Shown one piece after another: positions 1 to 64,000 of a stretch of 64,000 nucleotides of DNA. This stretch comes from a bacterium (lineage in GTDB: Bacteria > SAR324 > NAC60-12), in assembly GCA_965233585.1 (NCBI GenBank), contig CBDDTI010000747.1, positions 512,001 to 576,000 of the forward strand, given 5' to 3'. A program made the position numbers and the translations under genes. The notes beneath the pieces are model-generated. The model did not search any database. It was given only the letters and a program-made list of their open reading frames with translations, and had not been told where the DNA came from. Within the stretch, counting starts at the first letter, position 1. Each line of letters opens with the position of its first letter.

Positions 1-697
1 TGCGAAACTCCTCCATTTGCTTCTTTTGCAAAGACATCAAAAATGTATTGAGAAAATTTTCTGCATGGGTGTATTCAATCCGTAACGAAGGCTGCTCTTG
101 CATCAGTCCAAGACCAATACTTTCAAGCAAATGAGTCTTACCTACTCCATGAACACCATGAATGATGAGCGGGTTGTAATGATGTTGATGATACACAAGA
201 CTTTTTGCCGCTTTGTAAGCTAACTGGTTGGACTCTCCAACTGCAAAATTTTCAAATGTATGTTCCACATGAAAGGGTGCATACGCCTCTGGTTCAGGCT
301 TTGACGTAAATTCTTTGACGCGGTCTGTCAACTCTGGCGAAAGAGATGCAACCTGTTTGGCTTTCTCTTCTGAAGCAGTTGGTTCAAGGAAAGGAAGGGA
401 TTCTTGATGAACAGCCACTTTTTTAGGGTGTTGATACTCACCCAAACAATACTCAATTTTTTTTGATTTAAAGGGCGCTTTTTCAGGAAAAATCACCTCC
501 AATGCCTCACGAACTTTATCGTCATAATGCACCGTAATGTAGTCTCTAAAAATAGGATTGGAGAACCCACAAATAACAAACTTCCTTGGGGAAACTTCTA
601 CCAAATTTAAACTCTCAATCCATGCAAAATCCCCTTCAGATTCCAGATGCGTCCGCAAATATTGCTTGAAAAGAGAGATTTTTTTTTGAAGATCCAT
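1..697 (-). CDS. dnaA: Chromosomal replication initiator DnaA (5' part; runs off window start)
   Basis: Not in the ORF track. Manual minus-strand translation from ATG at 697: MDLQKKISLFKQYLRTHLESEGDFAWIESL...HTFENFAVGESNQLAYKAA...YNPLIIHGVHGVGKTHLLESIG...IEYTHAENFLNTF, i.e. DnaA domain I plus the AAA+ Walker A region. Confidence 0.93.
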   Translation of the reverse strand, partial: MDLQKKISLFKQYLRTHLESEGDFAWIESLNLVEVSPRKFVICGFSNPIFRDYITVHYDDKVREALEVIFPEKAPFKSKKIEYCLGEYQHPKKVAVHQESLPFLEPTASEEKAKQVASLSPELTDRVKEFTSKPEPEAYAPFHVEHTFENFAVGESNQLAYKAAKSLVYHQHHYNPLIIHGVHGVGKTHLLESIGLGLMQEQPSLRIEYTHAENFLNTFLMSLQKKQMEEFR

Positions 698-899
698 GGA
701 AATTTGAAAACAAAGGAATCCATTCCATTTGAAAGAAACGGATTTGAAAAAACTGATGAAACAGCGAATCAAAGATTCAAAAGCATGAAACAAAGACAGA
801 TAGAAGAATATACGGCAACGGGAAGTCAAAATCAATACAAAAGATAGCCTGAATAATGAAAGACTTACCAGTAAACTATTGATTTTTAATCACTATTTT

Positions 900-2420
900 T
901 TAACTTGAAAAGAAACGAAGGCAAGACTTCAAAAACTTGGAAGAAGGCTTAAAAGAGTCCACATAACTGCGTGAAACAGGTCTAAAAAATGCAAGAATTG
1001 ACCCATAAATGACAATGCCCAAAAGAATCAATATGGGGATACGATAAATGGGTAGCAATGCAATCCATGAGCGAATCCAAGCTAAAATGAATCCCATGCA
1101 AAAGATAGCAATCCCAATTTTGAATAAAAAAAGATGGGAACGTCCACCCAAAAAAAATGACCGCATACGATAAGTCTCGTAACACGAAACTCCAAGACTG
1201 GTGAAAAGTGTTGCCAGTGCAATGCCTTGACTTTGATAACTGGTGACCAAGAACAAACTCAAAGCAACTTTGCATGCTAGAAAGAACAGACGAGAACAGA
1301 TGAGTTCTTTCATCAGGTTGATGCTCATCATAAAAGAGGAGTTGACTGTCCAAATTTGTCGGATTGCAAAATGTATAAAAAACAGCTGTAAGAAAAAAGT
1401 GGCAGGTAGAAACTCTTGTCCATACAGCAATAAGATGAGGTCTTCAGCAAGAATGAATCCACCTGCGGCAATCGGTAAGCCCAACAAATAGGTATATTCC
1501 AATGTTCCTGTATAAATTTTTTGTAATCCTTCAAAATTTTGCTTCTGATACGTTTCAGACACCAATGCAGGTAAAAAACCCCCTTGCAATGCTGTCTGAA
1601 AAAAACCTGACGAAAACAAAGCCAAGTTAAATGCCAGCACATAAAAAGTGACTTCTCTTGCATCAGAGCTGAACATGCCCAGCAAAAGCGTGTCTCCCGT
1701 TTTTTCCAATGCGTGCAAGGTTAAGATGTACAAAAAAAATCCAAAAGCATACCGATTCAACTCTGGAATTTGAGAACGTTGAAAATAGACCCGCTTTGCA
1801 AAGACATCACGCCTTTGGGAAAAAAACCACATTGCCAAAAGCAGAGATTTAGAAAGCAACATGAGGCTTAAAAGAACTGTGATGTCTGCACCCAAAAAAA
1901 GCCCCAGCACTGCACCTGCTAGATACAAACTGAACGTGATGCCTTCTGCCAACGTGATGAGTCTCTGGCAAAATCGGATTGATAACACTCTTCGCATCGT
2001 CTCATGTAACCCATTGAGAACAAACAGCGCTAGGGCAATCCTCAACCACAATGCACTATCTGGCTGATTTTGCACAAACAGTTCACCTAATTCTTCTGCA
2101 AGGAAAGCACAAAAGACCCCAACACCAAGCATCACTAAGATTTGCACTTGAAGTGCATACTGAATCAAACCTAATTCTTGAGATTTTGAACCATGCAAAC
2201 GAAGTTGCGGACAAAAGCGGACAAGCACTCCCTCTATTCCCAAAGAAGTCGTGACCACCAGCACCGTTTGAAAGTTCAGGACAATCGCAAGGATTCCATA
2301 GTCAGAAGCCCCCATTAAACGAGCTAATAAAATGGATTCACTGAAACGTGCAAAAATCAGAAATCCCCTACCCAGAAAATCCCACGTCATCGCATGAAAC
2401 ACTTGATTGGCAAGACGCAT
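900..2420 (-). CDS. Polysaccharide/O-antigen flippase (Wzx/MOP superfamily)
   Basis: 506 aa with about 12-14 hydrophobic segments; ILLARLMGASDYG start motif typical of Wzx flippases. Confidence 0.8.
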   Translation of the reverse strand: MRLANQVFHAMTWDFLGRGFLIFARFSESILLARLMGASDYGILAIVLNFQTVLVVTTSLGIEGVLVRFCPQLRLHGSKSQELGLIQYALQVQILVMLGVGVFCAFLAEELGELFVQNQPDSALWLRIALALFVLNGLHETMRRVLSIRFCQRLITLAEGITFSLYLAGAVLGLFLGADITVLLSLMLLSKSLLLAMWFFSQRRDVFAKRVYFQRSQIPELNRYAFGFFLYILTLHALEKTGDTLLLGMFSSDAREVTFYVLAFNLALFSSGFFQTALQGGFLPALVSETYQKQNFEGLQKIYTGTLEYTYLLGLPIAAGGFILAEDLILLLYGQEFLPATFFLQLFFIHFAIRQIWTVNSSFMMSINLMKELICSRLFFLACKVALSLFLVTSYQSQGIALATLFTSLGVSCYETYRMRSFFLGGRSHLFLFKIGIAIFCMGFILAWIRSWIALLPIYRIPILILLGIVIYGSILAFFRPVSRSYVDSFKPSSKFLKSCLRFFSS

Positions 2421-2514
2421 CAGGATTTTTCAAGTCTTGATAAATTGAGAAGAGACGAAAAATTTGCCTTGATTCTCATTTTCCCTCATTTTTGAACAAG
2501 TAAAACTGCAAAAA

Positions 2515-3633
2515 TTAGACATAATGCCTTGGAAGGCGTTCATTGAGTCTGACAAGGATTTCATAAGGAATGGTCTGGGCGAGCGATGCTAATTCTTCTA
2601 CAGTGATTTGTTGTTGTTGGGAGTTGCCAATCAAGATGACTTCATCGCCATTATATGCAGAATCCCAACCCAGATTGACCATCATTTGATCCATACAAAT
2701 CGCACCTACAATCGGATAACGTTTTCCATGAATCAGGACTTTGCCACAGTTGGACAAAGCCCGGGGAAGGCCGTCTCCGTAACCGATGGGCAAGGTGAGT
2801 AGTCTGGTAGTTTCGGGGGCTTGCCAAGTGCCACCATAGCCAACTTCAGAACCTTCATTGATGACTTTGAAATAGACAACTTTAGTGTGTAAGGAAAGAG
2901 CAGGTTGCAGGTCTAGTGTTTTTGGAAAGTCTTGGCACGGATAGATGCCATAAAGAATGATGCCCGGTCTCACCATGTCCAAATGGGTTTCAGGAGAGGT
3001 AAGTATGGCGGAAGAATTGGCAAGGTGTCTGATGGGAGTCGGTGCAGAAAGTTTGTCAAAGTGAGAACAAACGTCTTGGAAGATGTCTAGCTGCTGCTTC
3101 GTTTTTGGAGACTTGGGGGTGTCTGCTTCTGCAAGGTGAGAAAAGATGCCGCAAATTTCAACATGCTTTGCCTTCAACGCTTCTTCAATCAATGTTCTGG
3201 CAGAATGCTGATGCACGCCAATTCGTTCCATGCCTGTATCTACTTTCAGATGAATCTTGGCAATTTGGCAGGCATGCTTGGCTTCTTCGTTGATTTGATG
3301 CAATTTGTCAACAGAAGACGCTGTGATTTGTAGGTTGTGTTGCAGATATTGGAATAGTTGTGATTTGAGAAGTCCGCCCATGACGAGAATCGGCAGAGAC
3401 ACTCCCGCTTTCCGTAGTGCGATGCCTTCTTCCAAATAAGCGACTCCCAGTTGAGATGCCCCGTATTGCTCAAAAGCTAATGCTGTTTGTGTCAATCCAT
3501 GCCCGTAAGCATTGGCTTTCACAATAGCCATGACCTGACAGCCTTTTGCCACCTGCTGTATTTGAGACAAGTTGTGCTTGAGTGCTTGTAAGCTGATTTG
3601 CAGGTAGGAAGGTCGTGAATCAAATGTCATCAA
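2515..3633 (-). CDS. alr: Alanine racemase
   Basis: AIVKANAYGHG PLP-lysine motif, HLKVDTGMERIG, GYGDG, ICMDQ. Confidence 0.97.
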   Translation of the reverse strand: MMTFDSRPSYLQISLQALKHNLSQIQQVAKGCQVMAIVKANAYGHGLTQTALAFEQYGASQLGVAYLEEGIALRKAGVSLPILVMGGLLKSQLFQYLQHNLQITASSVDKLHQINEEAKHACQIAKIHLKVDTGMERIGVHQHSARTLIEEALKAKHVEICGIFSHLAEADTPKSPKTKQQLDIFQDVCSHFDKLSAPTPIRHLANSSAILTSPETHLDMVRPGIILYGIYPCQDFPKTLDLQPALSLHTKVVYFKVINEGSEVGYGGTWQAPETTRLLTLPIGYGDGLPRALSNCGKVLIHGKRYPIVGAICMDQMMVNLGWDSAYNGDEVILIGNSQQQQITVEELASLAQTIPYEILVRLNERLPRHYV

Positions 3634-3978
3634 GCACCAGTGTTATCAATAACGAAACATCAATGACCAAACCCGAAAAATTGAATAAAAATAACAAAGC
3701 CAATGCCAAAACCATTGAATAGCTTGAAAATCAAAAAGATCCTAAAAAAGATTTTAAAAAATGCAACTTGTAACGTCTTTTTGAAAAATCATCAAAACAG
3801 AATCTTAGACAAACTGCTTTCAAAGTTCAAGTCATTTTTGGTGCAACTTTTTTGGTGCAATGTTTTGACAATGACCACTCGTTTAATGCTTTCCCATTCA
3901 CACTTCTTTGAAGTTCAAAAAACCAGCGGCTTGTTGCTGGCAGGCTTAGCCTGACGGGGTAGTTTGGGAAAAAGACAA

Positions 3979-4457
3979 GAGAGATTGCGGGTCAAGCCCT
4001 GCAATAACGGTTGTAGAGAGATTGCGGGTCAAGGTCAGCGATAACAGTTTTCAAGGTGGCAAAATCCTCCCGTCATTCCGTGCTTGACACGGAATCTATC
4101 ACCAAACCAAGCATGGATTCCTGCTTTTGCAAGAATGACAACTTTTGTCATTTTGAACTTGATTCAGAATCTATCACCAAACCAAGCATGGATTCCTGCT
4201 TTTGCAAGAATGACAACTTTTGTCATTCTGTGCTTGACACAGAATCTCAAAAAACAACGGAAGCGATTAAGAACTTTCTTGAGATTGCAGGTCAAGATGA
4301 GCAATGACAGTTCTCAAAGTGAGCAAACTCCTCTGTCATTCCGTGCTTGACACAGAATCTCAAAAAAAGGAATTGTTGGAAAAAAACAAGATGAGATTGC
4401 GGGTCAAGCCCGCAATGACGGTTGTGTAGAGATTGTGGGTCAAGGTGAGCAATGATC
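3979..4457. repeat. Cluster of REP-like palindromes (BIME-like mosaic)
   Basis: GAGATTGCGGGTCAAGCCC(T)GCAAT(A/G)AC at about 3981 and 4392; GTCATTC(C/T)GTGCTTGACAC(G/A)GAATC at about 4072, 4223, 4335; TGGATTCCTGCTTTTGCAAGAATGAC twice within a 75-bp tandem duplication (about 4093-4227). Confidence 0.85.
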
Positions 4458-4578
4458 AAAAAACAAGCCAGCGGGTAATGAAAAGTAAGGTTTGGTTCTT
4501 GAGTAAGAAGAAACCACCCCGCTTGGTCATTCAAGCGAGGTGTTTTTTTAGAGAAGATGAGTTGACGTGAGGCGGAAT

Positions 4579-5914
4579 TTAGGGACCAAATTCCCAAACA
4601 TCGTTTTTATTGTCACCACCAATGCTACCACTTCCTCCTAGCACCCAGATTTTGTTGTTAAACAGGATGCTTGTGTGTCCAGCACGAGCAGACCAACCTG
4701 CTGAATCTGTGCTTTGAGTCCAATTCTTGCCATCAGAAGAACTCCAAACATCGTTTTTCCTGCCACCATCATTTCCGCCTAGCACCCAGATTTTGTTGTT
4801 GAACGCAACGCTTCTGTGAAACCCACGAGCAGACCAACCTGCTGCAGAAGTTTCTTTTGTCCAATTCTTACCATCAGAAGAACTCCAAACATCGTTTTTC
4901 TTGTTGCTAGTAGTAAATCCTCCTAGCACCCAGATTTTGTTGTTGAACACGACGCTTGCGTGTCCAGTACGAGCAGACCAACCTGCTGAAGAAGTTTCTT
5001 TTGTCCAATTCTTACCATCAGAAGAACTCCAAACATCGTTTTTGTTGCCACCATCAGAACCTCCTAGTACCCAGATTTTGTTGTTGAACGCAATGCTTGT
5101 GTGTCCAGTACGAGCAGACCAACCTGCTGAAGAAGTTTCTTTTGTCCAAGTTTTACCATCAGAAGAACTCCAAACATCGTTTTTCCTGCTACCATCATCT
5201 CCTCCTAGCACCCAGATTTTGTTATTAAACACAAAGTTTGTGTGCATAGAACGAGCAGACCAACCTGCTGAAGAGGTTTCTTTTGTCCAATTCTTACCAT
5301 CAGAAGAACTCCAAACATCGTTTTTGTTGCCACCATCAGAACCTCCTATGACCCAGATTTTGTTGTTGAACACAACGCTTGTGTGTCCAGCACGAGCAGA
5401 CCAACCTGCTGAAGAGACGATTTGTTTCCAAGTGTATTTGGAAATGTCAAGTTCGTTGTTGACCACTGTAAAATCCCAGTTTGATTCTTTTCTCAAGATG
5501 TTGAACTTGAGTTGCCCCTTGCCTGCTGTAACTCCTGTGAGCTTCAACTTGGCTTGAAATTTTTCTTGTTTGGGTAAGGTGTGGGTGAGTTTTCCGCTTT
5601 GACCGACTGTCTCTTTTTCTCCAACGACCAGTTTCAAGGAAGTCAAACTTTCATCGTAAGTGATGCTTAATTTTTTACCTTGATAGGTTTTTGATGCGGT
5701 GCAGGTGAGGTTGGCAACCAGTTCTTGACCTGTTGTCAAAGAATTGCCAGAGGAGACCTCGCAGGTGGCTTGATTCTGGGTGTTTTCCTCTTCCTCTTCT
5801 TCAGCAGGCGGTGTGCAACCTGCTAAGACCAGAAGTGTCAAGAAAACGATTATCTTGTCATAAAAAGCCCCCCCCTGACAATCGGGATTGAATGGATTTG
5901 ATTTGTTCTAACAT
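4579..5914 (-). CDS. Kelch-repeat (6-blade) lipoprotein; the real start appears frameshifted at a G8 tract
   Basis: Lipobox LAGC; six about 47-aa repeats WSARxGHxSxxFNNKIWVLGG...KNDVWSSSDGKNW. RBS AAGGAG and ATG at 5914 are out of frame by 1 nt across C8 at 5868-5875 (+ strand); the ORF track start is TTG at 5841. Confidence 0.85.
4590..5430 (-). repeat. Intragenic tandem repeats of about 141 bp (Kelch blades)
   Basis: Near-identical units, e.g. ACGAGCAGACCAACCTGCTG and CCATCAGAAGAACTCCAAACATCGTTTTT recurring about every 141-144 bp. Confidence 0.9.
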
Positions 5915-6140
5915 AAAAATCTCCTTATGGTAGTGGTTAAATAAAAAAGAACAAAAACAAGGTGACGATTTTAGCAAATTTTCAAAAACAAATGCAACTT
6001 TTAAAAAACAAAGAAAGGATTTTTGAGAAATTTGACACTTCAGGGCTTTTTGACTTTCTTTCAGTGGCTTCTTGCTTGCTTTTCTCTTGCAAAATTAGAC
6101 ACAATAGAGGGTTTCGCATTTTTAACAGATTGTAGAAGGT

Positions 6141-8606
6141 ATGGGATTTCAAGTTTCGTTAAAGTGGCTGAAAGATTATCTTTCAACATTACCCCCTGCT
6201 GAGGAATTGGCAGAACGTTTGACATTGGCAGGATTGGAAGTGGAAGAGATTGACCACATTGGCAGCCAATGGGACAAAGACAAATTGCTTGTCAGTCAGG
6301 TCAAGTCAGTGAAGGCACACCCCAACGCAGACAAGTTGTGTCTGGTAGAGGTGTCCTATGGAAAAGGCAAATTGCTGACGATTGTTACAGGTGCAGCAAA
6401 TCTTAAATGCTATGTTGAAGAGGCGTTGCCAGAGTCTTTGTTTTGTCCTCTAGCTCTTGCAGGTGCAGAGGTATTTGACCCAAGCACGGGGGAGTTCAAA
6501 ACCCTTGTCCCTTCTGAAATTCGCGGGGTCATGTCAGAGGCGATGCTTTGTTCTGAAAAAGAACTGGGCATCGGAGAAGACCATGAGGGCATTATGATTT
6601 TGGGGGACGATGCAGTGGCAGGGCAGAGCCTTTATGATTATCTTTGCGATGACATCATTCATCTGGATATAAAAGGAGGTTTTAGTCATTTACTGGGAAT
6701 GGTTGGAATTGCAAGGGAGGTTTCTGCATTGTTTCACACACCTTTGAATCGCTTTGCTTTGCAATCACCTCTGTTGCAACAAGGCACTATCACAGACACC
6801 CCAAGTTTTGCTTCCATTCAGATTGCAAACTCTGCTCATTGTTCAAGATATTCTGCCATTTTGATTCAAGGGACAAGCATTGTGGATTCTCCATTTTGGT
6901 TGCAGCAACGTTTGATTAAAGCAGGCATGAGACCCCGCAATTTGATTGTTGATGTGACCAATTATGTCATGCTTGAATTAGGGCAACCTTTACATGCCTT
7001 TGATTATCAGTTGCTTTGCCAAAGGGCATCAAATGGCACTCCTCAAATTCAAATCCGCTTTGCTCAAGAAGGTGAAGCCTTTGAAACGCTTGATGACGTC
7101 CAACGCACGTTGAGTGGTCAAATGTTGATGATTGCAGACGAGCAAGGTTCAATCGCCATTGCAGGAGTGATGGGAGGGGCTGGAACAGAAATTACAGAAG
7201 AGACTCAAGACATTTTGATTGAGTCTGCCAATTTTGAATTTTTAAATAACCGCCAGACGGCTCAGACTTTAAAACTTCACACTGAAGCCGCAGAACGTTT
7301 TGGTAAAGACCTTGACCCTTCCATGACTTTACAAGCGGCATTGCGTGCTGCAGAGTTGATTGTCAAATATGGTGGGGGTACTGTTTGCCAAGAATACGGA
7401 GACGTCTATCCAAACCCAAAGCCAACAAAATCAATAGAATTACAACATGCCTATCTTTGCAAGTTACTGGGGGTGCATCTGAATCTTGCAGAAATCACAG
7501 ACATTTTGCATCGGCTTGAGTTCCAAACACAAGTGACTCAAGGAGACAATTTGTTGGTGTCTGTGCCAGAACATCGCATGGACATTCACGAACCTGCTGA
7601 CCTTGTGGAAGAAATCATAAGAGTTTATGGCTACCATTGTATGAAGCCAACTTTGATGAATGACGAACTGCCCCCCCAATTACATCATCACAAGTATTGG
7701 CAAACAGAAACTCTCCGAGACCTCTTGTGCAATGCAGGTTTTGATGAAATCATCACCTACTCTATTGTTGGTGTTGACGAAGAAAATGCCTTGTTTGTTG
7801 AACCAAGACAGACCGACTATTTGACCTTACAAAATCCCCTCTCCAGTGAAAAAAATGTGATGAGACAAACGCTTCTTGTAGGTGCATTGACCACGATTAA
7901 AGAGCATTTGAAGCATGAATCTGCCTCTTGGGTTTTTGAAGTTGGCAATATTTTTCTGCCAAATCCTGAAGGATTGCCAACAGAACTCCCCAAGCTATGC
8001 GTTGCCATGAGTGGGAAGGAAGAACAAGGTTGGTATCAACAAAACCAACGCATTTTAGATTTTTACGACTTCAAAGGGTCATTGGAAGTTTTATTTGACG
8101 GCTTTCAAATCTCTGTGCAGTGGAAAAAAACAACTGATGCCAGACTTCACACAGGCAAAAGTGCGAGTCTCTGGATTGGAGACGTTCAAATCGGCATCGC
8201 AGGTGAACTTCACCCCAAAATCCAAAAACGTTTTGGATTGACTCAATCTGTTTGCATAGCAGACCTTGATGTTGCAACGTTTTTTAAATGCCTCCCCCAA
8301 GAAAGAGCCATTCAACCCATCTGCATTTTTGAACCCATTTATGAAGACTTGGCTTTTGTTGTTGATGAATCAGTAGAGTCTGAGACGATTTGCAACCTGA
8401 TGAAACAGCTTGGACAACCTTTGTTGCAAGAGGTGAAACTTTTTGACGTCTTCAGGGGTGAGAAAGTGGGTGCAGGTAAAAAAAGCCTTGCCTTTGCCTT
8501 GACTTATCAATCCATGAATCATGTCTTGTGTGATGATGATGTCGCACCTTTGCGTGAAAAAATCATCGCCACCCTTCAAGACCATCAAGCCTTTTTGAGA
8601 GTGTAA
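6141..8606 (+). CDS. pheT: Phenylalanine--tRNA ligase beta subunit
   Basis: HPNADKL tRNA-binding domain, VDVTNYVMLELGQPLHAFD, DLVEEIIRVYGY, C-terminal FDX-ACB (GKKSLAF). Confidence 0.97.
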   Translation: MGFQVSLKWLKDYLSTLPPAEELAERLTLAGLEVEEIDHIGSQWDKDKLLVSQVKSVKAHPNADKLCLVEVSYGKGKLLTIVTGAANLKCYVEEALPESLFCPLALAGAEVFDPSTGEFKTLVPSEIRGVMSEAMLCSEKELGIGEDHEGIMILGDDAVAGQSLYDYLCDDIIHLDIKGGFSHLLGMVGIAREVSALFHTPLNRFALQSPLLQQGTITDTPSFASIQIANSAHCSRYSAILIQGTSIVDSPFWLQQRLIKAGMRPRNLIVDVTNYVMLELGQPLHAFDYQLLCQRASNGTPQIQIRFAQEGEAFETLDDVQRTLSGQMLMIADEQGSIAIAGVMGGAGTEITEETQDILIESANFEFLNNRQTAQTLKLHTEAAERFGKDLDPSMTLQAALRAAELIVKYGGGTVCQEYGDVYPNPKPTKSIELQHAYLCKLLGVHLNLAEITDILHRLEFQTQVTQGDNLLVSVPEHRMDIHEPADLVEEIIRVYGYHCMKPTLMNDELPPQLHHHKYWQTETLRDLLCNAGFDEIITYSIVGVDEENALFVEPRQTDYLTLQNPLSSEKNVMRQTLLVGALTTIKEHLKHESASWVFEVGNIFLPNPEGLPTELPKLCVAMSGKEEQGWYQQNQRILDFYDFKGSLEVLFDGFQISVQWKKTTDARLHTGKSASLWIGDVQIGIAGELHPKIQKRFGLTQSVCIADLDVATFFKCLPQERAIQPICIFEPIYEDLAFVVDESVESETICNLMKQLGQPLLQEVKLFDVFRGEKVGAGKKSLAFALTYQSMNHVLCDDDVAPLREKIIATLQDHQAFLRV

Positions 8607-8978
8607 GTGAAGTTGCCAAAGGAGATGTTCTCCGTCATCAAAGTCTTGAATGCGTTTTATTGTGGATTTGCTGGAATTGTCTTTGCCTTCAAAAATGAAC
8701 GAGCCTTCTGTCAAGAAGTGCTTTCGTTCATTCCTCTGTCAATCTGGGCAATCTTCCTTGCAAACTCTCTACTAGATTACCTCTTGTTAGTTGTGCCTTT
8801 CTTTGTAATTCTTGCATTAGAGCTAGTCAACACAGCAATAGAGCAATTAGCTGACTTAATTTCTCAAGAAAAATGTCCTGAAATTAAAATCGTCAAAGAT
8901 TGTGCTGCAGGGGCGGTGTTGTTGATGGTCTTTGTGGCTGCTGTCATTTGGTTCGTGAAGTTCTCAAGTTTTTTGTAA
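8607..8978 (+). CDS. dgkA: Diacylglycerol kinase
   Basis: AFKNERAF, ELVNTAIEQLAD, KDCAAGAVL motifs. Confidence 0.9.
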   Translation: MKLPKEMFSVIKVLNAFYCGFAGIVFAFKNERAFCQEVLSFIPLSIWAIFLANSLLDYLLLVVPFFVILALELVNTAIEQLADLISQEKCPEIKIVKDCAAGAVLLMVFVAAVIWFVKFSSFL

Positions 8979-9020
8979 AACAGACGATACTTAAAGAGAA
9001 ACGGCTAACCTAACCTTATC

Positions 9021-9230
9021 TTGAAAAAACGACCCATGACAGAAAAACTCAATTCACAATGTGCTTGGTGCGGGGCATTCCGACACGCTTGTTCTTGGGA
9101 CAAACAGAATCACCAGCTTTCACAGGCAACCACTCATGGCATTTGTCCTGCTTGTGTGAAGCAACAACTTCAAATCCCACTAGAAACCTTCAAACAACTT
9201 TGCCAAGCAGAACAACTCAGGACTGCGTGA
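9021..9230 (+). CDS. Small putative zinc-binding protein
   Basis: CAWC...THGICPAC paired CxxC motifs; likely start at the ATG (MTEK) near 9036. Confidence 0.6.
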   Translation: MKKRPMTEKLNSQCAWCGAFRHACSWDKQNHQLSQATTHGICPACVKQQLQIPLETFKQLCQAEQLRTA

Positions 9231-9277
9231 AGGCTTGCATTAGAATCTAGCACACCAGACCAAGACTTCTCCCCCAG

Positions 9278-11245
9278 ATGTCCTCATTTCAAATTCATGC
9301 TTCTTTTTCTGCAGCAGGCGACCAACCCCAAGCCATTGAAAGTCTGGTCAATGGAATCCATCAGCGTCAAAAAGAACAGGTGTTGCTTGGCATCACAGGT
9401 TCAGGCAAGACGTTTTCTATGGCAAACATCATTGCACAAACAGGACGCCCTGCACTCATCATTGCACACAACAAAACCCTTGCCGCACAACTTTACAACG
9501 AATTTTGCGACTTCTTCCCAAAAAATGCTGTTGAGTATTTTGTCAGCTTTTATGACTACTACCAGCCTGAAGCCTACGTCCCCCAACGTGACCTTTACAT
9601 AGAAAAAGACACTGCCATCAATGACAATTTGGAACGAATGCGGCTTTCTGCCACAAGGTCTTTGTTTGAACGTGAAGATGTCATCATTGTTGCCAGCGTC
9701 TCTTGTATCTATGGTTTGGGAAGTCCTGAAGAATACGGAGAGATGGCACTTTACTTGAAAATTGGGGACAAACTCCCACGTTCTGAACTTTTGCAACAAC
9801 TGATTACCATACGTTATGAACGCAACGATTATGATTTTTTTCGTGGGTCTTTCCGTGTGCGGGGTGATTGTGTGGAGGTGTACATGGCAGAGAAAGATTA
9901 TGGGATTCGTGTAGAGCTTTTTGGTGATGATGTAGAGGCAATCGTCAAGTTTGACCCCCTCAATGGCAAGAAGCAAGAATCTTTGTCAAAAGTGGCATTC
10001 TTTCCCAATTCTCACTACGTTGCCGCAGAAGACCAGATGCCTGAAACCTTGCGATTGATTCGTGAAGAACTAGAAGTAAGATTGCAGGAGTTGCATCAAC
10101 AAAACAAGCTGGTTGAGTTTCAAAGGTTGAAGCAACGTGTGGAGTATGATTTGGAGATGCTAGAAGAAACAGGCAGTTGCAAAGGCATTGAAAATTACAG
10201 CCGTATCTTGCAGAGGCGTCAAGCAGGAGAACCCTCCCCAACACTCATCAGTTATTTACCTGCTCATGCACTCATTTTTATTGATGAAAGTCACGTCACC
10301 TTGCCCCAAGTCCGAGGCATGTATCTTGGCGACCACTCACGCAAATTGACTCTTGTTGAACATGGATTCCGATTGCCTTCTGCTTTGGATAACCGACCTT
10401 ATCGCTTTGAAGAGTTTGAGACGTTGCCACAACCAAGAATTTACGTTTCTGCTACCCCAAGTGATTATGAATTGAAACAAAGTCAAAATGTGGCAGAACA
10501 AATCATTCGTCCCACAGGATTACTTGACCCTAAGATTGAAGTCAGGGGAGTGATGGGACAGGTTGATGACATGCTTGCAGAAATTCAAGAACGTATCAAG
10601 AATGGTGAACGGGTGTTGATTACAGCACTCACAAAACGTATGGTAGAAGACCTTGCAGAATATTATGATGATTTAGATGTGCGAGTCCGCTACTTGCATT
10701 CAGAAATTGATGCCATTGAACGCACCGTCATCATTCAAGAACTGCGTCAAGGTTTATTTGACGTTCTCATTGGCGTCAATCTATTGCGGGAGGGTCTTGA
10801 TATTCCTGAAGTCTCTTTGATTGGAATTTTTGATGCAGACAAAGAAGGCTTTTTACGTTCTACAACGTCTTTAATTCAAACGATTGGACGTGCGGCACGC
10901 AACACCAATGGCAAGGTCATCATGTATGCAGACTCCATCACAGGTTCTATGCAACGTGCGATGGACATCACCACACAACGAAGACGCAAACAACAAGAGT
11001 TCAATCACAAAAACGGCATCACTCCTAAAACTATCTTCAAAAAAATTCATCAATCGTTAGTCCAAGAATCTGCAGAACAAGAACAAGACCAAGTGGCTGA
11101 CAAATTGAAAGACACCTCCCCACAAAGTCTAATAAAAGAACTGGAAACAGAGATGCTAGAAGCCGCAGAACGTCTTGATTTTGAACAAGCGGCAAAGTTA
11201 CGAGACCGCATTCAATCACTCCAAAAATCCCTTCAAAAAAAGTGA
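9278..11245 (+). CDS. uvrB: Excinuclease ABC subunit B
   Basis: GITGSGKT, FVSFYDYYQPEAY, DESH, C-terminal UVR domain FEQAAKLRDRI. Confidence 0.98.
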   Translation: MSSFQIHASFSAAGDQPQAIESLVNGIHQRQKEQVLLGITGSGKTFSMANIIAQTGRPALIIAHNKTLAAQLYNEFCDFFPKNAVEYFVSFYDYYQPEAYVPQRDLYIEKDTAINDNLERMRLSATRSLFEREDVIIVASVSCIYGLGSPEEYGEMALYLKIGDKLPRSELLQQLITIRYERNDYDFFRGSFRVRGDCVEVYMAEKDYGIRVELFGDDVEAIVKFDPLNGKKQESLSKVAFFPNSHYVAAEDQMPETLRLIREELEVRLQELHQQNKLVEFQRLKQRVEYDLEMLEETGSCKGIENYSRILQRRQAGEPSPTLISYLPAHALIFIDESHVTLPQVRGMYLGDHSRKLTLVEHGFRLPSALDNRPYRFEEFETLPQPRIYVSATPSDYELKQSQNVAEQIIRPTGLLDPKIEVRGVMGQVDDMLAEIQERIKNGERVLITALTKRMVEDLAEYYDDLDVRVRYLHSEIDAIERTVIIQELRQGLFDVLIGVNLLREGLDIPEVSLIGIFDADKEGFLRSTTSLIQTIGRAARNTNGKVIMYADSITGSMQRAMDITTQRRRKQQEFNHKNGITPKTIFKKIHQSLVQESAEQEQDQVADKLKDTSPQSLIKELETEMLEAAERLDFEQAAKLRDRIQSLQKSLQKK

Positions 11246-11577
11246 ACAGACCAAAAACTTTTAAAAGTTTTTAATGGCTTTCAATGATTCTTAATGCTTT
11301 TTAGTGTCATTGCTTTTGGCTTAATTTCAAAACTTATGAATCGTGTCACACCCCCAAAGAAAGATAGATGACGAGTCAAAAACATCAAATAATTGAACAA
11401 CTTTATAAGGATTGTGAGAAAAGCGGAAACTTTGTGTTTCTATGTTGTCAGAGAAGCAACAGATGCTTTTGATGTTTTGAAGTTGTGGTGCTATACATTT
11501 ACTAATCCGCTTGACATGACCTCAATACAACTTGTCAAGTCTGCCGCTTATCAGTTAATACCAAGCGAGGTTTAGCA

Positions 11578-12393
11578 ATGAAAAATTTTAGAGACCATGT
11601 GTTTAACCAAGATGTTTTAGAGGTGTTAAAACAAATACCAGACCATTCATTAGACATGGTCTATGGAGACCCAGATTATAATGTAGGCATCAACTACGCT
11701 GGCAAAAATTACACGACAAAATGGAATGATTACATTGATTGGTATGTGCAACTGACTAAAGAATCATTGCGTGTTCTAAAACCAGAGGGCAATTTATTTA
11801 TGATGAATTACCCCAAACAAAATGCTTATTTGCGGGTCAAGTTTTTAGATGAACATGCCTACAATGTTCAAGATTATGTATGGATTTATAACACCAATGT
11901 TGGGCATTCAAAATCTCGCTTTACCACTGCTCATCGCTCCATACTTCACGCCACCAAAAGCAAAAACAACAAATTTTATAAAGACCAAGTTGCCGTACCC
12001 TATCAAAACCCGACTGATAAAAGAATACAGGCTAGAATTGCACAAGGGCATCAAGGCAGAATGCCTTACAGTTGGTTTTATTTTGATTTAGTTAAAAATG
12101 TGAGTAAAGACAAAACCTTTCACGCTTGACAAATCCCTCTTAAATTGGTGGAAATGTTGATCAAATCTTGCACCCAAGAACAAGACACTGTGTTCATTTT
12201 GTTTGGAGGTAGTGGCTCTGAATTGGCTTTGTGCAAACAACTCAACCGTCATTTTATCAGTTGTGAACTGCACGCAAAGTATTACCAAATGATCTTAGAC
12301 CGATTAAATAACGAAGGACAAATTAAAGATGAGTACAAATTAGAATTCACCAGAAAGAAAAAATCTGGTGACCAACAATCATTTTTGGCGTAA
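11578..12393 (+). pseudogene. N4/N6 DNA methyltransferase (beta class) interrupted by an in-frame TGA at 12127-12129 (pseudogene or recoded)
   Basis: DPDY catalytic-motif variant in the first part and FGGSGS SAM motif in the second; both ORFs are in the same frame: KTFHA-TGA-QIPLKLVEMLIKSC. Confidence 0.8.
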
Positions 12394-12530
12394 GGATAGA
12401 ATGTTTGGGGTCATTCCATAAAAAAGTGATGCTTCTCCAGCTCAAGAAAGCTAAACAGACATGTCAAAAAATCAATCACTAAAGAAAATCAATCACTAAA
12501 AATCATCATCATTTACTATGACTAGCAATT

Positions 12531-13022
12531 ATGAGAATCAATGACTTAGAAGCCATCGTTTTTGACTTTGATGGCGTACTGACTGATAACTTTGTTTATG
12601 TGAACGACCAAGGGGAGGAGTCTGTCCGTTGTAGTCGTGCTGACGGATTGGCGATTCAAGCCATTGGCAAAGCAAACCCGCATCTCAAGTTGATGATTCT
12701 TTCCACAGAAAAAAATCTTGTTGTGTCCAAACGTGCAGACAAGTTAGGGCTTTTGTGCATTCAAGGGAGTTTGGACAAAGTGGAATCTTTAAAAAAAGCG
12801 GCTGCTCAACAGCGATTTTCTCTTGAAAAAACCCTTTATCTTGGCAATGACCTCAATGACTATCACGCCATGAAACTTTGCAAATACTCTGCTTGTCCTG
12901 CTGACAGCCACCATGACATTTGCCAAATTGCTAAAATCCAACTGCAAACTCAAGGTGGTCATGGTGTAGTCCGTGAACTAGTTGAAAAGATTTTTAAGTT
13001 AGACCTTAAAACTTTATTGTAG
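12531..13022 (+). CDS. KdsC-like HAD phosphatase (YrbI family)
   Basis: FDFDGVLTD, DGLAI, YLGNDLND, GGHGVVRE. Confidence 0.85.
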   Translation: MRINDLEAIVFDFDGVLTDNFVYVNDQGEESVRCSRADGLAIQAIGKANPHLKLMILSTEKNLVVSKRADKLGLLCIQGSLDKVESLKKAAAQQRFSLEKTLYLGNDLNDYHAMKLCKYSACPADSHHDICQIAKIQLQTQGGHGVVRELVEKIFKLDLKTLL

Positions 13023-13204
13023 TATCAACGTTTTCAAAATGATTTTTTTCAACATGATTTGTTCAACATCTCCTTTTTTAAATTTTCAAATTTTCAAATC
13101 ATCTTTTTTCAATCGCTCTGTTTTTTTTGAGTCTTTCATAAGATTTTTTAAGAAATCAGGCACTAAAAAGTCGTTTTGAGCATCTTGAATTTCAGTCTCT
13201 TGAA

Positions 13205-14758
13205 ATGAATCAGTCTTTCAAAACTCAATACGTCCTGAAACCTCAATTCCTCTGTCAATTTTTCATCATCTTGTTTGCTTCGTGGTTAGTTGGGCTTCAG
13301 CTTTGGGACCATGATTTGTTTGAGTATTGGGGTTATTACAAGATAATGTTTGAAGATGGCTGGAATCCTGATGATTATTGGGTGCAAGCGCATTCGTGGA
13401 TTAATGTGCGTTCAGGATTTTTGTTGCACATTCGGGCATTAGAGTTGTTGTTTGGATTGCAAAGTGCTTTTTTCGTTGCCTATGCCATCACTTTTGTTGC
13501 GTGTCTTTTGGCAGTGATGAGGCTTGCGAAGCGTGTGGGGCAACTTCTCAACATGCAGTCTTTGCACTATTGGACAGTGGTTTTGATGGTGTCAGCCCCG
13601 TCTTCCAAGTACTTGATAGAGATGATTGGGGGCAACGATGTCATCTATGACCACCTCAAATCTTCTTTTGCGGCAACGGCTGTGGCACTTTGGGCAGTGG
13701 TGCTTTGGTTAGAAGACAGACCACGCTTTGCCTTCTTTTTGGCAGGATATGCCGTGTTCCTTCATATTCAATTTGGCGGGTTGGTTGTCTTGGTTTTATT
13801 GATTCTCACCATTTATGAAAATCGTTGGGACTTCAAAAAAACTTGTTTAGACGTGTGTCCTGCATTGTTCTGGTCGCCTTTGCCTTTGTGGCTGGTGTTT
13901 GAATTATTAGTCAAAAATCCTCCTATTGACTCACAAGTGCTTTTCAATCTCATGTCGTGGCGAATGCCTCATCATATCTTGCCAAGTGCTTTTGGCGAGA
14001 GCAAATGGAGGCATTTTGCAACACGTCTGCTTTTTGCTTTGATTTTGATGATGTTCATCAGGCGTCACAAGTCTTGTTTTCAAAGACGTTTAGTGGCATT
14101 GGGCATGACTTGTTTTTTAGCGATTGGTGCAGTTTCAATTTTGATAGAATGGGGCGATTCATTATGGGCGGCACAAACTCAAGCCTTCCGATTAGACTTT
14201 GTCATCTGCTTATTGGCGGCAATGGGATTGTCTGCCGTTTTCATCTTTGCTAGCAAAAAATGGTGTCGTTCAGAATGGGTCTTGCCTTCGGTCTTCTTGG
14301 TGTCTTTGACAATTCTTCATACTCATAGCAGGCAAGAAAACCTCAAACCTTTCAAAGAGCGATTCAGAAACCTTGAAATCCCGGGGGAAAGTTCAAATGA
14401 GATAGATGTATTTTTTCAAAAAGCCAAGCCGTACGTTGAGCCAAATGCAGTGGTATTGGCAACGGGAGGTGCTGCCGTGCAAGGCAGGGTCAGGTTACTT
14501 TGGAACACTCCCTTATTTTTTGGATACAAAAGCACCCCTCAAAATCGTTCTATCTGGCTTGAATATTATGAAAGGGGGCAATTACAACAGCAGTTTGAAA
14601 ACAAACCTTCCCTTGAATTGATTGAACAAATGAAGGCGTACCAAACTGTGCAATATATCGTCTCAGACCAAAAAATCCTTCAAATGAAGCCTCTGTTTCA
14701 ACATGGAACGTATCGCTTGTATGACCTCCAAAAAGCACCGATGCAATCCCTTCCATAA
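13205..14758 (+). CDS. Polytopic membrane protein, probably surface-glycan related (GT-C-like)
   Basis: Many TM segments with a soluble C-terminal domain; RMPHH motif; no firm family. Confidence 0.5.
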   Translation: MNQSFKTQYVLKPQFLCQFFIILFASWLVGLQLWDHDLFEYWGYYKIMFEDGWNPDDYWVQAHSWINVRSGFLLHIRALELLFGLQSAFFVAYAITFVACLLAVMRLAKRVGQLLNMQSLHYWTVVLMVSAPSSKYLIEMIGGNDVIYDHLKSSFAATAVALWAVVLWLEDRPRFAFFLAGYAVFLHIQFGGLVVLVLLILTIYENRWDFKKTCLDVCPALFWSPLPLWLVFELLVKNPPIDSQVLFNLMSWRMPHHILPSAFGESKWRHFATRLLFALILMMFIRRHKSCFQRRLVALGMTCFLAIGAVSILIEWGDSLWAAQTQAFRLDFVICLLAAMGLSAVFIFASKKWCRSEWVLPSVFLVSLTILHTHSRQENLKPFKERFRNLEIPGESSNEIDVFFQKAKPYVEPNAVVLATGGAAVQGRVRLLWNTPLFFGYKSTPQNRSIWLEYYERGQLQQQFENKPSLELIEQMKAYQTVQYIVSDQKILQMKPLFQHGTYRLYDLQKAPMQSLP

Positions 14759-14912
14759 TCTGAAAAATCAAACCCCCAAATCGCAAGGCTTTCTTTGCTC
14801 AAAGACTTCTTTTGAAAGGAGTTAAAACTTTTGAGTTGCTTTTTTATCGCTGTTTTTGGGGATTTTAGGCTAGAATTTTATTTTAATCATTTTCAAGTAT
14901 AAGCAAAAACGT

Positions 14913-15809
14913 ATGACAACTAAATGTGGCTTCATTGGGTTAATTGGAAGACCCAATGTTGGTAAATCTACATTGATGAACCGCTTCCTTCCAAAGCCGA
15001 TTTCCATTGTCTCTAACAAACCCCAAACAACAAGGAATCAAATCATGGGGGTTTTGAGCAATGAAAGCAGTCAAATTGTGTTCATTGACACCCCCGGCAT
15101 TCATCAAGCATCCAAAGAGCTGAACCGACGCCTTGTGCAATATGCGTGGTCTACCGTTCACGAGTCAGACCTTTGCCTGTGGCTGGTAGAACCTCTACAT
15201 AAAAAGTTTGGCACAATCCACCCCCTTGACGAACAGATGATGCAGAAACTTCAAACACTTCAAACCCCTGTCCTTGTGGTGTTGAACAAAACAGACCTCA
15301 TTTCACAAGAAGACATTTTGCAAAGCATCTCATACTTCAGCGAAACGTTGCCTTTTGCTGACATCGTTCCTGTTTCTGCCAAAAGTGGCTATAACGTCAA
15401 TTATCTACTTCAGATGCTTCATCAAACTTTGCCTGATGGACAATTCTGCTTTGACCCCAGTCAGATGACGAATTGTTCAGACGCTTTTTTAGCATCTGAA
15501 TTTGTCAGAGAACAAGCCTTCCGTTCGTTGAGGCAAGAACTTCCTTATGCCTTTACCACGTTAACCGAACATTTTGAAGAAAAGAAAAACATCATCTTCA
15601 TTGATTGTTTGTTGCTGGTAGAGCAGGACTCTCAAAAAGGCATCATCATCGGGCATCAAGGAAGCATGCTTAAAAAAATAGGTTCTGCAGCGCGGAAAAA
15701 GTTGGAGGGGTTGTTTGGTAAAAAAGTGTTTTTGAACTTACACGTCAAGGTGTCCAAACGTTGGAGTGAAAACCCCAAAGAGTTAGAGACTCTTGGGTTT
15801 TCTATTTGA
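14913..15809 (+). CDS. era: GTPase Era
   Basis: GRPNVGKS, PQTTR, DTPG, NKTD, C-terminal KH domain GIIIGHQG. Confidence 0.97.
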   Translation: MTTKCGFIGLIGRPNVGKSTLMNRFLPKPISIVSNKPQTTRNQIMGVLSNESSQIVFIDTPGIHQASKELNRRLVQYAWSTVHESDLCLWLVEPLHKKFGTIHPLDEQMMQKLQTLQTPVLVVLNKTDLISQEDILQSISYFSETLPFADIVPVSAKSGYNVNYLLQMLHQTLPDGQFCFDPSQMTNCSDAFLASEFVREQAFRSLRQELPYAFTTLTEHFEEKKNIIFIDCLLLVEQDSQKGIIIGHQGSMLKKIGSAARKKLEGLFGKKVFLNLHVKVSKRWSENPKELETLGFSI

Positions 15810-15863
15810 CTAAAAACGAAATTGACCAACTCTTGACCAAATCAAATTGACCAACTTCAAGCG

Positions 15864-17099
15864 ATGCTGACTAAAGATTTGCTAAGATACGACCAAAAAG
15901 GTGAGAAGATTGTACCTTTTTGGGTGTCCCCTAAAGACCGTCAGCTTTTGGCGGCGGCGGAGTCATTGATTGAGCTTTTTCAGATGAGTCTTGGGCAGAC
16001 TAGAGCAGAGTTGCAAGAATCTGCCAAGCATCTTGTCAATAGTTATGGTGCGTTGACTTTTGTGTTGCGTGGGTTTGAAAAGCTGTTGACAGACCGCCTT
16101 GAATTTGGGGGCAGTGAGGAGACCGATTTTATTCAACAACGCAAGTCCATTTTTCAATACTCTGCTGCTTTGATTCAAAAAGGGGTGTCTGATTTGCAAC
16201 AGTATCGTCAAAACGTGGCGGGGTATTTCAAGCAAACTCCTGAGCAACTTTCACAAATGCTTTATGCTGATTTGCCTGCCTATCAAACCGTGTTGTCGCA
16301 TCGTCTGTTTTCTCCAGAACAGTTGCTTCATCGCTACAACGTGGCACAGGTTCAAGGTTTTTTGTTGAGGGCAAGGCAACTAACGGTGAGGCTTCCTGCT
16401 GCTGATGTGTTGATGCTTCGGCAGTGTTGTCAGTATCTTCGTTTTTATCAACTGCTTGCAGACATTCAAAAATGCAAAGGGCATTTTCAAATCGCCATAG
16501 ACGGACCGCTTGCTATGTTTCATCAAAGTCAAAAATACGGAATCAACCTTGCACAACTCTTCCCTGCTTTGTTGTTGTTAAATCGTTGGGAATTGGAGGC
16601 AGAAGTCCACGTCAGCCAGCAAACTAAGTTACAGCTTAAACTAGACTCTTCATGTCAAATGCAGTCTCATTATCGGCAATTTTCTGCATTTGTCCCTGAT
16701 GAAATTGAACGTTTTGCCAAGCACTTTGCGAAATCGGTGCAAGAGTGGAAGATGACGCCTTCAGAAAACTTTGTCCCTCTAAAAGGTGAGCAATATTGCT
16801 TCCCTGATTATCACCTAGTCCATGAATCAGGCAAAAGTGTGTCCCTAGAGTTTTTCCATGCGTGGCATGCCGCACCTCTGGGCAAGCGATTACAGCAGTT
16901 GCAAGAAGAATCGCCTCCTCCTTTGATTTTGGGGGTGGCAAAGCATCTCAACAAAAAAGAAGAACTTGGGCATCTGTTGCAACAATCTGACTACTTTCAA
17001 AATTACGGGTTCTTCTTTCAAAAAACTCCCACGTCAGAACAACTCAAAAAACCTCTCAACAACCTCCTCAAAATCCATTCGCAACAAAATTTATTCTAA
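15864..17099 (+). CDS. DUF790 family protein (Bax1-like endonuclease)
   Basis: MLTKDLLR start, LYADL, LLHRYNVAQVQG, IDGPLAMF...KYG, FPDY...LEFF PD-(D/E)xK-like region. Confidence 0.85.
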   Translation: MLTKDLLRYDQKGEKIVPFWVSPKDRQLLAAAESLIELFQMSLGQTRAELQESAKHLVNSYGALTFVLRGFEKLLTDRLEFGGSEETDFIQQRKSIFQYSAALIQKGVSDLQQYRQNVAGYFKQTPEQLSQMLYADLPAYQTVLSHRLFSPEQLLHRYNVAQVQGFLLRARQLTVRLPAADVLMLRQCCQYLRFYQLLADIQKCKGHFQIAIDGPLAMFHQSQKYGINLAQLFPALLLLNRWELEAEVHVSQQTKLQLKLDSSCQMQSHYRQFSAFVPDEIERFAKHFAKSVQEWKMTPSENFVPLKGEQYCFPDYHLVHESGKSVSLEFFHAWHAAPLGKRLQQLQEESPPPLILGVAKHLNKKEELGHLLQQSDYFQNYGFFFQKTPTSEQLKKPLNNLLKIHSQQNLF

Positions 17100-17228
17100 A
17101 CCCCAAAAAATGTGATTTTTTAAACCTAGCATGTTGCTATAAACTCTTTTTTGGAATAGAATTTGTCCCTTGTGTTTTCATTCTTTTTTAATTAATTTTT
17201 CATTCACTTTTTGGCAAAGGAGAATCCC

Positions 17229-18782
17229 ATGAAAAAAAACGCATTTTTTGTGATGACAATATTATCTTTCGCTTTGGTCGCTTGTAATGATGACAAAAGC
17301 GAAGACGATACCAAAGATGCAATCGCTGTGATTGCTTGTGAGTTCAAAGGCTCAAATCAAGTGACGAAAGGCTCAAATATCACAGCCAATTTAGGTTGTG
17401 AAGTGCCTGAAAAGTATCAGGGTTTGGAGCTGACTTTAAAGTATGACACAAGCCTCATTCAGCTGACTGCAGGCGGTGCCACCCAAACATCAGCAGGACA
17501 AGTCACTTACAAATTACCACCCAAAGAAAATTTTGAAAGTGCCTTGACGCTCAAGGGTCTGTCAGCAGGCAAGGGCAAGCTCAACCTCAACGTCAACGAC
17601 CTGTCTGTCAGCTGGGATTATTCTGTCTTGCTTCCTCCCAGAGCCCCCTTTGACAAAATCAGCATCTCCCTTGGAAATACACATAACCTAGCCGTCAAAG
17701 ACGGAGAACTTTGGGCTTGGGGCAACAATGGGTCAGGACAGCTTGGCAATGGTGGGACAGATGAAGTTGATGCACCAACAAAAATTGGAAACTATGCAAT
17801 GGTTGAGGCAGGCATCACTCATAGCGTTGCCATCAGAGAAGACGGGACACTCTGGACTTGGGGAAGTAATGATTCTGGAGAGCTTGGCAATGGAGGGAAA
17901 GATGCTGACAGTGACGGGGATGCTGACAATGTCCTGATGCCTTCCATCATTGGTTCAGACAAAGATTGGAAAACTGTTGCAGCAGCTTCCCATGTATTAG
18001 CAATCAAGACAGACGGGACGCTTTGGGCTTGGGGAAATAATATTTCAGGAAAGCTTGGCAATGGAGGGTTAAATCCCGATAGTGATGGTTTTCCCGCTGA
18101 TGTTTTGACTCCTGCTCAAGTTGGTTCAGACAAAGATTGGAAAAGTGTTGCAGCAGGAGATGAACACTCATTAGCTATCAAGGAAGACGGGACGCTTTGG
18201 GCTTGGGGCAACAATGCGTCAGGACAGCTTGGCAATGGAGGGATAGATGCTGACAGCGACGGGGCTTTTGACAATGTTCTGACGCCTGCTCAAATTGGTT
18301 CAGACAAAGATTGGAAGGCTGCTTTTGCAGGACGCCACTCCAGCTTTGCCATTAAAAAAGACGGGACGCTTTGGGCTTGGGGGTATAATAGACGAGGGCA
18401 ACTTGGTCTTGGCAACACAACAAACCAAAGCTCTCCTGTCAAGGTTGGTACTGCCACCAGCTGGAAAGCCGTTGCGGGAGGCTCTAATGGAGACAATGAA
18501 AGGGCTCACACCATCGGACTCAGAGAAGATGGGACGCTTTGGGCTTGGGGGAATGACTGGAACGGGCAACTTGGCAACGGAGCAGGGCGTACCAACCAGA
18601 CCAGCCCACAACAGATTGGCAGCGACACAGACTGGAAAGCCATTGCCGCAGGCAATGCGGCAAGTATGGCTGTTAAGTCAGATGACAGCTTTTGGACTTG
18701 GGGAAATGATCTTTGGGGTCAAGCAGGCAATGGTGCTGCGTCATCTGACGATGTCCACACTCCTACCAAAATTAATTTTTAA
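17229..18782 (+). CDS. RCC1-repeat beta-propeller lipoprotein
   Basis: RBS AAGGAG then MKKNAFF...LVAC lipobox; about 7 repeats of AIKxDGTLWAWGxNxxGQLGNG. Confidence 0.9.
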   Translation: MKKNAFFVMTILSFALVACNDDKSEDDTKDAIAVIACEFKGSNQVTKGSNITANLGCEVPEKYQGLELTLKYDTSLIQLTAGGATQTSAGQVTYKLPPKENFESALTLKGLSAGKGKLNLNVNDLSVSWDYSVLLPPRAPFDKISISLGNTHNLAVKDGELWAWGNNGSGQLGNGGTDEVDAPTKIGNYAMVEAGITHSVAIREDGTLWTWGSNDSGELGNGGKDADSDGDADNVLMPSIIGSDKDWKTVAAASHVLAIKTDGTLWAWGNNISGKLGNGGLNPDSDGFPADVLTPAQVGSDKDWKSVAAGDEHSLAIKEDGTLWAWGNNASGQLGNGGIDADSDGAFDNVLTPAQIGSDKDWKAAFAGRHSSFAIKKDGTLWAWGYNRRGQLGLGNTTNQSSPVKVGTATSWKAVAGGSNGDNERAHTIGLREDGTLWAWGNDWNGQLGNGAGRTNQTSPQQIGSDTDWKAIAAGNAASMAVKSDDSFWTWGNDLWGQAGNGAASSDDVHTPTKINF

Positions 18783-18795
18783 TGCCACACGACAC

Positions 18796-18818
18796 AGACA
18801 AGGTTTTCTGCCTTGTCT
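18796..18818 (+). terminator. Possible terminator hairpin after the RCC1 gene
   Basis: AGACAAGG-ttttctg-CCTTGTCT inverted repeat just after the stop; no clear U-tract. Confidence 0.35.
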
Positions 18819-18933
18819 GCCTTCAATCCACCAGCCTTGTCCAGCCATTGCCCAAATTCTCTTGAAGTTTGAAGTCATTATTTGAAGCCGTCAAATGTGA
18901 AGTGCCTCACGCCCTTAAAAAACGTTATCTCAC

Positions 18934-19359
18934 ATGAAATGTTTGAAGTTTTTGAAGTTATTAAGCATGGCATTGGTTCTCATCGGTTGTTCTAACCGTG
19001 TCATTCTGCCTTACGAGACGCCTTCTGCTGAAAAGGTGGTTTACGAAATTGATTTTTATGCTTGGGGATTGGTTGGCAATGGCAGCATTGATATTTTTTC
19101 TGACTGCCCACAAGGACGTGCTTACCAAGTGCATTCCTTCACCTCACCCACGCAAGCCTTATGGACTGTCTTGAGCCTTGGGGTTTATTCACCAAAAATG
19201 GTAGAGGTGACTTGTTCAGGCGTGGTCTCCAAATTAAGACCAGCCCCAGAACCTGAAGAACCGCAAAAAGACAGAGTCCCTCACTGGGACAGGAAACGTT
19301 TTTTTACGCCCCCTCCAAAGATTCAAACCCCCAATTCCAAAGCCTCAGACCAACGTTGA
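18934..19359 (+). CDS. Bor/Iss-like lipoprotein
   Basis: LIGC lipobox, FYAWGL, CP..., SLGVYSPKMVEVTC resembles the Bor family. Confidence 0.7.
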   Translation: MKCLKFLKLLSMALVLIGCSNRVILPYETPSAEKVVYEIDFYAWGLVGNGSIDIFSDCPQGRAYQVHSFTSPTQALWTVLSLGVYSPKMVEVTCSGVVSKLRPAPEPEEPQKDRVPHWDRKRFFTPPPKIQTPNSKASDQR

Positions 19360-19417
19360 CGTTTGTGAAGTTAAGCAACTTGCCCCCAAGCAAGAATCCC
19401 TTTTTTACAATCTGGAT

Positions 19418-20410
19418 ATGAAGATTTTGATGAGTCGCCATGACAAGCTGGGTGATTTTGTCTTAGCATTACCTGCTTTTTACGTGCTTCGTCAGGCGTT
19501 CCCTGAAGACTCTCTGACTGCTTGTGTCTCACCTGTTAATCAAGGCTTTGCTTCTTCGCTGGCTTCGCTGGGTTGGTTCAATCATGTCATGGTGTTTGAC
19601 CCATCAAAGCTGTCGCAATTCAGACAGCAGTTGCGAGAAGCCCAATTTGACGTTGCTCTTGCTTTATTTGCTGATTTGCCTTTAACTTATGCTTTGTTCA
19701 TGGAAGGCATTCCCAAACGGATTGCCCCTGCAACGAAGTTGGCACAGCTTTTTGCTAACCATAGAATCACCCAAAGACGTTCACGTTGCACCCAAACAGA
19801 ATGGGAGTATAATTTGGATTTGTTAAAAGCCCTTGACGTTCATCATTTTGATTTTCCACGCCCTTTGGTGTATTTTTCCAAACAAGAGGTTTCTGAAAAC
19901 TTTGCAAAATTTTGCACACGTTATCAAATCTCTGAAGGTTCAAAAGTGATTGTGTTGCACCCCGGCAGTGGGGGTTCTGCTAAAGTGAACTTGACGTTGG
20001 AAGAGTACATTGACCTTGCTTTGCATCTGAAAAACACAAAACAAGCGATGCCTGTTTTTTCGTTTGGTCCTGATGAAGGCGTCCTTTTGCAAAAAATGCA
20101 AGCACACCCTTTGGCAAAGCAACTGCCTGTTTATATGGCAACAGAAGGAGTGCTTGCAGACGTCAAATTTTTCAGTGCCATAGACCTTTTAATCTCTAAT
20201 TCAACAGGAGTCAGCCACCTTGCAGGTTTGGCAAATACTCAAACTTTGACTATCTTTGACCCAAGTGTGCCTCCTGCCAGATGGCAACCCATTTCAGAAC
20301 CTTCTAAACAACATCATTTGACAGTACACCCCAAAGAACAACAATTTTTTTTGAAAGAGAAACTCATCCCTTATCTTGATTCATTACTCACCAAAAAAGA
20401 CATTCACTAA
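19418..20410 (+). CDS. Glycosyltransferase family 9 (LPS heptosyltransferase-like)
   Basis: RHDKLGDFVLALP, LHPGSGGS, ISNSTGVSHLA. Confidence 0.9.
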   Translation: MKILMSRHDKLGDFVLALPAFYVLRQAFPEDSLTACVSPVNQGFASSLASLGWFNHVMVFDPSKLSQFRQQLREAQFDVALALFADLPLTYALFMEGIPKRIAPATKLAQLFANHRITQRRSRCTQTEWEYNLDLLKALDVHHFDFPRPLVYFSKQEVSENFAKFCTRYQISEGSKVIVLHPGSGGSAKVNLTLEEYIDLALHLKNTKQAMPVFSFGPDEGVLLQKMQAHPLAKQLPVYMATEGVLADVKFFSAIDLLISNSTGVSHLAGLANTQTLTIFDPSVPPARWQPISEPSKQHHLTVHPKEQQFFLKEKLIPYLDSLLTKKDIH

Positions 20411-20413
20411 AAT

Positions 20414-21697
20414 ATGGAAGACAAAGAGGAAGCTGAGATTTTAAATGAGGACAAGTTTGGTCCTTCAGGATTTGCAAACACAGACCCTAAGAATGGATTG
20501 CGTGGCATTAAAATCCGTGCAGACAACATCGGCAACGTCCCGGGAACGGTGGAACATTGGGCAGAAGACATTAAAAATCGTAAAAAAGACATTTTGGACA
20601 TTCAGAACATGAATTTTCTGAATCGTGCGATTTACATTGTCAAAAGGAGTTCTTCTAGTGAAGAGACCAACGGGCTGGAAGTGGCAAGGCATCACCCTAC
20701 CAAAAAAACAGAAGACTTTGTCCGTACTCTCAAACGGACGCCCGGGGACTCATTCGCCAGACTTGGCTTGGTCTCTGCGATTGGTAAGGCAACACGTGAT
20801 TTTCCTGTGGAACTTTACCGAAGTCTTTTTTTACAAGCGATGACGGCTTGTTCTTTGTCAGAAGTCAGCTTGCAAGGCTTGCAAGTGGCAGTGTGGTCTC
20901 AAAACCTTTATTTTTCTAAATTATCAGAAAAGCTGCGTGCGTCTTACGAACAGCTGGAGAAGATTTTGGACTCGCCAAGTTCGCAAGGGTCAGGTGGCTA
21001 TGCTGAGCAAAGGAAATCGTTGCAGGAACGTCTCTTTAACATCAAAAAGAACATGCAAATCATTCGCGCGTATCAAGCTCATGCCAACAAAGGGATTCAA
21101 GAGACCAATGCCAATGCCACTTTGACCATGAAAGAGATACGTCAAGCATACGTTGGAGTGACTGAGACAGAAGAGACAGAAGATGCTAAAGACCGCATTG
21201 TCAAAAAAATGGTGGCGATGGTGAGTTCCATCAGATACGTTCTGCTTCTGCATGAGGTGGGGAATGAGTACGTTGACCTGTTCATTCAAGTAGAACCCAA
21301 TTCTCCTATTGGCTATTTTTTAAAAGGCAGATTAGGCATGAGCCGCATGATTTTTATTGTGGGTCGTTTTGAAAATGGACAGAGGGACAAGAACACCAAA
21401 AAAGAGATTCAAGATGCTTTCAAAGAGGCACACCACCACTACGGGCATGCTGTGGGCAAAGCTAGTTCTCTTGGCAAGGGGGACATTTACAAAGCCATCA
21501 TGTTTGAATATGCCAATACGATTCTTTATTTTTATCGGATTGCTGATTCTCTTTTGAAAATTACGCTTCCGCAAAAATGGAGGCATGCCGTGCTACAAAA
21601 GGCTCAAAAATCGCTGATGACTATTCAAGAATATCCAAGAGCGCAATCGTTGATAGAAGAATTGAGTCGTTCCATGGACAATGAAGGTATTCTTTAG
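20414..21697 (+). CDS. Hypothetical alpha-helical (TPR-like) protein
   Basis: 427-aa ORF within a co-directional gene run; no recognised motif. Confidence 0.6.
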   Translation: MEDKEEAEILNEDKFGPSGFANTDPKNGLRGIKIRADNIGNVPGTVEHWAEDIKNRKKDILDIQNMNFLNRAIYIVKRSSSSEETNGLEVARHHPTKKTEDFVRTLKRTPGDSFARLGLVSAIGKATRDFPVELYRSLFLQAMTACSLSEVSLQGLQVAVWSQNLYFSKLSEKLRASYEQLEKILDSPSSQGSGGYAEQRKSLQERLFNIKKNMQIIRAYQAHANKGIQETNANATLTMKEIRQAYVGVTETEETEDAKDRIVKKMVAMVSSIRYVLLLHEVGNEYVDLFIQVEPNSPIGYFLKGRLGMSRMIFIVGRFENGQRDKNTKKEIQDAFKEAHHHYGHAVGKASSLGKGDIYKAIMFEYANTILYFYRIADSLLKITLPQKWRHAVLQKAQKSLMTIQEYPRAQSLIEELSRSMDNEGIL

Positions 21698-21709
21698 TCT
21701 TTTGAAGTT

Positions 21710-22489
21710 TTGAAAACGCCTAAATATTCCTTGTTGGCAACGCCAAGCATAGGGCTTTCTTATTTTGCTGTACAACTGTTGACGCAAAATCTGCCCCTTG
21801 ATGCAGGACTTGAAGAAATGGCTCAAGTCTTTCTGATTGGCTCATTCTTGGCAATGGCAGTCCGTCCTTTAATCCAAAATGTGTATTGGAGTCTTTTTGC
21901 TAGGGTTTTCATTTTTTCTCTGGTCTTAGTGGCACTGGGTCCGCTGGTGTCATGGACACAAGGCTACATTTTGGGATTCAGTACTCCTTGGCAACTTTGG
22001 AAGTGGTTGTTTGTAGATTCCCTTTCTACTTTGGCAGTTCTTACATCGTCTGCTTTGATTTTTAGACCGCAACGTGAGTCTTTCACAGTGGTGATGTTGT
22101 TGAAAAAACTGGTTCATCATTGTCAAATTGGTCATGCTGTTCACTTTGGTCTTTCAATGGCGTTTTATTGCTGGCTTGTGTTCATCGTGGCAGAGTTTTT
22201 GCCAATTCAATATGTCGTCTCTTCCCTCGTTTTAAAGTCGTTTGTCATCACCTTCATTGTGAGCATTTTTGGCAAATTATTTGGGTCAAATGAGACAACG
22301 TTTGAGACGTCTGTGGCACTTGGAATTTTAATTTTTGTGATAGGCGATGCGGTCCCTGCTTTGCGTCATTTGGAGTTTAATTGGTCAAAAACATTTGGGC
22401 AACTTCTGCCAATGCTTTTGATTAATTTCATTTTTTGCTACACTGTCTTGGTTTTTTCCAAAAAATCCTTTTTTTCAAGAAAGGATTGA
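21710..22489 (+). CDS. Hypothetical membrane protein
   Basis: About 8 hydrophobic segments. Confidence 0.6.
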   Translation: MKTPKYSLLATPSIGLSYFAVQLLTQNLPLDAGLEEMAQVFLIGSFLAMAVRPLIQNVYWSLFARVFIFSLVLVALGPLVSWTQGYILGFSTPWQLWKWLFVDSLSTLAVLTSSALIFRPQRESFTVVMLLKKLVHHCQIGHAVHFGLSMAFYCWLVFIVAEFLPIQYVVSSLVLKSFVITFIVSIFGKLFGSNETTFETSVALGILIFVIGDAVPALRHLEFNWSKTFGQLLPMLLINFIFCYTVLVFSKKSFFSRKD

Positions 22490-22520
22490 CCAACTTAATC
22501 ATTTTATTTCAAGAGGTACT

Positions 22521-22772
22521 TTGACCCAACAATCAAACAAAGAAGATAAAATCACCTTGGACGGAAAAGTCGTGGATTCCTCAAAAGGAATTTTTCGTAT
22601 AGAACTGGACAACGGGCATGTCATTACGGGGCGGCTTTCAGGCAAGATGAAGATGCACAAAATTCGTGTCATGGTGGGTGATGTTGTCAAGGTAGAAGTC
22701 TCTACTTATGACCTCAACCGCGGACGCATTATCCAGCGAGAAAAACTCTCAAACACTTCCAAAAAGCCATAA
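22521..22772 (+). CDS. infA: Translation initiation factor IF-1
   Basis: FRIELDNGH, SGKMKMHKIRVMVGDVVKVEVSTYDLNRGRII; RBS GAGG before a TTG start. Confidence 0.95.
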   Translation: MTQQSNKEDKITLDGKVVDSSKGIFRIELDNGHVITGRLSGKMKMHKIRVMVGDVVKVEVSTYDLNRGRIIQREKLSNTSKKP

Positions 22773-22776
22773 ATTC

Positions 22777-23814
22777 ATGGGCATTCCATTCATTGAGTAT
22801 CTTTCTGATGACATTGCCATTGATTTAGGCACGGCAAACACGCTTGTCTTTGTGAGGAACAAAGGGATTGTGATTAGAGAGCCTTCTGTGGTGGCAGTGA
22901 AGCAAGACCGTTTTGGGCAAAAAAAGATTCTGGCAGTGGGAGATGAAGCGAAGGTCATGTTAGGCAGGACGCCGGGAAGCATCTTTGCTGTGAGACCCAT
23001 GAAAGATGGAGTGATTTCTGATTTTGCAGTGGCAGAAGAGATGTTGCGTTACTTCATCAATCGTGTCACAGCGAAGAGTTTTTTAAAGATGCGTCCTAGA
23101 ATTGTGATTGCTGTCCCTTCTGGCATTACACAAGTTGAAAAGCGTGCCGTTTGTGAGTCAGCCAAGTCAGCAGGGGCTAAGGAGGTGTATCTGGTAGAAG
23201 AGCCAATGGCAGCAGCGATTGGGGCAGGGTTGCCTATTATGAGTCCAAGCGGGAACATGGTGGTTGACATTGGAGGCGGCACAACAGAAGTGGCAGTCAT
23301 CTCATTAGCAGGCATCGTTTATAGCGACTCTACAAGAGTTGGAGGCGATAAGATTGACGAAACCATCATTCAGTATGTCAAACAAAAATATAACATTCTC
23401 ATCGGAGAACGCACCGCAGAAGATATTAAGATGCAAATTGGTTCTGCATACCCCTTGCCTGAAACCCGCACGATTGACGTGAAAGGTCGTGATTTAGTAA
23501 CAGGGATTCCTAAAGTCAAGGAATTGAATGACATGGAAATCCGCAAAGCCATTGCAGATGTTTGTGAGACCATCGTCCATGCTGTGCATACGGCATTGGA
23601 AAAAACACCCCCTGAATTAGCTGCGGATTTGGTGGACAAAGGCGTGATTCTCGCCGGTGGGGGTTCTATGCTGTCAGGTCTTGATATTCTGATGAGAGAA
23701 CGCACAGGACTTCCTGTGTCTCATGCAGACGACCCCTTAACTAGCGTTGCGATTGGAACAGGTCGGATCTTAGACTCTATGGAGATTTTAGAGTCTATTG
23801 CATTTACTCAATGA
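22777..23814 (+). CDS. mreB: Rod shape-determining actin-like MreB
   Basis: IDLGTANT, EEPMAAAIGAG, DIGGGTTE; likely start at ATG 22777. Confidence 0.97.
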   Translation: MGIPFIEYLSDDIAIDLGTANTLVFVRNKGIVIREPSVVAVKQDRFGQKKILAVGDEAKVMLGRTPGSIFAVRPMKDGVISDFAVAEEMLRYFINRVTAKSFLKMRPRIVIAVPSGITQVEKRAVCESAKSAGAKEVYLVEEPMAAAIGAGLPIMSPSGNMVVDIGGGTTEVAVISLAGIVYSDSTRVGGDKIDETIIQYVKQKYNILIGERTAEDIKMQIGSAYPLPETRTIDVKGRDLVTGIPKVKELNDMEIRKAIADVCETIVHAVHTALEKTPPELAADLVDKGVILAGGGSMLSGLDILMRERTGLPVSHADDPLTSVAIGTGRILDSMEILESIAFTQ

Positions 23815-25595
23815 GCGTTCAAATGGAATTTGTGAGGAATCCTATACGTTCAGAAGTCTGTGCTTTGGTGAGTCAGGCGATTGAATCAAAGTATGGAGAA
23901 TTTTTTGAGAATTTGGAGGAATGGCTTGAAACTCCCCCCTCTGAGGAGATGGGAGACTATGCGTTCCCATGCTTCAGACTTGCCAAAACCTTACGTCAAG
24001 CACCTGCTAAAATTGCAGAATCATTGCAAGAGGTCATTCAATCTCAGCTAGGGCAGGCTCATTTCATCAAAGCAGTTTCTCAAGAAGGGGGATACTTAAA
24101 TTTGACTTGCAACCCTGTCTCTATTGCTCAAAGCCTTTTACCCTCCATCTTGAGCGGGCATTTTTTTACAATCAACTCGTCAACCTCACGTGAACGTGTG
24201 ATGATTGAATACTCACAGCCCAACACTCACAAAGGCTTTCATGTGGGACATATGCGGAATGTAGCACTTGGCAACAGCTTGTGCAAACTCTACGTTTACA
24301 ATGGGTATCAGGTCAAAGGAGTCAATTACATTGGAGACGTTGGGACTCACATTGCCAAATGCCTTTGGTTTTATCTGGACAATCTTCATCAAACACCACC
24401 TGAAACCTTCAAAGGACAATGGCTTGGCGGTCTTTACACGCAAGCAGTGCAAAAGCTGTCAGAGTTACAAGGAGAAGAAAAAGCCAAAGCCAACGAACGT
24501 ATCAGTCATCTTTTAAAAGACCTTGACAATCCAGAGAGTGAAGTTTATCAAATTTGGCAAAAAACAAGGCAATGGTCGTTAGATGATTTTGATGCCATTT
24601 ACAAATGGCTTGATGTGCAGTTTGATGAATGTTTTTATGAATCGGAGGTGGAAAAGCTGGGCAAAGAGCTTGTCCTTGAGGGCTTAGAGCAAGGAGTGTT
24701 TGAATATTCAGAGGGTGCGGTTGGAATCAACCTTGACGAAGATTCTGAACAAAATCTTGGTTTTTTTCTACTGCTCAAGTCTGATGGCAATTCTCTTTAC
24801 TCCACCAAAGACCTTGCACTTGCCAAAAAAAAATTCTCACAATACCAAATTGAACGTTCCATTTATGTTGTCGGGGCAGAGCAGACGCTTTACTTTCAGC
24901 AAATGTTTGCAACTCTTCGCAAAATGGGATACCCCCAAGCTCAGCAATGCTTTCACCTGCCTTATGGATTAGTCACATTGCCTGCTGGCAAAATGAGTTC
25001 ACGGGAGGGAACGGTCATTCTGTTTTCTCAATTACAAGAAGAGATGGAGCAATATGTTTATGAGCATTATTTGTCAGAGTATCAAGGAATTTGGGAGGAT
25101 TCAGAGATTCAGGAGACGTCAAGACTTGTCGCCTCTGCTTCAGTCAAGTATGGCATGTTGAATCAAGCCCCCAATAAGTTGATTGTGTTTTCTATGGAAG
25201 ACTGGCTTCGTTCTGAAGGAGAGACGGGAAGTTACTTAATTTACACTTATGTCAGAATCCAGAGCATTTTGCGTAAAGTTGCCCCAGTGTCTTTGAACCA
25301 AGATGAAGACATTTTTTCACATCTCACTCATGTCCATGAGCAGTCTCTCATTCGCAAACTTTCTCTTTTCAATGAAGTTGTTTTTTCTGCTGGCGAGACA
25401 TTCAGACCTTCACTTCTGGCACGTTATCTTTTTGAAACTGCCAAAAAATTCAATCGTGCATACCAAACATGTCCTGTCCAAAATGCAGAAAACGTCAAAA
25501 CTCAACAAGCGAGAATTTTGCTATTTGATGCAGTGGGAAAAGTGTTGAGGCAAGGATTGTTGTTGTTGGGAATCACACCACCTGAAAGAATGTAA
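23811..25595 (+). CDS. argS: Arginine--tRNA ligase
   Basis: EYSQPNTHKGFHVGHMRN (HIGH), KMSSR, C-terminal LGITPPERM. Confidence 0.97.
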   Translation: MSVQMEFVRNPIRSEVCALVSQAIESKYGEFFENLEEWLETPPSEEMGDYAFPCFRLAKTLRQAPAKIAESLQEVIQSQLGQAHFIKAVSQEGGYLNLTCNPVSIAQSLLPSILSGHFFTINSSTSRERVMIEYSQPNTHKGFHVGHMRNVALGNSLCKLYVYNGYQVKGVNYIGDVGTHIAKCLWFYLDNLHQTPPETFKGQWLGGLYTQAVQKLSELQGEEKAKANERISHLLKDLDNPESEVYQIWQKTRQWSLDDFDAIYKWLDVQFDECFYESEVEKLGKELVLEGLEQGVFEYSEGAVGINLDEDSEQNLGFFLLLKSDGNSLYSTKDLALAKKKFSQYQIERSIYVVGAEQTLYFQQMFATLRKMGYPQAQQCFHLPYGLVTLPAGKMSSREGTVILFSQLQEEMEQYVYEHYLSEYQGIWEDSEIQETSRLVASASVKYGMLNQAPNKLIVFSMEDWLRSEGETGSYLIYTYVRIQSILRKVAPVSLNQDEDIFSHLTHVHEQSLIRKLSLFNEVVFSAGETFRPSLLARYLFETAKKFNRAYQTCPVQNAENVKTQQARILLFDAVGKVLRQGLLLLGITPPERM

Positions 25596-25670
25596 TTGTC
25601 CAAAGGTAGTTGTGCAAAGCAGGCTTGGCACAAAAGCATTGCACTTTTGTACCAAAAGGAGGGGAGGAAG

Positions 25671-25946
25671 TTAGCCTTTGATCGCTTCTTTGAGCTTGCT
25701 ACCAGCGCTAAACTTCACACTTTTAGATTCAGGAATGTTAATGGGTTCTCCTGTGCGGGGATTCCTTCCTGTGCGTGCGGCACGCGTTGTGATGGAAAAT
25801 GTTCCGAAACCAATTAGAGGAATGGTTTCTCCTTTGGCGAGAGACTCTTGAATGACTTCAAGAGTGGCGTTGACACAGGCTTCTGTCTCAGACTTGGTTT
25901 GATTCGTTTTCTTTGCAATTTCTGCAACAAATTGTGATTTATTCAT
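25671..25946 (-). CDS. hup: DNA-binding protein HU
   Basis: MNKSQFV, LIGFGTF, RTGRNPRTGE. Confidence 0.95.
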   Translation of the reverse strand: MNKSQFVAEIAKKTNQTKSETEACVNATLEVIQESLAKGETIPLIGFGTFSITTRAARTGRNPRTGEPINIPESKSVKFSAGSKLKEAIKG

Positions 25947-26015
25947 AGGATTGACTTCAATAAAAGTAGGTTAGTAAAAAATGCCAATGATTTCAGCAAC
26001 ATTGACAGCAGGAGC

Positions 26016-27218
26016 TTGAAAGCCCTTAAAAATGATATGGACTCTACTCATAAGCTACACTACAAGGCATCTATTCTTCACTCATTCATTCGTTTTTTCA
26101 ATAGTTTTTATAGCATTGTTGGAATTGTTTTTATTTTACACATTGCAGTCTTACTTTTCTTTCTCCTTAATCACCCCCCGACAAAGCCCACTATTTCAAC
26201 GCCCCAACGCATACAAGTTGCTGTCATTCTTGCGACTCCGAAACAGTCTAGTCAACCAAAATCTACTGTCAAGCCAAAAAAAGCTAAAAAACCCAAAAAA
26301 CCCAAAAAAGTTGAAAAACCAAAAAAAGTTGAAATCAAGAACAAGCCCCAAAACATCGTCAAGCCCCCACCTGTTCCACCAAAAGCCAAGCCCCTCGTGC
26401 CACGTCCTCCCAAAAACTTGAGTTTTGCCAAACCCACCCTAAACCCCAAGCCTCAAGTGCCTCTTGGAACGGTGTCAAAACTGACTAGTCAACCGTTGAA
26501 TCGTGGAAACTTCTCATCATCAAGGAAATTAAAGCCTGATTCTAACGCCACTCGTTTGGTTGAAAAAAAACTACGTAAAACACGCATTGATTCAAATTTT
26601 TCGCAACCGACCACCAAAACCAAAACAACACCCAGCCTTGCTAAGAGTCTCAATAGTCTCAATCCACAAGCTCCTGAGACACTCCCGCAAATTCAAACAC
26701 AAGAATCCACCAAAACAAACATTGTTCCTTTGGAAAAAACATTGACTCCAGTAGAAAAAGCATCGCTTTCCATTCCATCAGCTTCACAAACGGTTGCTTC
26801 TCACACAGATTTTAAAATTGAATTTCCCAAAATCCAGACGTCTCCAACACTTCCACAAGTTCCGATTGAAACTGAAGACACGCAAACAGAAGAAGTCCAA
26901 ACGTCGCCACAGTCCAATGCAGGGCAACCAAACACTGAGCAGTTGAGTACAGAAAAGTTGGCATACAATCAAGCCATTGCCAATCAAATCCGTTTAGTTG
27001 CCCCACAAACTTTTGAGTCTGATTTGGTGATGCGTGTCAAATTGGTCATAGGTTTGCAAGGAGAGTTGCAGGAGTTGGAAGAACTTCGTTCTAGCGGGAA
27101 TGCCAGCTTTGACCTTGTGGCACGCAATGCACTGAAAAAAGCAACATTTCCTCCTTTGAGCGAAGCCCTTGCACAGAATCCACCTTACATTGTCATTGTT
27201 AACATTTCTCCCAAATAA
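26016..27218 (+). CDS. TolA/TonB-like energy transducer
   Basis: N-terminal TM anchor, K/P-rich linker, C-terminal RSSGNASFDLVARNAL; directly upstream of tolB. Confidence 0.75.
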   Translation: MKALKNDMDSTHKLHYKASILHSFIRFFNSFYSIVGIVFILHIAVLLFFLLNHPPTKPTISTPQRIQVAVILATPKQSSQPKSTVKPKKAKKPKKPKKVEKPKKVEIKNKPQNIVKPPPVPPKAKPLVPRPPKNLSFAKPTLNPKPQVPLGTVSKLTSQPLNRGNFSSSRKLKPDSNATRLVEKKLRKTRIDSNFSQPTTKTKTTPSLAKSLNSLNPQAPETLPQIQTQESTKTNIVPLEKTLTPVEKASLSIPSASQTVASHTDFKIEFPKIQTSPTLPQVPIETEDTQTEEVQTSPQSNAGQPNTEQLSTEKLAYNQAIANQIRLVAPQTFESDLVMRVKLVIGLQGELQELEELRSSGNASFDLVARNALKKATFPPLSEALAQNPPYIVIVNISPK

Positions 27219-27219
27219 A

Positions 27220-28458
27220 ATGCTTATGAAACTTATTTTGCCACTGCTTTTGTCGTTCATCGTTTCGGTTCATTTTGTTCATGCACAAACTTATTCTGAT
27301 GATGAAATCACAATAAGGGACATGAACTTTGCCAGATTTAGCATTGCGTTGGAAGAGTCTGAATCTATCAAGCAGAATTTACAAGGATACCGCTACATTG
27401 CCATTTTGAAAAAAAATCTATGTTGGAGTGGCGTCTTTGTGGTGTATTCCCAACAAAGAGGAACTTATTGTTCCTCAAAAAAATCCCCAGACTTCACTTT
27501 GCAAGTTGGAATTGATGAGGAAGCTAAGTTGGTGATTGAGCTTAAAAATGCCCTGACGCCTTTTCAAAGGAGGCTTGTCATCAATGAACAAGAAATTATG
27601 AATGCCATCAATCAATTAGTGGAGTCTGTCACAGGCACATCAGGGGTTTTAGGTTCTACTCTGGCTTTCACTTTTAAACAACCTAAACGTAAAAAGATTA
27701 TTGCCAGAATCAACACGCATGGCAGAGGATTGGCTCGCATTTCTAAAAACCAAGCGATTAACATTGCTCCGAGATGGTCTCCTCAGGGAGATGCCATTGT
27801 TTATACTGCCTTGGGTCAAAGAAAAAATACGTTGGTTTATAACAGTTTAGAAACGCCAGAGACGACTTTGGGAGAATATCGCGGAATCAATAGCGGTGGG
27901 ACGTGGTCTCCAGACCAGAGTCATTTGATTTTGAATTTGAGCAAAGATGGGAATCCAGAACTTTATCAATTCAACATCTCCCAAAAATCGCTGCTGCGTT
28001 TGACGTTTCATTCTTCTATTGAAGCCTCGCCTGCACTTTCGCCTGATGGGAAATATTTGTTATTTGTCTCAGACAGAGGCGGGAGTGAACAGATTTATTT
28101 GATGTATCTACAAACAAGGGAGACTTTCCGCATCACCTTCACAGGTCAACGCAATGCTGACCCTAAATGGCATCCAAACGGCAGGCTTTTAGCTCTCACT
28201 AAAACAGTGATGGGATACGATCAAATTTATGTGATGGACATTTTTGGTGAAATGTCTCGGCAGATTACGAAAGGGAGGTCTCATTCTGAACAACCTGCAT
28301 GGTCTCCTGATGGCAGAATGCTGGCATTCTCCTCCAACAAATCAGGAACATACAAACTCTACATCACACCACTTGATGGCAAAGACAGGAGGCGCATCAC
28401 GGACACCCCTAGATTTTTTGAAGAAAAGTCTCCTTCTTGGACTCAAAGACAATTTTAA
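27220..28458 (+). CDS. tolB: Tol-Pal beta-propeller protein TolB
   Basis: Signal peptide, PD40 repeats (PRWSPQG, WSPD, FVSDRGG, PAWSPDG). Confidence 0.85.
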   Translation: MLMKLILPLLLSFIVSVHFVHAQTYSDDEITIRDMNFARFSIALEESESIKQNLQGYRYIAILKKNLCWSGVFVVYSQQRGTYCSSKKSPDFTLQVGIDEEAKLVIELKNALTPFQRRLVINEQEIMNAINQLVESVTGTSGVLGSTLAFTFKQPKRKKIIARINTHGRGLARISKNQAINIAPRWSPQGDAIVYTALGQRKNTLVYNSLETPETTLGEYRGINSGGTWSPDQSHLILNLSKDGNPELYQFNISQKSLLRLTFHSSIEASPALSPDGKYLLFVSDRGGSEQIYLMYLQTRETFRITFTGQRNADPKWHPNGRLLALTKTVMGYDQIYVMDIFGEMSRQITKGRSHSEQPAWSPDGRMLAFSSNKSGTYKLYITPLDGKDRRRITDTPRFFEEKSPSWTQRQF

Positions 28459-28491
28459 ACTTGCTTTTAGCAAACTCTCAAAAGACTGAAA

Positions 28492-29415
28492 TCAGGAGTT
28501 TTGCAAGGTATTGGATAAAGCATTGAGCAGATTATGGACGGCATGGCGAGTGACCTTGTCAAAACTTTGCTGTGTTGAACCTGCAATGTGGCTAGTTGTG
28601 ATGCAATGTGGATGTTGGATTAAGTCAGAGGTGGCAGGTGGTTCTTGTTCATAAACATCAGTGGCATAACATGCCAGTTTTCCAGACTTGAGGGCATCTA
28701 GCACAGCATCAGGGTCAACAAGCTGAGCGCGAGCAGTATTGATTAAGACAGTGCCTTGTTTCATGTTTTGTAGAGCTTCTTGGTCAATCAAAGTTTTGGT
28801 CAAAGCAGGACAGTGCAGAGAAATCAAATCAGACTTCTCCAAAAGAGTCTTCAAAGGAACATGTTGATATTGACAATTTTCAAGAAAAGGGTCACAGACC
28901 AAGACATGAGCATTTAAGACAGAGGCGATGTGAGCCAAATGAGAACCAATATTGCCATAGCCAATGACTCCAACTGTTTTGCCTGCAAATTCCTGTCCCT
29001 TCGGTCTTTCCCAACGCCCTGCTTTGATTCCTGCACAAATCATCGGAATCTGTCTTAATGCAGAAAACATCAATCCGATAGCGAGTTCTGCAACAGATTG
29101 TGCTAAAACTCCCTCTACGCGCAAGACTGGAATGTTTCTTTGTTGTAATTCTTGCAAAGGAAGATTATCTATGCCAACTCCGTTACGGCTGATGGCACGA
29201 AGTTTTTTAGCGCTGGCAATCACCTGAGGAGAGACTGGCTCTACTCCTGCAAGCCAGCCTACACAGTCTGGAATAAGTTGCAACAGTTCTTCTGTGGAGG
29301 GTGTTCGTCCTTTGGTGCAGTAAAGGACTTCATAGCCTGCTTGGGTGAAAAGGCTCAAGGATTCATGTCCTTCAGCAGTCAAAGAACGTGGGGTGATGAG
29401 TATTTTTTGTGACAT
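28492..29415 (-). CDS. D-isomer 2-hydroxyacid/phosphoglycerate dehydrogenase family
   Basis: GVGIDN, GVIGYGNIG, LINTARA, DVYEQEP, SHIAG. Confidence 0.9.
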   Translation of the reverse strand: MSQKILITPRSLTAEGHESLSLFTQAGYEVLYCTKGRTPSTEELLQLIPDCVGWLAGVEPVSPQVIASAKKLRAISRNGVGIDNLPLQELQQRNIPVLRVEGVLAQSVAELAIGLMFSALRQIPMICAGIKAGRWERPKGQEFAGKTVGVIGYGNIGSHLAHIASVLNAHVLVCDPFLENCQYQHVPLKTLLEKSDLISLHCPALTKTLIDQEALQNMKQGTVLINTARAQLVDPDAVLDALKSGKLACYATDVYEQEPPATSDLIQHPHCITTSHIAGSTQQSFDKVTRHAVHNLLNALSNTLQNS

Positions 29416-29430
29416 TTTTTAAATGACTCC

Positions 29431-30210
29431 TTATGACTCTTTCTGTGATTGCGATTGTTTGTAAACAATCCGTTCTAGGATTTCTTTGCAAAGTGCTTCA
29501 TACATGAACGCCCCTTTGGTTTTGCCCCCTTTGTAGTCAAAAATACTTTGATGAAACGCAGGGGCTTCTTGAATAGAAACAGAGTCTTCAATCATACTTT
29601 GAAACAGGAGATGAGACCACCGATTTTGAAGTTCTTGAAGCACCGTTTTGGCAATGTTGGTACGATGATTGATTCTGGTAATGGCAATGCCTAAAATCTC
29701 TGCATGGCATGCACCGCATGAGTCTTGTTTTAACCCTTCAATGTATGCCATCGCTTGGTCGCAACCGCTGTATCCAAGATAGTCTGTGACAATGGGAATG
29801 ATGACATAATCTACATACATGAGGATATTTTCATTGATTTCATTCCAGCTGGGTGCGCAGTCAAAAATGACAAAATTCTGTGAAAGGTTTTGGCAAAGTT
29901 TTTTCAAGATTGTTTCACGGAATCTGGAGGCGCTGATGTAACGTGAGGCTTCTGGTAACAACTTTCCCCCTGATGGCAAAAAGTCAAAATTTTGAGAAAG
30001 TTGAACAAATTCAAATTCTTCCACATGCCCTAAAATTAAGTTGGCAAGATTAGAGACGTGGTCTCTTTGAAACACTGTGGTAATGTTTGCTTGCACGTCA
30101 GAGTCAATGAGTAAGACGCTTCTACCTGCTTTGGCAATTCGGTCAGCAAGGCTGATGGCAAGAGCTGTTTTGCCTTGACCTCCTTTCATAGTCATAATTG
30201 CGATTTTCAT
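29431..30210 (-). CDS. ParA/Soj family ATPase
   Basis: KGGQGKT deviant Walker A, IDSDVQAN, FDCAPS. Confidence 0.9.
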   Translation of the reverse strand: MKIAIMTMKGGQGKTALAISLADRIAKAGRSVLLIDSDVQANITTVFQRDHVSNLANLILGHVEEFEFVQLSQNFDFLPSGGKLLPEASRYISASRFRETILKKLCQNLSQNFVIFDCAPSWNEINENILMYVDYVIIPIVTDYLGYSGCDQAMAYIEGLKQDSCGACHAEILGIAITRINHRTNIAKTVLQELQNRWSHLLFQSMIEDSVSIQEAPAFHQSIFDYKGGKTKGAFMYEALCKEILERIVYKQSQSQKES

Positions 30211-30231
30211 ATCGTTCTTTTGGGAATCACT

Positions 30232-31158
30232 TTATTTTTGAGCTGTTTTTTTCAATTTTTGAGACATGTTTTGACCTCTTGGGTGTTTGTCGTGAAAGAC
30301 GGTGTCATAGTGAGGTCTGTTAATGTGAGCATACTGCATGGTTGCATCAAGGCTGACGTATCCGAACAGGGTACGAATGGTTGTCAAGTCCATACCTTGT
30401 TCAATGAGATGAGAGGCAAACGAATGTCTTAAAATACGTGGGTTAATCCGCTTTGTAATTCCTGCAGTTTGGGCGTGCCGCTTCACAATATTCCAAAAGC
30501 TCACACGGTGCAGTCTTTTACTCTGTTGAGAGACAAACAAACACTTGGAAGCAGAGCCTTTTAAATAATACTGCCTTGACCCTTCATTCAAATAGACTTC
30601 CAGACATTCTTTGGCTTTTTTACTGATGGGAACAAGACGCATTCGCTTTCCTTTAATTTTGGCAACTCCTTCTTCCAACAGGAGGTCATCTACATCAAGG
30701 TTGATGATTTCTTCTATTTTTGCACCAGTGGAATATGCAAACTCAAGCATGGCACGGTCTCGGATTCCCAAAAAATGATACTTGGGAGGTGCTTCTAGCA
30801 AGGCGATGACTTCCTTGGCAGACAGCACTTCAGGCAGTTCATATTCAATTTCAGGAAATTTGATGTTCCTCATCGGGTTGTATTGAACTGCTTGGATTTG
30901 CACTAGGAAGTGGAAGAAAAGTTTAAGTGATGAAAGGTGTCTTGCGACTGTTCTTGGCTTGCAGCGACTTTCTAAATCGTTCATGTATTTTTGAAGCATA
31001 GGCAGTGCAACATTGGCAACATCTGTTTTTGAGACGACTTGCCCTTCTCCTAGCCATTGTTCAAAATGAAAGAGGTCTAATTGATGACTTTCAATACTAT
31101 GATTTGAGTATTTTTTGATTTTCAAATATTGTATGAAGTCTGCAATCAGTTGTTTCAT
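30232..31158 (-). CDS. XerD-like tyrosine recombinase with atypical catalytic residues
   Basis: SAM-like N-domain (TVARHLSSLKLFF), LPEVLS...RDRAMLE, LRHSFASHL. Confidence 0.85.
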   Translation of the reverse strand: MKQLIADFIQYLKIKKYSNHSIESHQLDLFHFEQWLGEGQVVSKTDVANVALPMLQKYMNDLESRCKPRTVARHLSSLKLFFHFLVQIQAVQYNPMRNIKFPEIEYELPEVLSAKEVIALLEAPPKYHFLGIRDRAMLEFAYSTGAKIEEIINLDVDDLLLEEGVAKIKGKRMRLVPISKKAKECLEVYLNEGSRQYYLKGSASKCLFVSQQSKRLHRVSFWNIVKRHAQTAGITKRINPRILRHSFASHLIEQGMDLTTIRTLFGYVSLDATMQYAHINRPHYDTVFHDKHPRGQNMSQKLKKTAQK

Positions 31159-31242
31159 TTCACTTTATTTTAAGAGGAAGCAATTATAAGCGATTTTCGC
31201 TTTGAATCCAACCAAACAGTTCACCAACTTTAAGGCGTCTTC

Positions 31243-32577
31243 ATGGAGCATCTTCAACCTTATTTCTTCAATTTCTCTTCTGTGAGAGAAGCATCAAATC
31301 CAACCATTGGTGTTGAATATGAGTATTTTTTAATGCAAAACCAACAGACTCCCGTTGCGTTGGAAGGTGAGCATAGTCTTTATCAGCTGATTGAAGAATT
31401 GGGACAGGAGCTTGCCAAATTTGATGAAATTCAGCACATTTTGGAACAAAGCAGAGTGATTGGTTTGAAGGGGACAGATGGAAACGTGACCATTGAACCC
31501 GGTGGACAGCTGGAATTTTCAGGGAATCCTGTGAGCTTTGAAAACTTTTCTAATGCACCTACTTTACGTTTTTTGGCAGGACTTTATCGTGTTTTTGAGA
31601 GGCATCAAGTGAATCTATTGGCAGAAGGCACTCACCCTATGCTGACTTTAGAACAAATCCCCTTAGTTCACAAATCACGGTATCACATCATGTTCCCACA
31701 CATGCAAAAGGTTGGCACAAGAGGTCAGCAGATGATGAAAATGACCTCTAGTGTGCAAAGCAGTTTGGACTACTTCAGTCAAGAAGATTTACAACAGAAG
31801 TTTGTTTTGTGCAATCGTTTGTCTCCATTCTTGGCAGGTTTATTTGCAAATAGCCCATTGCTAGCAGGCTCTGCTTCTGGTTACAAATCCTTTCGTTACC
31901 ACATTTGGCGTGATACTGACAATTCAAGGGCTGGCTTACCAAAACCATTTTTGGAAGAATCTTTTCAGCTTGACGATTATATTCAGTGGGCATTAGACGC
32001 CTCCCCCTATTTTTTGGAGCTTGATGGTCAGTTTCAAGACACTCGCAATCAAACTTTTCGGCAGCTGCTACGTGATGAACTGGTGCAAAACCATTTATCC
32101 TCTGCATGGCAACAGCACTTAGCAATGTTGTTTCCTGAAGTGCGTTTGAAAACTTTTATTGAATTTCGTAGTTTTGATGCCATGCCTTTAGCCTTCATTG
32201 ATGCACCCCCTGTTTTGCTGGGATTACTCAATTATCACGAAGCTGTTTTTGAAAAAGCGTGGTCAATGCTGATGGAACTCAAGGCTGATGATTATGAAAC
32301 ATTTTGCCATGCGGCTGCCAAAGATGGCATGGTGGCAGAAGTTGGCGGGTTGCATTTGGGACGTTTGGCAAGGAGAATATACGAAATTGCTTTGGAACAT
32401 GCCCCCGTTCAACATGCCAAAACACTCATGCCCTACTTTGAAACATACACCAAAGATTTACGTTCTCCTGCCGATGAAGCACTCACACGTTACGAACGTT
32501 GCCAGCAGAATATTGAAAGTTATGTTTCAGAATGTTTTGAAAACAATCAGAAGTTTTTACAGTATTTGACTGAATAG
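31243..32577 (+). CDS. Glutamate--cysteine ligase (GCS2 family)
   Basis: IGVEYE, TIEPGGQLEFSG, LFANSP, FPEVRLKTFIEFRSFD. Confidence 0.9.
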   Translation: MEHLQPYFFNFSSVREASNPTIGVEYEYFLMQNQQTPVALEGEHSLYQLIEELGQELAKFDEIQHILEQSRVIGLKGTDGNVTIEPGGQLEFSGNPVSFENFSNAPTLRFLAGLYRVFERHQVNLLAEGTHPMLTLEQIPLVHKSRYHIMFPHMQKVGTRGQQMMKMTSSVQSSLDYFSQEDLQQKFVLCNRLSPFLAGLFANSPLLAGSASGYKSFRYHIWRDTDNSRAGLPKPFLEESFQLDDYIQWALDASPYFLELDGQFQDTRNQTFRQLLRDELVQNHLSSAWQQHLAMLFPEVRLKTFIEFRSFDAMPLAFIDAPPVLLGLLNYHEAVFEKAWSMLMELKADDYETFCHAAAKDGMVAEVGGLHLGRLARRIYEIALEHAPVQHAKTLMPYFETYTKDLRSPADEALTRYERCQQNIESYVSECFENNQKFLQYLTE

Positions 32578-32586
32578 GATTGAAAC

Positions 32587-33018
32587 ATGACTAAAAACCC
32601 TATTTTTTCAAAAGACCTTCAGTTCTTGCTTCAAAAAAAAATTGAGTTGCTTCGTCAGTGGTTTGAGCTGGCACAACGGCAATTTACCTCCATAGATTCC
32701 TCAAGTTTAGCAACCATTTTGCGTCAAAAAGATGACATCATTCAGCAGTTGGAACAAACAGACAATGCTTTGAGCTACTGGCATACAGAGCATTCAAGAC
32801 GTTACACGGAGTCTGAGGAGAAGCTATTGTCAGGCATTGAACAGGCATTGCAAAACATTTCTCAAAGCGAGGAGCAATTTCAAGGTCATTTGCAAAAGCA
32901 ACTTCATCAAGTGTCAGGGGAGTTGCAACGTCTTTCGCAACAAGAACAAGCAAGACGTTATTTCAAAACCCAAGCAAAAGCTGGGAAGGTTGGGAGACTC
33001 TTACGGCTCAAACAATAA
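32587..33018 (+). CDS. Coiled-coil protein, FlgN/FliT-like
   Basis: Helical 143-aa protein with weak resemblance to flagellar export chaperones. Confidence 0.4.
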   Translation: MTKNPIFSKDLQFLLQKKIELLRQWFELAQRQFTSIDSSSLATILRQKDDIIQQLEQTDNALSYWHTEHSRRYTESEEKLLSGIEQALQNISQSEEQFQGHLQKQLHQVSGELQRLSQQEQARRYFKTQAKAGKVGRLLRLKQ

Positions 33019-33034
33019 TTTTATCAATCACTCC

Positions 33035-33862
33035 ATGTCTCTTTCAGGCTATCAAGTAGAATCGTTTTTGAATGAATTGCGTCAAATTTGGGGATTGCGT
33101 ACGAATGTTCCTGCATACTATGAACCTTCTACTATTTCTCAAGAAGGGAGGGTCTGGAGTCAAAACATGCCTAAACGAATCCCTTATACATTGCAAGAGA
33201 CGCAAGAGACGTGGATTGCCCCAAACCAAATTATTGAATTGATTGGTGATACGACTCCTTACGACCCAATCATAGAATGGGAGCGTCAAAGGCGTGCAGG
33301 GTTGTTTGTCAATCCTGTTTACGTCCCAGAAAATCCACCCCCTGCTTTTTCTCTTATTCATGCTCCAGAAATTCAAGCGAACGAGCCTAAATATCAAACA
33401 GAGTCATTGCCTGCTCAAACCCAATTATCTGAGCATCATCAGCTCCCTGCCCAAGAGACTCTGCCCGTTACGAAACCTCAAACTGAAGTCCCTCAACAAA
33501 ATGAAATGTTGCAAGAGCCTGTGGACTTGGAGGAGGATTTTCAAATAGATGAAAAGTCTGAGTCCAGTCAAGAGCAAATGGATGCTGATGTCATCTACGG
33601 TCATGGGAGAATTACAGAAGAAGCCACCATTTCATTTTTGAAAAATTACCCTGACAGTGCATTAAAATTCTTGTTTAGTAGGGAACTAGACGGTAAGGCA
33701 TTGAACCAAACAACATTGAAAATTCATGTGCATTGGCAAAAACGCGGGCTTTCTAAACAAAAACTTTACCACTACATTTGCGATATGATGAACTGGGAAA
33801 AGATTCCTAAACTAGACATTGCTGAACTGTTTTCTCAAATTCAAGATACTGTGCTAGATTGA
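33035..33862 (+). CDS. Hypothetical protein
   Basis: Long ORF; likely start at ATG 33035 after the upstream stop. Confidence 0.6.
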   Translation: MSLSGYQVESFLNELRQIWGLRTNVPAYYEPSTISQEGRVWSQNMPKRIPYTLQETQETWIAPNQIIELIGDTTPYDPIIEWERQRRAGLFVNPVYVPENPPPAFSLIHAPEIQANEPKYQTESLPAQTQLSEHHQLPAQETLPVTKPQTEVPQQNEMLQEPVDLEEDFQIDEKSESSQEQMDADVIYGHGRITEEATISFLKNYPDSALKFLFSRELDGKALNQTTLKIHVHWQKRGLSKQKLYHYICDMMNWEKIPKLDIAELFSQIQDTVLD

Positions 33863-33889
33863 TTTGACAACCTATTTTCTAAATTTATT

Positions 33890-34324
33890 ATGGTACAAGC
33901 TCAAACTCTCAAACCTTTAAGAATTTTAGTGGTTGATGACGATGACAATGTGAGGTTACTTTTGCAGAGGTCATTAACCGATGCAGGTCATTATGTGAGT
34001 ATTGAACCAGATGGAGAGTCTGCCTTAGCCGCACTTGAAAGAAGCTACTTTCAAGTCGTGTTGACTGATATTTGCATGCCTGAAATTGACGGAATCACCT
34101 TGCTAAATGACATTAAATCATACAATCCTCTGATTCAAGTCTATATTATGAGTGCCTTTAGCAACTCTGAATATGTCATACAATGTATGAGGGGAGGAGC
34201 TTATGATTATTTTGAAAAACCTATCGTCATAGAACGAGTGCTTGAGGCAATCCAAGAGGCATCTTTGAGGGCGTCAAGGTGGGATTCCTTACTTTCCAAA
34301 TATTTGATGAATCCAAAAACTTAG
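33890..34324 (+). CDS. Single-domain response regulator (receiver)
   Basis: ILVVDDD, TDICMPEIDG, GAYDYFEKP. Confidence 0.92.
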   Translation: MVQAQTLKPLRILVVDDDDNVRLLLQRSLTDAGHYVSIEPDGESALAALERSYFQVVLTDICMPEIDGITLLNDIKSYNPLIQVYIMSAFSNSEYVIQCMRGGAYDYFEKPIVIERVLEAIQEASLRASRWDSLLSKYLMNPKT

Positions 34325-34347
34325 AAATTATCAAAAGATTGTCAGAC

Positions 34348-35397
34348 CTAATGAGGCTTCCAAATCAGTCCTTTGAGTAGAATCAAACTAAATAGCAAAT
34401 TGGCGCCCCATGCCCCCATAAAAGGAGAAAGGTCGCCAGACTTGCCAAGAGCAAACAACGTTTGGTTCAATATCCAAAATAACAGACCCAAAACCAAACT
34501 GATGGCAATGTTCTCTCCTGATTTTTGTTGTCTGTGATGAGACACACCCAAGATTGTTCCAATGCCAATCATCATCAAGACTGAAACAGGATAAGCTAAC
34601 TTATAGTGGAGTTCTGACTCCATCGCTGTTGAAGTCAGACCCAAGTTTTGTCTCTCTATGAGTTGTTGATAAAGCTCAAAAAAAGGCACATGGTGGTATT
34701 GCTGGTTGATCTGTTTCCCAATCCAGTCTAATTGTTCCATACTATTTTGCTCTTGCTTGGCGTATTGGTAGCCTATGGCTTTGTCAAAAAATTGACGACG
34801 ATACACTTCTTGTAAAAACCATTGGTCATCAAGACGTTGCCCACGTTGTGCAGAAATCGTCTCTAAAGGTGCATAAGAGTCTGGGTCCCAAGTGAAATAT
34901 TGAAGCGATTCTACAAACTCAAGAGAACTGGGACGTGTTCCAAAATAATAGACAGAGTTGAGTCCCAACTGCCAAGAATCTTCAAAGGTGTCTTCTTCTA
35001 CAATTCCTAAATGCTTGTCAAGCACAGGTTGAACATAATTTTGCACAAAATACATCATCAAGGCGATTCCAATCCCAATCAACAAAGCGGGTCTGCAAAG
35101 CCTCCAAATTCCCATCGTCGCAGATTGCATGGCAACTATTTCTGAAAAACGGCTTAAACTCCCAAATGTTGCGATTGCCGAAAGTAAGACGGTTAAAGGG
35201 ACAACTGACTCCAAGAAAAAGGGAATGAGCAAGGCGGTTTCCTTCAAAAAAAGAATCAGCTCTTCCCCTCCTGAAAAAGTCTCTTTGAGATGACCAAAAA
35301 AAATGGAAAACAAGGTAATAGATAAAAAAGTCGTTAAAAGCAAAGCAAAAAATTTGGTAAAATCTTTTGCAATGTATTTTGATAAAATCGTCATCAA
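34348..35397 (-). CDS. LptF/LptG family LPS export permease
   Basis: ILSKYIAK, LSRFSEIVAM, KLAYP, SPFMGAWGAN. Confidence 0.88.
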   Translation of the reverse strand: MMTILSKYIAKDFTKFFALLLTTFLSITLFSIFFGHLKETFSGGEELILFLKETALLIPFFLESVVPLTVLLSAIATFGSLSRFSEIVAMQSATMGIWRLCRPALLIGIGIALMMYFVQNYVQPVLDKHLGIVEEDTFEDSWQLGLNSVYYFGTRPSSLEFVESLQYFTWDPDSYAPLETISAQRGQRLDDQWFLQEVYRRQFFDKAIGYQYAKQEQNSMEQLDWIGKQINQQYHHVPFFELYQQLIERQNLGLTSTAMESELHYKLAYPVSVLMMIGIGTILGVSHHRQQKSGENIAISLVLGLLFWILNQTLFALGKSGDLSPFMGAWGANLLFSLILLKGLIWKPH

Positions 35398-35501
35398 TTC
35401 ACCTATTCAAACAGATAAAAGTTTGCTTGCTATCAACAAATGTATAAGATATAGTTTTAGAAGCTGAAATTTTTCTTAACTTACTGCTCATTCCAGATAC
35501 G

Positions 35502-37682
35502 ATGCCACAGACTGTTCTGGTTCTTGAAGAAAGCCAAATTGTTCAAAATCTCATTGCACAAACGTTGAAACGTCATGATTTGGAGACTCATCAAGAACTT
35601 AATCCCCAAAAATTCTCTGATGCTCTTGCAGTTGGAGACCAAGTCCTTGTTCTCATAGACCTCAAACATTATTCTAAAATACAAACGTTATTAAGCTCAA
35701 GTATGCCTGCTGTGGCATTGCTAGATGCCAAGTCTCAAGTGGACAAACAAACGCTTCTTGACATGGGTTTTAAAGGGTGGCTTCGCCGTCCATTTGAGGC
35801 AAAAGACTTGATGAGCCAGATTCGTCTTGCATTGCCCGACCTCCATGCTCATTCGTCTGAAACTCTTTATGAAGAAGCATGCGAAACGCAAGATGTTGCA
35901 GGCGATGAGAAAAGCCTCATTCACAACCTCTTCTATGACCATTCGGAGACATCGCAGAAAGAGTTTGAAACCTTGAATCTTGAAGAAGTGCCAGATTTTG
36001 AAGATGACACGCTTTGTTTGGATAGCGAAGCATTAGAAGATGAACCTCAACTGGATTTTAGGGTGCCAGAATCCAACGAAGTATCGGAAGGTTTAGAGTT
36101 AGATGAGACATTCTCTGACAATTTTGGGACAGATGAAGGTCAAGATATTTTCAATGAAGAGGAGGAAGGTTTGGAGTTAGATGAGACATTCTCTGACAAT
36201 TTTGGAACAGATGAAAGTCAAGATGCTTTCAGTGAAAAAGAAGAAGGTTTGGAGTTAGATGAGACATTCTCTGACAATTTTGGAACAGATGAAAGTCAAG
36301 ATGCTTTCAGTGAAAAAGAAGAAGGTTTGGAATTGGACGAGATGCTTTCTGGCAATTTTGGGGCTGGGGACGAAGAAGACTTACCACAGTTTGATGCCTC
36401 CTCAAGTGAGACGTCACAATTTGAAAATGACATTCAGAGTTCAGTCATTGACGACTCAAATTCTGATTTAAATACCGATACCGATACAGAAGGTGACTTG
36501 TCAGATTTATTTGCAGAGAAAGAACACGGAATGCCTGATGCGATTCGCAAACACAGAGAAATGTCATTTGCTGGTAGCTCTTTGTTTCAAGCACATATTC
36601 CAGAAAAACAAAAGTTAAATCACGGTCTCACAGACATTAAATTGGGGCTGAATGACTTTGAATCAGAAATCAGCATTGATGATTACGACCCAGAACAAGT
36701 GCAATATCTCCGTAGAAGTGTCATGGATATTGTCCTCAATGCCAATGATTTTGACCCAGAAGTCCCTGATATTCCAGAAGAACAAAGTGAGTCTAGCATA
36801 CTAGAAATGGACTCTATGCTTTTGGAACTTGATGAAGATGAAAAATATGCAAACAGGGAATCCCAAAAAGAATCTTTGGAACAGCAAGTCGCAGATTTTG
36901 ATGATTTTGCAAGCCCCCCTGAACCAATGGAAGTTGGAGTTTTTGCCGAAGCAGAACCTTTTGGGTCTTTGAGCGATGAAGTGGAAATCAATATGCAACC
37001 TCAGGCGATGGCAAATTTTTCTCAAGAAGATGACATCAAACATTTGGAAAAGCAGATGCTAGACATGGAGCAAGGTAGCGACGTCCCAACCATAGACTTT
37101 GAAGAAGATGAAGAGTTTGACTTTGGAACAAGCCAACTAGATATTTCAGTGTCTGAAGAAAAGTCTGATGAAGAAGTCAATTTTGATGGCATCAATCCAG
37201 CTGAAACAGAGTCTTTGTCAATGTCTGCTGATGAATTGACTGATGACTTTTTTGAAGGTTCACAACAACTTGAACCTGAAAGTGAAGACGTAACAGACCC
37301 CAGTTTTGGGGTAGATTTTGAAATGCCGAGCAGTTTTGATGAGCAACCAGAGGATTCTGATGAAGTCAGTGGCACTGATGTCAATTTTGGTCAAGGTAGT
37401 GATGCCTTTGCCACAATGAACAGTTTTGATGAACAACCAGAGGCTGATGATGATGAGCTGTCTGTTGGTCTCCATCAAGAAGAAAGTCCCAGATTAGAGC
37501 TTGAGTCCCAAGATTTTCAAAATCCAGAAGCCAATCAATTCATTTTCCAGCCCAATACAAAAGGTTCGTTGGAAACAGCCTTGCAAAGTATGATCTCAAA
37601 CTCTGTGCAACAAGCCTTAAAAGATATGACTCCGCAACTTGTTGAACAAATTGCCAATCAGCTTAACTCACAAAAGGATTAG
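35502..37682 (+). CDS. Receiver domain plus long acidic linker plus C-terminal helix (RomR-like)
   Basis: N-terminal atypical REC domain; about 550 aa D/E-rich disordered region; C-terminal ALKDMTPQLVEQIANQL. Confidence 0.6.
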   Translation: MPQTVLVLEESQIVQNLIAQTLKRHDLETHQELNPQKFSDALAVGDQVLVLIDLKHYSKIQTLLSSSMPAVALLDAKSQVDKQTLLDMGFKGWLRRPFEAKDLMSQIRLALPDLHAHSSETLYEEACETQDVAGDEKSLIHNLFYDHSETSQKEFETLNLEEVPDFEDDTLCLDSEALEDEPQLDFRVPESNEVSEGLELDETFSDNFGTDEGQDIFNEEEEGLELDETFSDNFGTDESQDAFSEKEEGLELDETFSDNFGTDESQDAFSEKEEGLELDEMLSGNFGAGDEEDLPQFDASSSETSQFENDIQSSVIDDSNSDLNTDTDTEGDLSDLFAEKEHGMPDAIRKHREMSFAGSSLFQAHIPEKQKLNHGLTDIKLGLNDFESEISIDDYDPEQVQYLRRSVMDIVLNANDFDPEVPDIPEEQSESSILEMDSMLLELDEDEKYANRESQKESLEQQVADFDDFASPPEPMEVGVFAEAEPFGSLSDEVEINMQPQAMANFSQEDDIKHLEKQMLDMEQGSDVPTIDFEEDEEFDFGTSQLDISVSEEKSDEEVNFDGINPAETESLSMSADELTDDFFEGSQQLEPESEDVTDPSFGVDFEMPSSFDEQPEDSDEVSGTDVNFGQGSDAFATMNSFDEQPEADDDELSVGLHQEESPRLELESQDFQNPEANQFIFQPNTKGSLETALQSMISNSVQQALKDMTPQLVEQIANQLNSQKD
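36087..36362 (+). repeat. 78-bp (26 aa) intragenic tandem repeat, about 3.5 copies
   Basis: EGLELDETFSDNFGTDE(G/S)QD.. units starting at 36087, 36165, 36243, 36321. Confidence 0.9.
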
Positions 37683-39141
37683 TTTGGACATTCCATCTCT
37701 TTCTGACCCGCAAAAAGCGGCACAAACCATCTTTGAGCAACGTCTGGGAATCAGCGAACAGCTCATACGCAAAACCTTACAAACTGCCCTAAGTAGCTCT
37801 GGGAGCTTCGCAGAACTGTATTTTCAATACACACTTTCTGAATCTGTTGTTTTAGAAGAAAACCTTGTCAAGAGTTCATCTCAATCATTGGCAATGGGAG
37901 TGGGTATTAGAGTTTTGAAAGGAGAACAGACAGGTTATGCCTATTCTGAATCTTTTGATGAACGTTCTATGCAGAAAGCGGCATCAAGTGCGGCACAAAT
38001 TGCGTCAGGTGGACGTGTCAACCTTGATGATGCACAAATCTTTAATCAATCTGTCCCTAAAAACTATTACTCTGTTCAGCAGACCATTCACGACCTTCAA
38101 CTTGCTGAAAAGATTCGTTACTTGCGAATCATGGAACAAGAAGCACAGGCGTTTGATGAGCGGATTACAAAAATCACTGCCACTTTTTCCAATTCTCTTG
38201 AGTTCATACAAATTGTCAACTCCAATGGTCTATTTCTGCGAGATTCCAAGCCGATGTTTCGCATGTATGCACAATGCCTTGCACAAGAAAAAGACAATAG
38301 GCAGGTTGCAGGTTCGGGGGTTGGGGGACGCGTGGGATTAGACTTTCTCCAACAAAAAGATCATGCGATTCAGATTGCCAAAGAAGCCGCAAGTCGTGCA
38401 ACTCTGCTACTGGAAGCACAACAAGCCCCATCAGGGACGTTGCCTGTGGTACTTGGGGCAGGACAATCAGGAATCCTTTTGCATGAGGCAATCGGACACC
38501 CTCTTGAAGCTGATTTTAACCGAAAAGGTTCGTCTGCATACAGTGGAAGAATTGGAGAAAAAGTGGCATCAGACCTTTGTACAATCTATGATTCAGGGCA
38601 ATTTGAATACGATAGGGGGGCTATCAATTTTGATGACGAAGGCAACTTCCCCAAAGAAACGGTACTTATTGAAAATGGTATCCTCAGAGGATACATGCAA
38701 GACCACATCAGCGCACAAAGCTATCAAGTCAAGCCTTCAGGAAATGGAAGACGAGAATCCTTTGCCCACTATCCTTTGCCCCGAATGACAACAACCTATC
38801 TGAATGCAGGTAAATCTGACCCTGATGAAATCATTGCCAGTGTGGAAAAAGGTGTCTACTGTGAATCTTTTAGTGGCGGACAGGTGAATATTTCCAATGG
38901 AGATTTTGTTTTTGTGCCTGTCATTGCTTATATGATTGAACAAGGTAAGAAGACAGTCCCCATTAAAAATTTTACCTTAATAGGCAATGGACCTGATGTG
39001 ATGACCAAGCTGGTCATGGCAGGAAATGACTTTAAACTCAGTGAAGGGATTTGGACGTGTGGCAAAGATGGACAAGGTGTCCCTGTGGGTGTTGGGCTAC
39101 CTACTGTTTTGATCTCAGAAATGACGATTGGGGGCGCCTAA
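37639..39141 (+). CDS. tldD: TldD metalloprotease
   Basis: GVGIRV, LLHEAIGHPLEADFNRKG, GNGRRES, PRMT, CGKDGQGVPVGVG; exact start uncertain. Confidence 0.93.
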   Translation: MLNKLPISLTHKRISLDIPSLSDPQKAAQTIFEQRLGISEQLIRKTLQTALSSSGSFAELYFQYTLSESVVLEENLVKSSSQSLAMGVGIRVLKGEQTGYAYSESFDERSMQKAASSAAQIASGGRVNLDDAQIFNQSVPKNYYSVQQTIHDLQLAEKIRYLRIMEQEAQAFDERITKITATFSNSLEFIQIVNSNGLFLRDSKPMFRMYAQCLAQEKDNRQVAGSGVGGRVGLDFLQQKDHAIQIAKEAASRATLLLEAQQAPSGTLPVVLGAGQSGILLHEAIGHPLEADFNRKGSSAYSGRIGEKVASDLCTIYDSGQFEYDRGAINFDDEGNFPKETVLIENGILRGYMQDHISAQSYQVKPSGNGRRESFAHYPLPRMTTTYLNAGKSDPDEIIASVEKGVYCESFSGGQVNISNGDFVFVPVIAYMIEQGKKTVPIKNFTLIGNGPDVMTKLVMAGNDFKLSEGIWTCGKDGQGVPVGVGLPTVLISEMTIGGA

Positions 39142-39148
39142 AAACAGT

Positions 39149-39856
39149 ATGCAAACCATAGCAGAGTTGAATTTAGAGACTCGCATCAGGCAAAATGAAT
39201 ATACAGGTCGTGGTATTGTCATTGGCAGAAATTCTCAAGGACATTGGGTTCAAATTTACTGGATCTCAGGTAGGAGTTCAAATAGCCACAACCGTTGTCT
39301 AGTTGCCGAAGGGAGTGATTTACACGTCCAAACCATTAAACCCGAGATTGAACGTCCAGACTTGTTAGTTTATCGTGCTATGAGGGAGTCGGGGAGGCGT
39401 TACATCGTGTCAAATGGTCAGCACACTGACGCCATTTTTGAATCTGTGAAGGCTGGGAAGACAGTCGGAACAGGTCTTAAAAGATTTCAATATGAAGATG
39501 ACGAACCTCATTTTACACCGCGTATCGCAGGCTATTTGGATTGGTCTGGGTCAGAACCACTGTTGATGTTGGTCATTCTTAAAAAACACCCTCAATCCTC
39601 TGTATTGTTAAGGCAATTTTTTCTCTATGACAGTGTTCCATTAGGCTATGGCTATTGCCTCACCACCTATCAAGAAAATAGCAATCCTCTTGCTTCTTTT
39701 GAAGGCGAACCCTTTCTTGTGCCACTTTCAGGGGACGCTAACAGCATCTTGAAACAATATTGGCAGGCACTCAATCCAACTACAAAAATTGCTCTTGCTA
39801 CCAAAACAATAGACTCACAAAGTCAGTCTTCAATTTTCATTGAGAATAAATATTGA
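39149..39856 (+). CDS. IMP cyclohydrolase-like protein (PurO/Ntn-hydrolase type)
   Basis: YTGRGIVIG, YWISGRSSNSHNR, IVSNGQHTD, YEDDEPHFTPRIAG. Confidence 0.8.
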   Translation: MQTIAELNLETRIRQNEYTGRGIVIGRNSQGHWVQIYWISGRSSNSHNRCLVAEGSDLHVQTIKPEIERPDLLVYRAMRESGRRYIVSNGQHTDAIFESVKAGKTVGTGLKRFQYEDDEPHFTPRIAGYLDWSGSEPLLMLVILKKHPQSSVLLRQFFLYDSVPLGYGYCLTTYQENSNPLASFEGEPFLVPLSGDANSILKQYWQALNPTTKIALATKTIDSQSQSSIFIENKY

Positions 39857-39912
39857 CTCTCGCTTGTCTTTTGAGTTCTTTTATTCTACACTAACAGGTT
39901 CGTTTCTTCATT

Positions 39913-39986
39913 GGCGATGTGGCCGAGCGGTTAGGCAGAGGTCTGCAAAACCTTCTACACCGGTTCAAATCCGGTCGTCGCCTCCA
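39913..39986 (+). tRNA. tRNA-Cys (GCA)
   Basis: GGCGATG...CGTCGCC acceptor stem, anticodon loop CTGCAAA, GGTTCAAATCC T-arm, encoded CCA. Confidence 0.95.
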
Positions 39987-40001
39987 CACTTCAACTTTTC
40001 T

Positions 40002-40085
40002 GCCCGGGTGGCGAAATTGGTAGACGCACAGGACTTAAAATCCTGTGTCCGCAAGGGCGTGCCGGTTCGATTCCGGCCCCGGGTA
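40002..40085 (+). tRNA. tRNA-Leu (TAA)
   Basis: GCCCGGG...CCCGGGT acceptor stem, CAGGA-CTTAAAA-TCCTG anticodon arm, long variable arm, GGTTCGATTCC; no encoded CCA. Confidence 0.95.
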
Positions 40086-40176
40086 GTTTCAGCCAAGATT
40101 CCCCAACAAAAAATAGTGGACACAGGCAGGATTGAGCAGAATCATAGTTGAAGTAGCACAGCATAAGTGCATCAGG

Positions 40177-41820
40177 TTATTCATCACCAATGATGGAAGC
40201 CTCAGGCTCTAATTGCTCAATTTCCTCCTTTAGCTTATCGGCTTGGGCTTGTAGCTCGGCAATTTGTTGCTCTAGGGCTTGTTGTTGCTCTGCAGCAATT
40301 TGTTGCAGTATGTCGGGGTCTTTCTCATACAGTTTCAATAGCTCATAGTCGCTGCTTTCATGCAGAGTTTGCAAGGCTTCAATCAGCTCCAGCAGGCGTA
40401 TTTGCAAGCTCTGATACATCTGCTCTAGGGCATGCAGGTTGGATTCCTCGCCAAGCTCTATGGTTTGCCAGCCCTGCTGTTGAATAAACTGTTCGGGGTT
40501 GGCGGCTATCTCCTCTAACAGGGCCAAGTCGCCTTCATCTCTGGCATGGTTAATCACCGCCATGAGCTTTTGGTAGGTCTCCATTTTTTCGGGGTCATTG
40601 TGGTGGCGGTCGGGGTGAAACAGGCGGATGAGCTTGTTCCACAAGGGTTTGATAGCTTTTTTTTGTTCATCAGTTAAGTTCTTTTTGCCACTGGCAGCTT
40701 GCTCGGCTTGCTCTTGCTCTTGTTCGGCTTGCTCTTGCTCTTGTTGAAATGGCTCGTTGAGAGACTCTGCCTCCTCCATACCCTGCTGCATTAAAACATC
40801 TAGGTATTGACTGCGGTAATAAACTATCTGCTGGAGCTTGTTGCGTTTGTGGTGGTAGTGGCTGACCTGTAAAAACAGCTTGGCTTTGAGGGCATCTACG
40901 GCGTTTTTGTCGGTAGTGTATTGTGCCTCTAGCTCAGCTAAACGGTTGCGCAGATTGTTGATAAGGGCTTCTAGCTCTTGTTTTCGTTGCGTGCCATACA
41001 CGGTTAAACTGGTGACATTGCTTGGGCTGGATGTGGGGGTAGATGAGGGATCAAGGGCAATGAATTCTGCCAGTGCCTCCAGTTGTGTCAAATACCATTT
41101 GCCCATCGCTTGGCTACGTTCGTTGTTTGATGAGGCTAACCACTCCAGCCAATCTTTTAGTGCTTGATGACTGCGTGCCTCGCGAAAATCACAGCCCTTA
41201 TATTTTCCAAACGCCAAACGACTGGGATACCAAGGTTGCTGGCAAAAATCCACCACCGCCTGCCAAGTGTTTAGCTCTCGTTGGTCGGCTAGGGGTTGCA
41301 ACACTTGCTGCAGCAGGTCAATCACCGTTTGCACATCGTCTAAGGCAGTGTTTGTACCTCGCTCAGATAGGCGGTAAAACTGCCTTAAAGTTTGTAATTT
41401 GCAGTTGCCTGCGGCGACTGGGTCTAACAAACGTCTAGTGAGTTCCAAGGCACAAAAGCCGCGTCTGCCAATGGGTGCAATACCTAACCGTTGCCATTCG
41501 GGGGTGAGTACTTGGTTTAGGTCGTAGTTTAGGTTGTAGGTTACCAGCGGTGCATCAGCTACATACTGCCTCAATGCCTCGTGTACTTCGCTGGGTGGGT
41601 TGCCATCTCGTTCTAAAATCTCCCTTGTGTAACCGTTTGTGCGAGAGGCTTCGGGCGGTATAGCGGCATCGTGGTTTAATAATTGCCTAAACGGTTCTCC
41701 CACTGCTTGCCAGCCACACATAGTTTGGGCAGCGATCTCTAGGGCAAAAACGGGTCGCTTAAAGCCGGTGGTTTCGGTATCTAATAAGACCCATTTGGTG
41801 TTGTTTATCGGGGGAGTCAT
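40177..41820 (-). CDS. DEDD (DnaQ-like) 3'-5' exonuclease fused to a coiled coil and a DnaJ J-domain
   Basis: LDTETTG (Exo I), YNLNYD (Exo II), TNTALDD (Exo III), AFGKYKG motif, long coiled coil, KLIRLFHPDR J-domain. Confidence 0.88.
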   Translation of the reverse strand: MTPPINNTKWVLLDTETTGFKRPVFALEIAAQTMCGWQAVGEPFRQLLNHDAAIPPEASRTNGYTREILERDGNPPSEVHEALRQYVADAPLVTYNLNYDLNQVLTPEWQRLGIAPIGRRGFCALELTRRLLDPVAAGNCKLQTLRQFYRLSERGTNTALDDVQTVIDLLQQVLQPLADQRELNTWQAVVDFCQQPWYPSRLAFGKYKGCDFREARSHQALKDWLEWLASSNNERSQAMGKWYLTQLEALAEFIALDPSSTPTSSPSNVTSLTVYGTQRKQELEALINNLRNRLAELEAQYTTDKNAVDALKAKLFLQVSHYHHKRNKLQQIVYYRSQYLDVLMQQGMEEAESLNEPFQQEQEQAEQEQEQAEQAASGKKNLTDEQKKAIKPLWNKLIRLFHPDRHHNDPEKMETYQKLMAVINHARDEGDLALLEEIAANPEQFIQQQGWQTIELGEESNLHALEQMYQSLQIRLLELIEALQTLHESSDYELLKLYEKDPDILQQIAAEQQQALEQQIAELQAQADKLKEEIEQLEPEASIIGDE

Positions 41821-43145
41821 CGGATCACCTCTACCTCATCATCGCAACCCAGCCATTTTAAGTTAGGGTTTTGGGAGACATCTAGTGCCGTGAGTTGGTT
41901 GTACTCGCACCACAGCCGTTCTAAGTTAGGGTTTTGGGAGACATCTAGTGCCGTGAGTTGGTTGTCCTCGCACCACAGCTCTTGTAAGTTAGGGTTTTGG
42001 GAGACATCTAGTGCCGTGAGTTGGTTCCTTCTGCAATCCAGCCGTTCTAAGTTAGGGTTTTGGGAGACATCTAGTGCCGTGAGTTGGTTCCTTCTGCAAT
42101 CCAGCCGTTCTAAGTTAGGGTTTTGGGAGACATCTAGTGCCGTGAGTTGGTTGCTTATGCAATCCAGCCGTTCTAAGTTAGGGTTTTGGGAGACATCTAG
42201 TGCCGTGAGTTGGTTGCTTCTGCACCGCAGACATTCTAAGTTAGGGTTTTGGGAGACATCTAGTGCCGTGAGTTGGTTGTACTCGCACCACAGCCGTTCT
42301 AAGTTAGGGTTTTGGGAGACATCTAGTGCCGTGAGTTGGTTGTCCTCGCACCACAGCCGTTCTAAGTTAGGGTTTTGGGAGACATCTAGTGCCGTGAGTT
42401 GGTTCCTTCTGCACCACAGCTCTTGTAAGTTAGGGTTTTGGGAGACATCTAGTGCCGTGAGTTGGTTGTCCTCGCACCACAGCCGTTCTAAGTTAGGGTT
42501 TTGGGAGACATCTAGTGCCGTGAGTTGGTTCCTTCTGCAATCCAGCCGTTCTAAGTTAGGGTTTTGGGAGACATCTAGTGCCGTGAGTTGGTTGCTTCTG
42601 CAATCCAGCCGTTCTAAGTTAGGGTTTTGGGAGACATCTAGTGCCGTGAGTTGGTTGTCCTCGCACCACAGCCGTTCTAAGTTAGGGTTTTGGGAGACAT
42701 CTAGTGCCGTGAGTTGGTTGTCCTCGCAATCCAGCCGTTCTAAGTTAGGGTTTTGGGAGACATCTAGTGCCGTGAGTTGGTTGCTTCTGCAATCCAGCCG
42801 TTCTAAGTTAGGGTTTTGGGAGACATCTAGTGCCGTGAGTTGGTTGGGGGTTTTGGAACCCGCTTCATTGCCACATTTGAGAATTTGCAGATTGGGATAG
42901 CGGCTCACATCCAGTTCGGTCAGCCCTTGGTCGCTGACATCCAGCTCCGTCACGCTGTAGTCCAAATGCTCGGCGACTTGGCTACTTTTTTGAACTAAGG
43001 CACGGGCGCGTGCTAGGGCATCGTTGGCGACCTCGTCTATATGCCGTTGAGCTGCCGGGCTGAGGCTTGGTTGGCTGCTTTGGCGAACAACAGGCAGTTG
43101 TTGGTCTGCTTTGTGGGTATGATCGCTGTTTTCATCACTGTTCAT
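41817..43145 (-). CDS. Cytoplasmic leucine-rich-repeat protein with 16 near-identical 21-aa repeats
   Basis: 16 x NQLTALDVSQNPNLxxLxCxx; RBS AGGAG upstream; stop overlaps the next ATG (ATGA). Confidence 0.93.
   Translation of the reverse strand: MNSDENSDHTHKADQQLPVVRQSSQPSLSPAAQRHIDEVANDALARARALVQKSSQVAEHLDYSVTELDVSDQGLTELDVSRYPNLQILKCGNEAGSKTPNQLTALDVSQNPNLERLDCRSNQLTALDVSQNPNLERLDCEDNQLTALDVSQNPNLERLWCEDNQLTALDVSQNPNLERLDCRSNQLTALDVSQNPNLERLDCRRNQLTALDVSQNPNLERLWCEDNQLTALDVSQNPNLQELWCRRNQLTALDVSQNPNLERLWCEDNQLTALDVSQNPNLERLWCEYNQLTALDVSQNPNLECLRCRSNQLTALDVSQNPNLERLDCISNQLTALDVSQNPNLERLDCRRNQLTALDVSQNPNLERLDCRRNQLTALDVSQNPNLQELWCEDNQLTALDVSQNPNLERLWCEYNQLTALDVSQNPNLKWLGCDDEVEVIR
41838..42845 (-). 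repeat. 16 x 63-bp coding tandem array (42 bp invariant plus 21 bp variable)
   Basis: Invariant + strand block TAAGTTAGGGTTTTGGGAGACATCTAGTGCCGTGAGTTGGTT with exact 63-bp period. Confidence 0.97.
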
Positions 43146-43223
43146 AGTTTAGCTCCTGTTAGGTTGATGTGAGTCGGTCTGTTGGTGATAGAGTCAATTC
43201 AGAAAGGTTTTGTTAGGGAATAC

Positions 43224-44630
43224 CTAATCTTCCATGAACACCGAATGAATCACTTGAAGTGCATGCAAGACAGACTTTTGCTCAATCACGCAGGAGATGT
43301 TAATTTCTGATGCACCTTGTGTGATCATCTCAATATTGATGCCTTCATTGGCTAATGCAGAAAACATTTCTCCTGCTGTGCCAATGGAATGTTTCATGTG
43401 CCTACCAACGAGACTGACGATGGCACGTTCATGCGAAACGTAGGGTTTTCCTAGAGCTTTCAGTCTTGGCACTAAAAGTGGCAGTTTTGAATACTCTGCA
43501 GTAGCACAGGAGATGACAGACTCAGACATAGAAATGAGATCAATGATGATAGATTCTTGGTAAAAGGCATCAAGCACGTATGCCAAAAATCTTGCGGGGT
43601 GGAGTCTTCTGTTTGAGACAAGCTGCACAACTGAAACAGGGTCTTTGGCTGTAACAGCAGTGGCAACAGGTTGTTTACTGGGTTGAATCTGTGAAGGGAA
43701 GTATTTTTTAATTTGGTCTTCAACCACGATGACGGTGCCTTTTTTTTCAGGGTAGAACGTGTTTTTAATGCGTACGGGGACGTCAACAGAAAGTGCTTGT
43801 TCCATTGTCATGGGGTGCAACACTTCTGAACCGAAGTATGTCAACTCTGAAGCCTCTTGTGGTGAGATATAGTCTAACACTCTTGCAGATTCTACTTTGC
43901 GAGGGTCTGCAGTGAAGATGCCGTCAACTTCTTTCCAAATTTGTAACTCATCAGCAATCTTTGCAGCCGCAATCAACGAGGCAGTAAAGTCTGTGTAGCC
44001 ACGTCCGATGGTATCAACAATGCCTCCTTTGACAAATCCCAAAAAACCTGTCACAACGGGAATCACATGAGGGCTGCTAGGTAATTTTTCAAGCACTTTC
44101 CTGCGAAGAGTTGGAATAAATTCAGAATCGGTAGTGTCTAACTTCCCCGGTATGATTTCAGACAAATTGACATACATGCTATGTTGACCCTGATCCTTCA
44201 AAATGCTTGCAAGAGCCATAGCAGACAGTCGCTCACCTGCACCAATGATGAGGTCTTTGGAACGGGGTGAAACCTCTTGAATAACGCCAATAGCTTGTAA
44301 AAATTGCCTCAGCGATTCTAACTCTTGCTTGATGAGTAGCTGGACTTCCCAAAAAATCTCTTGCGAATCAATCGCACCCTGAATGGCATTTAAATAAGTT
44401 TGTTCAATTTGTTCAAGGGGTTTGAAGTAATCCTTGCCTATGAGGGCTAAGCCACTGGCTTGTATGAGTCTGCTGGTTGTGCCTTCTTCTTTGATGTAAG
44501 AACTCATTGCAGAGACAACAGCAATGACAGAAGATTCTTTGGTAGTCTGGCAAATGATTTGAGCAACAGATTTGAGACGTTTGGCGTTCCCAAGACTTGT
44601 GCCTCCAAACTTTTGGACGATTAAAGACAT
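43224..44630 (-). CDS. lysC: Aspartate kinase with ACT domains
   Basis: VQKFGGTS, GRGYTD, WKEVDGIFTADPR, QGASEINISCVI. Confidence 0.93.
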   Translation of the reverse strand: MSLIVQKFGGTSLGNAKRLKSVAQIICQTTKESSVIAVVSAMSSYIKEEGTTSRLIQASGLALIGKDYFKPLEQIEQTYLNAIQGAIDSQEIFWEVQLLIKQELESLRQFLQAIGVIQEVSPRSKDLIIGAGERLSAMALASILKDQGQHSMYVNLSEIIPGKLDTTDSEFIPTLRRKVLEKLPSSPHVIPVVTGFLGFVKGGIVDTIGRGYTDFTASLIAAAKIADELQIWKEVDGIFTADPRKVESARVLDYISPQEASELTYFGSEVLHPMTMEQALSVDVPVRIKNTFYPEKKGTVIVVEDQIKKYFPSQIQPSKQPVATAVTAKDPVSVVQLVSNRRLHPARFLAYVLDAFYQESIIIDLISMSESVISCATAEYSKLPLLVPRLKALGKPYVSHERAIVSLVGRHMKHSIGTAGEMFSALANEGINIEMITQGASEINISCVIEQKSVLHALQVIHSVFMED

Positions 44631-44726
44631 GCGGTGAGAAGGTCAGCAGAAGGTGTTGTCATTTTCAATTTCAATTCTTTTGAGAGTGTTCAAAACAGAG
44701 GTGATGAAAACAGATGGAAGTAGTTG

Positions 44727-45983
44727 CTAAGATTTTTTTGCTGGAGAAGTTGATTTTTTTTCTTCTGCCAGTTCTTTCATTTTTGCTTCTTTTTCCTTCT
44801 TTTTTTGGTGCAGCTTGATAGATTCCTCTCTTGCTCCTTTCAAGGCTAATTTATATTTTTCTGCTTGTGCAGAAGTTCCTGCCACCTTATGCAATTCAAT
44901 GGCAAGCTCCATGAGCTGAACTTTACCTGATGCCGCATCAATTTTTTGGATATTTCCCCGACCCAATGCTTTGATTCCATCTTCAACATACTTCAAGGCT
45001 TGTTTGTGTTGGTCAAGAGACATGCTGTTTTGAGCCATAGAATAATAGGCTTTGTAGGCTTTGGAAAATCGCTTGTTATTTGCTGCTTCTTGGTAATAGT
45101 GATTACTGATTTGAATCATACTTGATAACATTTTGTTGATAGAAATGGGATTTTTACCAGATGGCAGGACAATTTTACTTTTGGGAAAATCTTGGTTGAA
45201 ACGAGTGATGAATGATCGGAGCTTACCCATGTCTTTCACTTGCTGTTTTTGGGATTTTCCACTGACCACTGCCAGATAAAAATCAATGATGTCTTGAAAC
45301 ACCTTGGCTTTATAAATCTGGATTTCTCCACTCTTGAGTAAAAACATGGCACGGCTTTGCACTAGCATGATTTGTTCATACTCGTTCAAATGATAAAAGG
45401 CTTCATAGTGACGTCTGCCCTGCATGTAAAATTTGATGATTCTCTCACGTGATTCTAAGGCAACAAGGTCTTTGTTAACCAGCATCTCAGACATGAGAGA
45501 ATGCACTTTTTTTTCAACATGATACGGAGTGTTGTTAATCGGTGTTAGAACCTTGAAGGTGCTAACCATCAAAGAACATCCTGGTGGATAGACTTTGCGT
45601 GTTGCAGTTTGAACACTGGTTGAGGCAACATCAATGGCAGTGTAAAGCAAAAAAAGTTGCCTTGATACATTGGAGACCTCTTTTGAAGCGGCATCAATGA
45701 TCCATCTTGCAAGAACTTCTATGAATTTTTCACCATCTTTTTGCTGACGGTAAAAAGAGGCACAAATCTGAATGCCTTGTGCCAACAAATTCATATCTGT
45801 TGTGCTGTCAGCAAGCATCTGGGTCACTTGAGAGATGGGAACTTTGACTTTAGAGCTAAAAAGACGGTGCTGTCTTTTTTCCTCTGCTTCCATGATAGAG
45901 CTGGTTAATTTTTTGGTAGAAGCATCAAAATTAAACTCAAAGCATTGAAGTTCTTGATTTTGCGAGGAAGAATCTGCCGACAT
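44727..45983 (-). CDS. Hypothetical helical (TPR-like) protein
   Basis: 418-aa ORF; no recognised motif. Confidence 0.6.
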   Translation of the reverse strand: MSADSSSQNQELQCFEFNFDASTKKLTSSIMEAEEKRQHRLFSSKVKVPISQVTQMLADSTTDMNLLAQGIQICASFYRQQKDGEKFIEVLARWIIDAASKEVSNVSRQLFLLYTAIDVASTSVQTATRKVYPPGCSLMVSTFKVLTPINNTPYHVEKKVHSLMSEMLVNKDLVALESRERIIKFYMQGRRHYEAFYHLNEYEQIMLVQSRAMFLLKSGEIQIYKAKVFQDIIDFYLAVVSGKSQKQQVKDMGKLRSFITRFNQDFPKSKIVLPSGKNPISINKMLSSMIQISNHYYQEAANNKRFSKAYKAYYSMAQNSMSLDQHKQALKYVEDGIKALGRGNIQKIDAASGKVQLMELAIELHKVAGTSAQAEKYKLALKGAREESIKLHQKKKEKEAKMKELAEEKKSTSPAKKS

Positions 45984-46090
45984 AGAGGTTGGAGCAACTA
46001 CAAAATTTGTGAGATTGCAAAATTTTGGAAATCATTTTGCATCGTTTCTCAAAAAGAGAAAGAGTATAACACAACACTATACAATTTGTC

Positions 46091-47353
46091 ATGGCTCATC
46101 TTGACCGTTTTTATTATCTTTTGTCCATCTTTTTTCAGCTAGGGTTTTTGGTCTTAACTTCTGAAGCCTATGCTCAATCTTCAGTAGAATCGGTAGAAAT
46201 TGAATCTATCATCATCTCAAAAAATTGCTCACAAGTCCGTTTTCCAGAATTGCACGACCAAGCACAGCAAAATCCTGATTGTCCGAAATATGGAGACATT
46301 CAGCTCATTCAAATTACCCTTCAAAACAATCTCTCCAAGGTCGTTCCCGCAGTTGTTCAAGTCATGGTTCATAGAGAAGGAGACTTATTGACAACTCTCA
46401 AAAAAGAACAACAGCTTTTGCCACGCTCCCAAGTGCGTTCACTGTTTCAGTACCAAATCCCTCAAGAAGGAGGGGAGTATCAAATTTCGGCAAAACTCTT
46501 AGACCTTGAAACCCCAGAGAACGTCATTGCTTTGTCAAAATTTGCGACCAATCAACGTTTTTATCTGCTGAAGCAGTCAGAACTTGACCGCGTGAAAGCG
46601 ACAGAGGAGCTGAGAATTGCAGAGGGTCAAAGGATTCCCCAGCAACTTAAATTTGACCCGCCAGACCTTAAATGGGAGCAAATCCATGTGTTCCCCAAAC
46701 ATGTTCTGCGTGGTGAAAAACTGCGTTTGCGGGTAGATTTGACCAACGTCGGTGGAGACCTTGCCCGAAATGTCAAATCTCGTGTGAGTTTCTATAATGT
46801 TCGTTTGCCAAGACGAAAAACGATTATTGCAGAGCCTGCTGTTGACCTTCTTGCACCCGGTGAGACAGCAACATTTGAGTTAGAATATACCTTCCCCGGG
46901 GACCAGATTTTAGGAGAGTACAAAATTGAAGCGGTTTCAGATGTTAGAAATCTGATTCCAGAGATTGATGAGGAAAACAATGCACTATCATCTGAACTGA
47001 TGCAGCTCAGCGACATTAAACTTCTGCTTCCACCTGATAAATTTTCATTTGAAGAAGAGGGGTTGTTTTTGTTTCAATGGGACAGCATCACCTTCCGAGA
47101 GTTTAAACTGCAGATTGGCATTAACAAAAAATTTGATGACCCTAACAACTACTTTGAGTTACCTCAAGGAGGACGTTGGGTCTCTGACAAGGAGCTTTCA
47201 CCTCTCAAAGGAGAACTTCCAGAGATGGGAATTGGTCTAACCAAAAGATTCCGAACCAGAACACTTTACTGGAGAATTGTTGGCAGACAATCCAGCGGGC
47301 AACAAACGCACTCTACTCCCCGAGAGTTTACCATCGGTCAGCAAGAAGACTAA
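46091..47353 (+). CDS. Secreted protein with a CARDB/Ig-like domain
   Basis: Signal peptide (AYA), PDL...LTNVG...LAPGE...IPEIDEENN CARDB signature. Confidence 0.75.
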   Translation: MAHLDRFYYLLSIFFQLGFLVLTSEAYAQSSVESVEIESIIISKNCSQVRFPELHDQAQQNPDCPKYGDIQLIQITLQNNLSKVVPAVVQVMVHREGDLLTTLKKEQQLLPRSQVRSLFQYQIPQEGGEYQISAKLLDLETPENVIALSKFATNQRFYLLKQSELDRVKATEELRIAEGQRIPQQLKFDPPDLKWEQIHVFPKHVLRGEKLRLRVDLTNVGGDLARNVKSRVSFYNVRLPRRKTIIAEPAVDLLAPGETATFELEYTFPGDQILGEYKIEAVSDVRNLIPEIDEENNALSSELMQLSDIKLLLPPDKFSFEEEGLFLFQWDSITFREFKLQIGINKKFDDPNNYFELPQGGRWVSDKELSPLKGELPEMGIGLTKRFRTRTLYWRIVGRQSSGQQTHSTPREFTIGQQED

Positions 47354-47402
47354 AAGATTTAGACTAAAAGATTTTGAAGACCTCCTTTCAGATGCTTCTT
47401 TT

Positions 47403-49592
47403 TTAAAATTCCACACTCATTTTAAAAACTTTAGAGATGTATTCTGCTGAGGCATCTCTGGCAATCCAATAAAGTTTCCCGCCATTTTCTGCCAAACGTG
47501 GAAGTGTATTTGCTTGGTCTTGTGAAAGGTCAAACCAACGGCAATTTGTTGGTTCATCGTTTGCATTGAAAGAGCAACGGAACAAATTGGAGCGAGTAGG
47601 GGCTTGCCTAGATTGAGTCAATACCAAAAGTTCATTGTCATTTCTGATGTATAAGTCAGGAGAAGCCATTTCTACCTGCTTTAATACTTGTCTCAGTGTC
47701 TGATTTTCTATCTTGTCAAGCAGGTCAAAATTTTCGCAAGAAGCAAAAAAGACAGTTTGGTCAGTTCTTCGGGTGCATCTTGTCAGTTGGGGTTGCCCCC
47801 CTTTCGTTTGATCAATAGAGGCAACCCAAACATAGTCAACTTCTCCACTTTTTAGGGCAATGCTTGGTGTCAGTCCTTGATTGTCATTGGCAGAAAGAGT
47901 GGAGGCTTGGCATGTTGTTGGTGTTAGGGAGGCAATAGTGCAATAAGCAAGGGCAAGTTTTCCTGTTTGGCTTTCTGTGGCGACATACACATAGTCGTTA
48001 TCCTCATTGAAAAAAGTGACAGACTTTGCTCGGGTCGGTTCAGCGACACTCAAATTTGTTGTGGTACAGTTGCCATCGTCAGGCTGATTACACTCTGACA
48101 AAAAGAGTCCGTTCACACTATGGCTAAACACCGTGTAAGTTTTGGTCACTTGACCGCTATCATTTGTCTGAAAAGACAGGTTGATTGTGCTTTCTGATGT
48201 TTGAGCAATAGATAACTTCTGGGGGTCAGTGCAGTTTTGGGGAAGTCTAGCATCATCTAGCTCGCAAGTTTTGATGGAAAGTGCGTTGGTTGTGTCTGCC
48301 ATGACAAAATAAAACTGGTCTTCAAGTGCCATGGTGATATGAATTGCAGCATCCGTTGTTGCGATTTCTTGTTCTGCAAGGAAGCCTATCTCGTCGCCTA
48401 CTCTGAGAATGGCACGATTTTGTGTGGCTTGAGAAAGCGCATAGATGTTCTCGCCTTTTGCTAAAATTTGGTGACTGGAGCTGACAAATCCTGTATGAGC
48501 AAAGTCAAAGATAGATTCTATTGTGCCAAGTGGGTTGTATTGATGGCTTGTTTGACTGGCTTCAAATCCTGTTTTGAGGTCTGAAATGATTTCAGCAGGT
48601 ATGGGCACCGTTCTGTCACTAAGAATTTGCTGCACGACAGCATCGTTGACAAACCCTTGTGGGTTTATATCATAATCACCATCTACCAATCGGACGTCCG
48701 AAGACACTTGACTCACATCAATCCCATTGGATAAATCATTGTCATTGTCAAGTACTACCAGCAACGTTTGCCGATTGATGACTTTGGACTCTATCAAGTT
48801 TGTTGTCGCTGCCAGATCTAAAACTGTCATTTCTTCTTTGGCAGTGACCTCTCCCAAATTGATTTCATCAATAAAAAAACGAATTGGTTGGCTGGCTTGG
48901 TAAAGAAATTTGCCCTCACTGTCTGTTTGACCAAGATAGCCAGAACTTAAACGATACCCCAAACCAATCACTGGGGTAGGTGATTTGAACGTCCCTGTTG
49001 CAAGTGAGTCTTGTGCATTATTGAACCTTCTTTGAAAGTGGGCGACTGCCTCTGATACCTTAACTAACGGACAGGAATTGCAAACTTGTTGTAGCAGTGT
49101 TCGTGCATCGTTCTCAAAAAGGGCTTGCTCTTGGTCAAAATTGATTGCTGATGCTGACCGACGTGTTGATTCTGTAATGAGAATGCCATTTGCAGGGTTT
49201 TGGTCGTTGTCTAAACTTTGGAGCAATCTGAGCCGATTGATGACCTCAGGAAAATTGATTGTGTTTCTGTTCGCAAGCTCAATGGGAGTGATGACAGCCT
49301 GAGCCTTAGTTTTTCCAAGATTCAGTTCTCCGATTTTAAACTCTATCTCATCGCCTGCAATATACTCAAAAGTGCCATGTTGGTCTGTCAACCCTTCTCT
49401 ATCGCTGGTCGTTCGGTACCCTACTCCAGAAACTTGAGAGTCAATCAACTGTCCTTGCAGAACTGTAGGCGTCTCTTGTGGTGTTGGCTCTTCTTCTTTC
49501 TCAATTAGATTCTCTTTTGACTCCATACAGCCGTTGAAAAACCACAAAACTACAATGAAAACAAACCAATTTTTTTGAATAGATTGACGCAT
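47403..49592 (-). CDS. Large surface lipoprotein with a duplicated N-terminal domain
   Basis: FFNGC lipobox; two copies of G.GY...G.TD..G.F.Y...I.F.I.E.NLG...INR..LL..LDND....NGI; Cys-rich beta C-terminal region. Confidence 0.7.
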   Translation of the reverse strand: MRQSIQKNWFVFIVVLWFFNGCMESKENLIEKEEEPTPQETPTVLQGQLIDSQVSGVGYRTTSDREGLTDQHGTFEYIAGDEIEFKIGELNLGKTKAQAVITPIELANRNTINFPEVINRLRLLQSLDNDQNPANGILITESTRRSASAINFDQEQALFENDARTLLQQVCNSCPLVKVSEAVAHFQRRFNNAQDSLATGTFKSPTPVIGLGYRLSSGYLGQTDSEGKFLYQASQPIRFFIDEINLGEVTAKEEMTVLDLAATTNLIESKVINRQTLLVVLDNDNDLSNGIDVSQVSSDVRLVDGDYDINPQGFVNDAVVQQILSDRTVPIPAEIISDLKTGFEASQTSHQYNPLGTIESIFDFAHTGFVSSSHQILAKGENIYALSQATQNRAILRVGDEIGFLAEQEIATTDAAIHITMALEDQFYFVMADTTNALSIKTCELDDARLPQNCTDPQKLSIAQTSESTINLSFQTNDSGQVTKTYTVFSHSVNGLFLSECNQPDDGNCTTTNLSVAEPTRAKSVTFFNEDNDYVYVATESQTGKLALAYCTIASLTPTTCQASTLSANDNQGLTPSIALKSGEVDYVWVASIDQTKGGQPQLTRCTRRTDQTVFFASCENFDLLDKIENQTLRQVLKQVEMASPDLYIRNDNELLVLTQSRQAPTRSNLFRCSFNANDEPTNCRWFDLSQDQANTLPRLAENGGKLYWIARDASAEYISKVFKMSVEF

Positions 49593-49612
49593 AGAATTTT
49601 TATGAGAGAAAA

Positions 49613-50179
49613 TTACAAAACCCCTAAAATCAAAACTGGAATATCAATGTCTGAAACACCTCTTTTTTCTAAATCCCAGACAAATTGTTCAAAATAAGAA
49701 ACTCCTGATGACATTTCATCGGCTAGTTCTTTAATCGGAACAATTTCTATGCCTGCATCAATAATGTTCAGCTTCTTAAAGATAGTCATCTTTGCACAGA
49801 CGTTATAAACCATAAACGCATACTTTCCAAATTGCACTTCAACTCCTAGTCTTTCTTTCACAAAATCCATATCTCTAAATGCACCTTGTTTTAAAGGTTT
49901 AGGTTGATAATTTTTTGTGTAATATTGTGTTGGGTAGTTACATTTTTCTTTATGATTGTGCCAATTTCTAGCTGAAAAATATTTTTTAAATTCTTGATTT
50001 AACATAGCAGGACTGTACAGTAGTTTGCCCTGCATTGTTTTCTCTTGACTTATTTTATCTTTGCACTTCTCAGAATCTACACATTGAACGACTTCATAAG
50101 TTTGACTCAACAATTCTGCAAAGTGATTTTGAATAAACTCCTTACCACCATTAAAGCTAAATTCTCCAGCAACAATCAT
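49613..50179 (-). CDS. BglII/BstYI-family type II restriction endonuclease
   Basis: DFVKERLGVEVQFGKYAFMVYN, GIEIVP, SSGVSYFEQ; ATG 50179 overlaps the MTase stop (alternative start 50188). Confidence 0.85.
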   Translation of the reverse strand: MIVAGEFSFNGGKEFIQNHFAELLSQTYEVVQCVDSEKCKDKISQEKTMQGKLLYSPAMLNQEFKKYFSARNWHNHKEKCNYPTQYYTKNYQPKPLKQGAFRDMDFVKERLGVEVQFGKYAFMVYNVCAKMTIFKKLNIIDAGIEIVPIKELADEMSSGVSYFEQFVWDLEKRGVSDIDIPVLILGVL

Positions 50180-51096
50180 AAGCTCCACTGCAATGGAAAT
50201 TGTGCGACTTTTTCGGTACCACTTGGCTGATGGATGGGTTTCCCGATTGGTCTTATTCTCAGGTTTCCCGAAAGAAATTGCTCAACTCTTTGCTTGGCAA
50301 TAGAGCAATACCTCTCTTCTTTTTCAACGCAAACAGGTAACCGATGATGCTTCAAACAAGCAATAGCAGTACTTCCTACCCCACCAAAGGGGTCTAGAAC
50401 CATATCATGTTTGTTGGTAAAAGCTAGGATGCAACGTTCCACTAACTCTATTGGGAATTGACAAGGGTGTTCTGTTTTTTCAGGGTGATTAGACTTGACG
50501 TTGGGAATATCAATCATACCTAAATCAAACTCTGTTTGAAGTAGCTCCCAATAATCTGATGGGTTTTTACCCTTTGGGTTTCCGCTTAATTCTCCTTTTC
50601 TTTTGCCTTTAAAATGTCGTTTCCCGGGATATTTTGAGGGAATACGGACTTCATCTAAATTGAAGATATAATTCTCATTTTTAGAAAACCAAAGCAAAGT
50701 TTCATAGCGTCCAGAAAGTCTTTTTTGTGCATGTAACCCATGGTTAAAGTGCCAAATGATACGGTTTCTTAACTGTAAACCTAGCTTTTTAAAAATGGGG
50801 TAAAAATACATATCCAGAGGAAAGATTTCCCCTTTTTCAACATAATTTCCCACTTGCCAACAAAAACTTCCTGTTGGCTTCAGTTTGGGAACAAGTTGAG
50901 AGATAATTGATTCTTGCCAAGCTAAATAATTTGCTAAAGACGTTTTTTCTTCGTAGTTTTTACCGACATTATAAGGAGGAGAAGTGATAATCAGCTGAAA
51001 TTGACCATCAGCAAAATCTTTGATTTTTTCTTCTATTTCTCCTTGAAAAATAGATTGGCTTTCATCAAAAAAACAACTCTGCATTGTCAAAATCAA
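50176..51096 (-). CDS. N4-cytosine-type DNA methyltransferase (beta class), cognate of the adjacent REase
   Basis: TSPPYN catalytic motif, HPCQFP, LDPFGGVGST SAM motif. Confidence 0.92.
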   Translation of the reverse strand: MILTMQSCFFDESQSIFQGEIEEKIKDFADGQFQLIITSPPYNVGKNYEEKTSLANYLAWQESIISQLVPKLKPTGSFCWQVGNYVEKGEIFPLDMYFYPIFKKLGLQLRNRIIWHFNHGLHAQKRLSGRYETLLWFSKNENYIFNLDEVRIPSKYPGKRHFKGKRKGELSGNPKGKNPSDYWELLQTEFDLGMIDIPNVKSNHPEKTEHPCQFPIELVERCILAFTNKHDMVLDPFGGVGSTAIACLKHHRLPVCVEKEERYCSIAKQRVEQFLSGNLRIRPIGKPIHQPSGTEKVAQFPLQWSL

Positions 51097-52949
51097 GAAA
51101 GAAGTGTTAGTAATTCATGGTTTAGCAAAGAAAGCCCGTGTTGAGTTAGGACTGACTCAACGTGAAATTGCATAGTGCAGAAGTGTTGACCACGCAAGCC
51201 ATAAACTTCAAAAGACGTTTCATCGTAACAAATCTTTACTTTTTGAACAGCAGAAGAATGCTTCACAACAAAAGTGCAATAAAATCCAACTTTTTGAGAA
51301 GTTCCAAACCAGTTTACTTCTTTTTGAATGCCTTGCAAAGGAACATCTTTGCATGCTATGTCAAAACCTAAGAGAATGCTGGTAATTTGATGCCCTAAAC
51401 AGACTCCTAAAAATACTTTTTGACGTTCCAAAAGCGTTTTTGCAATGTCTTGAAGTGCCATGATTTTGGGAGATTTCAGGTCATTTGGATTTCCTGGACC
51501 TGGACCAAGGACTGTCAAGTCCGAATCATCTTTTTCTATGTTGTAATCTTTCCATGATACGACTTTGGTTTTGAATCCTAAATGTTTCAAAAGATGCTTT
51601 AGCATGAGGCAAAAATCATCTTCATTGTGAATCAATACCACCTGCTTATCTTGAAATTGAGCGGTGACGTCTTGTTCAGATTGATTGTCAAGCCAGAATG
51701 GAGACAAAAAGCGGTTTCTTTGTTCTAAAATTGCTTGTAAAGAAAATTGAGTTTGAAGAGTTGGCAACAAATTAGGTGGGGGTTGAGCAGGAGGGTTGAT
51801 GATATTTTCAAGCAATCCTGCCATTTTTGCTTCTGTTTCAAGTGTTTCTTCTGTGGGAATAGAGTCCCTCACCAACGTTGCACCAACACGGAAGCCACAC
51901 GTGCCGTTGCTGTCTATTTCTACAGTTCTAATCAAAATGGGGCTGTCAGCAGTTTCCCCTTGCTGGTCTCTTCCAAGCAAAAGCAAAGCGCTGGAATAGT
52001 ATCGTCTTGAATCAGTTTCATATTTGCGAATGATGCGGCAAGCATTTTCAACAGGACTACCTGTCACGGTGGCGGCATACATAGAATCACGCACCATTTG
52101 AATTAAATCTCTGTTGCCTGTGCCTTCTAAAACATATTCTGTGTGAATCAATTTGGACATTTCTTTGAGAAACGGACCTTGAATGCGTCCGCCATGATTA
52201 CAGATGTTTGCCATCATTTTAAGCTCTTCATCAAGCACCATAAACAATTCATTAATCTCTTTGGGATTTTCTAAAAATTTTAAAAAATCATCTTGAAATG
52301 TTTCAGGGGAAAAAGACTTGCCAACCTTCCTAAAGGTTCCGCTGATGGGGTTCATTTTGGCAAGAGACCCTTGCACTGTCAGATGCCTTTCAGGCGTTGC
52401 TCCAATGAAAAAACTTGAGCCATCAAAAAAGATAAAAACCCAGTATGCTCCTTGTTCATTCTGCAACAAATTACGATAGATGCTTAAGGCTTTGTTCAGA
52501 GAAAACTCTTGGATTTGTGCTGTGCCGTCCCGCATGATGACAAAGTTTGCTCCTTCTCCCCTGCCAATCTCATGCTCAATAATTTGCTGAACTAATCTAT
52601 TGTAATCCTGTTGAGAGGTTTTATAATTCATTCCATCTTGGAAGGCTATTTTTTCTTTTGGAAGAGATTGCAAGGCTTCCTGTTTATTCCACCAAGTTTG
52701 ATTTTCAACATGGAGAGTGAGAATGGGCAAATCATCTTCTTTTACCACAAAGTTTCTTTCGCGAATTTGTGAAAAAGGCAAAAGACTCAATGTGTCAAAA
52801 GTAGAGGTGCCAGTTGCTTGGGAATGTCTTGGAATATCTTGTAGTTTTTGAAATGATGAAATGAAGCCTTCTAAGGCAATAATGTCTTTTTCATCATGCC
52901 TTTTAATCAAGGCAAAAGGTTTTTCAAAAGTCATCGGTCTATGTGCCAT
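51093..52949 (-). CDS. PhzE-like fused chorismate-aminating enzyme (MST domain plus type I GATase)
   Basis: GATPERH, MNPISGT, ELFMVLDEELKMM, GPFLKEM, TVTGSP; GATase GPGPG, GVCLGHQ, QFHVES. Confidence 0.88.
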   Translation of the reverse strand: MAHRPMTFEKPFALIKRHDEKDIIALEGFISSFQKLQDIPRHSQATGTSTFDTLSLLPFSQIRERNFVVKEDDLPILTLHVENQTWWNKQEALQSLPKEKIAFQDGMNYKTSQQDYNRLVQQIIEHEIGRGEGANFVIMRDGTAQIQEFSLNKALSIYRNLLQNEQGAYWVFIFFDGSSFFIGATPERHLTVQGSLAKMNPISGTFRKVGKSFSPETFQDDFLKFLENPKEINELFMVLDEELKMMANICNHGGRIQGPFLKEMSKLIHTEYVLEGTGNRDLIQMVRDSMYAATVTGSPVENACRIIRKYETDSRRYYSSALLLLGRDQQGETADSPILIRTVEIDSNGTCGFRVGATLVRDSIPTEETLETEAKMAGLLENIINPPAQPPPNLLPTLQTQFSLQAILEQRNRFLSPFWLDNQSEQDVTAQFQDKQVVLIHNEDDFCLMLKHLLKHLGFKTKVVSWKDYNIEKDDSDLTVLGPGPGNPNDLKSPKIMALQDIAKTLLERQKVFLGVCLGHQITSILLGFDIACKDVPLQGIQKEVNWFGTSQKVGFYCTFVVKHSSAVQKVKICYDETSFEVYGLRGQHFCTMQFHVESVLTQHGLSLLNHELLTLLS

Positions 52950-52956
52950 AAAATCT

Positions 52957-53817
52957 TTATTGAAACAAAGTGAAATCTAAAATTGTTGCAATAAGTAAAA
53001 TGAAACTGATGGCAACATTGGTTTGGAAAAAAGCAATGTTGATTTTTGTCGTATCTTGAGGGTCTGCGAAACAATGCTCAAAAATCAACAATCCTCCACA
53101 AATGATGACTCCTGTCCAATATCCCCAACTTAACCCTAATTGCAACCCAAATGCACACCATGCCAGCCAAGCCAAAACGTGCGATGCACGTGCAATCTTC
53201 AGTGCGAGTGATTCACCAAAACGGACAGGAATGGAATGTAAGCCCAGACGCTTATCTACATCGCAATCTTGTAGGGCATAAATGATGTCAAAACCTGCAA
53301 TCCAGAACATCACAGAAAGGCTTAACCAGAAAGGAGCAAGGTCAATATTCCCTGACACTGCAATCCATGCGGCACTGGGTGCAATCCCGATAGCTACCCC
53401 TAACCAAAGATGAGACCAGTTTGTAAATCGTTTGGTGTAAGAATAAAAAAGGGTTGCTACTACCGCCACAGGTGAAAGGACAAATGCAAGAAAGTTCAGT
53501 TGATATGCAGAAAACACAAGCACAGCATAAGACAGGACAATAGAACACTTCATAGCATTGATAGAGACTTCTCCTGTGACAGAAGGACGATTTTGTGATC
53601 TTGGATTTTGAGCATCAAATGAACGATCAATCAGACGATTAAATCCCATTGCACCAGAACGTGCGCCTGCCATTGCTAAGACAATCCAGAACAACTTCAC
53701 GAAAGACACAGCACCTGCCGAAGCTGTCCATGCCCCAATCAATGCAAAAGGCAATGCAAATAAAGTATGCGAGAATTTAATGAGGGTGAGGTAATTCTTG
53801 AACGAATGAAATAACAT
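52957..53817 (-). CDS. UbiA-family prenyltransferase (MqnP-like)
   Basis: IKFSHTLFALPFA, MGFNRLIDRSFDAQNPR, YSYTKRFT, GFDIIYALQD. Confidence 0.9.
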   Translation of the reverse strand: MLFHSFKNYLTLIKFSHTLFALPFALIGAWTASAGAVSFVKLFWIVLAMAGARSGAMGFNRLIDRSFDAQNPRSQNRPSVTGEVSINAMKCSIVLSYAVLVFSAYQLNFLAFVLSPVAVVATLFYSYTKRFTNWSHLWLGVAIGIAPSAAWIAVSGNIDLAPFWLSLSVMFWIAGFDIIYALQDCDVDKRLGLHSIPVRFGESLALKIARASHVLAWLAWCAFGLQLGLSWGYWTGVIICGGLLIFEHCFADPQDTTKINIAFFQTNVAISFILLIATILDFTLFQ

Positions 53818-53975
53818 GGAAGGTCAAAGCATCATGTGGCAGAACAACAAAATTAATTCTCATGCTAATTGATTCAAATCTTGATGATCAAATTTTATAC
53901 TTACCAAATTTTAGCATTGGGGGCGTGGCATTGTTCAAAAAGAAAAGCAAGAGGCAATCACGTTCAACGTCTTCA

Positions 53976-55484
53976 TCAATATTTGAAAAGAGAAAATGTA
54001 GATGTTTCTGAAGCAGTCTCAGAAGTTTCAAGCATCTTCTGAACACTTGGTTCAATTCTTTCAATCATAGGCTGGGGATAGACACCGATGACTAATACAA
54101 CCACTGCAAGAATTAAGAGAATAAAGGATTCTCTGAAATTTAAATCGGAAATTTTTGAACAAGGAATATTGACTTCTCCAAACATCGTTTGACGATACAT
54201 GGATAGCATGTAAACCGCAGAAAAAATCACCCCAAGTCCGCCCACAGCTGCCAGCAATAAATGTGTTTGAGCCGCTCCTAGCAAGATCAAAATCTCACCA
54301 ACAAACCCACTCAACCCCGGTAGTCCAATAGAGGCAAGCGTGAAAAAGAGAAAGAAAAAAGAAAGTTTTGGAGCAAATTTGACAACACCGCTATATGCCC
54401 CAATTTGATGAGTCTGCAAACGATGATAAAGCATTCCAGCTGACAAAAATAATCCTGAAGTGATGATGGTCTGATTTGCCATCTGCACCACGCTACCAGT
54501 CCACGCTTGGAGGTTAAAGGCAAAAAGTCCCAAAATCAATGTCCCTGCATGCGAGACAATGGAATAGGCTAGTACATTTTTAATGTCCTTCTGGATTGAT
54601 GCAATCCATGCCCCATAAAGAATAGTAAATGCCGCGACTACCAAAAATGGAATCATCATTTGAGCAGCAGCGTCTGGAAACAAAGGAATCGCAAACCTTA
54701 AAAAAGCATAAGGTCCAAGTTTAATCAACAAGCCCCCCAATTCCACCGCACCTGACGCAGGCGTTTGCCGATAGATAGAAACCCAAGTATGCAATGGAAA
54801 CAAAGGCGTTTTGACCGCAAAAGCAAAGGCAAAGGTTGCAAACAACCAAAATTGTAGGAAATAAGGAATGTTCAAACGTGTCAATTCTTGTATGTTAAAT
54901 GACCAGTTGCCTGTTGCTGTTTTGTAAAGCAAGCCCAAGTAAATGATTCCAACCAGCAACATCAACGACCCTGCAAGCATGTACAGAATATACTTAAAAG
55001 CAATGGCTTTGCGGTGTTCTCCACCCCAAGTGATAGTTAAGAAATAAATTGGAATGAGAGTGAGTTCAAAAAACATGTAAAACAGGAACAAATCCATCGC
55101 AAGTAATGACCCCAATATGGTGAATTGGAAGGACAAAATCAGGGCTTGGCTTTGCCAGACTCCAAATTTCTGATTCCACGATGCCATCAATGCCACAGGA
55201 GTCAAGAATGTAGATGCCATGACCAGAAAAAGGCTGATGCCATCTATTCCAATGTGATAATTCACACCAAGAAAACGAATCATCTCATGGAGTTCTACCA
55301 TCTGAAAGTTGGGAGATTGCGGTTGAAATTGTGAGAGCATCACCACTGACAAGATGAACGTGACAATGCTACTCAAGAAAGCACTCGTACGTGCAGGAAG
55401 GTCTTCACGAAAGACAAAGATTAACCCAATTCCAAACCATGGGGAAAAAAGCAAAGCAGACAGTAAATTGTTCTCAAAATCCAT
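53976..55484 (-). CDS. nuoM: NADH-quinone oxidoreductase subunit M
   Basis: GIDGIS, FFELTLIP, VKTPLFPLHTW, GLPGLSGFVGE. Confidence 0.9.
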   Translation of the reverse strand: MDFENNLLSALLFSPWFGIGLIFVFREDLPARTSAFLSSIVTFILSVVMLSQFQPQSPNFQMVELHEMIRFLGVNYHIGIDGISLFLVMASTFLTPVALMASWNQKFGVWQSQALILSFQFTILGSLLAMDLFLFYMFFELTLIPIYFLTITWGGEHRKAIAFKYILYMLAGSLMLLVGIIYLGLLYKTATGNWSFNIQELTRLNIPYFLQFWLFATFAFAFAVKTPLFPLHTWVSIYRQTPASGAVELGGLLIKLGPYAFLRFAIPLFPDAAAQMMIPFLVVAAFTILYGAWIASIQKDIKNVLAYSIVSHAGTLILGLFAFNLQAWTGSVVQMANQTIITSGLFLSAGMLYHRLQTHQIGAYSGVVKFAPKLSFFFLFFTLASIGLPGLSGFVGEILILLGAAQTHLLLAAVGGLGVIFSAVYMLSMYRQTMFGEVNIPCSKISDLNFRESFILLILAVVVLVIGVYPQPMIERIEPSVQKMLETSETASETSTFSLFKY

Positions 55485-55607
55485 AAATTGGCTCTCACCT
55501 AGAAGCTAAAAATCCTAACAAAACGGGTTAGTATAACGTATTTTTAGATTTTTTGTATATGACGCAGGAAGGAAAGGATAGCAGGAACTGATGAACCTGC
55601 TTGAGTT

Positions 55608-57017
55608 TTATTGAATGAGTAGCCAAGTAGAAACCTTTTCACCTGCATTGACAAGAGCCTTGACAGCACGCCTTGCCGCATTGCGTACTAACTCTGAAAG
55701 TGCGGGGTGAATGTGTATCGTGTCAAGCAGATGCTCAAGAGTTCCCCCAAAACGCATGACTGGCAAGACCTCGTGAATCAAAACACTAGCTTGTTCTCCA
55801 ATAATATGACACCCCAAAATTTTTCTTGTCTTTTGATGAATCAGGAGTTTGACAAATCCACTTTCAGAACGCAAAGCCATACCCATTGCACTTTGTGAAT
55901 AGTTGTTCAGCCCAACAACGTAGGGGATTTTTTGTTTTTTTAATTCCTCTTCTGTTGCCCCAACTCCTGCAATCTGTGGGGAAGAAAAAACAGCATAAGG
56001 CATCGCAGTATAGTCAATCGGTCTTGGGTTTTCTTGGTGAATGATGGTCTCCAAAAGATACTGCCCCTCATAATTGGCACTGTGTCGGAAGAGGTAATTG
56101 CCTGCCACATCACCAAAAGCCCAAATATTAGGGGTTGTTGTTTTAAGGTGTTCATCAACACAGATGAACTGTCCTTGATTGGTTTTCACCCCCGCCTTGT
56201 CTAAATCCAAATCATCAGTGTTGGGGACAACCCCAGTTGCCACAAGCAGTTGATCACATTCAATGATTTTAATCCGTCCATCTATCTCATACTCCATGTA
56301 AAAAATCTCTTGATGATGTTCAACTGAACGGATTTTGCTTTGCTGATGAACATGACAAATTTTGGAAAAATGTTTGTCAAACTCTTTTTGCACATCAGAA
56401 TCTACATGACGCAAAGGGATTGTTCTACAAAACAAGTGAGTTTCTGTTCCAAGTCCCGCAAAGTAAAACCCAAGCTCTGTTGCAATGTAACCTGCACCTA
56501 AAATGACAAGTCGCTTGGGCTGTGTTCTAAGCCTCAATGCTTCTGTGCTAGTGAGAAAGGGGGTCTTTGATAATCCTTCAATGTCAGGAATTTTAGGTCT
56601 TGCCCCTGTTGCGATAAAAATTTTATCCCCGCTGATTTCCTCATCTCCCACACAAATTGTATTGGGACTGGTAAATCTTGCGTGTTCACGATACCAAGTG
56701 AGATTTGGGTTTTTCTCAATGGCAGGTTCAATGCTTTGAGATTCGTCATCAATCGTTTGGCTGACCCACTCTACAAGGCTTGTAAAGTCAACAGAATACC
56801 CTTGTTGTTTCAAAAAATGATTAGAAGAGTTTTTGATAGTTTCAGCAATTTCTGAGACATGAATCAACATTTTTGAAGGAATACACCCACGATTGAGACA
56901 GGTACCACCCAATGCCCCTTTTTCAATCAGTGCCACGCGATGCCCCATTTTTGAGGCTGGTGTAGAGATCTTTGCACCCCCACCAGAACCAATGACAATC
57001 ACATCATAATGTTTCAT
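55608..57017 (-). CDS. Class I pyridine nucleotide-disulfide oxidoreductase (dihydrolipoyl dehydrogenase/mycothione reductase-like)
   Basis: GGTCLNRGCIPSK redox disulfide, GAGYIA, C-terminal HIHPALSE. Confidence 0.9.
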   Translation of the reverse strand: MKHYDVIVIGSGGGAKISTPASKMGHRVALIEKGALGGTCLNRGCIPSKMLIHVSEIAETIKNSSNHFLKQQGYSVDFTSLVEWVSQTIDDESQSIEPAIEKNPNLTWYREHARFTSPNTICVGDEEISGDKIFIATGARPKIPDIEGLSKTPFLTSTEALRLRTQPKRLVILGAGYIATELGFYFAGLGTETHLFCRTIPLRHVDSDVQKEFDKHFSKICHVHQQSKIRSVEHHQEIFYMEYEIDGRIKIIECDQLLVATGVVPNTDDLDLDKAGVKTNQGQFICVDEHLKTTTPNIWAFGDVAGNYLFRHSANYEGQYLLETIIHQENPRPIDYTAMPYAVFSSPQIAGVGATEEELKKQKIPYVVGLNNYSQSAMGMALRSESGFVKLLIHQKTRKILGCHIIGEQASVLIHEVLPVMRFGGTLEHLLDTIHIHPALSELVRNAARRAVKALVNAGEKVSTWLLIQ

Positions 57018-57267
57018 AAAAAATCCTAAAAATTTAAGTTGGTTTTAAAACAAGAGTGTAGTCTAGCATGCCTGACTTTTCTTTGTCTATTGACTCAAGT
57101 CTGTTATGACTTTGACATCATTAAATCATTGTCAAATTAAAATGATTTTGTCATAATTTGGGCTTTTGTAAAATTATGAGCAGAGTATCAGCTGCTTAAA
57201 AGCTCTTGTCCTTCTTCTTAAATCTAATCAAGTCTCATCTCAAAACACTTATGATCAGTCCATTCTT

Positions 57268-59241
57268 ATGAAGCACTTTAAAAGTTCTTTAAGTCATTTT
57301 TTCGTTGGTTTGTTATGGTCAGGGACAGCAGTTTTACACTATTGGAGCATCAATGGCAAACTGCATCACATTCTTAGCTTTTTTAAAGAAGCCCTTCCAA
57401 TCATTGTTGTTGGTGCGGTGCTTTATTGGCTTCTTTCGTTCTTCATTCTTTGCAAAGCGACCAAGAATCCACAACGTTGGTTGTCAGTGCAACTTGGCTT
57501 TTCTATCTTCTTTCTATTTATTGGACCTCATCGGCAATTAAACCATACGATACATGGTTTACTCTTCCTCACCTACGTCAGCATACTTGGATTTTTAGTC
57601 ATTTGGTTATGCTGGAGGTTTCACCAAAAAGTCAAGCCTCTTATCTTCATTTTCCTGCTTGCCTTTGGTGCATCAAGAGCATATGAATCGTTGGTCTTTT
57701 TAAATGAACAGTATCAGGACTATCAAGCCTTAAAAGCATCATTTTCAAGAGAAAGTGCCAAAGAGTTTCTTGACAAATTTAAGCAACATGATGACTTCCA
57801 ACACAAATTCAACATCTACCAGCTTTCTACTGACTCTTATCCCAGTTTAGTAGGAATCAAACGTTTTGGTATAGACAATTCTGACTTTTATCAATGGCTT
57901 GACGAAAAAGGATTTAGAACTTATCCAAATGCCGCATCAAATAGTGCTGATACATTTCGAACTTTGAACATGATGTGGAGAATGGAACTCTCATTTCCTG
58001 AACATTTAGAAAACCTCACTTACGAATCTTATTTTGGTAAAAATGAGGTCTTTGCAAGATTGATCAATCAGAACTATGCCATTTATTGTGATTATCCTTG
58101 TACAGCCCATGAAAGATCGCCCAAACCACCAATTTTTGCAAACTTAAAACCAGCATCAGGAACTAACACCACCTATTCTTTTTTCACAGGTTACTTTTTT
58201 GGATATTACTTTTCAAATGAGTTGGTTGAGTGGCTTGCAGGTCCAAGAGATGCTATGCCAAATGAAACGGGGGCATACGTTGACTCTTATCTTAACGCCC
58301 AAGCAGATTTTCAGCTTCTAAAGCAAGCTGGATTGGTGGAAAACACGTATATTTTTCTTCATAACATCACAGAATTTCCCAGACTGCAAAGTATAGCAGA
58401 GAGTATTAATTCGGGATTAAAAACCATCATTGAAGACATTTTAAAAAAAGATCCTGGGAGTATGATTATTGTGAGTAGCGATCATGGGAATCGTCCGGAA
58501 TGGACGGTGCCGTATGGTGATATTCCGCTACATAACTTTGGTGTCATTCAAGCCATCTATTGGCCCCAAGTTTGTAGGCGATTTCGTGATGTAGAAGTCC
58601 TCACAGGTGTTAATTTCTTTCGTTATATTTTTGCCTGTTTGAACGGCTGGAAAAAACCCAAACATTTGGAGCCTAACGATGGGCATATGGTCTACGTTTC
58701 AAAAAACGCTGACTTTCAGAAATATAATGGGATTTTTCTTGGGGTTAAAAATGGCAAATTTCTTGACTACCCCAAAGAAATTAATGGAAAGTTTAGTCAG
58801 CAAGAAATTATAGAACTTCTCACAGATTCATCGCAGCACAATATCTTTACTAAAAAACTATATTCTGTAGAAGGAGAATCTGCCATTAATTCAACAGGTC
58901 TTCGGCATTTATGCGATGGAGGAAAAAGTTTATGCATCATGGCTCCTTCAGAAGTCATTTATCCCCTTGAAGGTGATGAGTCTCATTTGAGTTTTAGTTA
59001 TGGAATTGAAGAAAACGCTCTATCAAATCAACACGAAGGAATCTATTTTCAAATCTTTTTAAAAAGTAGCAACAAAGAGGAGAAGATATGGGAAAGTTTT
59101 ATTGAACCTCAACAGCGATATGTCAAAAATGCGAGTATTGAGATTCCAATGAATACCTTTCAAGAAATAAGGTTCAAAAATAGCTGTCCCAAGCAATGTG
59201 TTGAGGCTTGGGGACTTTGGGGAGACTTCAAGATTCGCTGA
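57268..59241 (+). CDS. Membrane-anchored sulfatase/alkaline-phosphatase superfamily protein
   Basis: About 5 N-terminal TMs, NIYQLSTDSY, IIVSSDHG; C-terminal beta-sandwich. Confidence 0.65.
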   Translation: MKHFKSSLSHFFVGLLWSGTAVLHYWSINGKLHHILSFFKEALPIIVVGAVLYWLLSFFILCKATKNPQRWLSVQLGFSIFFLFIGPHRQLNHTIHGLLFLTYVSILGFLVIWLCWRFHQKVKPLIFIFLLAFGASRAYESLVFLNEQYQDYQALKASFSRESAKEFLDKFKQHDDFQHKFNIYQLSTDSYPSLVGIKRFGIDNSDFYQWLDEKGFRTYPNAASNSADTFRTLNMMWRMELSFPEHLENLTYESYFGKNEVFARLINQNYAIYCDYPCTAHERSPKPPIFANLKPASGTNTTYSFFTGYFFGYYFSNELVEWLAGPRDAMPNETGAYVDSYLNAQADFQLLKQAGLVENTYIFLHNITEFPRLQSIAESINSGLKTIIEDILKKDPGSMIIVSSDHGNRPEWTVPYGDIPLHNFGVIQAIYWPQVCRRFRDVEVLTGVNFFRYIFACLNGWKKPKHLEPNDGHMVYVSKNADFQKYNGIFLGVKNGKFLDYPKEINGKFSQQEIIELLTDSSQHNIFTKKLYSVEGESAINSTGLRHLCDGGKSLCIMAPSEVIYPLEGDESHLSFSYGIEENALSNQHEGIYFQIFLKSSNKEEKIWESFIEPQQRYVKNASIEIPMNTFQEIRFKNSCPKQCVEAWGLWGDFKIR

Positions 59242-59322
59242 CCTTGCTAAAATTGAGACCTTTTGTTAGAATGTCTTGTTTTGCCTTGAACAATGATTTC
59301 TCTGACGCTTTTCAAGTAGTTT

Positions 59323-59571
59323 ATGCCGAAAGTAAAAAAATCTGTATCGTTTGAAGACTCTTTACAAAAACTGGAGAAATCTGTTGAGCAATTAGAAAGT
59401 GGAACGCTTTCACTGGAAGAATCGCTGTCTCTTTTTGAAGACGGGATTCGTTTAAGCCGACAATGCAATCGTTTTTTAGAAGAAGCTGATAAGCGGATTG
59501 AAATGATTTTGAAGAATGAACGAGGTGAGTATATTCAAGAGGTCTTACCAATAGAAGAGTCTGATCTTTAG
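59323..59571 (+). CDS. xseB: Exodeoxyribonuclease VII small subunit
   Basis: SFEDSLQKLE..VEQLESG.LSLEESL..FEDGI. Confidence 0.93.
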   Translation: MPKVKKSVSFEDSLQKLEKSVEQLESGTLSLEESLSLFEDGIRLSRQCNRFLEEADKRIEMILKNERGEYIQEVLPIEESDL

Positions 59572-59689
59572 ATAGATTTACGACTTTTATTGTCACAGCA
59601 CCTTTCTCGTGTTGTGATTCTCATGCCCTTCCCTTCTAAAATTGCATGTTGGCAAACTCTATCTCTAATTTAGAATTAAGGTTTGACTC

Positions 59690-62350
59690 ATGGATGACAT
59701 GTTAAAAAAGCGGATGCTCATCAATGCAGAATATGATGAGACACGCATTGCAATAGTAGAAAATCAAAGACTAGAAAATTTTTACTTTGAAAAAATAGAG
59801 CAACACAGAAGGCGCGATAACATTTATTGTGCGGTTGTTGAAACGATTGAACCCTCTTTGCAAGCGGTGTTCATTAATTATGGTGGAAGAAGGCATGGCT
59901 TTTTGGCAATAGATGATGTCAATTTTGCTGCGCTTGGCATTGTGCAAGAGCCTCAAACAACTCTTAAAATTCAGGATATTCTCAAGATTGGGCAAAAAGT
60001 TTTAGTGCAAGGTCTGCGAGATGAAATTGGCAACAAATGTGCCTCTTTTTCAATGAATTTAAAGTTGCGTGGACGGTTCATGATTTTTTTGCCACACCAG
60101 AGGAACGGGATTGTCTCCAAAAAAATTACTGACCCCCAAGAACATCAACGTCTGAAGATTTTTATTGAGGGTTTAAAAAACTCTCATCAAGATTCCTCCG
60201 CTATCATTCGTTCCGTTTCAGAGGGGCGGAGTCTGTCTGACTTGAAAAAAGATTTTATTGCTTTGCAAGGTCAGTATCAAACCATCTGCCAGCAATTTTC
60301 CAAAGCAAGGGGTGGTTCTTTGCTTCAGCAGGAAGCAAGCACTGCGATACGCATCTTGCGTGAAGATTTTTCAGAAACTATGACAGAAGTTTGTGTTGAC
60401 CACCCTGAAACTTTTCAAGACGTCCAATATTTCTTCAAACAACACCTTCCTAAATACCAAAAGAACGTCAAACTTTATCTGGGGAATCGTTCTATTTTCA
60501 CAGAGTATGGAATTGAAAGGCAGGTTGAAGCCTTACAGTCTAGTCAGGTAGCGTTGCCCTCGGGTGGTGGAATTGTGATAGACCAGACGGAGGCGCTGGT
60601 TGCGATTGATGTCAATTCAGGCTCTGCACGACAAGGAGACTCTGTTGAAGAAACCGCCATTCGTACTAATCTTGAGGCAGTAGAAGAGATTGCCAAGCAG
60701 TTGCGGTTGCGAAATTTGGGCGGTTTGGTGGTCGTGGACTTCATTGATATGCGTTCTCCTGCCAATCGTAAAGAAGTTGTTGAGGCAATGCGGCTTGCAA
60801 CAAAAAGAGACCGCGCTCAGTTTAAACTTGGTGGAATTTCTAAGTTTGGCTTGTTTGAGATGAGTCGTCAACGCATGGACAGTAGTGTCATGCAAAATGT
60901 CCAAAACAGATGTCCAGCCTGTCGTGGTACAGGACTACAACCCACGTCTGAAACCAATGCAAATGATGTGTTGCGAAAAATCAGAGAAATTGCAGCACTA
61001 GAGCAGGTTATAAAAATTAAGGTCTTTGTTGACCATACTTTAGCAAGCCATTTGTTTAACTATAAACGTTCACATCTTGAAGAAATTGAATTGGCAAGCG
61101 GGGTGCAAGTCCTTTGGGAAATCAAGACACCTGATCTTTTGAATGGACAGACCATTTTTGAGTTTTTGCGTGCAGGGCAAAGCAGATACAAACAATTCGT
61201 TTTCCGAGATAAGCCTTTGCCCGCCCTTCCTAAAACTACTACACCTGAACATGACCCCGTTGAAAAAAAATTACCGGAGCCACCAGTCCCTAAAATACCT
61301 CACTTAAAGATCGTTTCAGAACAGACAGAAATTCCAAGTAAAAAGGAGGTTCCTACCCAAGAACAAACGTTGCAAATTCTTCCCTTCCCCCAAGAAAAGC
61401 AAGAGAAAGCAACGCCTCCAAAGACTGAAGAACGCATTCAAGTCATCTCTCAAGAAAAGACAGAATCAGCTCCGAACGAGGTCAAATCTGGCAAACTTTT
61501 TTCAAGTGTCCATCGTCCCTATCCTGAAGATGCAGTTCCCCTTCCTAAAATTCCTGAAAAGCAAAACCAGTGGCAGGACGTTCCTATCTTTACAACCATT
61601 TATCGCAGCGAACATCAAGAAGAAAACACTACCCAAGCACCTTTGATTGAAGCGATTGAAGATGAAGAGGCTCTGGCTAAACCTAAAAAGAAGGCAGTCA
61701 AAGCACCAACTAGAACAAAGAAGAAAGCAGATGCTTCCCCTGAAACAACAGAAGTCAATGCTGATGTGGTTCAACATAAGCAAACACCCGTTGAAGCCAA
61801 ACTTGATGAGTCTGTTCAAGCACCTTTGATTGAAGCGATTGAAGATGAAGAGGCTCTGGCTAAACCTAAAAAGAAGGCAGTCAAAGCACCAACTAGAACA
61901 AAGAAGAAAGCAGATGCTTCCCCTGAAACAACAGAAGTCAATGCTGATGTGGTTCAACATAAGCAAACACCCGTTGAAGCCAAACTTGATGAGTCTGTTC
62001 AAGCACCTTTGATTGAAGCGATTGAAGATGAAGAGGCTCTGGCTAAACCTAAAAAGAAGGCAGTCAAAGCACCAACTAGAACAAAGAAGAAAGCAGATGC
62101 TTCCCCTGAAACGACAGCAGTCAACGTTGATAGCAGTGCCTTAGCTGAACAAGCAACTGCTGAAACCAAACTTGATGAGTCTGTTCAAGCACCTTTGATT
62201 GAAGCGATTGAAGATGAAGAGGCTCTGGCTAAACCTAAAAAGAAAAAAACAACTACTGTTAAAAAAGAGGACAAACCTAAGAAGAAAGCAACCAGTAGAA
62301 AGAAAAAAACGGCATCTGATGACTCTGTTGCTGATGAAAAAAACTCATGA
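59690..62350 (+). CDS. rne: Ribonuclease E/G family with a long disordered C-terminus
   Basis: MLINA...ETRIAIV, S1 domain, TEALVAIDVNSG, LRLRNLGGLVVVDFIDM, CPACRGTG. Confidence 0.93.
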   Translation: MDDMLKKRMLINAEYDETRIAIVENQRLENFYFEKIEQHRRRDNIYCAVVETIEPSLQAVFINYGGRRHGFLAIDDVNFAALGIVQEPQTTLKIQDILKIGQKVLVQGLRDEIGNKCASFSMNLKLRGRFMIFLPHQRNGIVSKKITDPQEHQRLKIFIEGLKNSHQDSSAIIRSVSEGRSLSDLKKDFIALQGQYQTICQQFSKARGGSLLQQEASTAIRILREDFSETMTEVCVDHPETFQDVQYFFKQHLPKYQKNVKLYLGNRSIFTEYGIERQVEALQSSQVALPSGGGIVIDQTEALVAIDVNSGSARQGDSVEETAIRTNLEAVEEIAKQLRLRNLGGLVVVDFIDMRSPANRKEVVEAMRLATKRDRAQFKLGGISKFGLFEMSRQRMDSSVMQNVQNRCPACRGTGLQPTSETNANDVLRKIREIAALEQVIKIKVFVDHTLASHLFNYKRSHLEEIELASGVQVLWEIKTPDLLNGQTIFEFLRAGQSRYKQFVFRDKPLPALPKTTTPEHDPVEKKLPEPPVPKIPHLKIVSEQTEIPSKKEVPTQEQTLQILPFPQEKQEKATPPKTEERIQVISQEKTESAPNEVKSGKLFSSVHRPYPEDAVPLPKIPEKQNQWQDVPIFTTIYRSEHQEENTTQAPLIEAIEDEEALAKPKKKAVKAPTRTKKKADASPETTEVNADVVQHKQTPVEAKLDESVQAPLIEAIEDEEALAKPKKKAVKAPTRTKKKADASPETTEVNADVVQHKQTPVEAKLDESVQAPLIEAIEDEEALAKPKKKAVKAPTRTKKKADASPETTAVNVDSSALAEQATAETKLDESVQAPLIEAIEDEEALAKPKKKKTTTVKKEDKPKKKATSRKKKTASDDSVADEKNS
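61634..62244 (+). repeat. 183-bp (61 aa) tandem repeat, about 3.3 copies, in the RNase E scaffold region
   Basis: Units start at 61634, 61817, 62000, 62186: QAPLIEAIEDEEALAKPKKKAVKAPTRTKKKADASPETT... Confidence 0.93.
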
Positions 62351-63219
62351 AGTGGGGAATCACTGGTGCAGGAGGAATGCTAGCACTGGATTTGCAAGAA
62401 GTTTTGAAATCTACCGAGAGAAAGTGGATTGCATGGGGAAGGTCAGAATTGGACATCGTCAACATGGAGAGTGTGCGGAACGCCTTGACACAGGAAAAAC
62501 CTGATGTAGTTGTGAACTGTGCCGCTTTCACCAAAGTTGACGAGGCGGAAGTCAGACAAACAGAAGCACTTGAGGTCAATGTTACAGGAGCAAAAAACCT
62601 TGCCAAAATCTGTGCAGACCTAAAAATCAAGCTCATTCATCTTTCCACAGATTTTGTGTTTGATGGCAATAGCAACTCCCCTTACGCTGTCCATGCTGAA
62701 TCAAACCCTATCAACTTTTATGGTAGGAGTAAGCGAGATGGAGAATTGGCTGTTTTACAAGCGGCTGACCAAAATCTTGTGTTGCGGGTGTCGTGGCTTT
62801 ACGGCAAGCATGGGACAAACTTTGTCAAAACCATGTTGAAGTTAGCCACCACTCAAAAAACTTTAAAAGTGGTTTCTGACCAACAGGGTTCTCCAACGTG
62901 GACGATGGACGCATCTCATGCACTGACCAAGCTGGCAGAAAGGAATGCCTGCGGCATCTTCCATTATTCAAATACAGGGATTTGTAGTTGGTACGAGTTT
63001 GCATCTAAAATTTTTCTAAAAGCTGATGAAGTAGGATTGATTCAGGACATTCCACAAATCCAACCCATTCCCACAACAGAATATCCAACGTTGGCAAAGC
63101 GTCCTGTGTTTTCAGCTTTGGACACAAGTGCCTATTACACACTTTGTCAAGAACAACCGCCTTTTTGGAAGGATAGTCTTGCACAAGCCCTTCCAAGTTT
63201 TTCAACTCCTTCAACTTAA
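62347..63219 (+). CDS. rfbD: dTDP-4-dehydrorhamnose reductase
   Basis: ITGAGGMLA, NCAAFTKVD, STDFVFDG, YGRSK, DQQGSPT. Confidence 0.95.
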   Translation: MKWGITGAGGMLALDLQEVLKSTERKWIAWGRSELDIVNMESVRNALTQEKPDVVVNCAAFTKVDEAEVRQTEALEVNVTGAKNLAKICADLKIKLIHLSTDFVFDGNSNSPYAVHAESNPINFYGRSKRDGELAVLQAADQNLVLRVSWLYGKHGTNFVKTMLKLATTQKTLKVVSDQQGSPTWTMDASHALTKLAERNACGIFHYSNTGICSWYEFASKIFLKADEVGLIQDIPQIQPIPTTEYPTLAKRPVFSALDTSAYYTLCQEQPPFWKDSLAQALPSFSTPST

Positions 63220-63226
63220 CTTCCCA

Positions 63227-64000
63227 TTGACCCAACTGCTCAAAACACTCATTGACCAGAGGTACATGATTCATGTCATGGCAATGAGTGATTTAAAAAA
63301 CCGCTATATTGAATCATTTTTTGGCTTTTTTTGGTCTGTGATTCAGCCGTGCTTACTAGTGGGAGTCTTTTGGTTTGTTTTTACACTTGGATTTAAAATT
63401 AATTCTCATGGAGAGTATCCTTTTCTCATCTGGTTTCTTTGTGGATTTGCACCATGGAGTCACTTTAGCGAGATGGTTCAACTGACAACACAATCTGTCG
63501 TCAATCACAAATCATTGATTAAAAAAACTCTTTTCCCTTCTGAAGTGCTTCCTTTTATTTACTTATTTTCCACAAGTGTCGGTCACTTCATCATGGTTGG
63601 TTTTTTGATTGTGATTGTTCCTTTTTATGAGATTCCTTTTTCGTGGTATTGGCTTCAATTACCATACTATTGGATTGCTATGAGCTTTTTTTCTGTAGGG
63701 TTAAGCTGGCTTGCCTCAGGTGTCAATGTGTTTTTGAGGGACATAGGTCAAATGATTCCAATCGTGATGCAGATTTGGTTTTGGGGAACACCTGTCTTTT
63801 GGCATCTTGGTATGTTTCCAGAAAGATACCACTGGATTTTAAAATCTAATCCTATGTTTTACATCATTCAAGGCTATCGTGATGCAGTCTTGTCAGAAAA
63901 ATGGTTCTGGGAGTCTAGCAATTTGACTCTGATGTATTGGATTGTGGCACTCACAGTTTTTATAGTTGGGGGGCTTTTATTTAAAAGATTGCAACGGGAA
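63227..64000 (+). CDS. ABC-2 polysaccharide exporter permease Wzm (runs off window end)
   Basis: Not in the ORF track. Manual translation: ...MAMSDLKNRYIESFFGFFWSVIQP...FLRDIGQMIP...WFWGTPVFW...SNPMFYIIQGYRD; start TTG 63227 or ATG 63266. Confidence 0.88.
   Translation, partial: MTQLLKTLIDQRYMIHVMAMSDLKNRYIESFFGFFWSVIQPCLLVGVFWFVFTLGFKINSHGEYPFLIWFLCGFAPWSHFSEMVQLTTQSVVNHKSLIKKTLFPSEVLPFIYLFSTSVGHFIMVGFLIVIVPFYEIPFSWYWLQLPYYWIAMSFFSVGLSWLASGVNVFLRDIGQMIPIVMQIWFWGTPVFWHLGMFPERYHWILKSNPMFYIIQGYRDAVLSEKWFWESSNLTLMYWIVALTVFIVGGLLFKRLQRE

Follow-up and report, generated by a model that had tools for sequence, protein, structure and literature searches.

The closest described relatives of the module reported here fall into several groups. 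In toxin-antitoxin-chaperone (TAC) systems such as CmdTAC, the host chaperone network is reportedly part of the immune trigger. Cas2-DEDDh (PDB 8fy9) provides a precedent for a DEDDh exonuclease domain fused to an immune protein. Sensing by bNACHT25 is reported to require DnaJ (PMC12169576), and work on ternary systems considers FGS as a binding domain that diversifies (Kaur et al. 2020; PMC7159879).

Here we analyse a pair of genes in a 64,000-nucleotide stretch of a SAR324 genome (contig CBDDTI010000747.1, positions 512,001 to 576,000; hereafter the window). Gene 1 encodes a leucine-rich repeat (LRR) partner protein and gene 2 an exonuclease-J protein (exo-J). No earlier description of this two-gene module was found in our searches, and its function is what we infer below. 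The N-terminal 185 aa of exo-J resemble the DnaQ- and ExoX-type DEDDh exonucleases in matching RNase_T/DnaQ profiles and structures. However, exo-J carries a 290-aa extension composed of a coiled coil, a J-domain and a helical region, which lies outside the matched profiles and chains of DnaQ, ExoX and Cas2-DEDDh, and a partner gene of its own stands upstream; the window copy, moreover, is without the catalytic His. With the DnaJ/Hsp40 co-chaperones exo-J shares helix II, the HPD motif and helix III, but its J-domain is internal, lies between coiled coils and is fused to a nuclease. A description of such a J-domain/exonuclease fusion was not found in the open-access literature searched.

The chaperone-linked phage sensing that we propose would be analogous to that of bNACHT25/DnaJ and CmdTAC. 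Those systems rely on DnaJ as a free protein or on a separate gene for a SecB-like chaperone, whereas here the co-chaperone domain is located inside the effector, and the exo-J module contains no NACHT domain, antitoxin or SecB homologue. Modular sensor-effector conflict systems with LRR, TPR, Sel1 or FGS sensors, both STAND/NLR-like and of the ternary type (Kaur et al. 2020), likewise join a constant core to interchangeable repeat or FGE-sulfatase-type domains, but the module has no NTPase (STAND, MoxR or GTPase), and its sensor would be linked to the effector by a short leader at the N-terminus of a polypeptide of its own. The PADLOC candidate PDC-S48, of which no mention was found in the literature searched, has the exonuclease and ExoX-like half in common with exo-J. 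It is, however, a single-gene candidate; only the N-terminal part of its model aligns (exo-J residues 10-248 to model positions 6-236 of 411, E 2.9e-10) and the C-terminal halves differ. We hypothesize, with roughly an even chance of being right, that a widespread sensor/nuclease module with a link to DnaK reached the window by horizontal transfer, that the copy there has diverged, and that the most likely role of the module would be in conflict.

Organization and composition of the locus

Both genes are located on the minus strand, as are all features of the pair given below. Gene 1 (41817..43145, 442 aa) is preceded by an AGGAG ribosome-binding site (43153..43157), 8 nt upstream of its ATG, and gene 2 (40177..41820, 547 aa) has full-length relatives with 47-55% identity. 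From the junction sequence, ...CGATGACT..., it follows that the TGA stop codon of gene 1 and the ATG start codon of gene 2 both fall within positions 41817-41820. The two-gene unit with an ATGA overlap (41817..41820) that had been described in the first-pass annotation was thereby verified. The neighbouring tRNA-Leu(taa) (40001..40086, plus strand) is convergent with gene 2 and ends 90 bp from its stop codon, exactly as had been estimated; tRNA-Cys (39913..39986, plus strand) lies next to it.

The pair is also, as had been noticed, richer in GC than its surroundings. The GC content is 0.48-0.52 over 40000-43250, a stretch with tRNA-Leu at one edge, compared with about 0.40-0.45 on either side, and GC3 reaches 0.527 and 0.56 in the two genes against 0.33-0.41 in six neighbouring genes. 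This foreign GC3 probably marks a recent acquisition. Composition is the sole basis found for the earlier suggestion of a tRNA-associated island, since the interval from the tRNA to the aspartate kinase gene contains no integrase gene and the pair is not flanked by direct repeats of 9 bp or longer. Other eukaryote-like repeat proteins are encoded elsewhere in the window, namely a Kelch protein at 4579-5841 and an RCC1 protein at 17211-18782.

The exo-J family and the exchange of its partners

By sequence comparison, exo-J is a large, strongly conserved and unnamed family occurring across many bacterial phyla. The best 120 homologues are 534-617 aa long and 47-55% identical, with a query coverage of 92-100%, and their source annotations go no further than 'exonuclease domain-containing protein' or 'DNA polymerase III epsilon subunit-like'. 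Phyla are intermixed on the exo-J tree, which does not follow the host phyla, and the patchy, cross-phylum distribution points to horizontal spread. The window copy sits on a long branch.

We sampled 80 exo-J loci, 12 of which were without 700 bp of upstream sequence, leaving 68 assessable. An adjacent upstream ORF on the same strand is present in 67 of them, and because the pairing recurs at this rate, it is not a matter of chance. The junctions overlap or are at most 20 nt apart in 56 of the 67 loci, including 17 with the same -4 overlap as in the window. The recurrent repeat-protein partners predicted from the window were indeed found: LRR proteins account for 35 of the 67 partners and Sel1 proteins for 18 (one of them with an additional receiver domain, REC), with one TPR and one WG-repeat protein. 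The remainder comprises six REC proteins, three FGE-sulfatase proteins and three partners with no class. The partner class has changed at least 15 times on the exo-J tree (59 rows), where the least possible number is 5 and the shuffle mean 23.6, none of 200 shuffles being as low. Some genomes carry tandem partner paralogues. A fused partner-effector protein was not found in the family, which is weak evidence in itself.

By analogy, such a pair could be a selfish addiction element of the toxin-antitoxin type, in which exo-J would be the toxin, the partner would neutralise it through its leader, and Hsp70 would stabilise the neutraliser. Two translationally coupled genes with the neutraliser-like one upstream, a distribution suggesting horizontal spread, a co-chaperone domain inside the putative toxin and the toxin-antitoxin-chaperone precedent would all suit this explanation. 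We nevertheless hold it to be very unlikely, considering that the partners are large proteins (121-665 aa) with binding repeats rather than small DNA-binding antitoxin folds, that neither a SecB-like gene nor any other third gene family recurs in the exo-J flanks, and that the plasmid collection contains no homologue at E<=1e-10. Membership in the TAC systems was rejected on the lack of a recurrent third gene and on the nature of the partners, which are repeat or receiver proteins of the above size.

The nuclease half of gene 2

The DEDD(h)-type 3'-5' exonuclease domain spans aa 5-185 (41266..41808). Pfam RNase_T (PF00929) matches residues 11-169 with E 2.6e-10 and 41.5 bits, above the cut-off of 24, the generic DEDDh model of PADLOC matches with E 1.4e-17, and matching structures in PDB include DnaQ (8h18, E 9.5e-11) and Cas2-DEDDh (8fy9, E 1.8e-9). 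The acidic residues of motifs Exo I (D-x-E) and Exo II (D) are all present in the window copy as D14, E16 and D100. In motif Exo III (H-x4-D), D162 is kept and the general-base His is replaced by Asn157 (codon AAC, 41350..41352). The DEDD exonuclease proposed in the first-pass annotation is therefore upheld as a domain with four of its five characteristic residues, and the fifth departs from expectation. In the alignment of 194 exo-J members, D14 is conserved in 191, E16 in 191, D100 in 194, H157 in 193 and D162 in 193, the window copy being the only one with Asn at the His position. As a consequence of this replacement, the window copy may have little or no cutting activity.

The nuclease domain is followed by an ExoX-like C-terminal module (aa 186-254; 41059..41265), recognised by the columns F, G, K, K, G and W that are invariant in the family. 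Its FGKYKG motif (41194-41211), already singled out in the earlier reading, corresponds to the motif of ExoX-like_C (PF20600), although the profile is matched weakly, by 7 of 20 members with E 0.0064 at best. The NCBIfam exoX model (NF005937) aligns to residues 12-235 with 28.4 bits, far below its cut-off of 202, which ruled out exo-J as an ExoX equivalog; against the other NCBIfam equivalogs, too, all exo-J scores are far below the cut-offs.

The altered Exo III motif raises the question whether the window copy is a degenerating or re-purposed remnant with a dead nuclease, an explanation that is compatible with the others considered here. We regard it as possible, if on the whole doubtful. 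Besides the Asn, unique among the 194 members, the motif carries three further substitutions (P152S, A156T and G161D), of 170 highly conserved positions the protein departs from the family at 19, the family median being 4, and the long branch and odd composition agree with decay, as do a barely recognisable leader and a missing post-leader module in gene 1. On the other hand, neither ORF is truncated or interrupted, the coupling overlap and a good ribosome-binding site are in place, only one of the five DEDD residues is lost and the HPD and FGKYKG motifs are retained, the LRR array has the appearance of recent expansion under selection, and another exo-J member (L073) deviates from the conserved positions just as much.

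The coiled coil, the J-domain and the C-terminus

A long helical hairpin, a predicted coiled coil, occupies aa 274-377 (40690..41001); in the AlphaFold2 model its helices comprise residues 274-346 and 355-377 with pLDDT about 85-94. The next module, aa 381-448 (40477..40680), is J-domain-like on account of its HPD motif and the family profile. The HPD (H402, P403 and D404; 40609-40617) is invariant in 194 of 194 family members, and the AlphaFold2 model places its loop between helices 384-398 and 410-429. The J-domain claimed from the window alone is supported at the level of the family, whose profile matches helix II, HPD and helix III of solved J-domains in PDB (best E 3.1e-4), but the score of the window protein itself (Pfam DnaJ, residues 385-421, 18.7 bits) is below the cut-off of 27.8. 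Pfam DnaJ matches all 20 members scanned at E<=1 (best 7.4e-6), and PF00226 appears in the precomputed annotation of 5 of 120 relatives. The model of the J-region shows the expected helices; a Foldseek search with the exo-J model gave no significant J-domain match, DnaJ 5nro_B being found at rank 20 with E 6.5. A Gly/Phe-rich region, a zinc finger or a DnaJ C-terminal client-binding domain was not detected by Pfam in the 20 members scanned. The protein ends with a helical region (aa 462-537; 40210..40437), modelled with pLDDT about 85-97 and without a significant Foldseek match.

The LRR array of gene 1

Gene 1 contains tandem LxxLxLxxNxL-type units and matches Pfam LRR_4 in 13 stretches with E 6.7e-67. 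Its hydrophilic N-terminal part of about 63-74 aa, in which there is neither a hydrophobic signal-peptide stretch nor a recognisable secretion signal, passes at aa 64-75 into one or two degenerate LRRs (aa 64-102; 42840..42956), followed by 16 near-identical Cys-containing units (aa 103-438; 41832..42839). Tandem Repeats Finder reports a period of 63 bp, and thus a unit of 21 aa, with 15.9 copies and 92% matches over 41844-42846. A leader without a signal peptide and 16 LRRs were what the first-pass annotation had described.

A 36-nt scaffold occurs 16 times in the gene with 0 mismatches. The hypervariable codons of each unit are codons 13, 14, 16, 18 and 19, the scaffold being identical elsewhere, and pairwise comparison of the units yields 5 synonymous versus 372 nonsynonymous codon differences. 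These counts fit the earlier notion of a rapidly diversifying LRR, and the array looks recently expanded and selected. The variable codons are predicted to form the ligand-binding, concave face. TAL-effector arrays consist of almost identical tandem repeats, told apart by just a few specificity codons. The window array is similar in this respect, but it is built of LRRs instead of TALE helical repeats, with a 21-aa unit and five variable positions on the predicted concave face. The same LRR subtype is found in the LRR partners of other exo-J loci.

The LRRs also allow an explanation in which both proteins would be delivered into a eukaryotic host, where the J-domain would hijack host Hsp70. 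Partial matches of gene 1 to the NCBIfam models of internalin J and SlrP, together with the Kelch and RCC1 proteins mentioned above, speak for it. The scores, however, are far below the cut-offs (268 bits against 1700 for internalin J and 118.8 bits against 1113 for SlrP), gene 1 has no recognisable secretion signal as noted, and the hosts of the family include free-living Allochromatium, Thiocystis, Halomonas, Polaromonas and many Verrucomicrobiota. With receiver-domain partners being cytoplasmic signalling modules, we find a eukaryotic target highly improbable.

The shared leader and its predicted contact with exo-J

A conserved leader of about 40 residues stands at the start of 48 of the 67 adjacent partners (E<1e-3), and nine more carry a variant leader, all of them in one exo-J clade with 100% support. 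Among 1.84 billion representatives, the leader profile matches 749 proteins when the cut-off is E<=1e-3 and 315 when it is E<=1e-10, mostly beginning at residue 1. The Pfam matches of the best 150 leader proteins, counted per family so that one protein can match several, include Response_reg (45), Sel1 (42), LRR_4 (10), the HSP70 substrate-binding part (2) and FGE-sulfatase (1), as well as TPR families. The receiver domain is the commonest partner class in these best 150 and is found in 7 of the 67 partners in exo-J loci.

The shared N-terminal leader anticipated in the earlier reading is hence real for the family, but that of the window itself (leader-like N-terminus, aa 1-50; 42996..43145) is barely recognisable. 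It scores 3.2 bits with the iterated leader HMM, a value reached by 20 of 5000 shuffles, and when the HMM before iteration is used, 516 of 5000 shuffles do as well as the window leader. In a set of 6782 ORFs the window leader was not among the hits of the leader HMM at E<=10, and phmmer, a search for homologues with residues 1-75 and BLASTP with the leader of one partner (L030) did not detect it either. MAFFT places R, D, L and A of the window leader on conserved leader columns without gaps, and a module that follows the leader in the eight other LRR partners compared is absent. Taken together, these results are only suggestive of a relation to the family leader.

Complex prediction of exo-J with residues 1-100 of the window partner gave 0.50, 0.63 and 0.36 (median 0.50), compared with 0.00 for the controls (best of 3). 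At least 59% of contacts are common to the runs, and the pLDDT of the partner is at least 42. Of 157 solved complexes, 116 attain the mark applied, as do 2 of 215 mismatched pairs; both of these mismatches, but just 18 of the 157 complexes, did so with scores of 0.60 or less, and the calibration is only rough because our own alignments were used. The models thus lend weak support to the proposed binding between leader and effector.

Proposed mechanism

We propose that gene 1 would act as an adaptor or sensor consisting of the short conserved leader and an interchangeable binding or input domain, which is an LRR in the window and a Sel1, TPR, receiver, FGE-sulfatase, WG-repeat or Hsp70 substrate-binding domain elsewhere. 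Gene 2 would be the constant effector, with its ExoX-like DEDDh 3'-5' exonuclease, long coiled coil and HPD J-domain. The leader would dock the sensor onto the effector, and the variable domain would bind a protein or peptide ligand or take up a phosphoryl signal. The J-domain could then engage host DnaK (Hsp70), and remodelling of the complex by DnaK would gate the attack of the exonuclease on DNA that has free 3' ends. Conflict with phages or other mobile DNA would be the most likely role of such a module. The receiver-domain partners fit a signalling input as much as the recognition of non-self. Nuclease action may not apply to the window copy, whose catalytic His is missing.

A bolder version, which we consider unlikely, is that the module is an Hsp70-gated immune nuclease of a new class, in which leader-tagged sensors (at least 749) plug into one effector, DnaK licenses the exonuclease when a phage protein is captured, and a TALE-like LRR array reads its ligand unit by unit. 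If this were true, the ligand of the window array, whose units share an identical scaffold and each carry five specificity codons, would be linear or repetitive.

Genomic context

PADLOC-DB 2.0 recognised no named defence system in the gene pair, in agreement with the first impression of the locus; the matches are at domain level only, to the generic DEDDh model, partially to PDC-S48 and over 25 residues to PDC-S70. The defence context of exo-J loci is moderate. A specific PADLOC defence protein lies within the four nearest genes in 6 of 33 loci, a count that comes without a matched background rate, and the number rises to 13 of 33 when the count extends to Pfam families of toxin-antitoxin systems, Abi and mobile elements. 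The defence-island context expected around the family is accordingly borne out in part, whereas in 20 of 33 the four nearest flanking genes are all housekeeping or unannotated. No exo-J homologues were found in plasmid and phage collections at E<=1e-10, and there is thus no direct sign of mobility.

The housekeeping surroundings and the absence of plasmid or phage copies would also be expected of a signal-regulated accessory of DNA processing or repair with no immune function, in which adaptors direct or switch an ExoX-like exonuclease in response to cellular signals, sensed as phosphorylation by receiver domains or as protein partners by Sel1, LRR or TPR domains, and the J-domain serves folding or turnover of the complex only. 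The frequency of receiver domains among the leader proteins and the resemblance of the nuclease half to ExoX and DnaQ-type housekeeping enzymes are in line with such an accessory. We think it rather unlikely, given a patchy distribution across phyla with a tree that departs from them, repeated swapping of partner classes along with tandem partner paralogues, the foreign composition and hypervariable LRR codons in the window, and the defence genes near some loci. A sensor/nuclease module with a role in conflict is the reading that we prefer for the family. In the six loci concerned, the defence neighbours are Cas1f with Cas2-3f, PglZ with BrxL, PDC-S31 (twice), DruE and PD-T7-5.

Organization and pairing of the two genes

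The LRR gene (442 aa; 41817..43145, minus strand) and the DEDD-exonuclease/J-domain gene, exo-J (547 aa; 40177..41820, minus strand), lie head to tail and share an ATGA at 41817-41820 (minus strand), in which the stop of the first overlaps the start of the second, with an AGGAG 8 nt 5' of the LRR gene ATG. The gene for tRNA-Leu(taa) (40001-40086, plus strand) ends 90 bp from the exo-J stop and, together with tRNA-Cys (39913-39986, plus strand), is all that an Rfam scan returned; an aspartate kinase gene (AA_kinase and ACT in Pfam; 43224-44630, minus strand) follows 78 bp upstream of the LRR gene, and an IMP-cyclohydrolase-like and a TldD-like gene (Pfam) lie on the opposite side of the pair. 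The two-gene minus-strand unit close to tRNA-Leu described in the first-pass annotation was thus recovered in the ORF and tRNA data. A promoter scan of 39900-44800 gave 6 candidates against 4.8±2.5 in shuffled sequence and a terminator scan 4 against 5.8±2.4, both within expectation, so boundaries of a transcription unit cannot be claimed.

The pairing is the rule. A one-genome-per-species scan gave at least 145 exo-J relatives, from which 80 loci were kept; 12 of these, with less than 700 bp upstream, were set aside. In 67 of the 68 assessable loci, a same-strand ORF of at least 100 aa ends no more than 160 bp from the exo-J match. At the remaining locus, L061, a leader-bearing LRR gene sits immediately downstream of exo-J (7654-9018) in place of the upstream partner, and L016 has one in that position (5631-7205) besides its upstream partner; gene order is therefore not fixed. 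The junctions (n=67) comprise 25 overlaps, 17 of them by the same 4 bases as in the window, and 31 distances of 0-20 nt, although choosing the in-frame start nearest the partner stop at each locus biases these values toward short distances. When the 711 called genes of all loci were clustered, the flanks shared only the partners (an LRR cluster at 34 loci, a Sel1 cluster at 26) and no conserved third gene. We regard the reality of the two-gene module as secure.

The exo-J family is large, conserved and unnamed. The best 120 matches to the window protein are 534-617 aa long and 47-55% identical over 92-100% of the query, the nearest (P0002-P0007, on contigs no longer than 2.8 kb) at 51-55%; their source names read only exonuclease or polymerase-III-epsilon-like, and clusters in the protein atlas only "hypothetical protein" or "Exonuclease...". 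The 80 loci are mostly from Verrucomicrobiota, the other hosts being Alpha-, Beta- and Gammaproteobacteria, Planctomycetota, Acidobacteriota, Nitrospira, Binatia, Chloroflexota and Vulcanimicrobiota. Four of the loci come from non-pathogens in culture, Halomonas tibetensis KCTC 52660 (L003), Allochromatium warmingii DSM 173 (L016), Thiocystis minor DSM 178 (L059) and Polaromonas glacialis R3-9 (L075). No longer fused form of 959-2735 aa was found at E ≤ 1e-10, which is weak evidence. A search of the open-access literature returned no description of the exonuclease/J-domain fusion or of the leader.

Partner classes and the shared leader

By Pfam class, the 67 partners comprise 35 LRR, 17 Sel1, 1 Sel1 with receiver, 6 receiver, 3 FGE-sulfatase, 1 WG-repeat and 1 TPR protein and 3 without a class, which bears out the expectation of recurrent repeat-protein partners. 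On a FastTree phylogeny of 59 exo-J proteins (the window and 58 loci with a class label and an ORF of at least 480 aa, six labelled loci with truncated ORFs being excluded), partner class changes at least 15 times, against a possible minimum of 5 and a shuffle mean of 23.6; none of 200 shuffles needed so few. Partners are therefore inherited but often swapped.

What most of the exchangeable partners have in common is the leader, a conserved N-terminal segment of about 40 aa consisting of a hydrophobic-Pro-Arg-Pro motif, some 13 residues and an amphipathic stretch that an Arg opens and an invariant Leu closes. With an iterated HMM it was detected in 61 of 6782 ORFs and in 48 of the 67 adjacent partners. 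Nine of the 19 partners without it (L010, L019, L027, L031, L041, L043, L051, L056 and L060, from Akkermansiaceae and Verrucomicrobiaceae) carry a variant leader and fall into a single exo-J clade, itself supported at 100%; this confinement suggests that leader and effector co-vary. In four more (L014, L075, L046 and L058) the leader sits on a separate upstream ORF piece. The partner genes of L014 (5085-6033) and L075 (4927-5997) are split in two ORFs in this way, possibly by frameshifts, decay or assembly errors. Two leader-bearing genes occur at each of L004, L006, L016, L052 and L072. The partner of L077 (4049-5983; Pseudomonadales) has two LRR blocks, each preceded by the post-leader module, which indicates an internal duplication of the sensor part.

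Beyond these loci, 1.84 billion representatives were searched with a profile of the leader alone, which matched 749 proteins at E ≤ 1e-3, 315 of them at E ≤ 1e-10; in nearly all of the best 150 the leader begins at residue 1. Pfam matches in the same 150, counted per family so that one protein may count several times, include Response_reg 45, Sel1 42, LRR_4 10, several TPR families, FGE-sulfatase 1 and HEAT 1, and many leader proteins 170-220 aa long lack any Pfam domain. In P0140 (219 aa) and P0201 (177 aa), two proteins from this database search, the sequence after the leader matches the substrate-binding part of Hsp70 (positions 373/388-517 of the 599 in Pfam HSP70), so that a chaperone-type peptide-binding domain would serve as the variable module while the partnered effector has a J-domain. 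The many receiver-domain partners favour a rival reading of the module as a signal-regulated DNA-processing accessory. Input domains that can be exchanged behind a shared, putatively docking leader (LRR, Sel1, TPR, receiver, FGE-sulfatase and the Hsp70 substrate-binding domain) would be attractive for studies of sensor-effector evolution and as engineering parts.

In the window protein itself the leader is barely recognisable: the leader HMM gave no match at E ≤ 10, phmmer nothing under E 0.8, and a search with residues 1-75 no homologue at E ≤ 10. The shared N-terminal leader expected by the first-pass annotation holds for most of the family and is suggested, faintly, in the copy from which it was proposed. 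A visual likeness to the leader of L030 is not claimed because BLASTP gave no alignment.

The LRR array of the window

The LRR gene matches Pfam LRR_4 at E 6.7e-67. Its 16 near-identical units of 21 aa (63 bp) come after a hydrophilic N-terminus (about aa 1-63) and one or two degenerate repeats (aa 64-102), in agreement with the leader of about 60 aa and the 16 repeats first described. The 21-aa Cys-containing unit also occurs in eight LRR partners of other loci that we compared; the module that these eight share between leader and repeats is absent here. Scores against the internalin J, SlrP and XopAC models were far under their cut-offs, and a role of the two proteins as host-directed effectors is unlikely.

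A 36-nt stretch common to all units has 0 mismatches in 16 copies, and the units vary only at codons 13, 14, 16, 18 and 19, which correspond to x in LxxLxCxxN and lie on the face predicted to be concave. Codon differences over the 120 unit pairs are 5 synonymous against 372 nonsynonymous, whereas in the eight comparison partners the two kinds are about equally frequent and units are 64-83% identical. The variability ascribed to this LRR at first sight fits these counts and is confined to five codons of the predicted ligand face. The array is dominated by two unit types, with recombinants besides, and the simplest reading is recent amplification with selection on ligand-face residues. The array may instead reflect assembly artefacts, there being a single sequence to judge by. 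A diversity-generating retroelement was rejected as the source, since no reverse transcriptase was found in the window (Pfam, ORFs of at least 150 aa) and the differences are multi-base codon swaps. The array is also a clean natural case of hypervariability unit by unit on an identical scaffold. An antisense ORF over the array (41890-42900, plus strand; 336 aa) is itself repetitive and looks like a repeat shadow, not a gene.

Domains of the exonuclease/J-domain protein

The exo-J protein has five parts: an exonuclease domain, an FGKYKG module, a helical hairpin, a J-domain-like module and a C-terminal helical region. The DnaQ-like nuclease and FGKYKG motif read from the sequence were both confirmed: RNase_T matches residues 11-169 above cut-off, the PADLOC DEDDh model matches at 1.4e-17 and the PDB entries of DnaQ (8h18) and Cas2-DEDDh (8fy9) at 9.5e-11 and 1.8e-9, and the FGKYKG module is conserved, with a weak ExoX-like_C match. 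Structure models show the long hairpin (aa 274-377) and the C-terminal helical region. The J-domain-like module (aa 381-448) contains HPD. The DnaJ score of the window protein itself, 18.7 bits, falls short of Pfam's cut-off (27.8), but the family profile aligns with helix II, HPD and helix III of about thirty J-domains of known structure (best E 3.1e-4), and Pfam DnaJ matches 20 of 20 members scanned at E ≤ 1 (best 7.4e-6). Foldseek gave no significant structural match for the J fold: the C-terminal 208-aa model had nothing at E < 1, and the full-length model no PDB chain at E ≤ 0.001, its sole candidates being chains of DnaQ domains (probability 0.97, E 0.2-0.4).

In an alignment of 194 members (the window, 74 locus ORFs of at least 480 aa and 119 database proteins, some possibly duplicates), D14 and E16 are kept in 191 each, D100 in 194, H157 and D162 in 193 each, and HPD in 194. 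In the window an Asn codon (AAC) replaces that of the catalytic Exo III His, a change unique among the 194, and the same motif carries P152S, A156T and G161D. Of the 170 positions that the family conserves strongly, the window protein differs at 19, a number that one other member equals and that compares with a family median of 4. The window copy is thus odd in three ways, in its catalytic Asn, its faint leader and its uniform-scaffold LRR array, and it is possible that its nuclease has decayed or been re-purposed.

Predicted contact between partner and effector

Near-universal coupling and the clade-wise co-variation of leaders make it likely that the partner binds the effector through the leader. 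The complex prediction suggested in the first-pass annotation, run with the exo-J alignment and residues 1-100 of the window partner aligned with 51 family leaders, scored 0.50, 0.63 and 0.36 (median 0.50), against 0.00 for the best of three controls; at least 59% of contacts are common to the runs, partner pLDDT is at least 42, and no interface was returned. The result is rated as weak support: in calibration, 116 of 157 solved complexes and 2 of 215 mismatched pairs reached the mark, and at scores of 0.60 or less it was reached by only 18 of the 157 and by both passing mismatches.

From this anatomy we infer a mechanism in which a leader-docked, exchangeable input protein would control an ExoX-like exonuclease, whose action the invariant J-domain would couple to DnaK. 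Toxin-antitoxin-chaperone systems are one precedent for chaperones in phage sensing. PMC12169576 supplies another, in which DnaJ takes part in phage sensing by bNACHT25. PMC7159879 describes LRR, TPR and FGS binders used modularly in conflict systems other than the exo-J module. If the proposed mechanism is true, a nuclease effector would for the first time be seen to contain its own Hsp70 co-chaperone domain and to draw on a plug-in sensor family, which would tie general chaperone machinery directly to nucleic-acid degradation. As the family is large and conserved, one experiment in a cultured host would annotate more than 100 genomes here and several hundred protein clusters.

Defence context and other genes of the window

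PADLOC named no system for the pair, in keeping with the first reading, which recognised no named defence system, and returned a generic DEDDh model, a partial match of the N-terminal half to the candidate PDC-S48, for which an open-access literature search returned no paper, and a trivial PDC-S70 match. Two genes either side of the pair were scanned at 33 loci with long flanks (132 proteins; PADLOC E ≤ 1e-12). Specific defence neighbours occur at 6 loci, namely Cas1f and Cas2-3f (L004), PglZ, BrxL and WYL (L031), PDC-S31 (L037 and L041), DruE (L044) and PD-T7-5 (L075); five further loci with generic ABC-ATPase or desulfurase matches were left out. Toxin-antitoxin, Abi or mobile-element neighbours in Pfam add L010 (ARPP-1), L022 (PIN), L026 (BrnT), L030 (conjugative coupling protein), L045 (HNH), L055 (DUF3631) and L077 (AbiU2). 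The total of 13 of 33 is a raw count, and because it has no matched background rate we grade the defence association as moderate, not decisive. The anti-phage reading thus finds defence neighbours at part of the loci, but the other 20 have housekeeping or unannotated ones, and among plasmids and phages tblastn detected no exo-J homologue (E ≤ 1e-10, plasmid and phage collections). A toxin-antitoxin-like addiction module is a rival to this reading.

The pair is compositionally foreign: its stretch has a GC content of 0.48-0.52 against about 0.40-0.45 around it and 0.418 in the whole window, and GC3 is 0.527 and 0.56 in the two genes against 0.33-0.41 in six neighbours, as the visibly higher GC first noted implied. 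The accompanying proposal of an island at a tRNA end holds as far as composition and position, since no direct repeats of at least 9 bp, as at an attachment site, were found to flank the GC-rich stretch (tRNA-Leu side against the far side), and no integrase is encoded in the interval from the tRNA to the aspartate kinase gene. A tyrosine recombinase (Phage_integrase and SAM-like) adjoining a ParA/MinD-like ATPase (29431-31158, minus strand) lies about 9 kb off with no obvious link to the pair.

About 6.5 kb from the pair is a type II restriction-modification pair (49613-51096, minus strand), a BglII-like endonuclease gene (49613-50188, minus strand) overlapping an N4/N6 DNA methylase gene (50176-51096, minus strand). 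Another methylase-like ORF (11578-12129, plus strand; 183 aa) covers only positions 2-133 of the 221 of the N6_N4_Mtase profile and may be a truncated gene. Two ORFs have no Pfam match at E ≤ 0.01, a very acidic one of 726 aa with near-identical internal repeats of about 27 aa (35502-37682, plus strand) and one of 418 aa (44727-45983, minus strand). The genome seems rich in "eukaryote-like" repeat proteins, as Kelch, RCC1, PD40 and CARDB-domain repeat or beta-propeller proteins are encoded in the window at 4579-5841 (minus strand), 17211-18782, 27169-28458 and 46091-47353 (all plus strand).

Follow-up and report, generated by a model that had tools for sequence, protein, structure and literature searches.

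We wanted to know what is encoded by a gene in which a 63-nt unit is repeated 16 times, most of each unit being constant and a short cassette being variable, how this pattern arose, and what larger system it belongs to. The gene lies in a window of 64,000 nt, which is the whole stretch of DNA analysed here. An earlier note had compared the array with TALE and VLR proteins and had read it as a reprogrammable binding surface.

The array lies inside a 442-aa open reading frame on the minus strand, with its units running from 42845 to 41838 (Table 1). Nucleotides 1-42 of the unit are identical in 16 of 16 units, which confirms that the 14 scaffold codons do not contain a single synonymous change. 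The 16 cassettes, 10 of which are distinct, correspond exactly to those listed in the earlier note, and all variation is indeed confined to the segment xxLxCxx. Within this segment only five codons vary (15, 16, 18, 20 and 21); codons 17 (Leu) and 19 (Cys) are invariant too. All 16 units thus read L-xx-L-x-C-xx-N-Q-L-TA-L-D-V-SQ-N-PN, and the longest exact internal repeat of the array is 121 nt.

Table 1. Features of the two-gene locus and its surroundings (positions in the window).
Feature	Position	Strand	Basis and remarks
tRNA-Cys	39913..39986	+	
tRNA-Leu	40001..40086	+	The two-gene islet ends 90 nt away
547-aa protein: DEDDh exonuclease, long coiled coil, J-like (HPD) domain	40177..41820	-	Domain searches, model; the module's constant partner
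J-like helical hairpin, HPD at residues 402-404	40501..40674	-	HPD invariant in 57/57 relatives
Coiled-coil residues 311-323, including invariant F316	40852..40890	-	With 368-376 and 490-512, predicted to form the groove that binds the leader
DnaQ-fold DEDDh domain, residues 11-169	41314..41790	-	D14, E16, D100 and D162 kept
Codon 157, Asn	41350..41352	-	Alignment; His (the h of DEDDh) in 57/57 aligned relatives
442-aa LRR protein: leader, one degenerate LRR, 16 IRREKO LRRs	41817..43145	-	Sequence; cytoplasmic, no signal peptide or TM segment
LRR array, 16 x 63-nt units	41838..42845	-	Sequence; nt 1-42 invariant, codons 15, 16, 18, 20 and 21 variable
Unit 7 (QELWCRR)	42405..42467	-	Recombinant: W-type left half, R-type right half; on an X1 contig piece, depth 8
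Unit 2 (ERLDCED)	42720..42782	-	Recombinant: D-type left half, E-type right half; no listed read piece contains it
Degenerate first LRR and linker, residues 65-100	42846..42953	-	Sequence, structure model
Diverged family leader, residues 17-51	42993..43097	-	Profile match and complex model; helix predicted to dock on the exonuclease/J protein
Shine-Dalgarno-like AGGAG, 7 nt before the LRR start	43153..43157	-	Sequence

The repeat is a known type of LRR, the IRREKO/InlJ type, IRREKO@LRR subtype 2. A passage of PMC2946307 gives the consensus of this subtype as LxxLxCxxNxLxxLDLxx(N/L/x)xx, with V or I allowed at position 16, and the in-register unit LxxLxCxxNxLxxLDVxxNxx agrees with it. The 21-residue unit, the nested 10+11 periodicity and the cysteine ladder are likewise those described there for IRREKO@LRR proteins and Listeria InlJ. 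InlJ (PDB 3bz5) is both the best PDB sequence match (phmmer E 4e-58) and the top Foldseek match of the structure model (rmsd 1.4 A). In this model (pLDDT 90.7 overall and about 98 for the array) each unit has its strand on codons 16-18, on the conserved segment, as in an InlJ-like solenoid. The protein is not a class 1 internalin InlJ: it scores 268 bits against an NCBIfam cut-off of 1700 and has no signal peptide. It further differs from the described IRREKO and InlJ proteins in its DNA-identical scaffold, its leader, its coupling to an exonuclease/J gene and the lack of a surface anchor; the IRREKO@LRR class does include intracellular members without a signal peptide, as a part of Matsushima 2010 states (PMC2946307).

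The earlier note had placed the variable residues on one surface. The model bears this out as far as its strands cover codons 16-18, variable residues being present in the following loop as well. Placement on the concave side rests on standard LRR geometry, by which codons 16 and 18 would lie on the concave face and codons 20-21 on its edge (after passages in PMC2946307 and PMC9525666).

TALE proteins consist of 33-35-residue helical repeats in which one di-residue reads one base. Near-identical repeats with a few hypervariable residues are present here too, but the unit is a 21-residue beta-solenoid LRR, and the array has neither a DNA-binding helical repeat nor a di-residue code. We found no evidence for a TALE-like one-repeat-one-letter code.

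Homologues of the LRR protein are numerous (6989 among 8000 candidates). Of 120 listed homologues, two had fewer than six units by the pattern used and were left unscored; in each of the other 118, conservation is higher in the scaffold than at the five variable positions. The modal frequency of the scaffold is about 0.9 or more in 23 of these 118, and none has all its 14-mers identical. At the DNA level, the scaffold difference is 0.000 here versus 0.115-0.502 in 20 partner arrays of related loci, and pN at the variable positions exceeds pS in only 16 of 28 partner LRR arrays, many of which are near saturation. The protein-level repeat pattern is thus generic for the LRR class, and the present array is extreme at the DNA level among the arrays compared. 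It does not stand alone: the protein pattern is family-wide, and the DNA pattern recurs in the source genome in a kelch array (10 units, 35/47 codons invariant, 0 synonymous-only changes) and an ankyrin array (8 units, 22/33 codons invariant). Other repeat arrays of this genome do show synonymous change.

The proposal that the scaffold is homogenised while the exposed residues diversify is borne out by the substitution counts. By a minimal count, the 15 variable nucleotides require at least 20 substitution steps, whereas the 16 invariant codons, with 11.7 synonymous sites, show no synonymous change where 15.6 would be expected at an equal per-site rate. The probability of this outcome is 2e-7, or 2e-5 when units 10 and 16 are excluded. 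Pairwise codon differences between units comprise 342 non-synonymous and 5 synonymous ones, and pN at codons 16, 18, 20 and 21 is 0.515, compared with a pS of 0.057.

A four-gamete test on multi-nucleotide alleles supports the intragenic recombination that had been postulated. For codon 18 (D/W) and codon 20 (R/E) all four combinations occur, with counts of 6, 1, 1 and 6, so that 2 of 14 units are recombinant; ER/QE and R/E likewise form four gametes. There are 36 incompatible site pairs, and every one of them spans the Cys codon. Since the alleles differ by 2-3 nt, parallel mutation is unlikely, and we conclude that recombination within the gene reshuffled the units, with a breakpoint at the Cys codon. 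The reassortment is real yet limited, with no more than two crossovers and with ERLDCR(S/R) and ERLWCE(D/Y) as the main haplotypes.

The lamprey VLR is an LRR receptor assembled from donor LRR cassettes located elsewhere in the genome. LRRs are common to both systems (with weak PDB matches), but the locus studied here has no donor cassette library and no second locus. blastn and tblastn searches of the source genome, the assembly of which is 92% complete, detected no array besides the present one, and the only off-array 15-mer is at chance level; assembly from donors of the VLR kind is therefore not borne out. No orthologous copy of the array was found in other strains. We also considered a target of a diversity-generating retroelement (DGR) and rejected it: 17 A columns are invariant, variation is not A-specific, and a template repeat is absent.

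The earlier note dealt with the array alone and missed two elements that account for what the array is part of, namely a coupled gene downstream and an N-terminal leader. The coupling is operon-like: the LRR stop codon and the start codon of the downstream gene share the sequence ATGA, and the downstream product combines a DEDDh exonuclease domain with a long coiled coil and a J-like domain. This exonuclease/J family is uniform, with 1168 matches, the best 120 of which span 534-617 aa. The upstream partners were surveyed in 80 genome loci, where 55 upstream same-strand ORFs were scanned after short, truncated and opposite-strand calls had been dropped. Their Pfam heads are LRR (30), Sel1 (15), FGE-sulfatase (3), receiver (3), TPR (1), WG repeat (1) and PTS EIIA (1), and one has none. 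These partners of differing heads have in common an N-terminal leader of about 40 residues.

A leader profile was built from 46 partners, and a leader gene was called adjacent when it lies at most 200 nt upstream, in loci with at least 1.5 kb of upstream sequence. It is adjacent in 56 of 66 genome loci, 44 of which supplied profile seeds. Among the held-out genome loci it is adjacent in 12 of 22 and present anywhere in the locus in 18 of 22; in independent metagenome loci it is adjacent in 14 of 21, giving 26 of 43 held-out loci in total. In contrast, the leader occurs in 0 of 55 control loci with a generic DEDDh gene; a 56th control turned out to be a broken member of the exonuclease/J family. 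A further 21 leader genes were scanned, and 13 had a Pfam head: receiver (6), FGE (3), Sel1 (2), LRR (1) and an Hsp70 substrate-binding domain (1; locus L070). When head class is mapped on a quick tree of 58 exonuclease/J proteins, 17 changes are needed, and at least 8 changes for LRR are forced by the starred branches. Judged from these sequence comparisons, the LRR array is the swappable head of a widespread two-gene module, in which leader-tagged heads of many folds pair with a constant gene.

The leader of the present LRR protein is diverged. Against the first-round profile it scores 4.4 bits, which is not significant, and against a second-round profile built without it 11.2 bits, more than any of 2000 shuffles (best 9.7). 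No further leader-tagged gene that could act in trans was found in the source genome, where the best of 135,363 six-frame segments scores 11.6 bits. A search of representatives with residues 1-100 of the LRR protein returned almost only LRR matches and missed the leader.

We modelled the exonuclease/J protein together with residues 8-63 of the LRR protein. The complex scores 0.67, the best of three controls scores 0.01, the runs agree in at least 62% of the contacts, and the pLDDT of the partner is at least 57. The score mark is reached by 116 of 157 solved complexes and by 2 of 215 mismatched pairs, figures that serve as a rough guide here, with alignments of our own. The model supports binding of the leader to the coiled coil of its partner. 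A leader helix (I36, V39, A40, A43, L44, A47) is predicted to pack in a coiled-coil groove around F316; this groove (residues 311-323, 368-376 and 490-512) flanks the J-like domain and lies away from the nuclease. Conservation of the interface residues (0.62) does not exceed that of other coiled-coil residues (0.61, p=0.35). Comparison of the leader and partner profiles gave an hhalign probability of 0.1%, that is, the leader has no homologue in the partner, so that docking would be heterotypic.

The nuclease domain of the constant protein has the DnaQ fold and the four acidic residues, the features shared with DnaQ/epsilon-type DEDDh exonucleases and Cas2-DEDDh, from which the protein differs by its long coiled coil, its J-like domain and the replacement of the motif III catalytic His by Asn (N157). 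The His of DEDDh is the general base. This substitution (H157N) likely weakens or kills the nuclease of the present copy, and its output would then be reduced or go via the J-domain. The HPD motif sits between antiparallel helices 384-400 and 410-428, as in a J-domain. PDB fold matches of the partner at E < 0.001 cover the DnaQ domain only, with no similar complex among them. PADLOC and NCBIfam name the DEDDh and LRR parts only, PADLOC having no model of the module, and a protein atlas contains two unnamed clusters of 90 members annotated as RNase_T only.

The pair is foreign to its genome in composition. Its GC content is about 0.49-0.50, compared with 0.402 +- 0.033 for the genome (3 of 1534 windows are as high), and its GC3 is 0.53-0.56 versus 0.26-0.41 in 13 neighbouring genes. 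The exonuclease/J gene was found in none of 87 other genomes of the phylum (E<=1e-30; many of them incomplete), despite the presence of the flanking lysC in 35 of 40 relatives. Together, these observations point to a horizontally acquired islet. No direct repeat of 9 nt or more that could mark an attachment site is present at the islet ends, no tRNA lies within 1.5 kb of lysC in the 9 relatives examined (9/9), and a scan for promoters and terminators gave results at chance level. Plasmid and phage collections contained no match to the exonuclease/J protein; two viral contigs carry the gene, one of them with a leader-FGE partner.

What could such a module do? We consider it about an even chance that it is a cytoplasmic sensor-effector defence module that diversifies as fungal NLR repeats do. 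This reading is based on four observations: the head folds are known in recognition, the head diversifies, the constant gene is a nuclease, and defence genes occur nearby. FGE, TPR and receiver domains are described as heads or effectors of conflict systems in part of PMC8195603. Of 36 long loci, 9 have a defence-specific PADLOC match no more than 5 kb away, compared with 0 of 24 control loci (Fisher p=0.006); the matches comprise CRISPR I-F (L013), DISARM (L022), BREX (L040), Druantia (L048), a MTase (L032) and PDC candidates (L038, L049, L051 and L058). For named systems only, the counts are 5/36 versus 0/24 (p=0.07), in a comparison in which the controls are shorter and of housekeeping type and kin are not independent. 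The count leaves out seven further proteins whose ATPase, ThiF or desulfurase matches are generic, the control loci had one generic UvrD, and 27 of the 36 loci have no defence-specific neighbour.

In this defence reading, the concave face (codons 16 and 18, with 20 and 21 on the edge) would bind an invader molecule, for example a phage protein. With the ligand bound and DnaK recruited via HPD, the complex would be remodelled and its 3'-5' exonuclease activated. Units may often exchange unequally or convert one another, so that a single scaffold sequence spreads through the array, and the binding codons may keep more than one allele under diversifying or balancing selection, much as fungal NLR repeats do. 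A more specific form, which we put forward tentatively, is a plug-in bacterial immune receptor: the leader of about 40 residues would dock any binding domain on a chaperone-gated nuclease, and the LRR face would be rewritten by recombination among its own repeats.

Several observations count against a defence role. Besides the many loci that have no defence-specific neighbour, these include the unexceptional conservation of the predicted interface, the pN and pS values of the partner arrays, the nuclease-less look of some shorter family matches and the single set of letters seen in the contigs examined. Receiver, PTS EIIA and Hsp70 substrate-binding heads are not obviously invader sensors. The present copy sits on a long branch (1.37 on the quick tree), carries H157N and had a weak leader match in the first profile round.

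The evolutionary regime of the array has precedents. Fungal NLR repeats of high internal conservation (the WD40 repeats of Podospora HNWD, ANK, TPR) undergo concerted evolution, shuffling and diversifying selection (in the part of PMC4986451 concerned), and exon shuffling is described for the LRRs of Ectocarpus ROCO proteins in a passage of PMC3341825. The present array resembles both in its concerted repeats, shuffling and diversifying selection on 3-5 binding-face positions per repeat, and it shares with fungal HiC-type repeats high internal identity, diversifying selection at a few binding-face codons and recombination between units. It differs in being bacterial, in its IRREKO type of LRR, in the distribution of sensor and effector over two genes, and in lacking a STAND NTPase or ROCO GTPase; neither gene has a Pfam or NCBIfam match to a STAND NTPase, which sets the module apart from NLR/STAND proteins. 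Fungal NLRs, as partly documented there, show repeat-number polymorphism, whereas the present array is known from the assembly and from contigs of two samples.

The EAD/bDLD conflict systems are alike in another respect: a small N-terminal adaptor is found on variable heads (FGS, TPR, receiver, repeats) beside a constant core, and some of these systems include chaperone components (Kaur et al. 2020, PMC7159879, and 2021, PMC8195603, in the portions concerned). Here, the MoxR/vWA, GTPase or STAND core is lacking and docking is predicted to be heterotypic, the leader profile having no match in the partner profile, in contrast to the homotypic adaptors of EAD systems. The word exonuclease does not occur in the main texts of these two papers, the source-data tables of which could list the module. 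The main text of PMC10907252 does not contain LRR, DnaJ or exonuclease, and within the part of PMC12803255 considered DnaJ is mentioned only in connection with bNACHT25. No published description of the module was found in the main texts of the openly accessible literature. The two-gene leader-docked architecture is thus apparently undescribed; the LRR class and the evolutionary regime are already known.

The main rival to the defence reading, possible in our view but on the doubtful side, is a split J-domain co-chaperone. Here the leader would plug client-binding heads into a J-protein that passes an own or foreign client to DnaK, and the exonuclease would be accessory or would bind nucleic-acid ends only. 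HPD is invariant in 57 of 57 relatives and is kept in the present copy while H157 is lost, one head is itself an Hsp70 substrate-binding domain (L070), the source genome encodes DnaK, and the predicted docking site is on the coiled coil beside the J-domain, off the nuclease. Moreover, three of 8 shorter family matches look nuclease-less (P0392 and P0394, which begin at profile position 275-276, and the distant P0396), so that the nuclease may be dispensable; these short matches may, however, be truncated gene calls. Against this, each of the five DEDDh residues is kept in at least 56 of 57 relatives, which indicates selection on the nuclease across the family. The present protein is not matched by Pfam DnaJ, an annotation precomputed for 5 of 120 listed relatives, and the model has no clear J helix I; a diversifying head, too, suits an arms race better than housekeeping. 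The co-chaperone and defence readings overlap if the clients are phage proteins.

We regard it as unlikely that the locus is a decaying relic, whose scaffold would owe its uniformity to a recent neutral burst of unit duplication and slippage and whose variable codons would be no more than surface positions at which change is tolerated. H157N, the long branch and the weak leader would fit such a history, as would deviant residues at conserved positions (e.g., Y369, aligned to Q, beside a 21-nt duplication) and the variability of these surface positions throughout the 118 homologues. But both ORFs are intact, docking of the leader is still predicted, 20 steps versus 0 synonymous changes are not neutral (P 2e-7 to 2e-5), and the multi-nucleotide alleles (GAT/TGG and AGA/GAG), at 7:7, are old and balanced.

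We judge it very unlikely that a symbiont directs this protein, as a eukaryote-like repeat protein and an InlJ-like adhesin or effector, at an animal host against which it diversifies. The closest structure is InlJ, many homologues bear secretion or surface domains, the source genome is rich in kelch, ankyrin and beta-propeller repeat genes, and animal-looking contigs were binned with it. The protein, however, lacks a signal peptide, a hydrophobic segment and an anchor domain, and its pairing with a nuclease/J protein of the cytoplasm is a conserved feature also seen in Verrucomicrobiota and Pseudomonadota that live freely.

The array was also examined in Logan contigs of four runs from two samples of one study, which are possibly the source of the assembly itself; such contigs drop rare variants. 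At that scope no other letters, and hence no allelic variation, were seen in the array region. A 43-nt scaffold piece has a depth of 73.5 versus 4.0 for the flanks in run X3 and of 38.2 versus 3.0-3.3 in X4, ratios (about 18 and about 12) that are noisy. Three X1 pieces are identical to unitigs expected from the assembly, with depths of 9, 25.8 and 8 for multiplicities of 1, 3 and 1 (flanks 5.2-8.0), and two X1 pieces exceed the predicted length. The four ER/QE x R/E gametes (QELWCRR, QELWCED, ERLDCRR and ERLWCED) are each on a listed X1 piece. The bin with the unique piece of unit 11 (ERLDCIS) has a depth of 0 in all four runs, and the listed pieces include none of unit 10 (ECLRCRS) or of unit 2 (ERLDCED), there being 96 further pieces; read support thus leaves out the unit order and the three singletons (units 2, 10 and 11). 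There is, then, a slim chance that the perfect scaffold or the unit order is an artefact of assembly or polishing, to which the exact internal repeat of up to 121 nt, the order and three singletons outside read confirmation and the possible identity of the runs with those behind the assembly would lend themselves, but the short-read contigs give a single scaffold piece at about 12-18 times flank depth, the depths of the cassette pieces fit the assembly, both QE-W recombinant partners included, and the independent kelch array has the same pattern.

The repeat pattern alone is ordinary for its LRR class, and the interest of the locus lies in the module: a constant nuclease/J protein whose leader-tagged partners exchange their heads from genome to genome and, through recombination among repeats, vary them within a gene. 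Should it be a defence system, it would represent a receptor architecture without a STAND switch, apparently Hsp70-gated, and LRR sensing in bacteria would become directly testable with two genes. The plug-in receptor, if true, would be a bacterial counterpart of shuffling fungal NLRs and VLR-type receptors, with a portable docking tag. If it is a split co-chaperone, it would offer a new route to reprogram the clients of DnaK. Either way, the predicted pair of leader and coiled coil would constitute a small docking tag.

The signature of the LRR array in the window, i.e., scaffold codons identical at the DNA level and change confined to a few hypervariable codons, is also found elsewhere in the source assembly G000. 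A kelch-type array on contig C746 (485859-487487) combines an invariant scaffold with hypervariable codons; for the 10 units scored, 35 of the 47 codons are invariant, none shows synonymous changes only, and N/S is 248/15. The same signature is present in an ankyrin array on contig C747 (1066891-1068363), which is encoded within a signal-peptide protein.

The G000 assembly totals 12 Mb, of which 2.5 Mb is on three contigs. Many of the other 744 contigs, which are small (e.g., C564, C324 and C12), contain non-coding tandem repeats, C2H2 zinc fingers, or TPR or WD40 arrays. Because many of them look eukaryotic, foreign DNA probably accounts for part of the 12 Mb. The WD40 array on C12 has 17 units, whose high internal identity resembles that of fungal/animal NLRs.

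Additional features of the window are listed in the table. The endonuclease/methyltransferase pair, located 6.5 kb from the module, is a putative second acquired defence locus.

Additional features of the window
Feature	Position	Remark
Coding tandem repeat	4633-5415	period 141 nt
Coding tandem repeat	17829-18389	period 174 nt
Coding tandem repeat	36087-36361	period 78 nt
Archaeal-type IMP cyclohydrolase (PurO-like) gene	39128-39856	adjoining tRNAs
21-nt duplication (EQEQEQA-type)	40698-40745	coiled coil of exonuclease/J gene
Asn codon in exonuclease	41350-41352	His in relatives
BglII-like endonuclease and adenine methyltransferase pair	49613-51096	GC3 low, 0.26-0.31
Coding tandem repeat	61634-62244	period 183 nt

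The His replaced by Asn in the exonuclease of the window is kept in all 57 relatives (57/57), and the exonuclease/J protein of the window sits on a long branch. Genes of this family are also present on two IMG/VR viral contigs, L180 and L181; on L180, the partner consists of the leader and an FGE-like head. At L070 (4487-5017), the leader-tagged head is an Hsp70 substrate-binding domain lacking the ATPase. Eight loci (L010, L013, L016, L029, L061, L063, L086 and L105) each contain two leader-tagged genes, which sometimes have different heads or sometimes flank the exonuclease/J gene on both sides. Most LRR partners (e.g., L012, L016, L033, L035 and L046) contain an extra domain after the leader, with the motif RFRIG...EPDYRQIL.WA. 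This domain is missing from the LRR protein of the window, which suggests that its LRR fusion arose independently.
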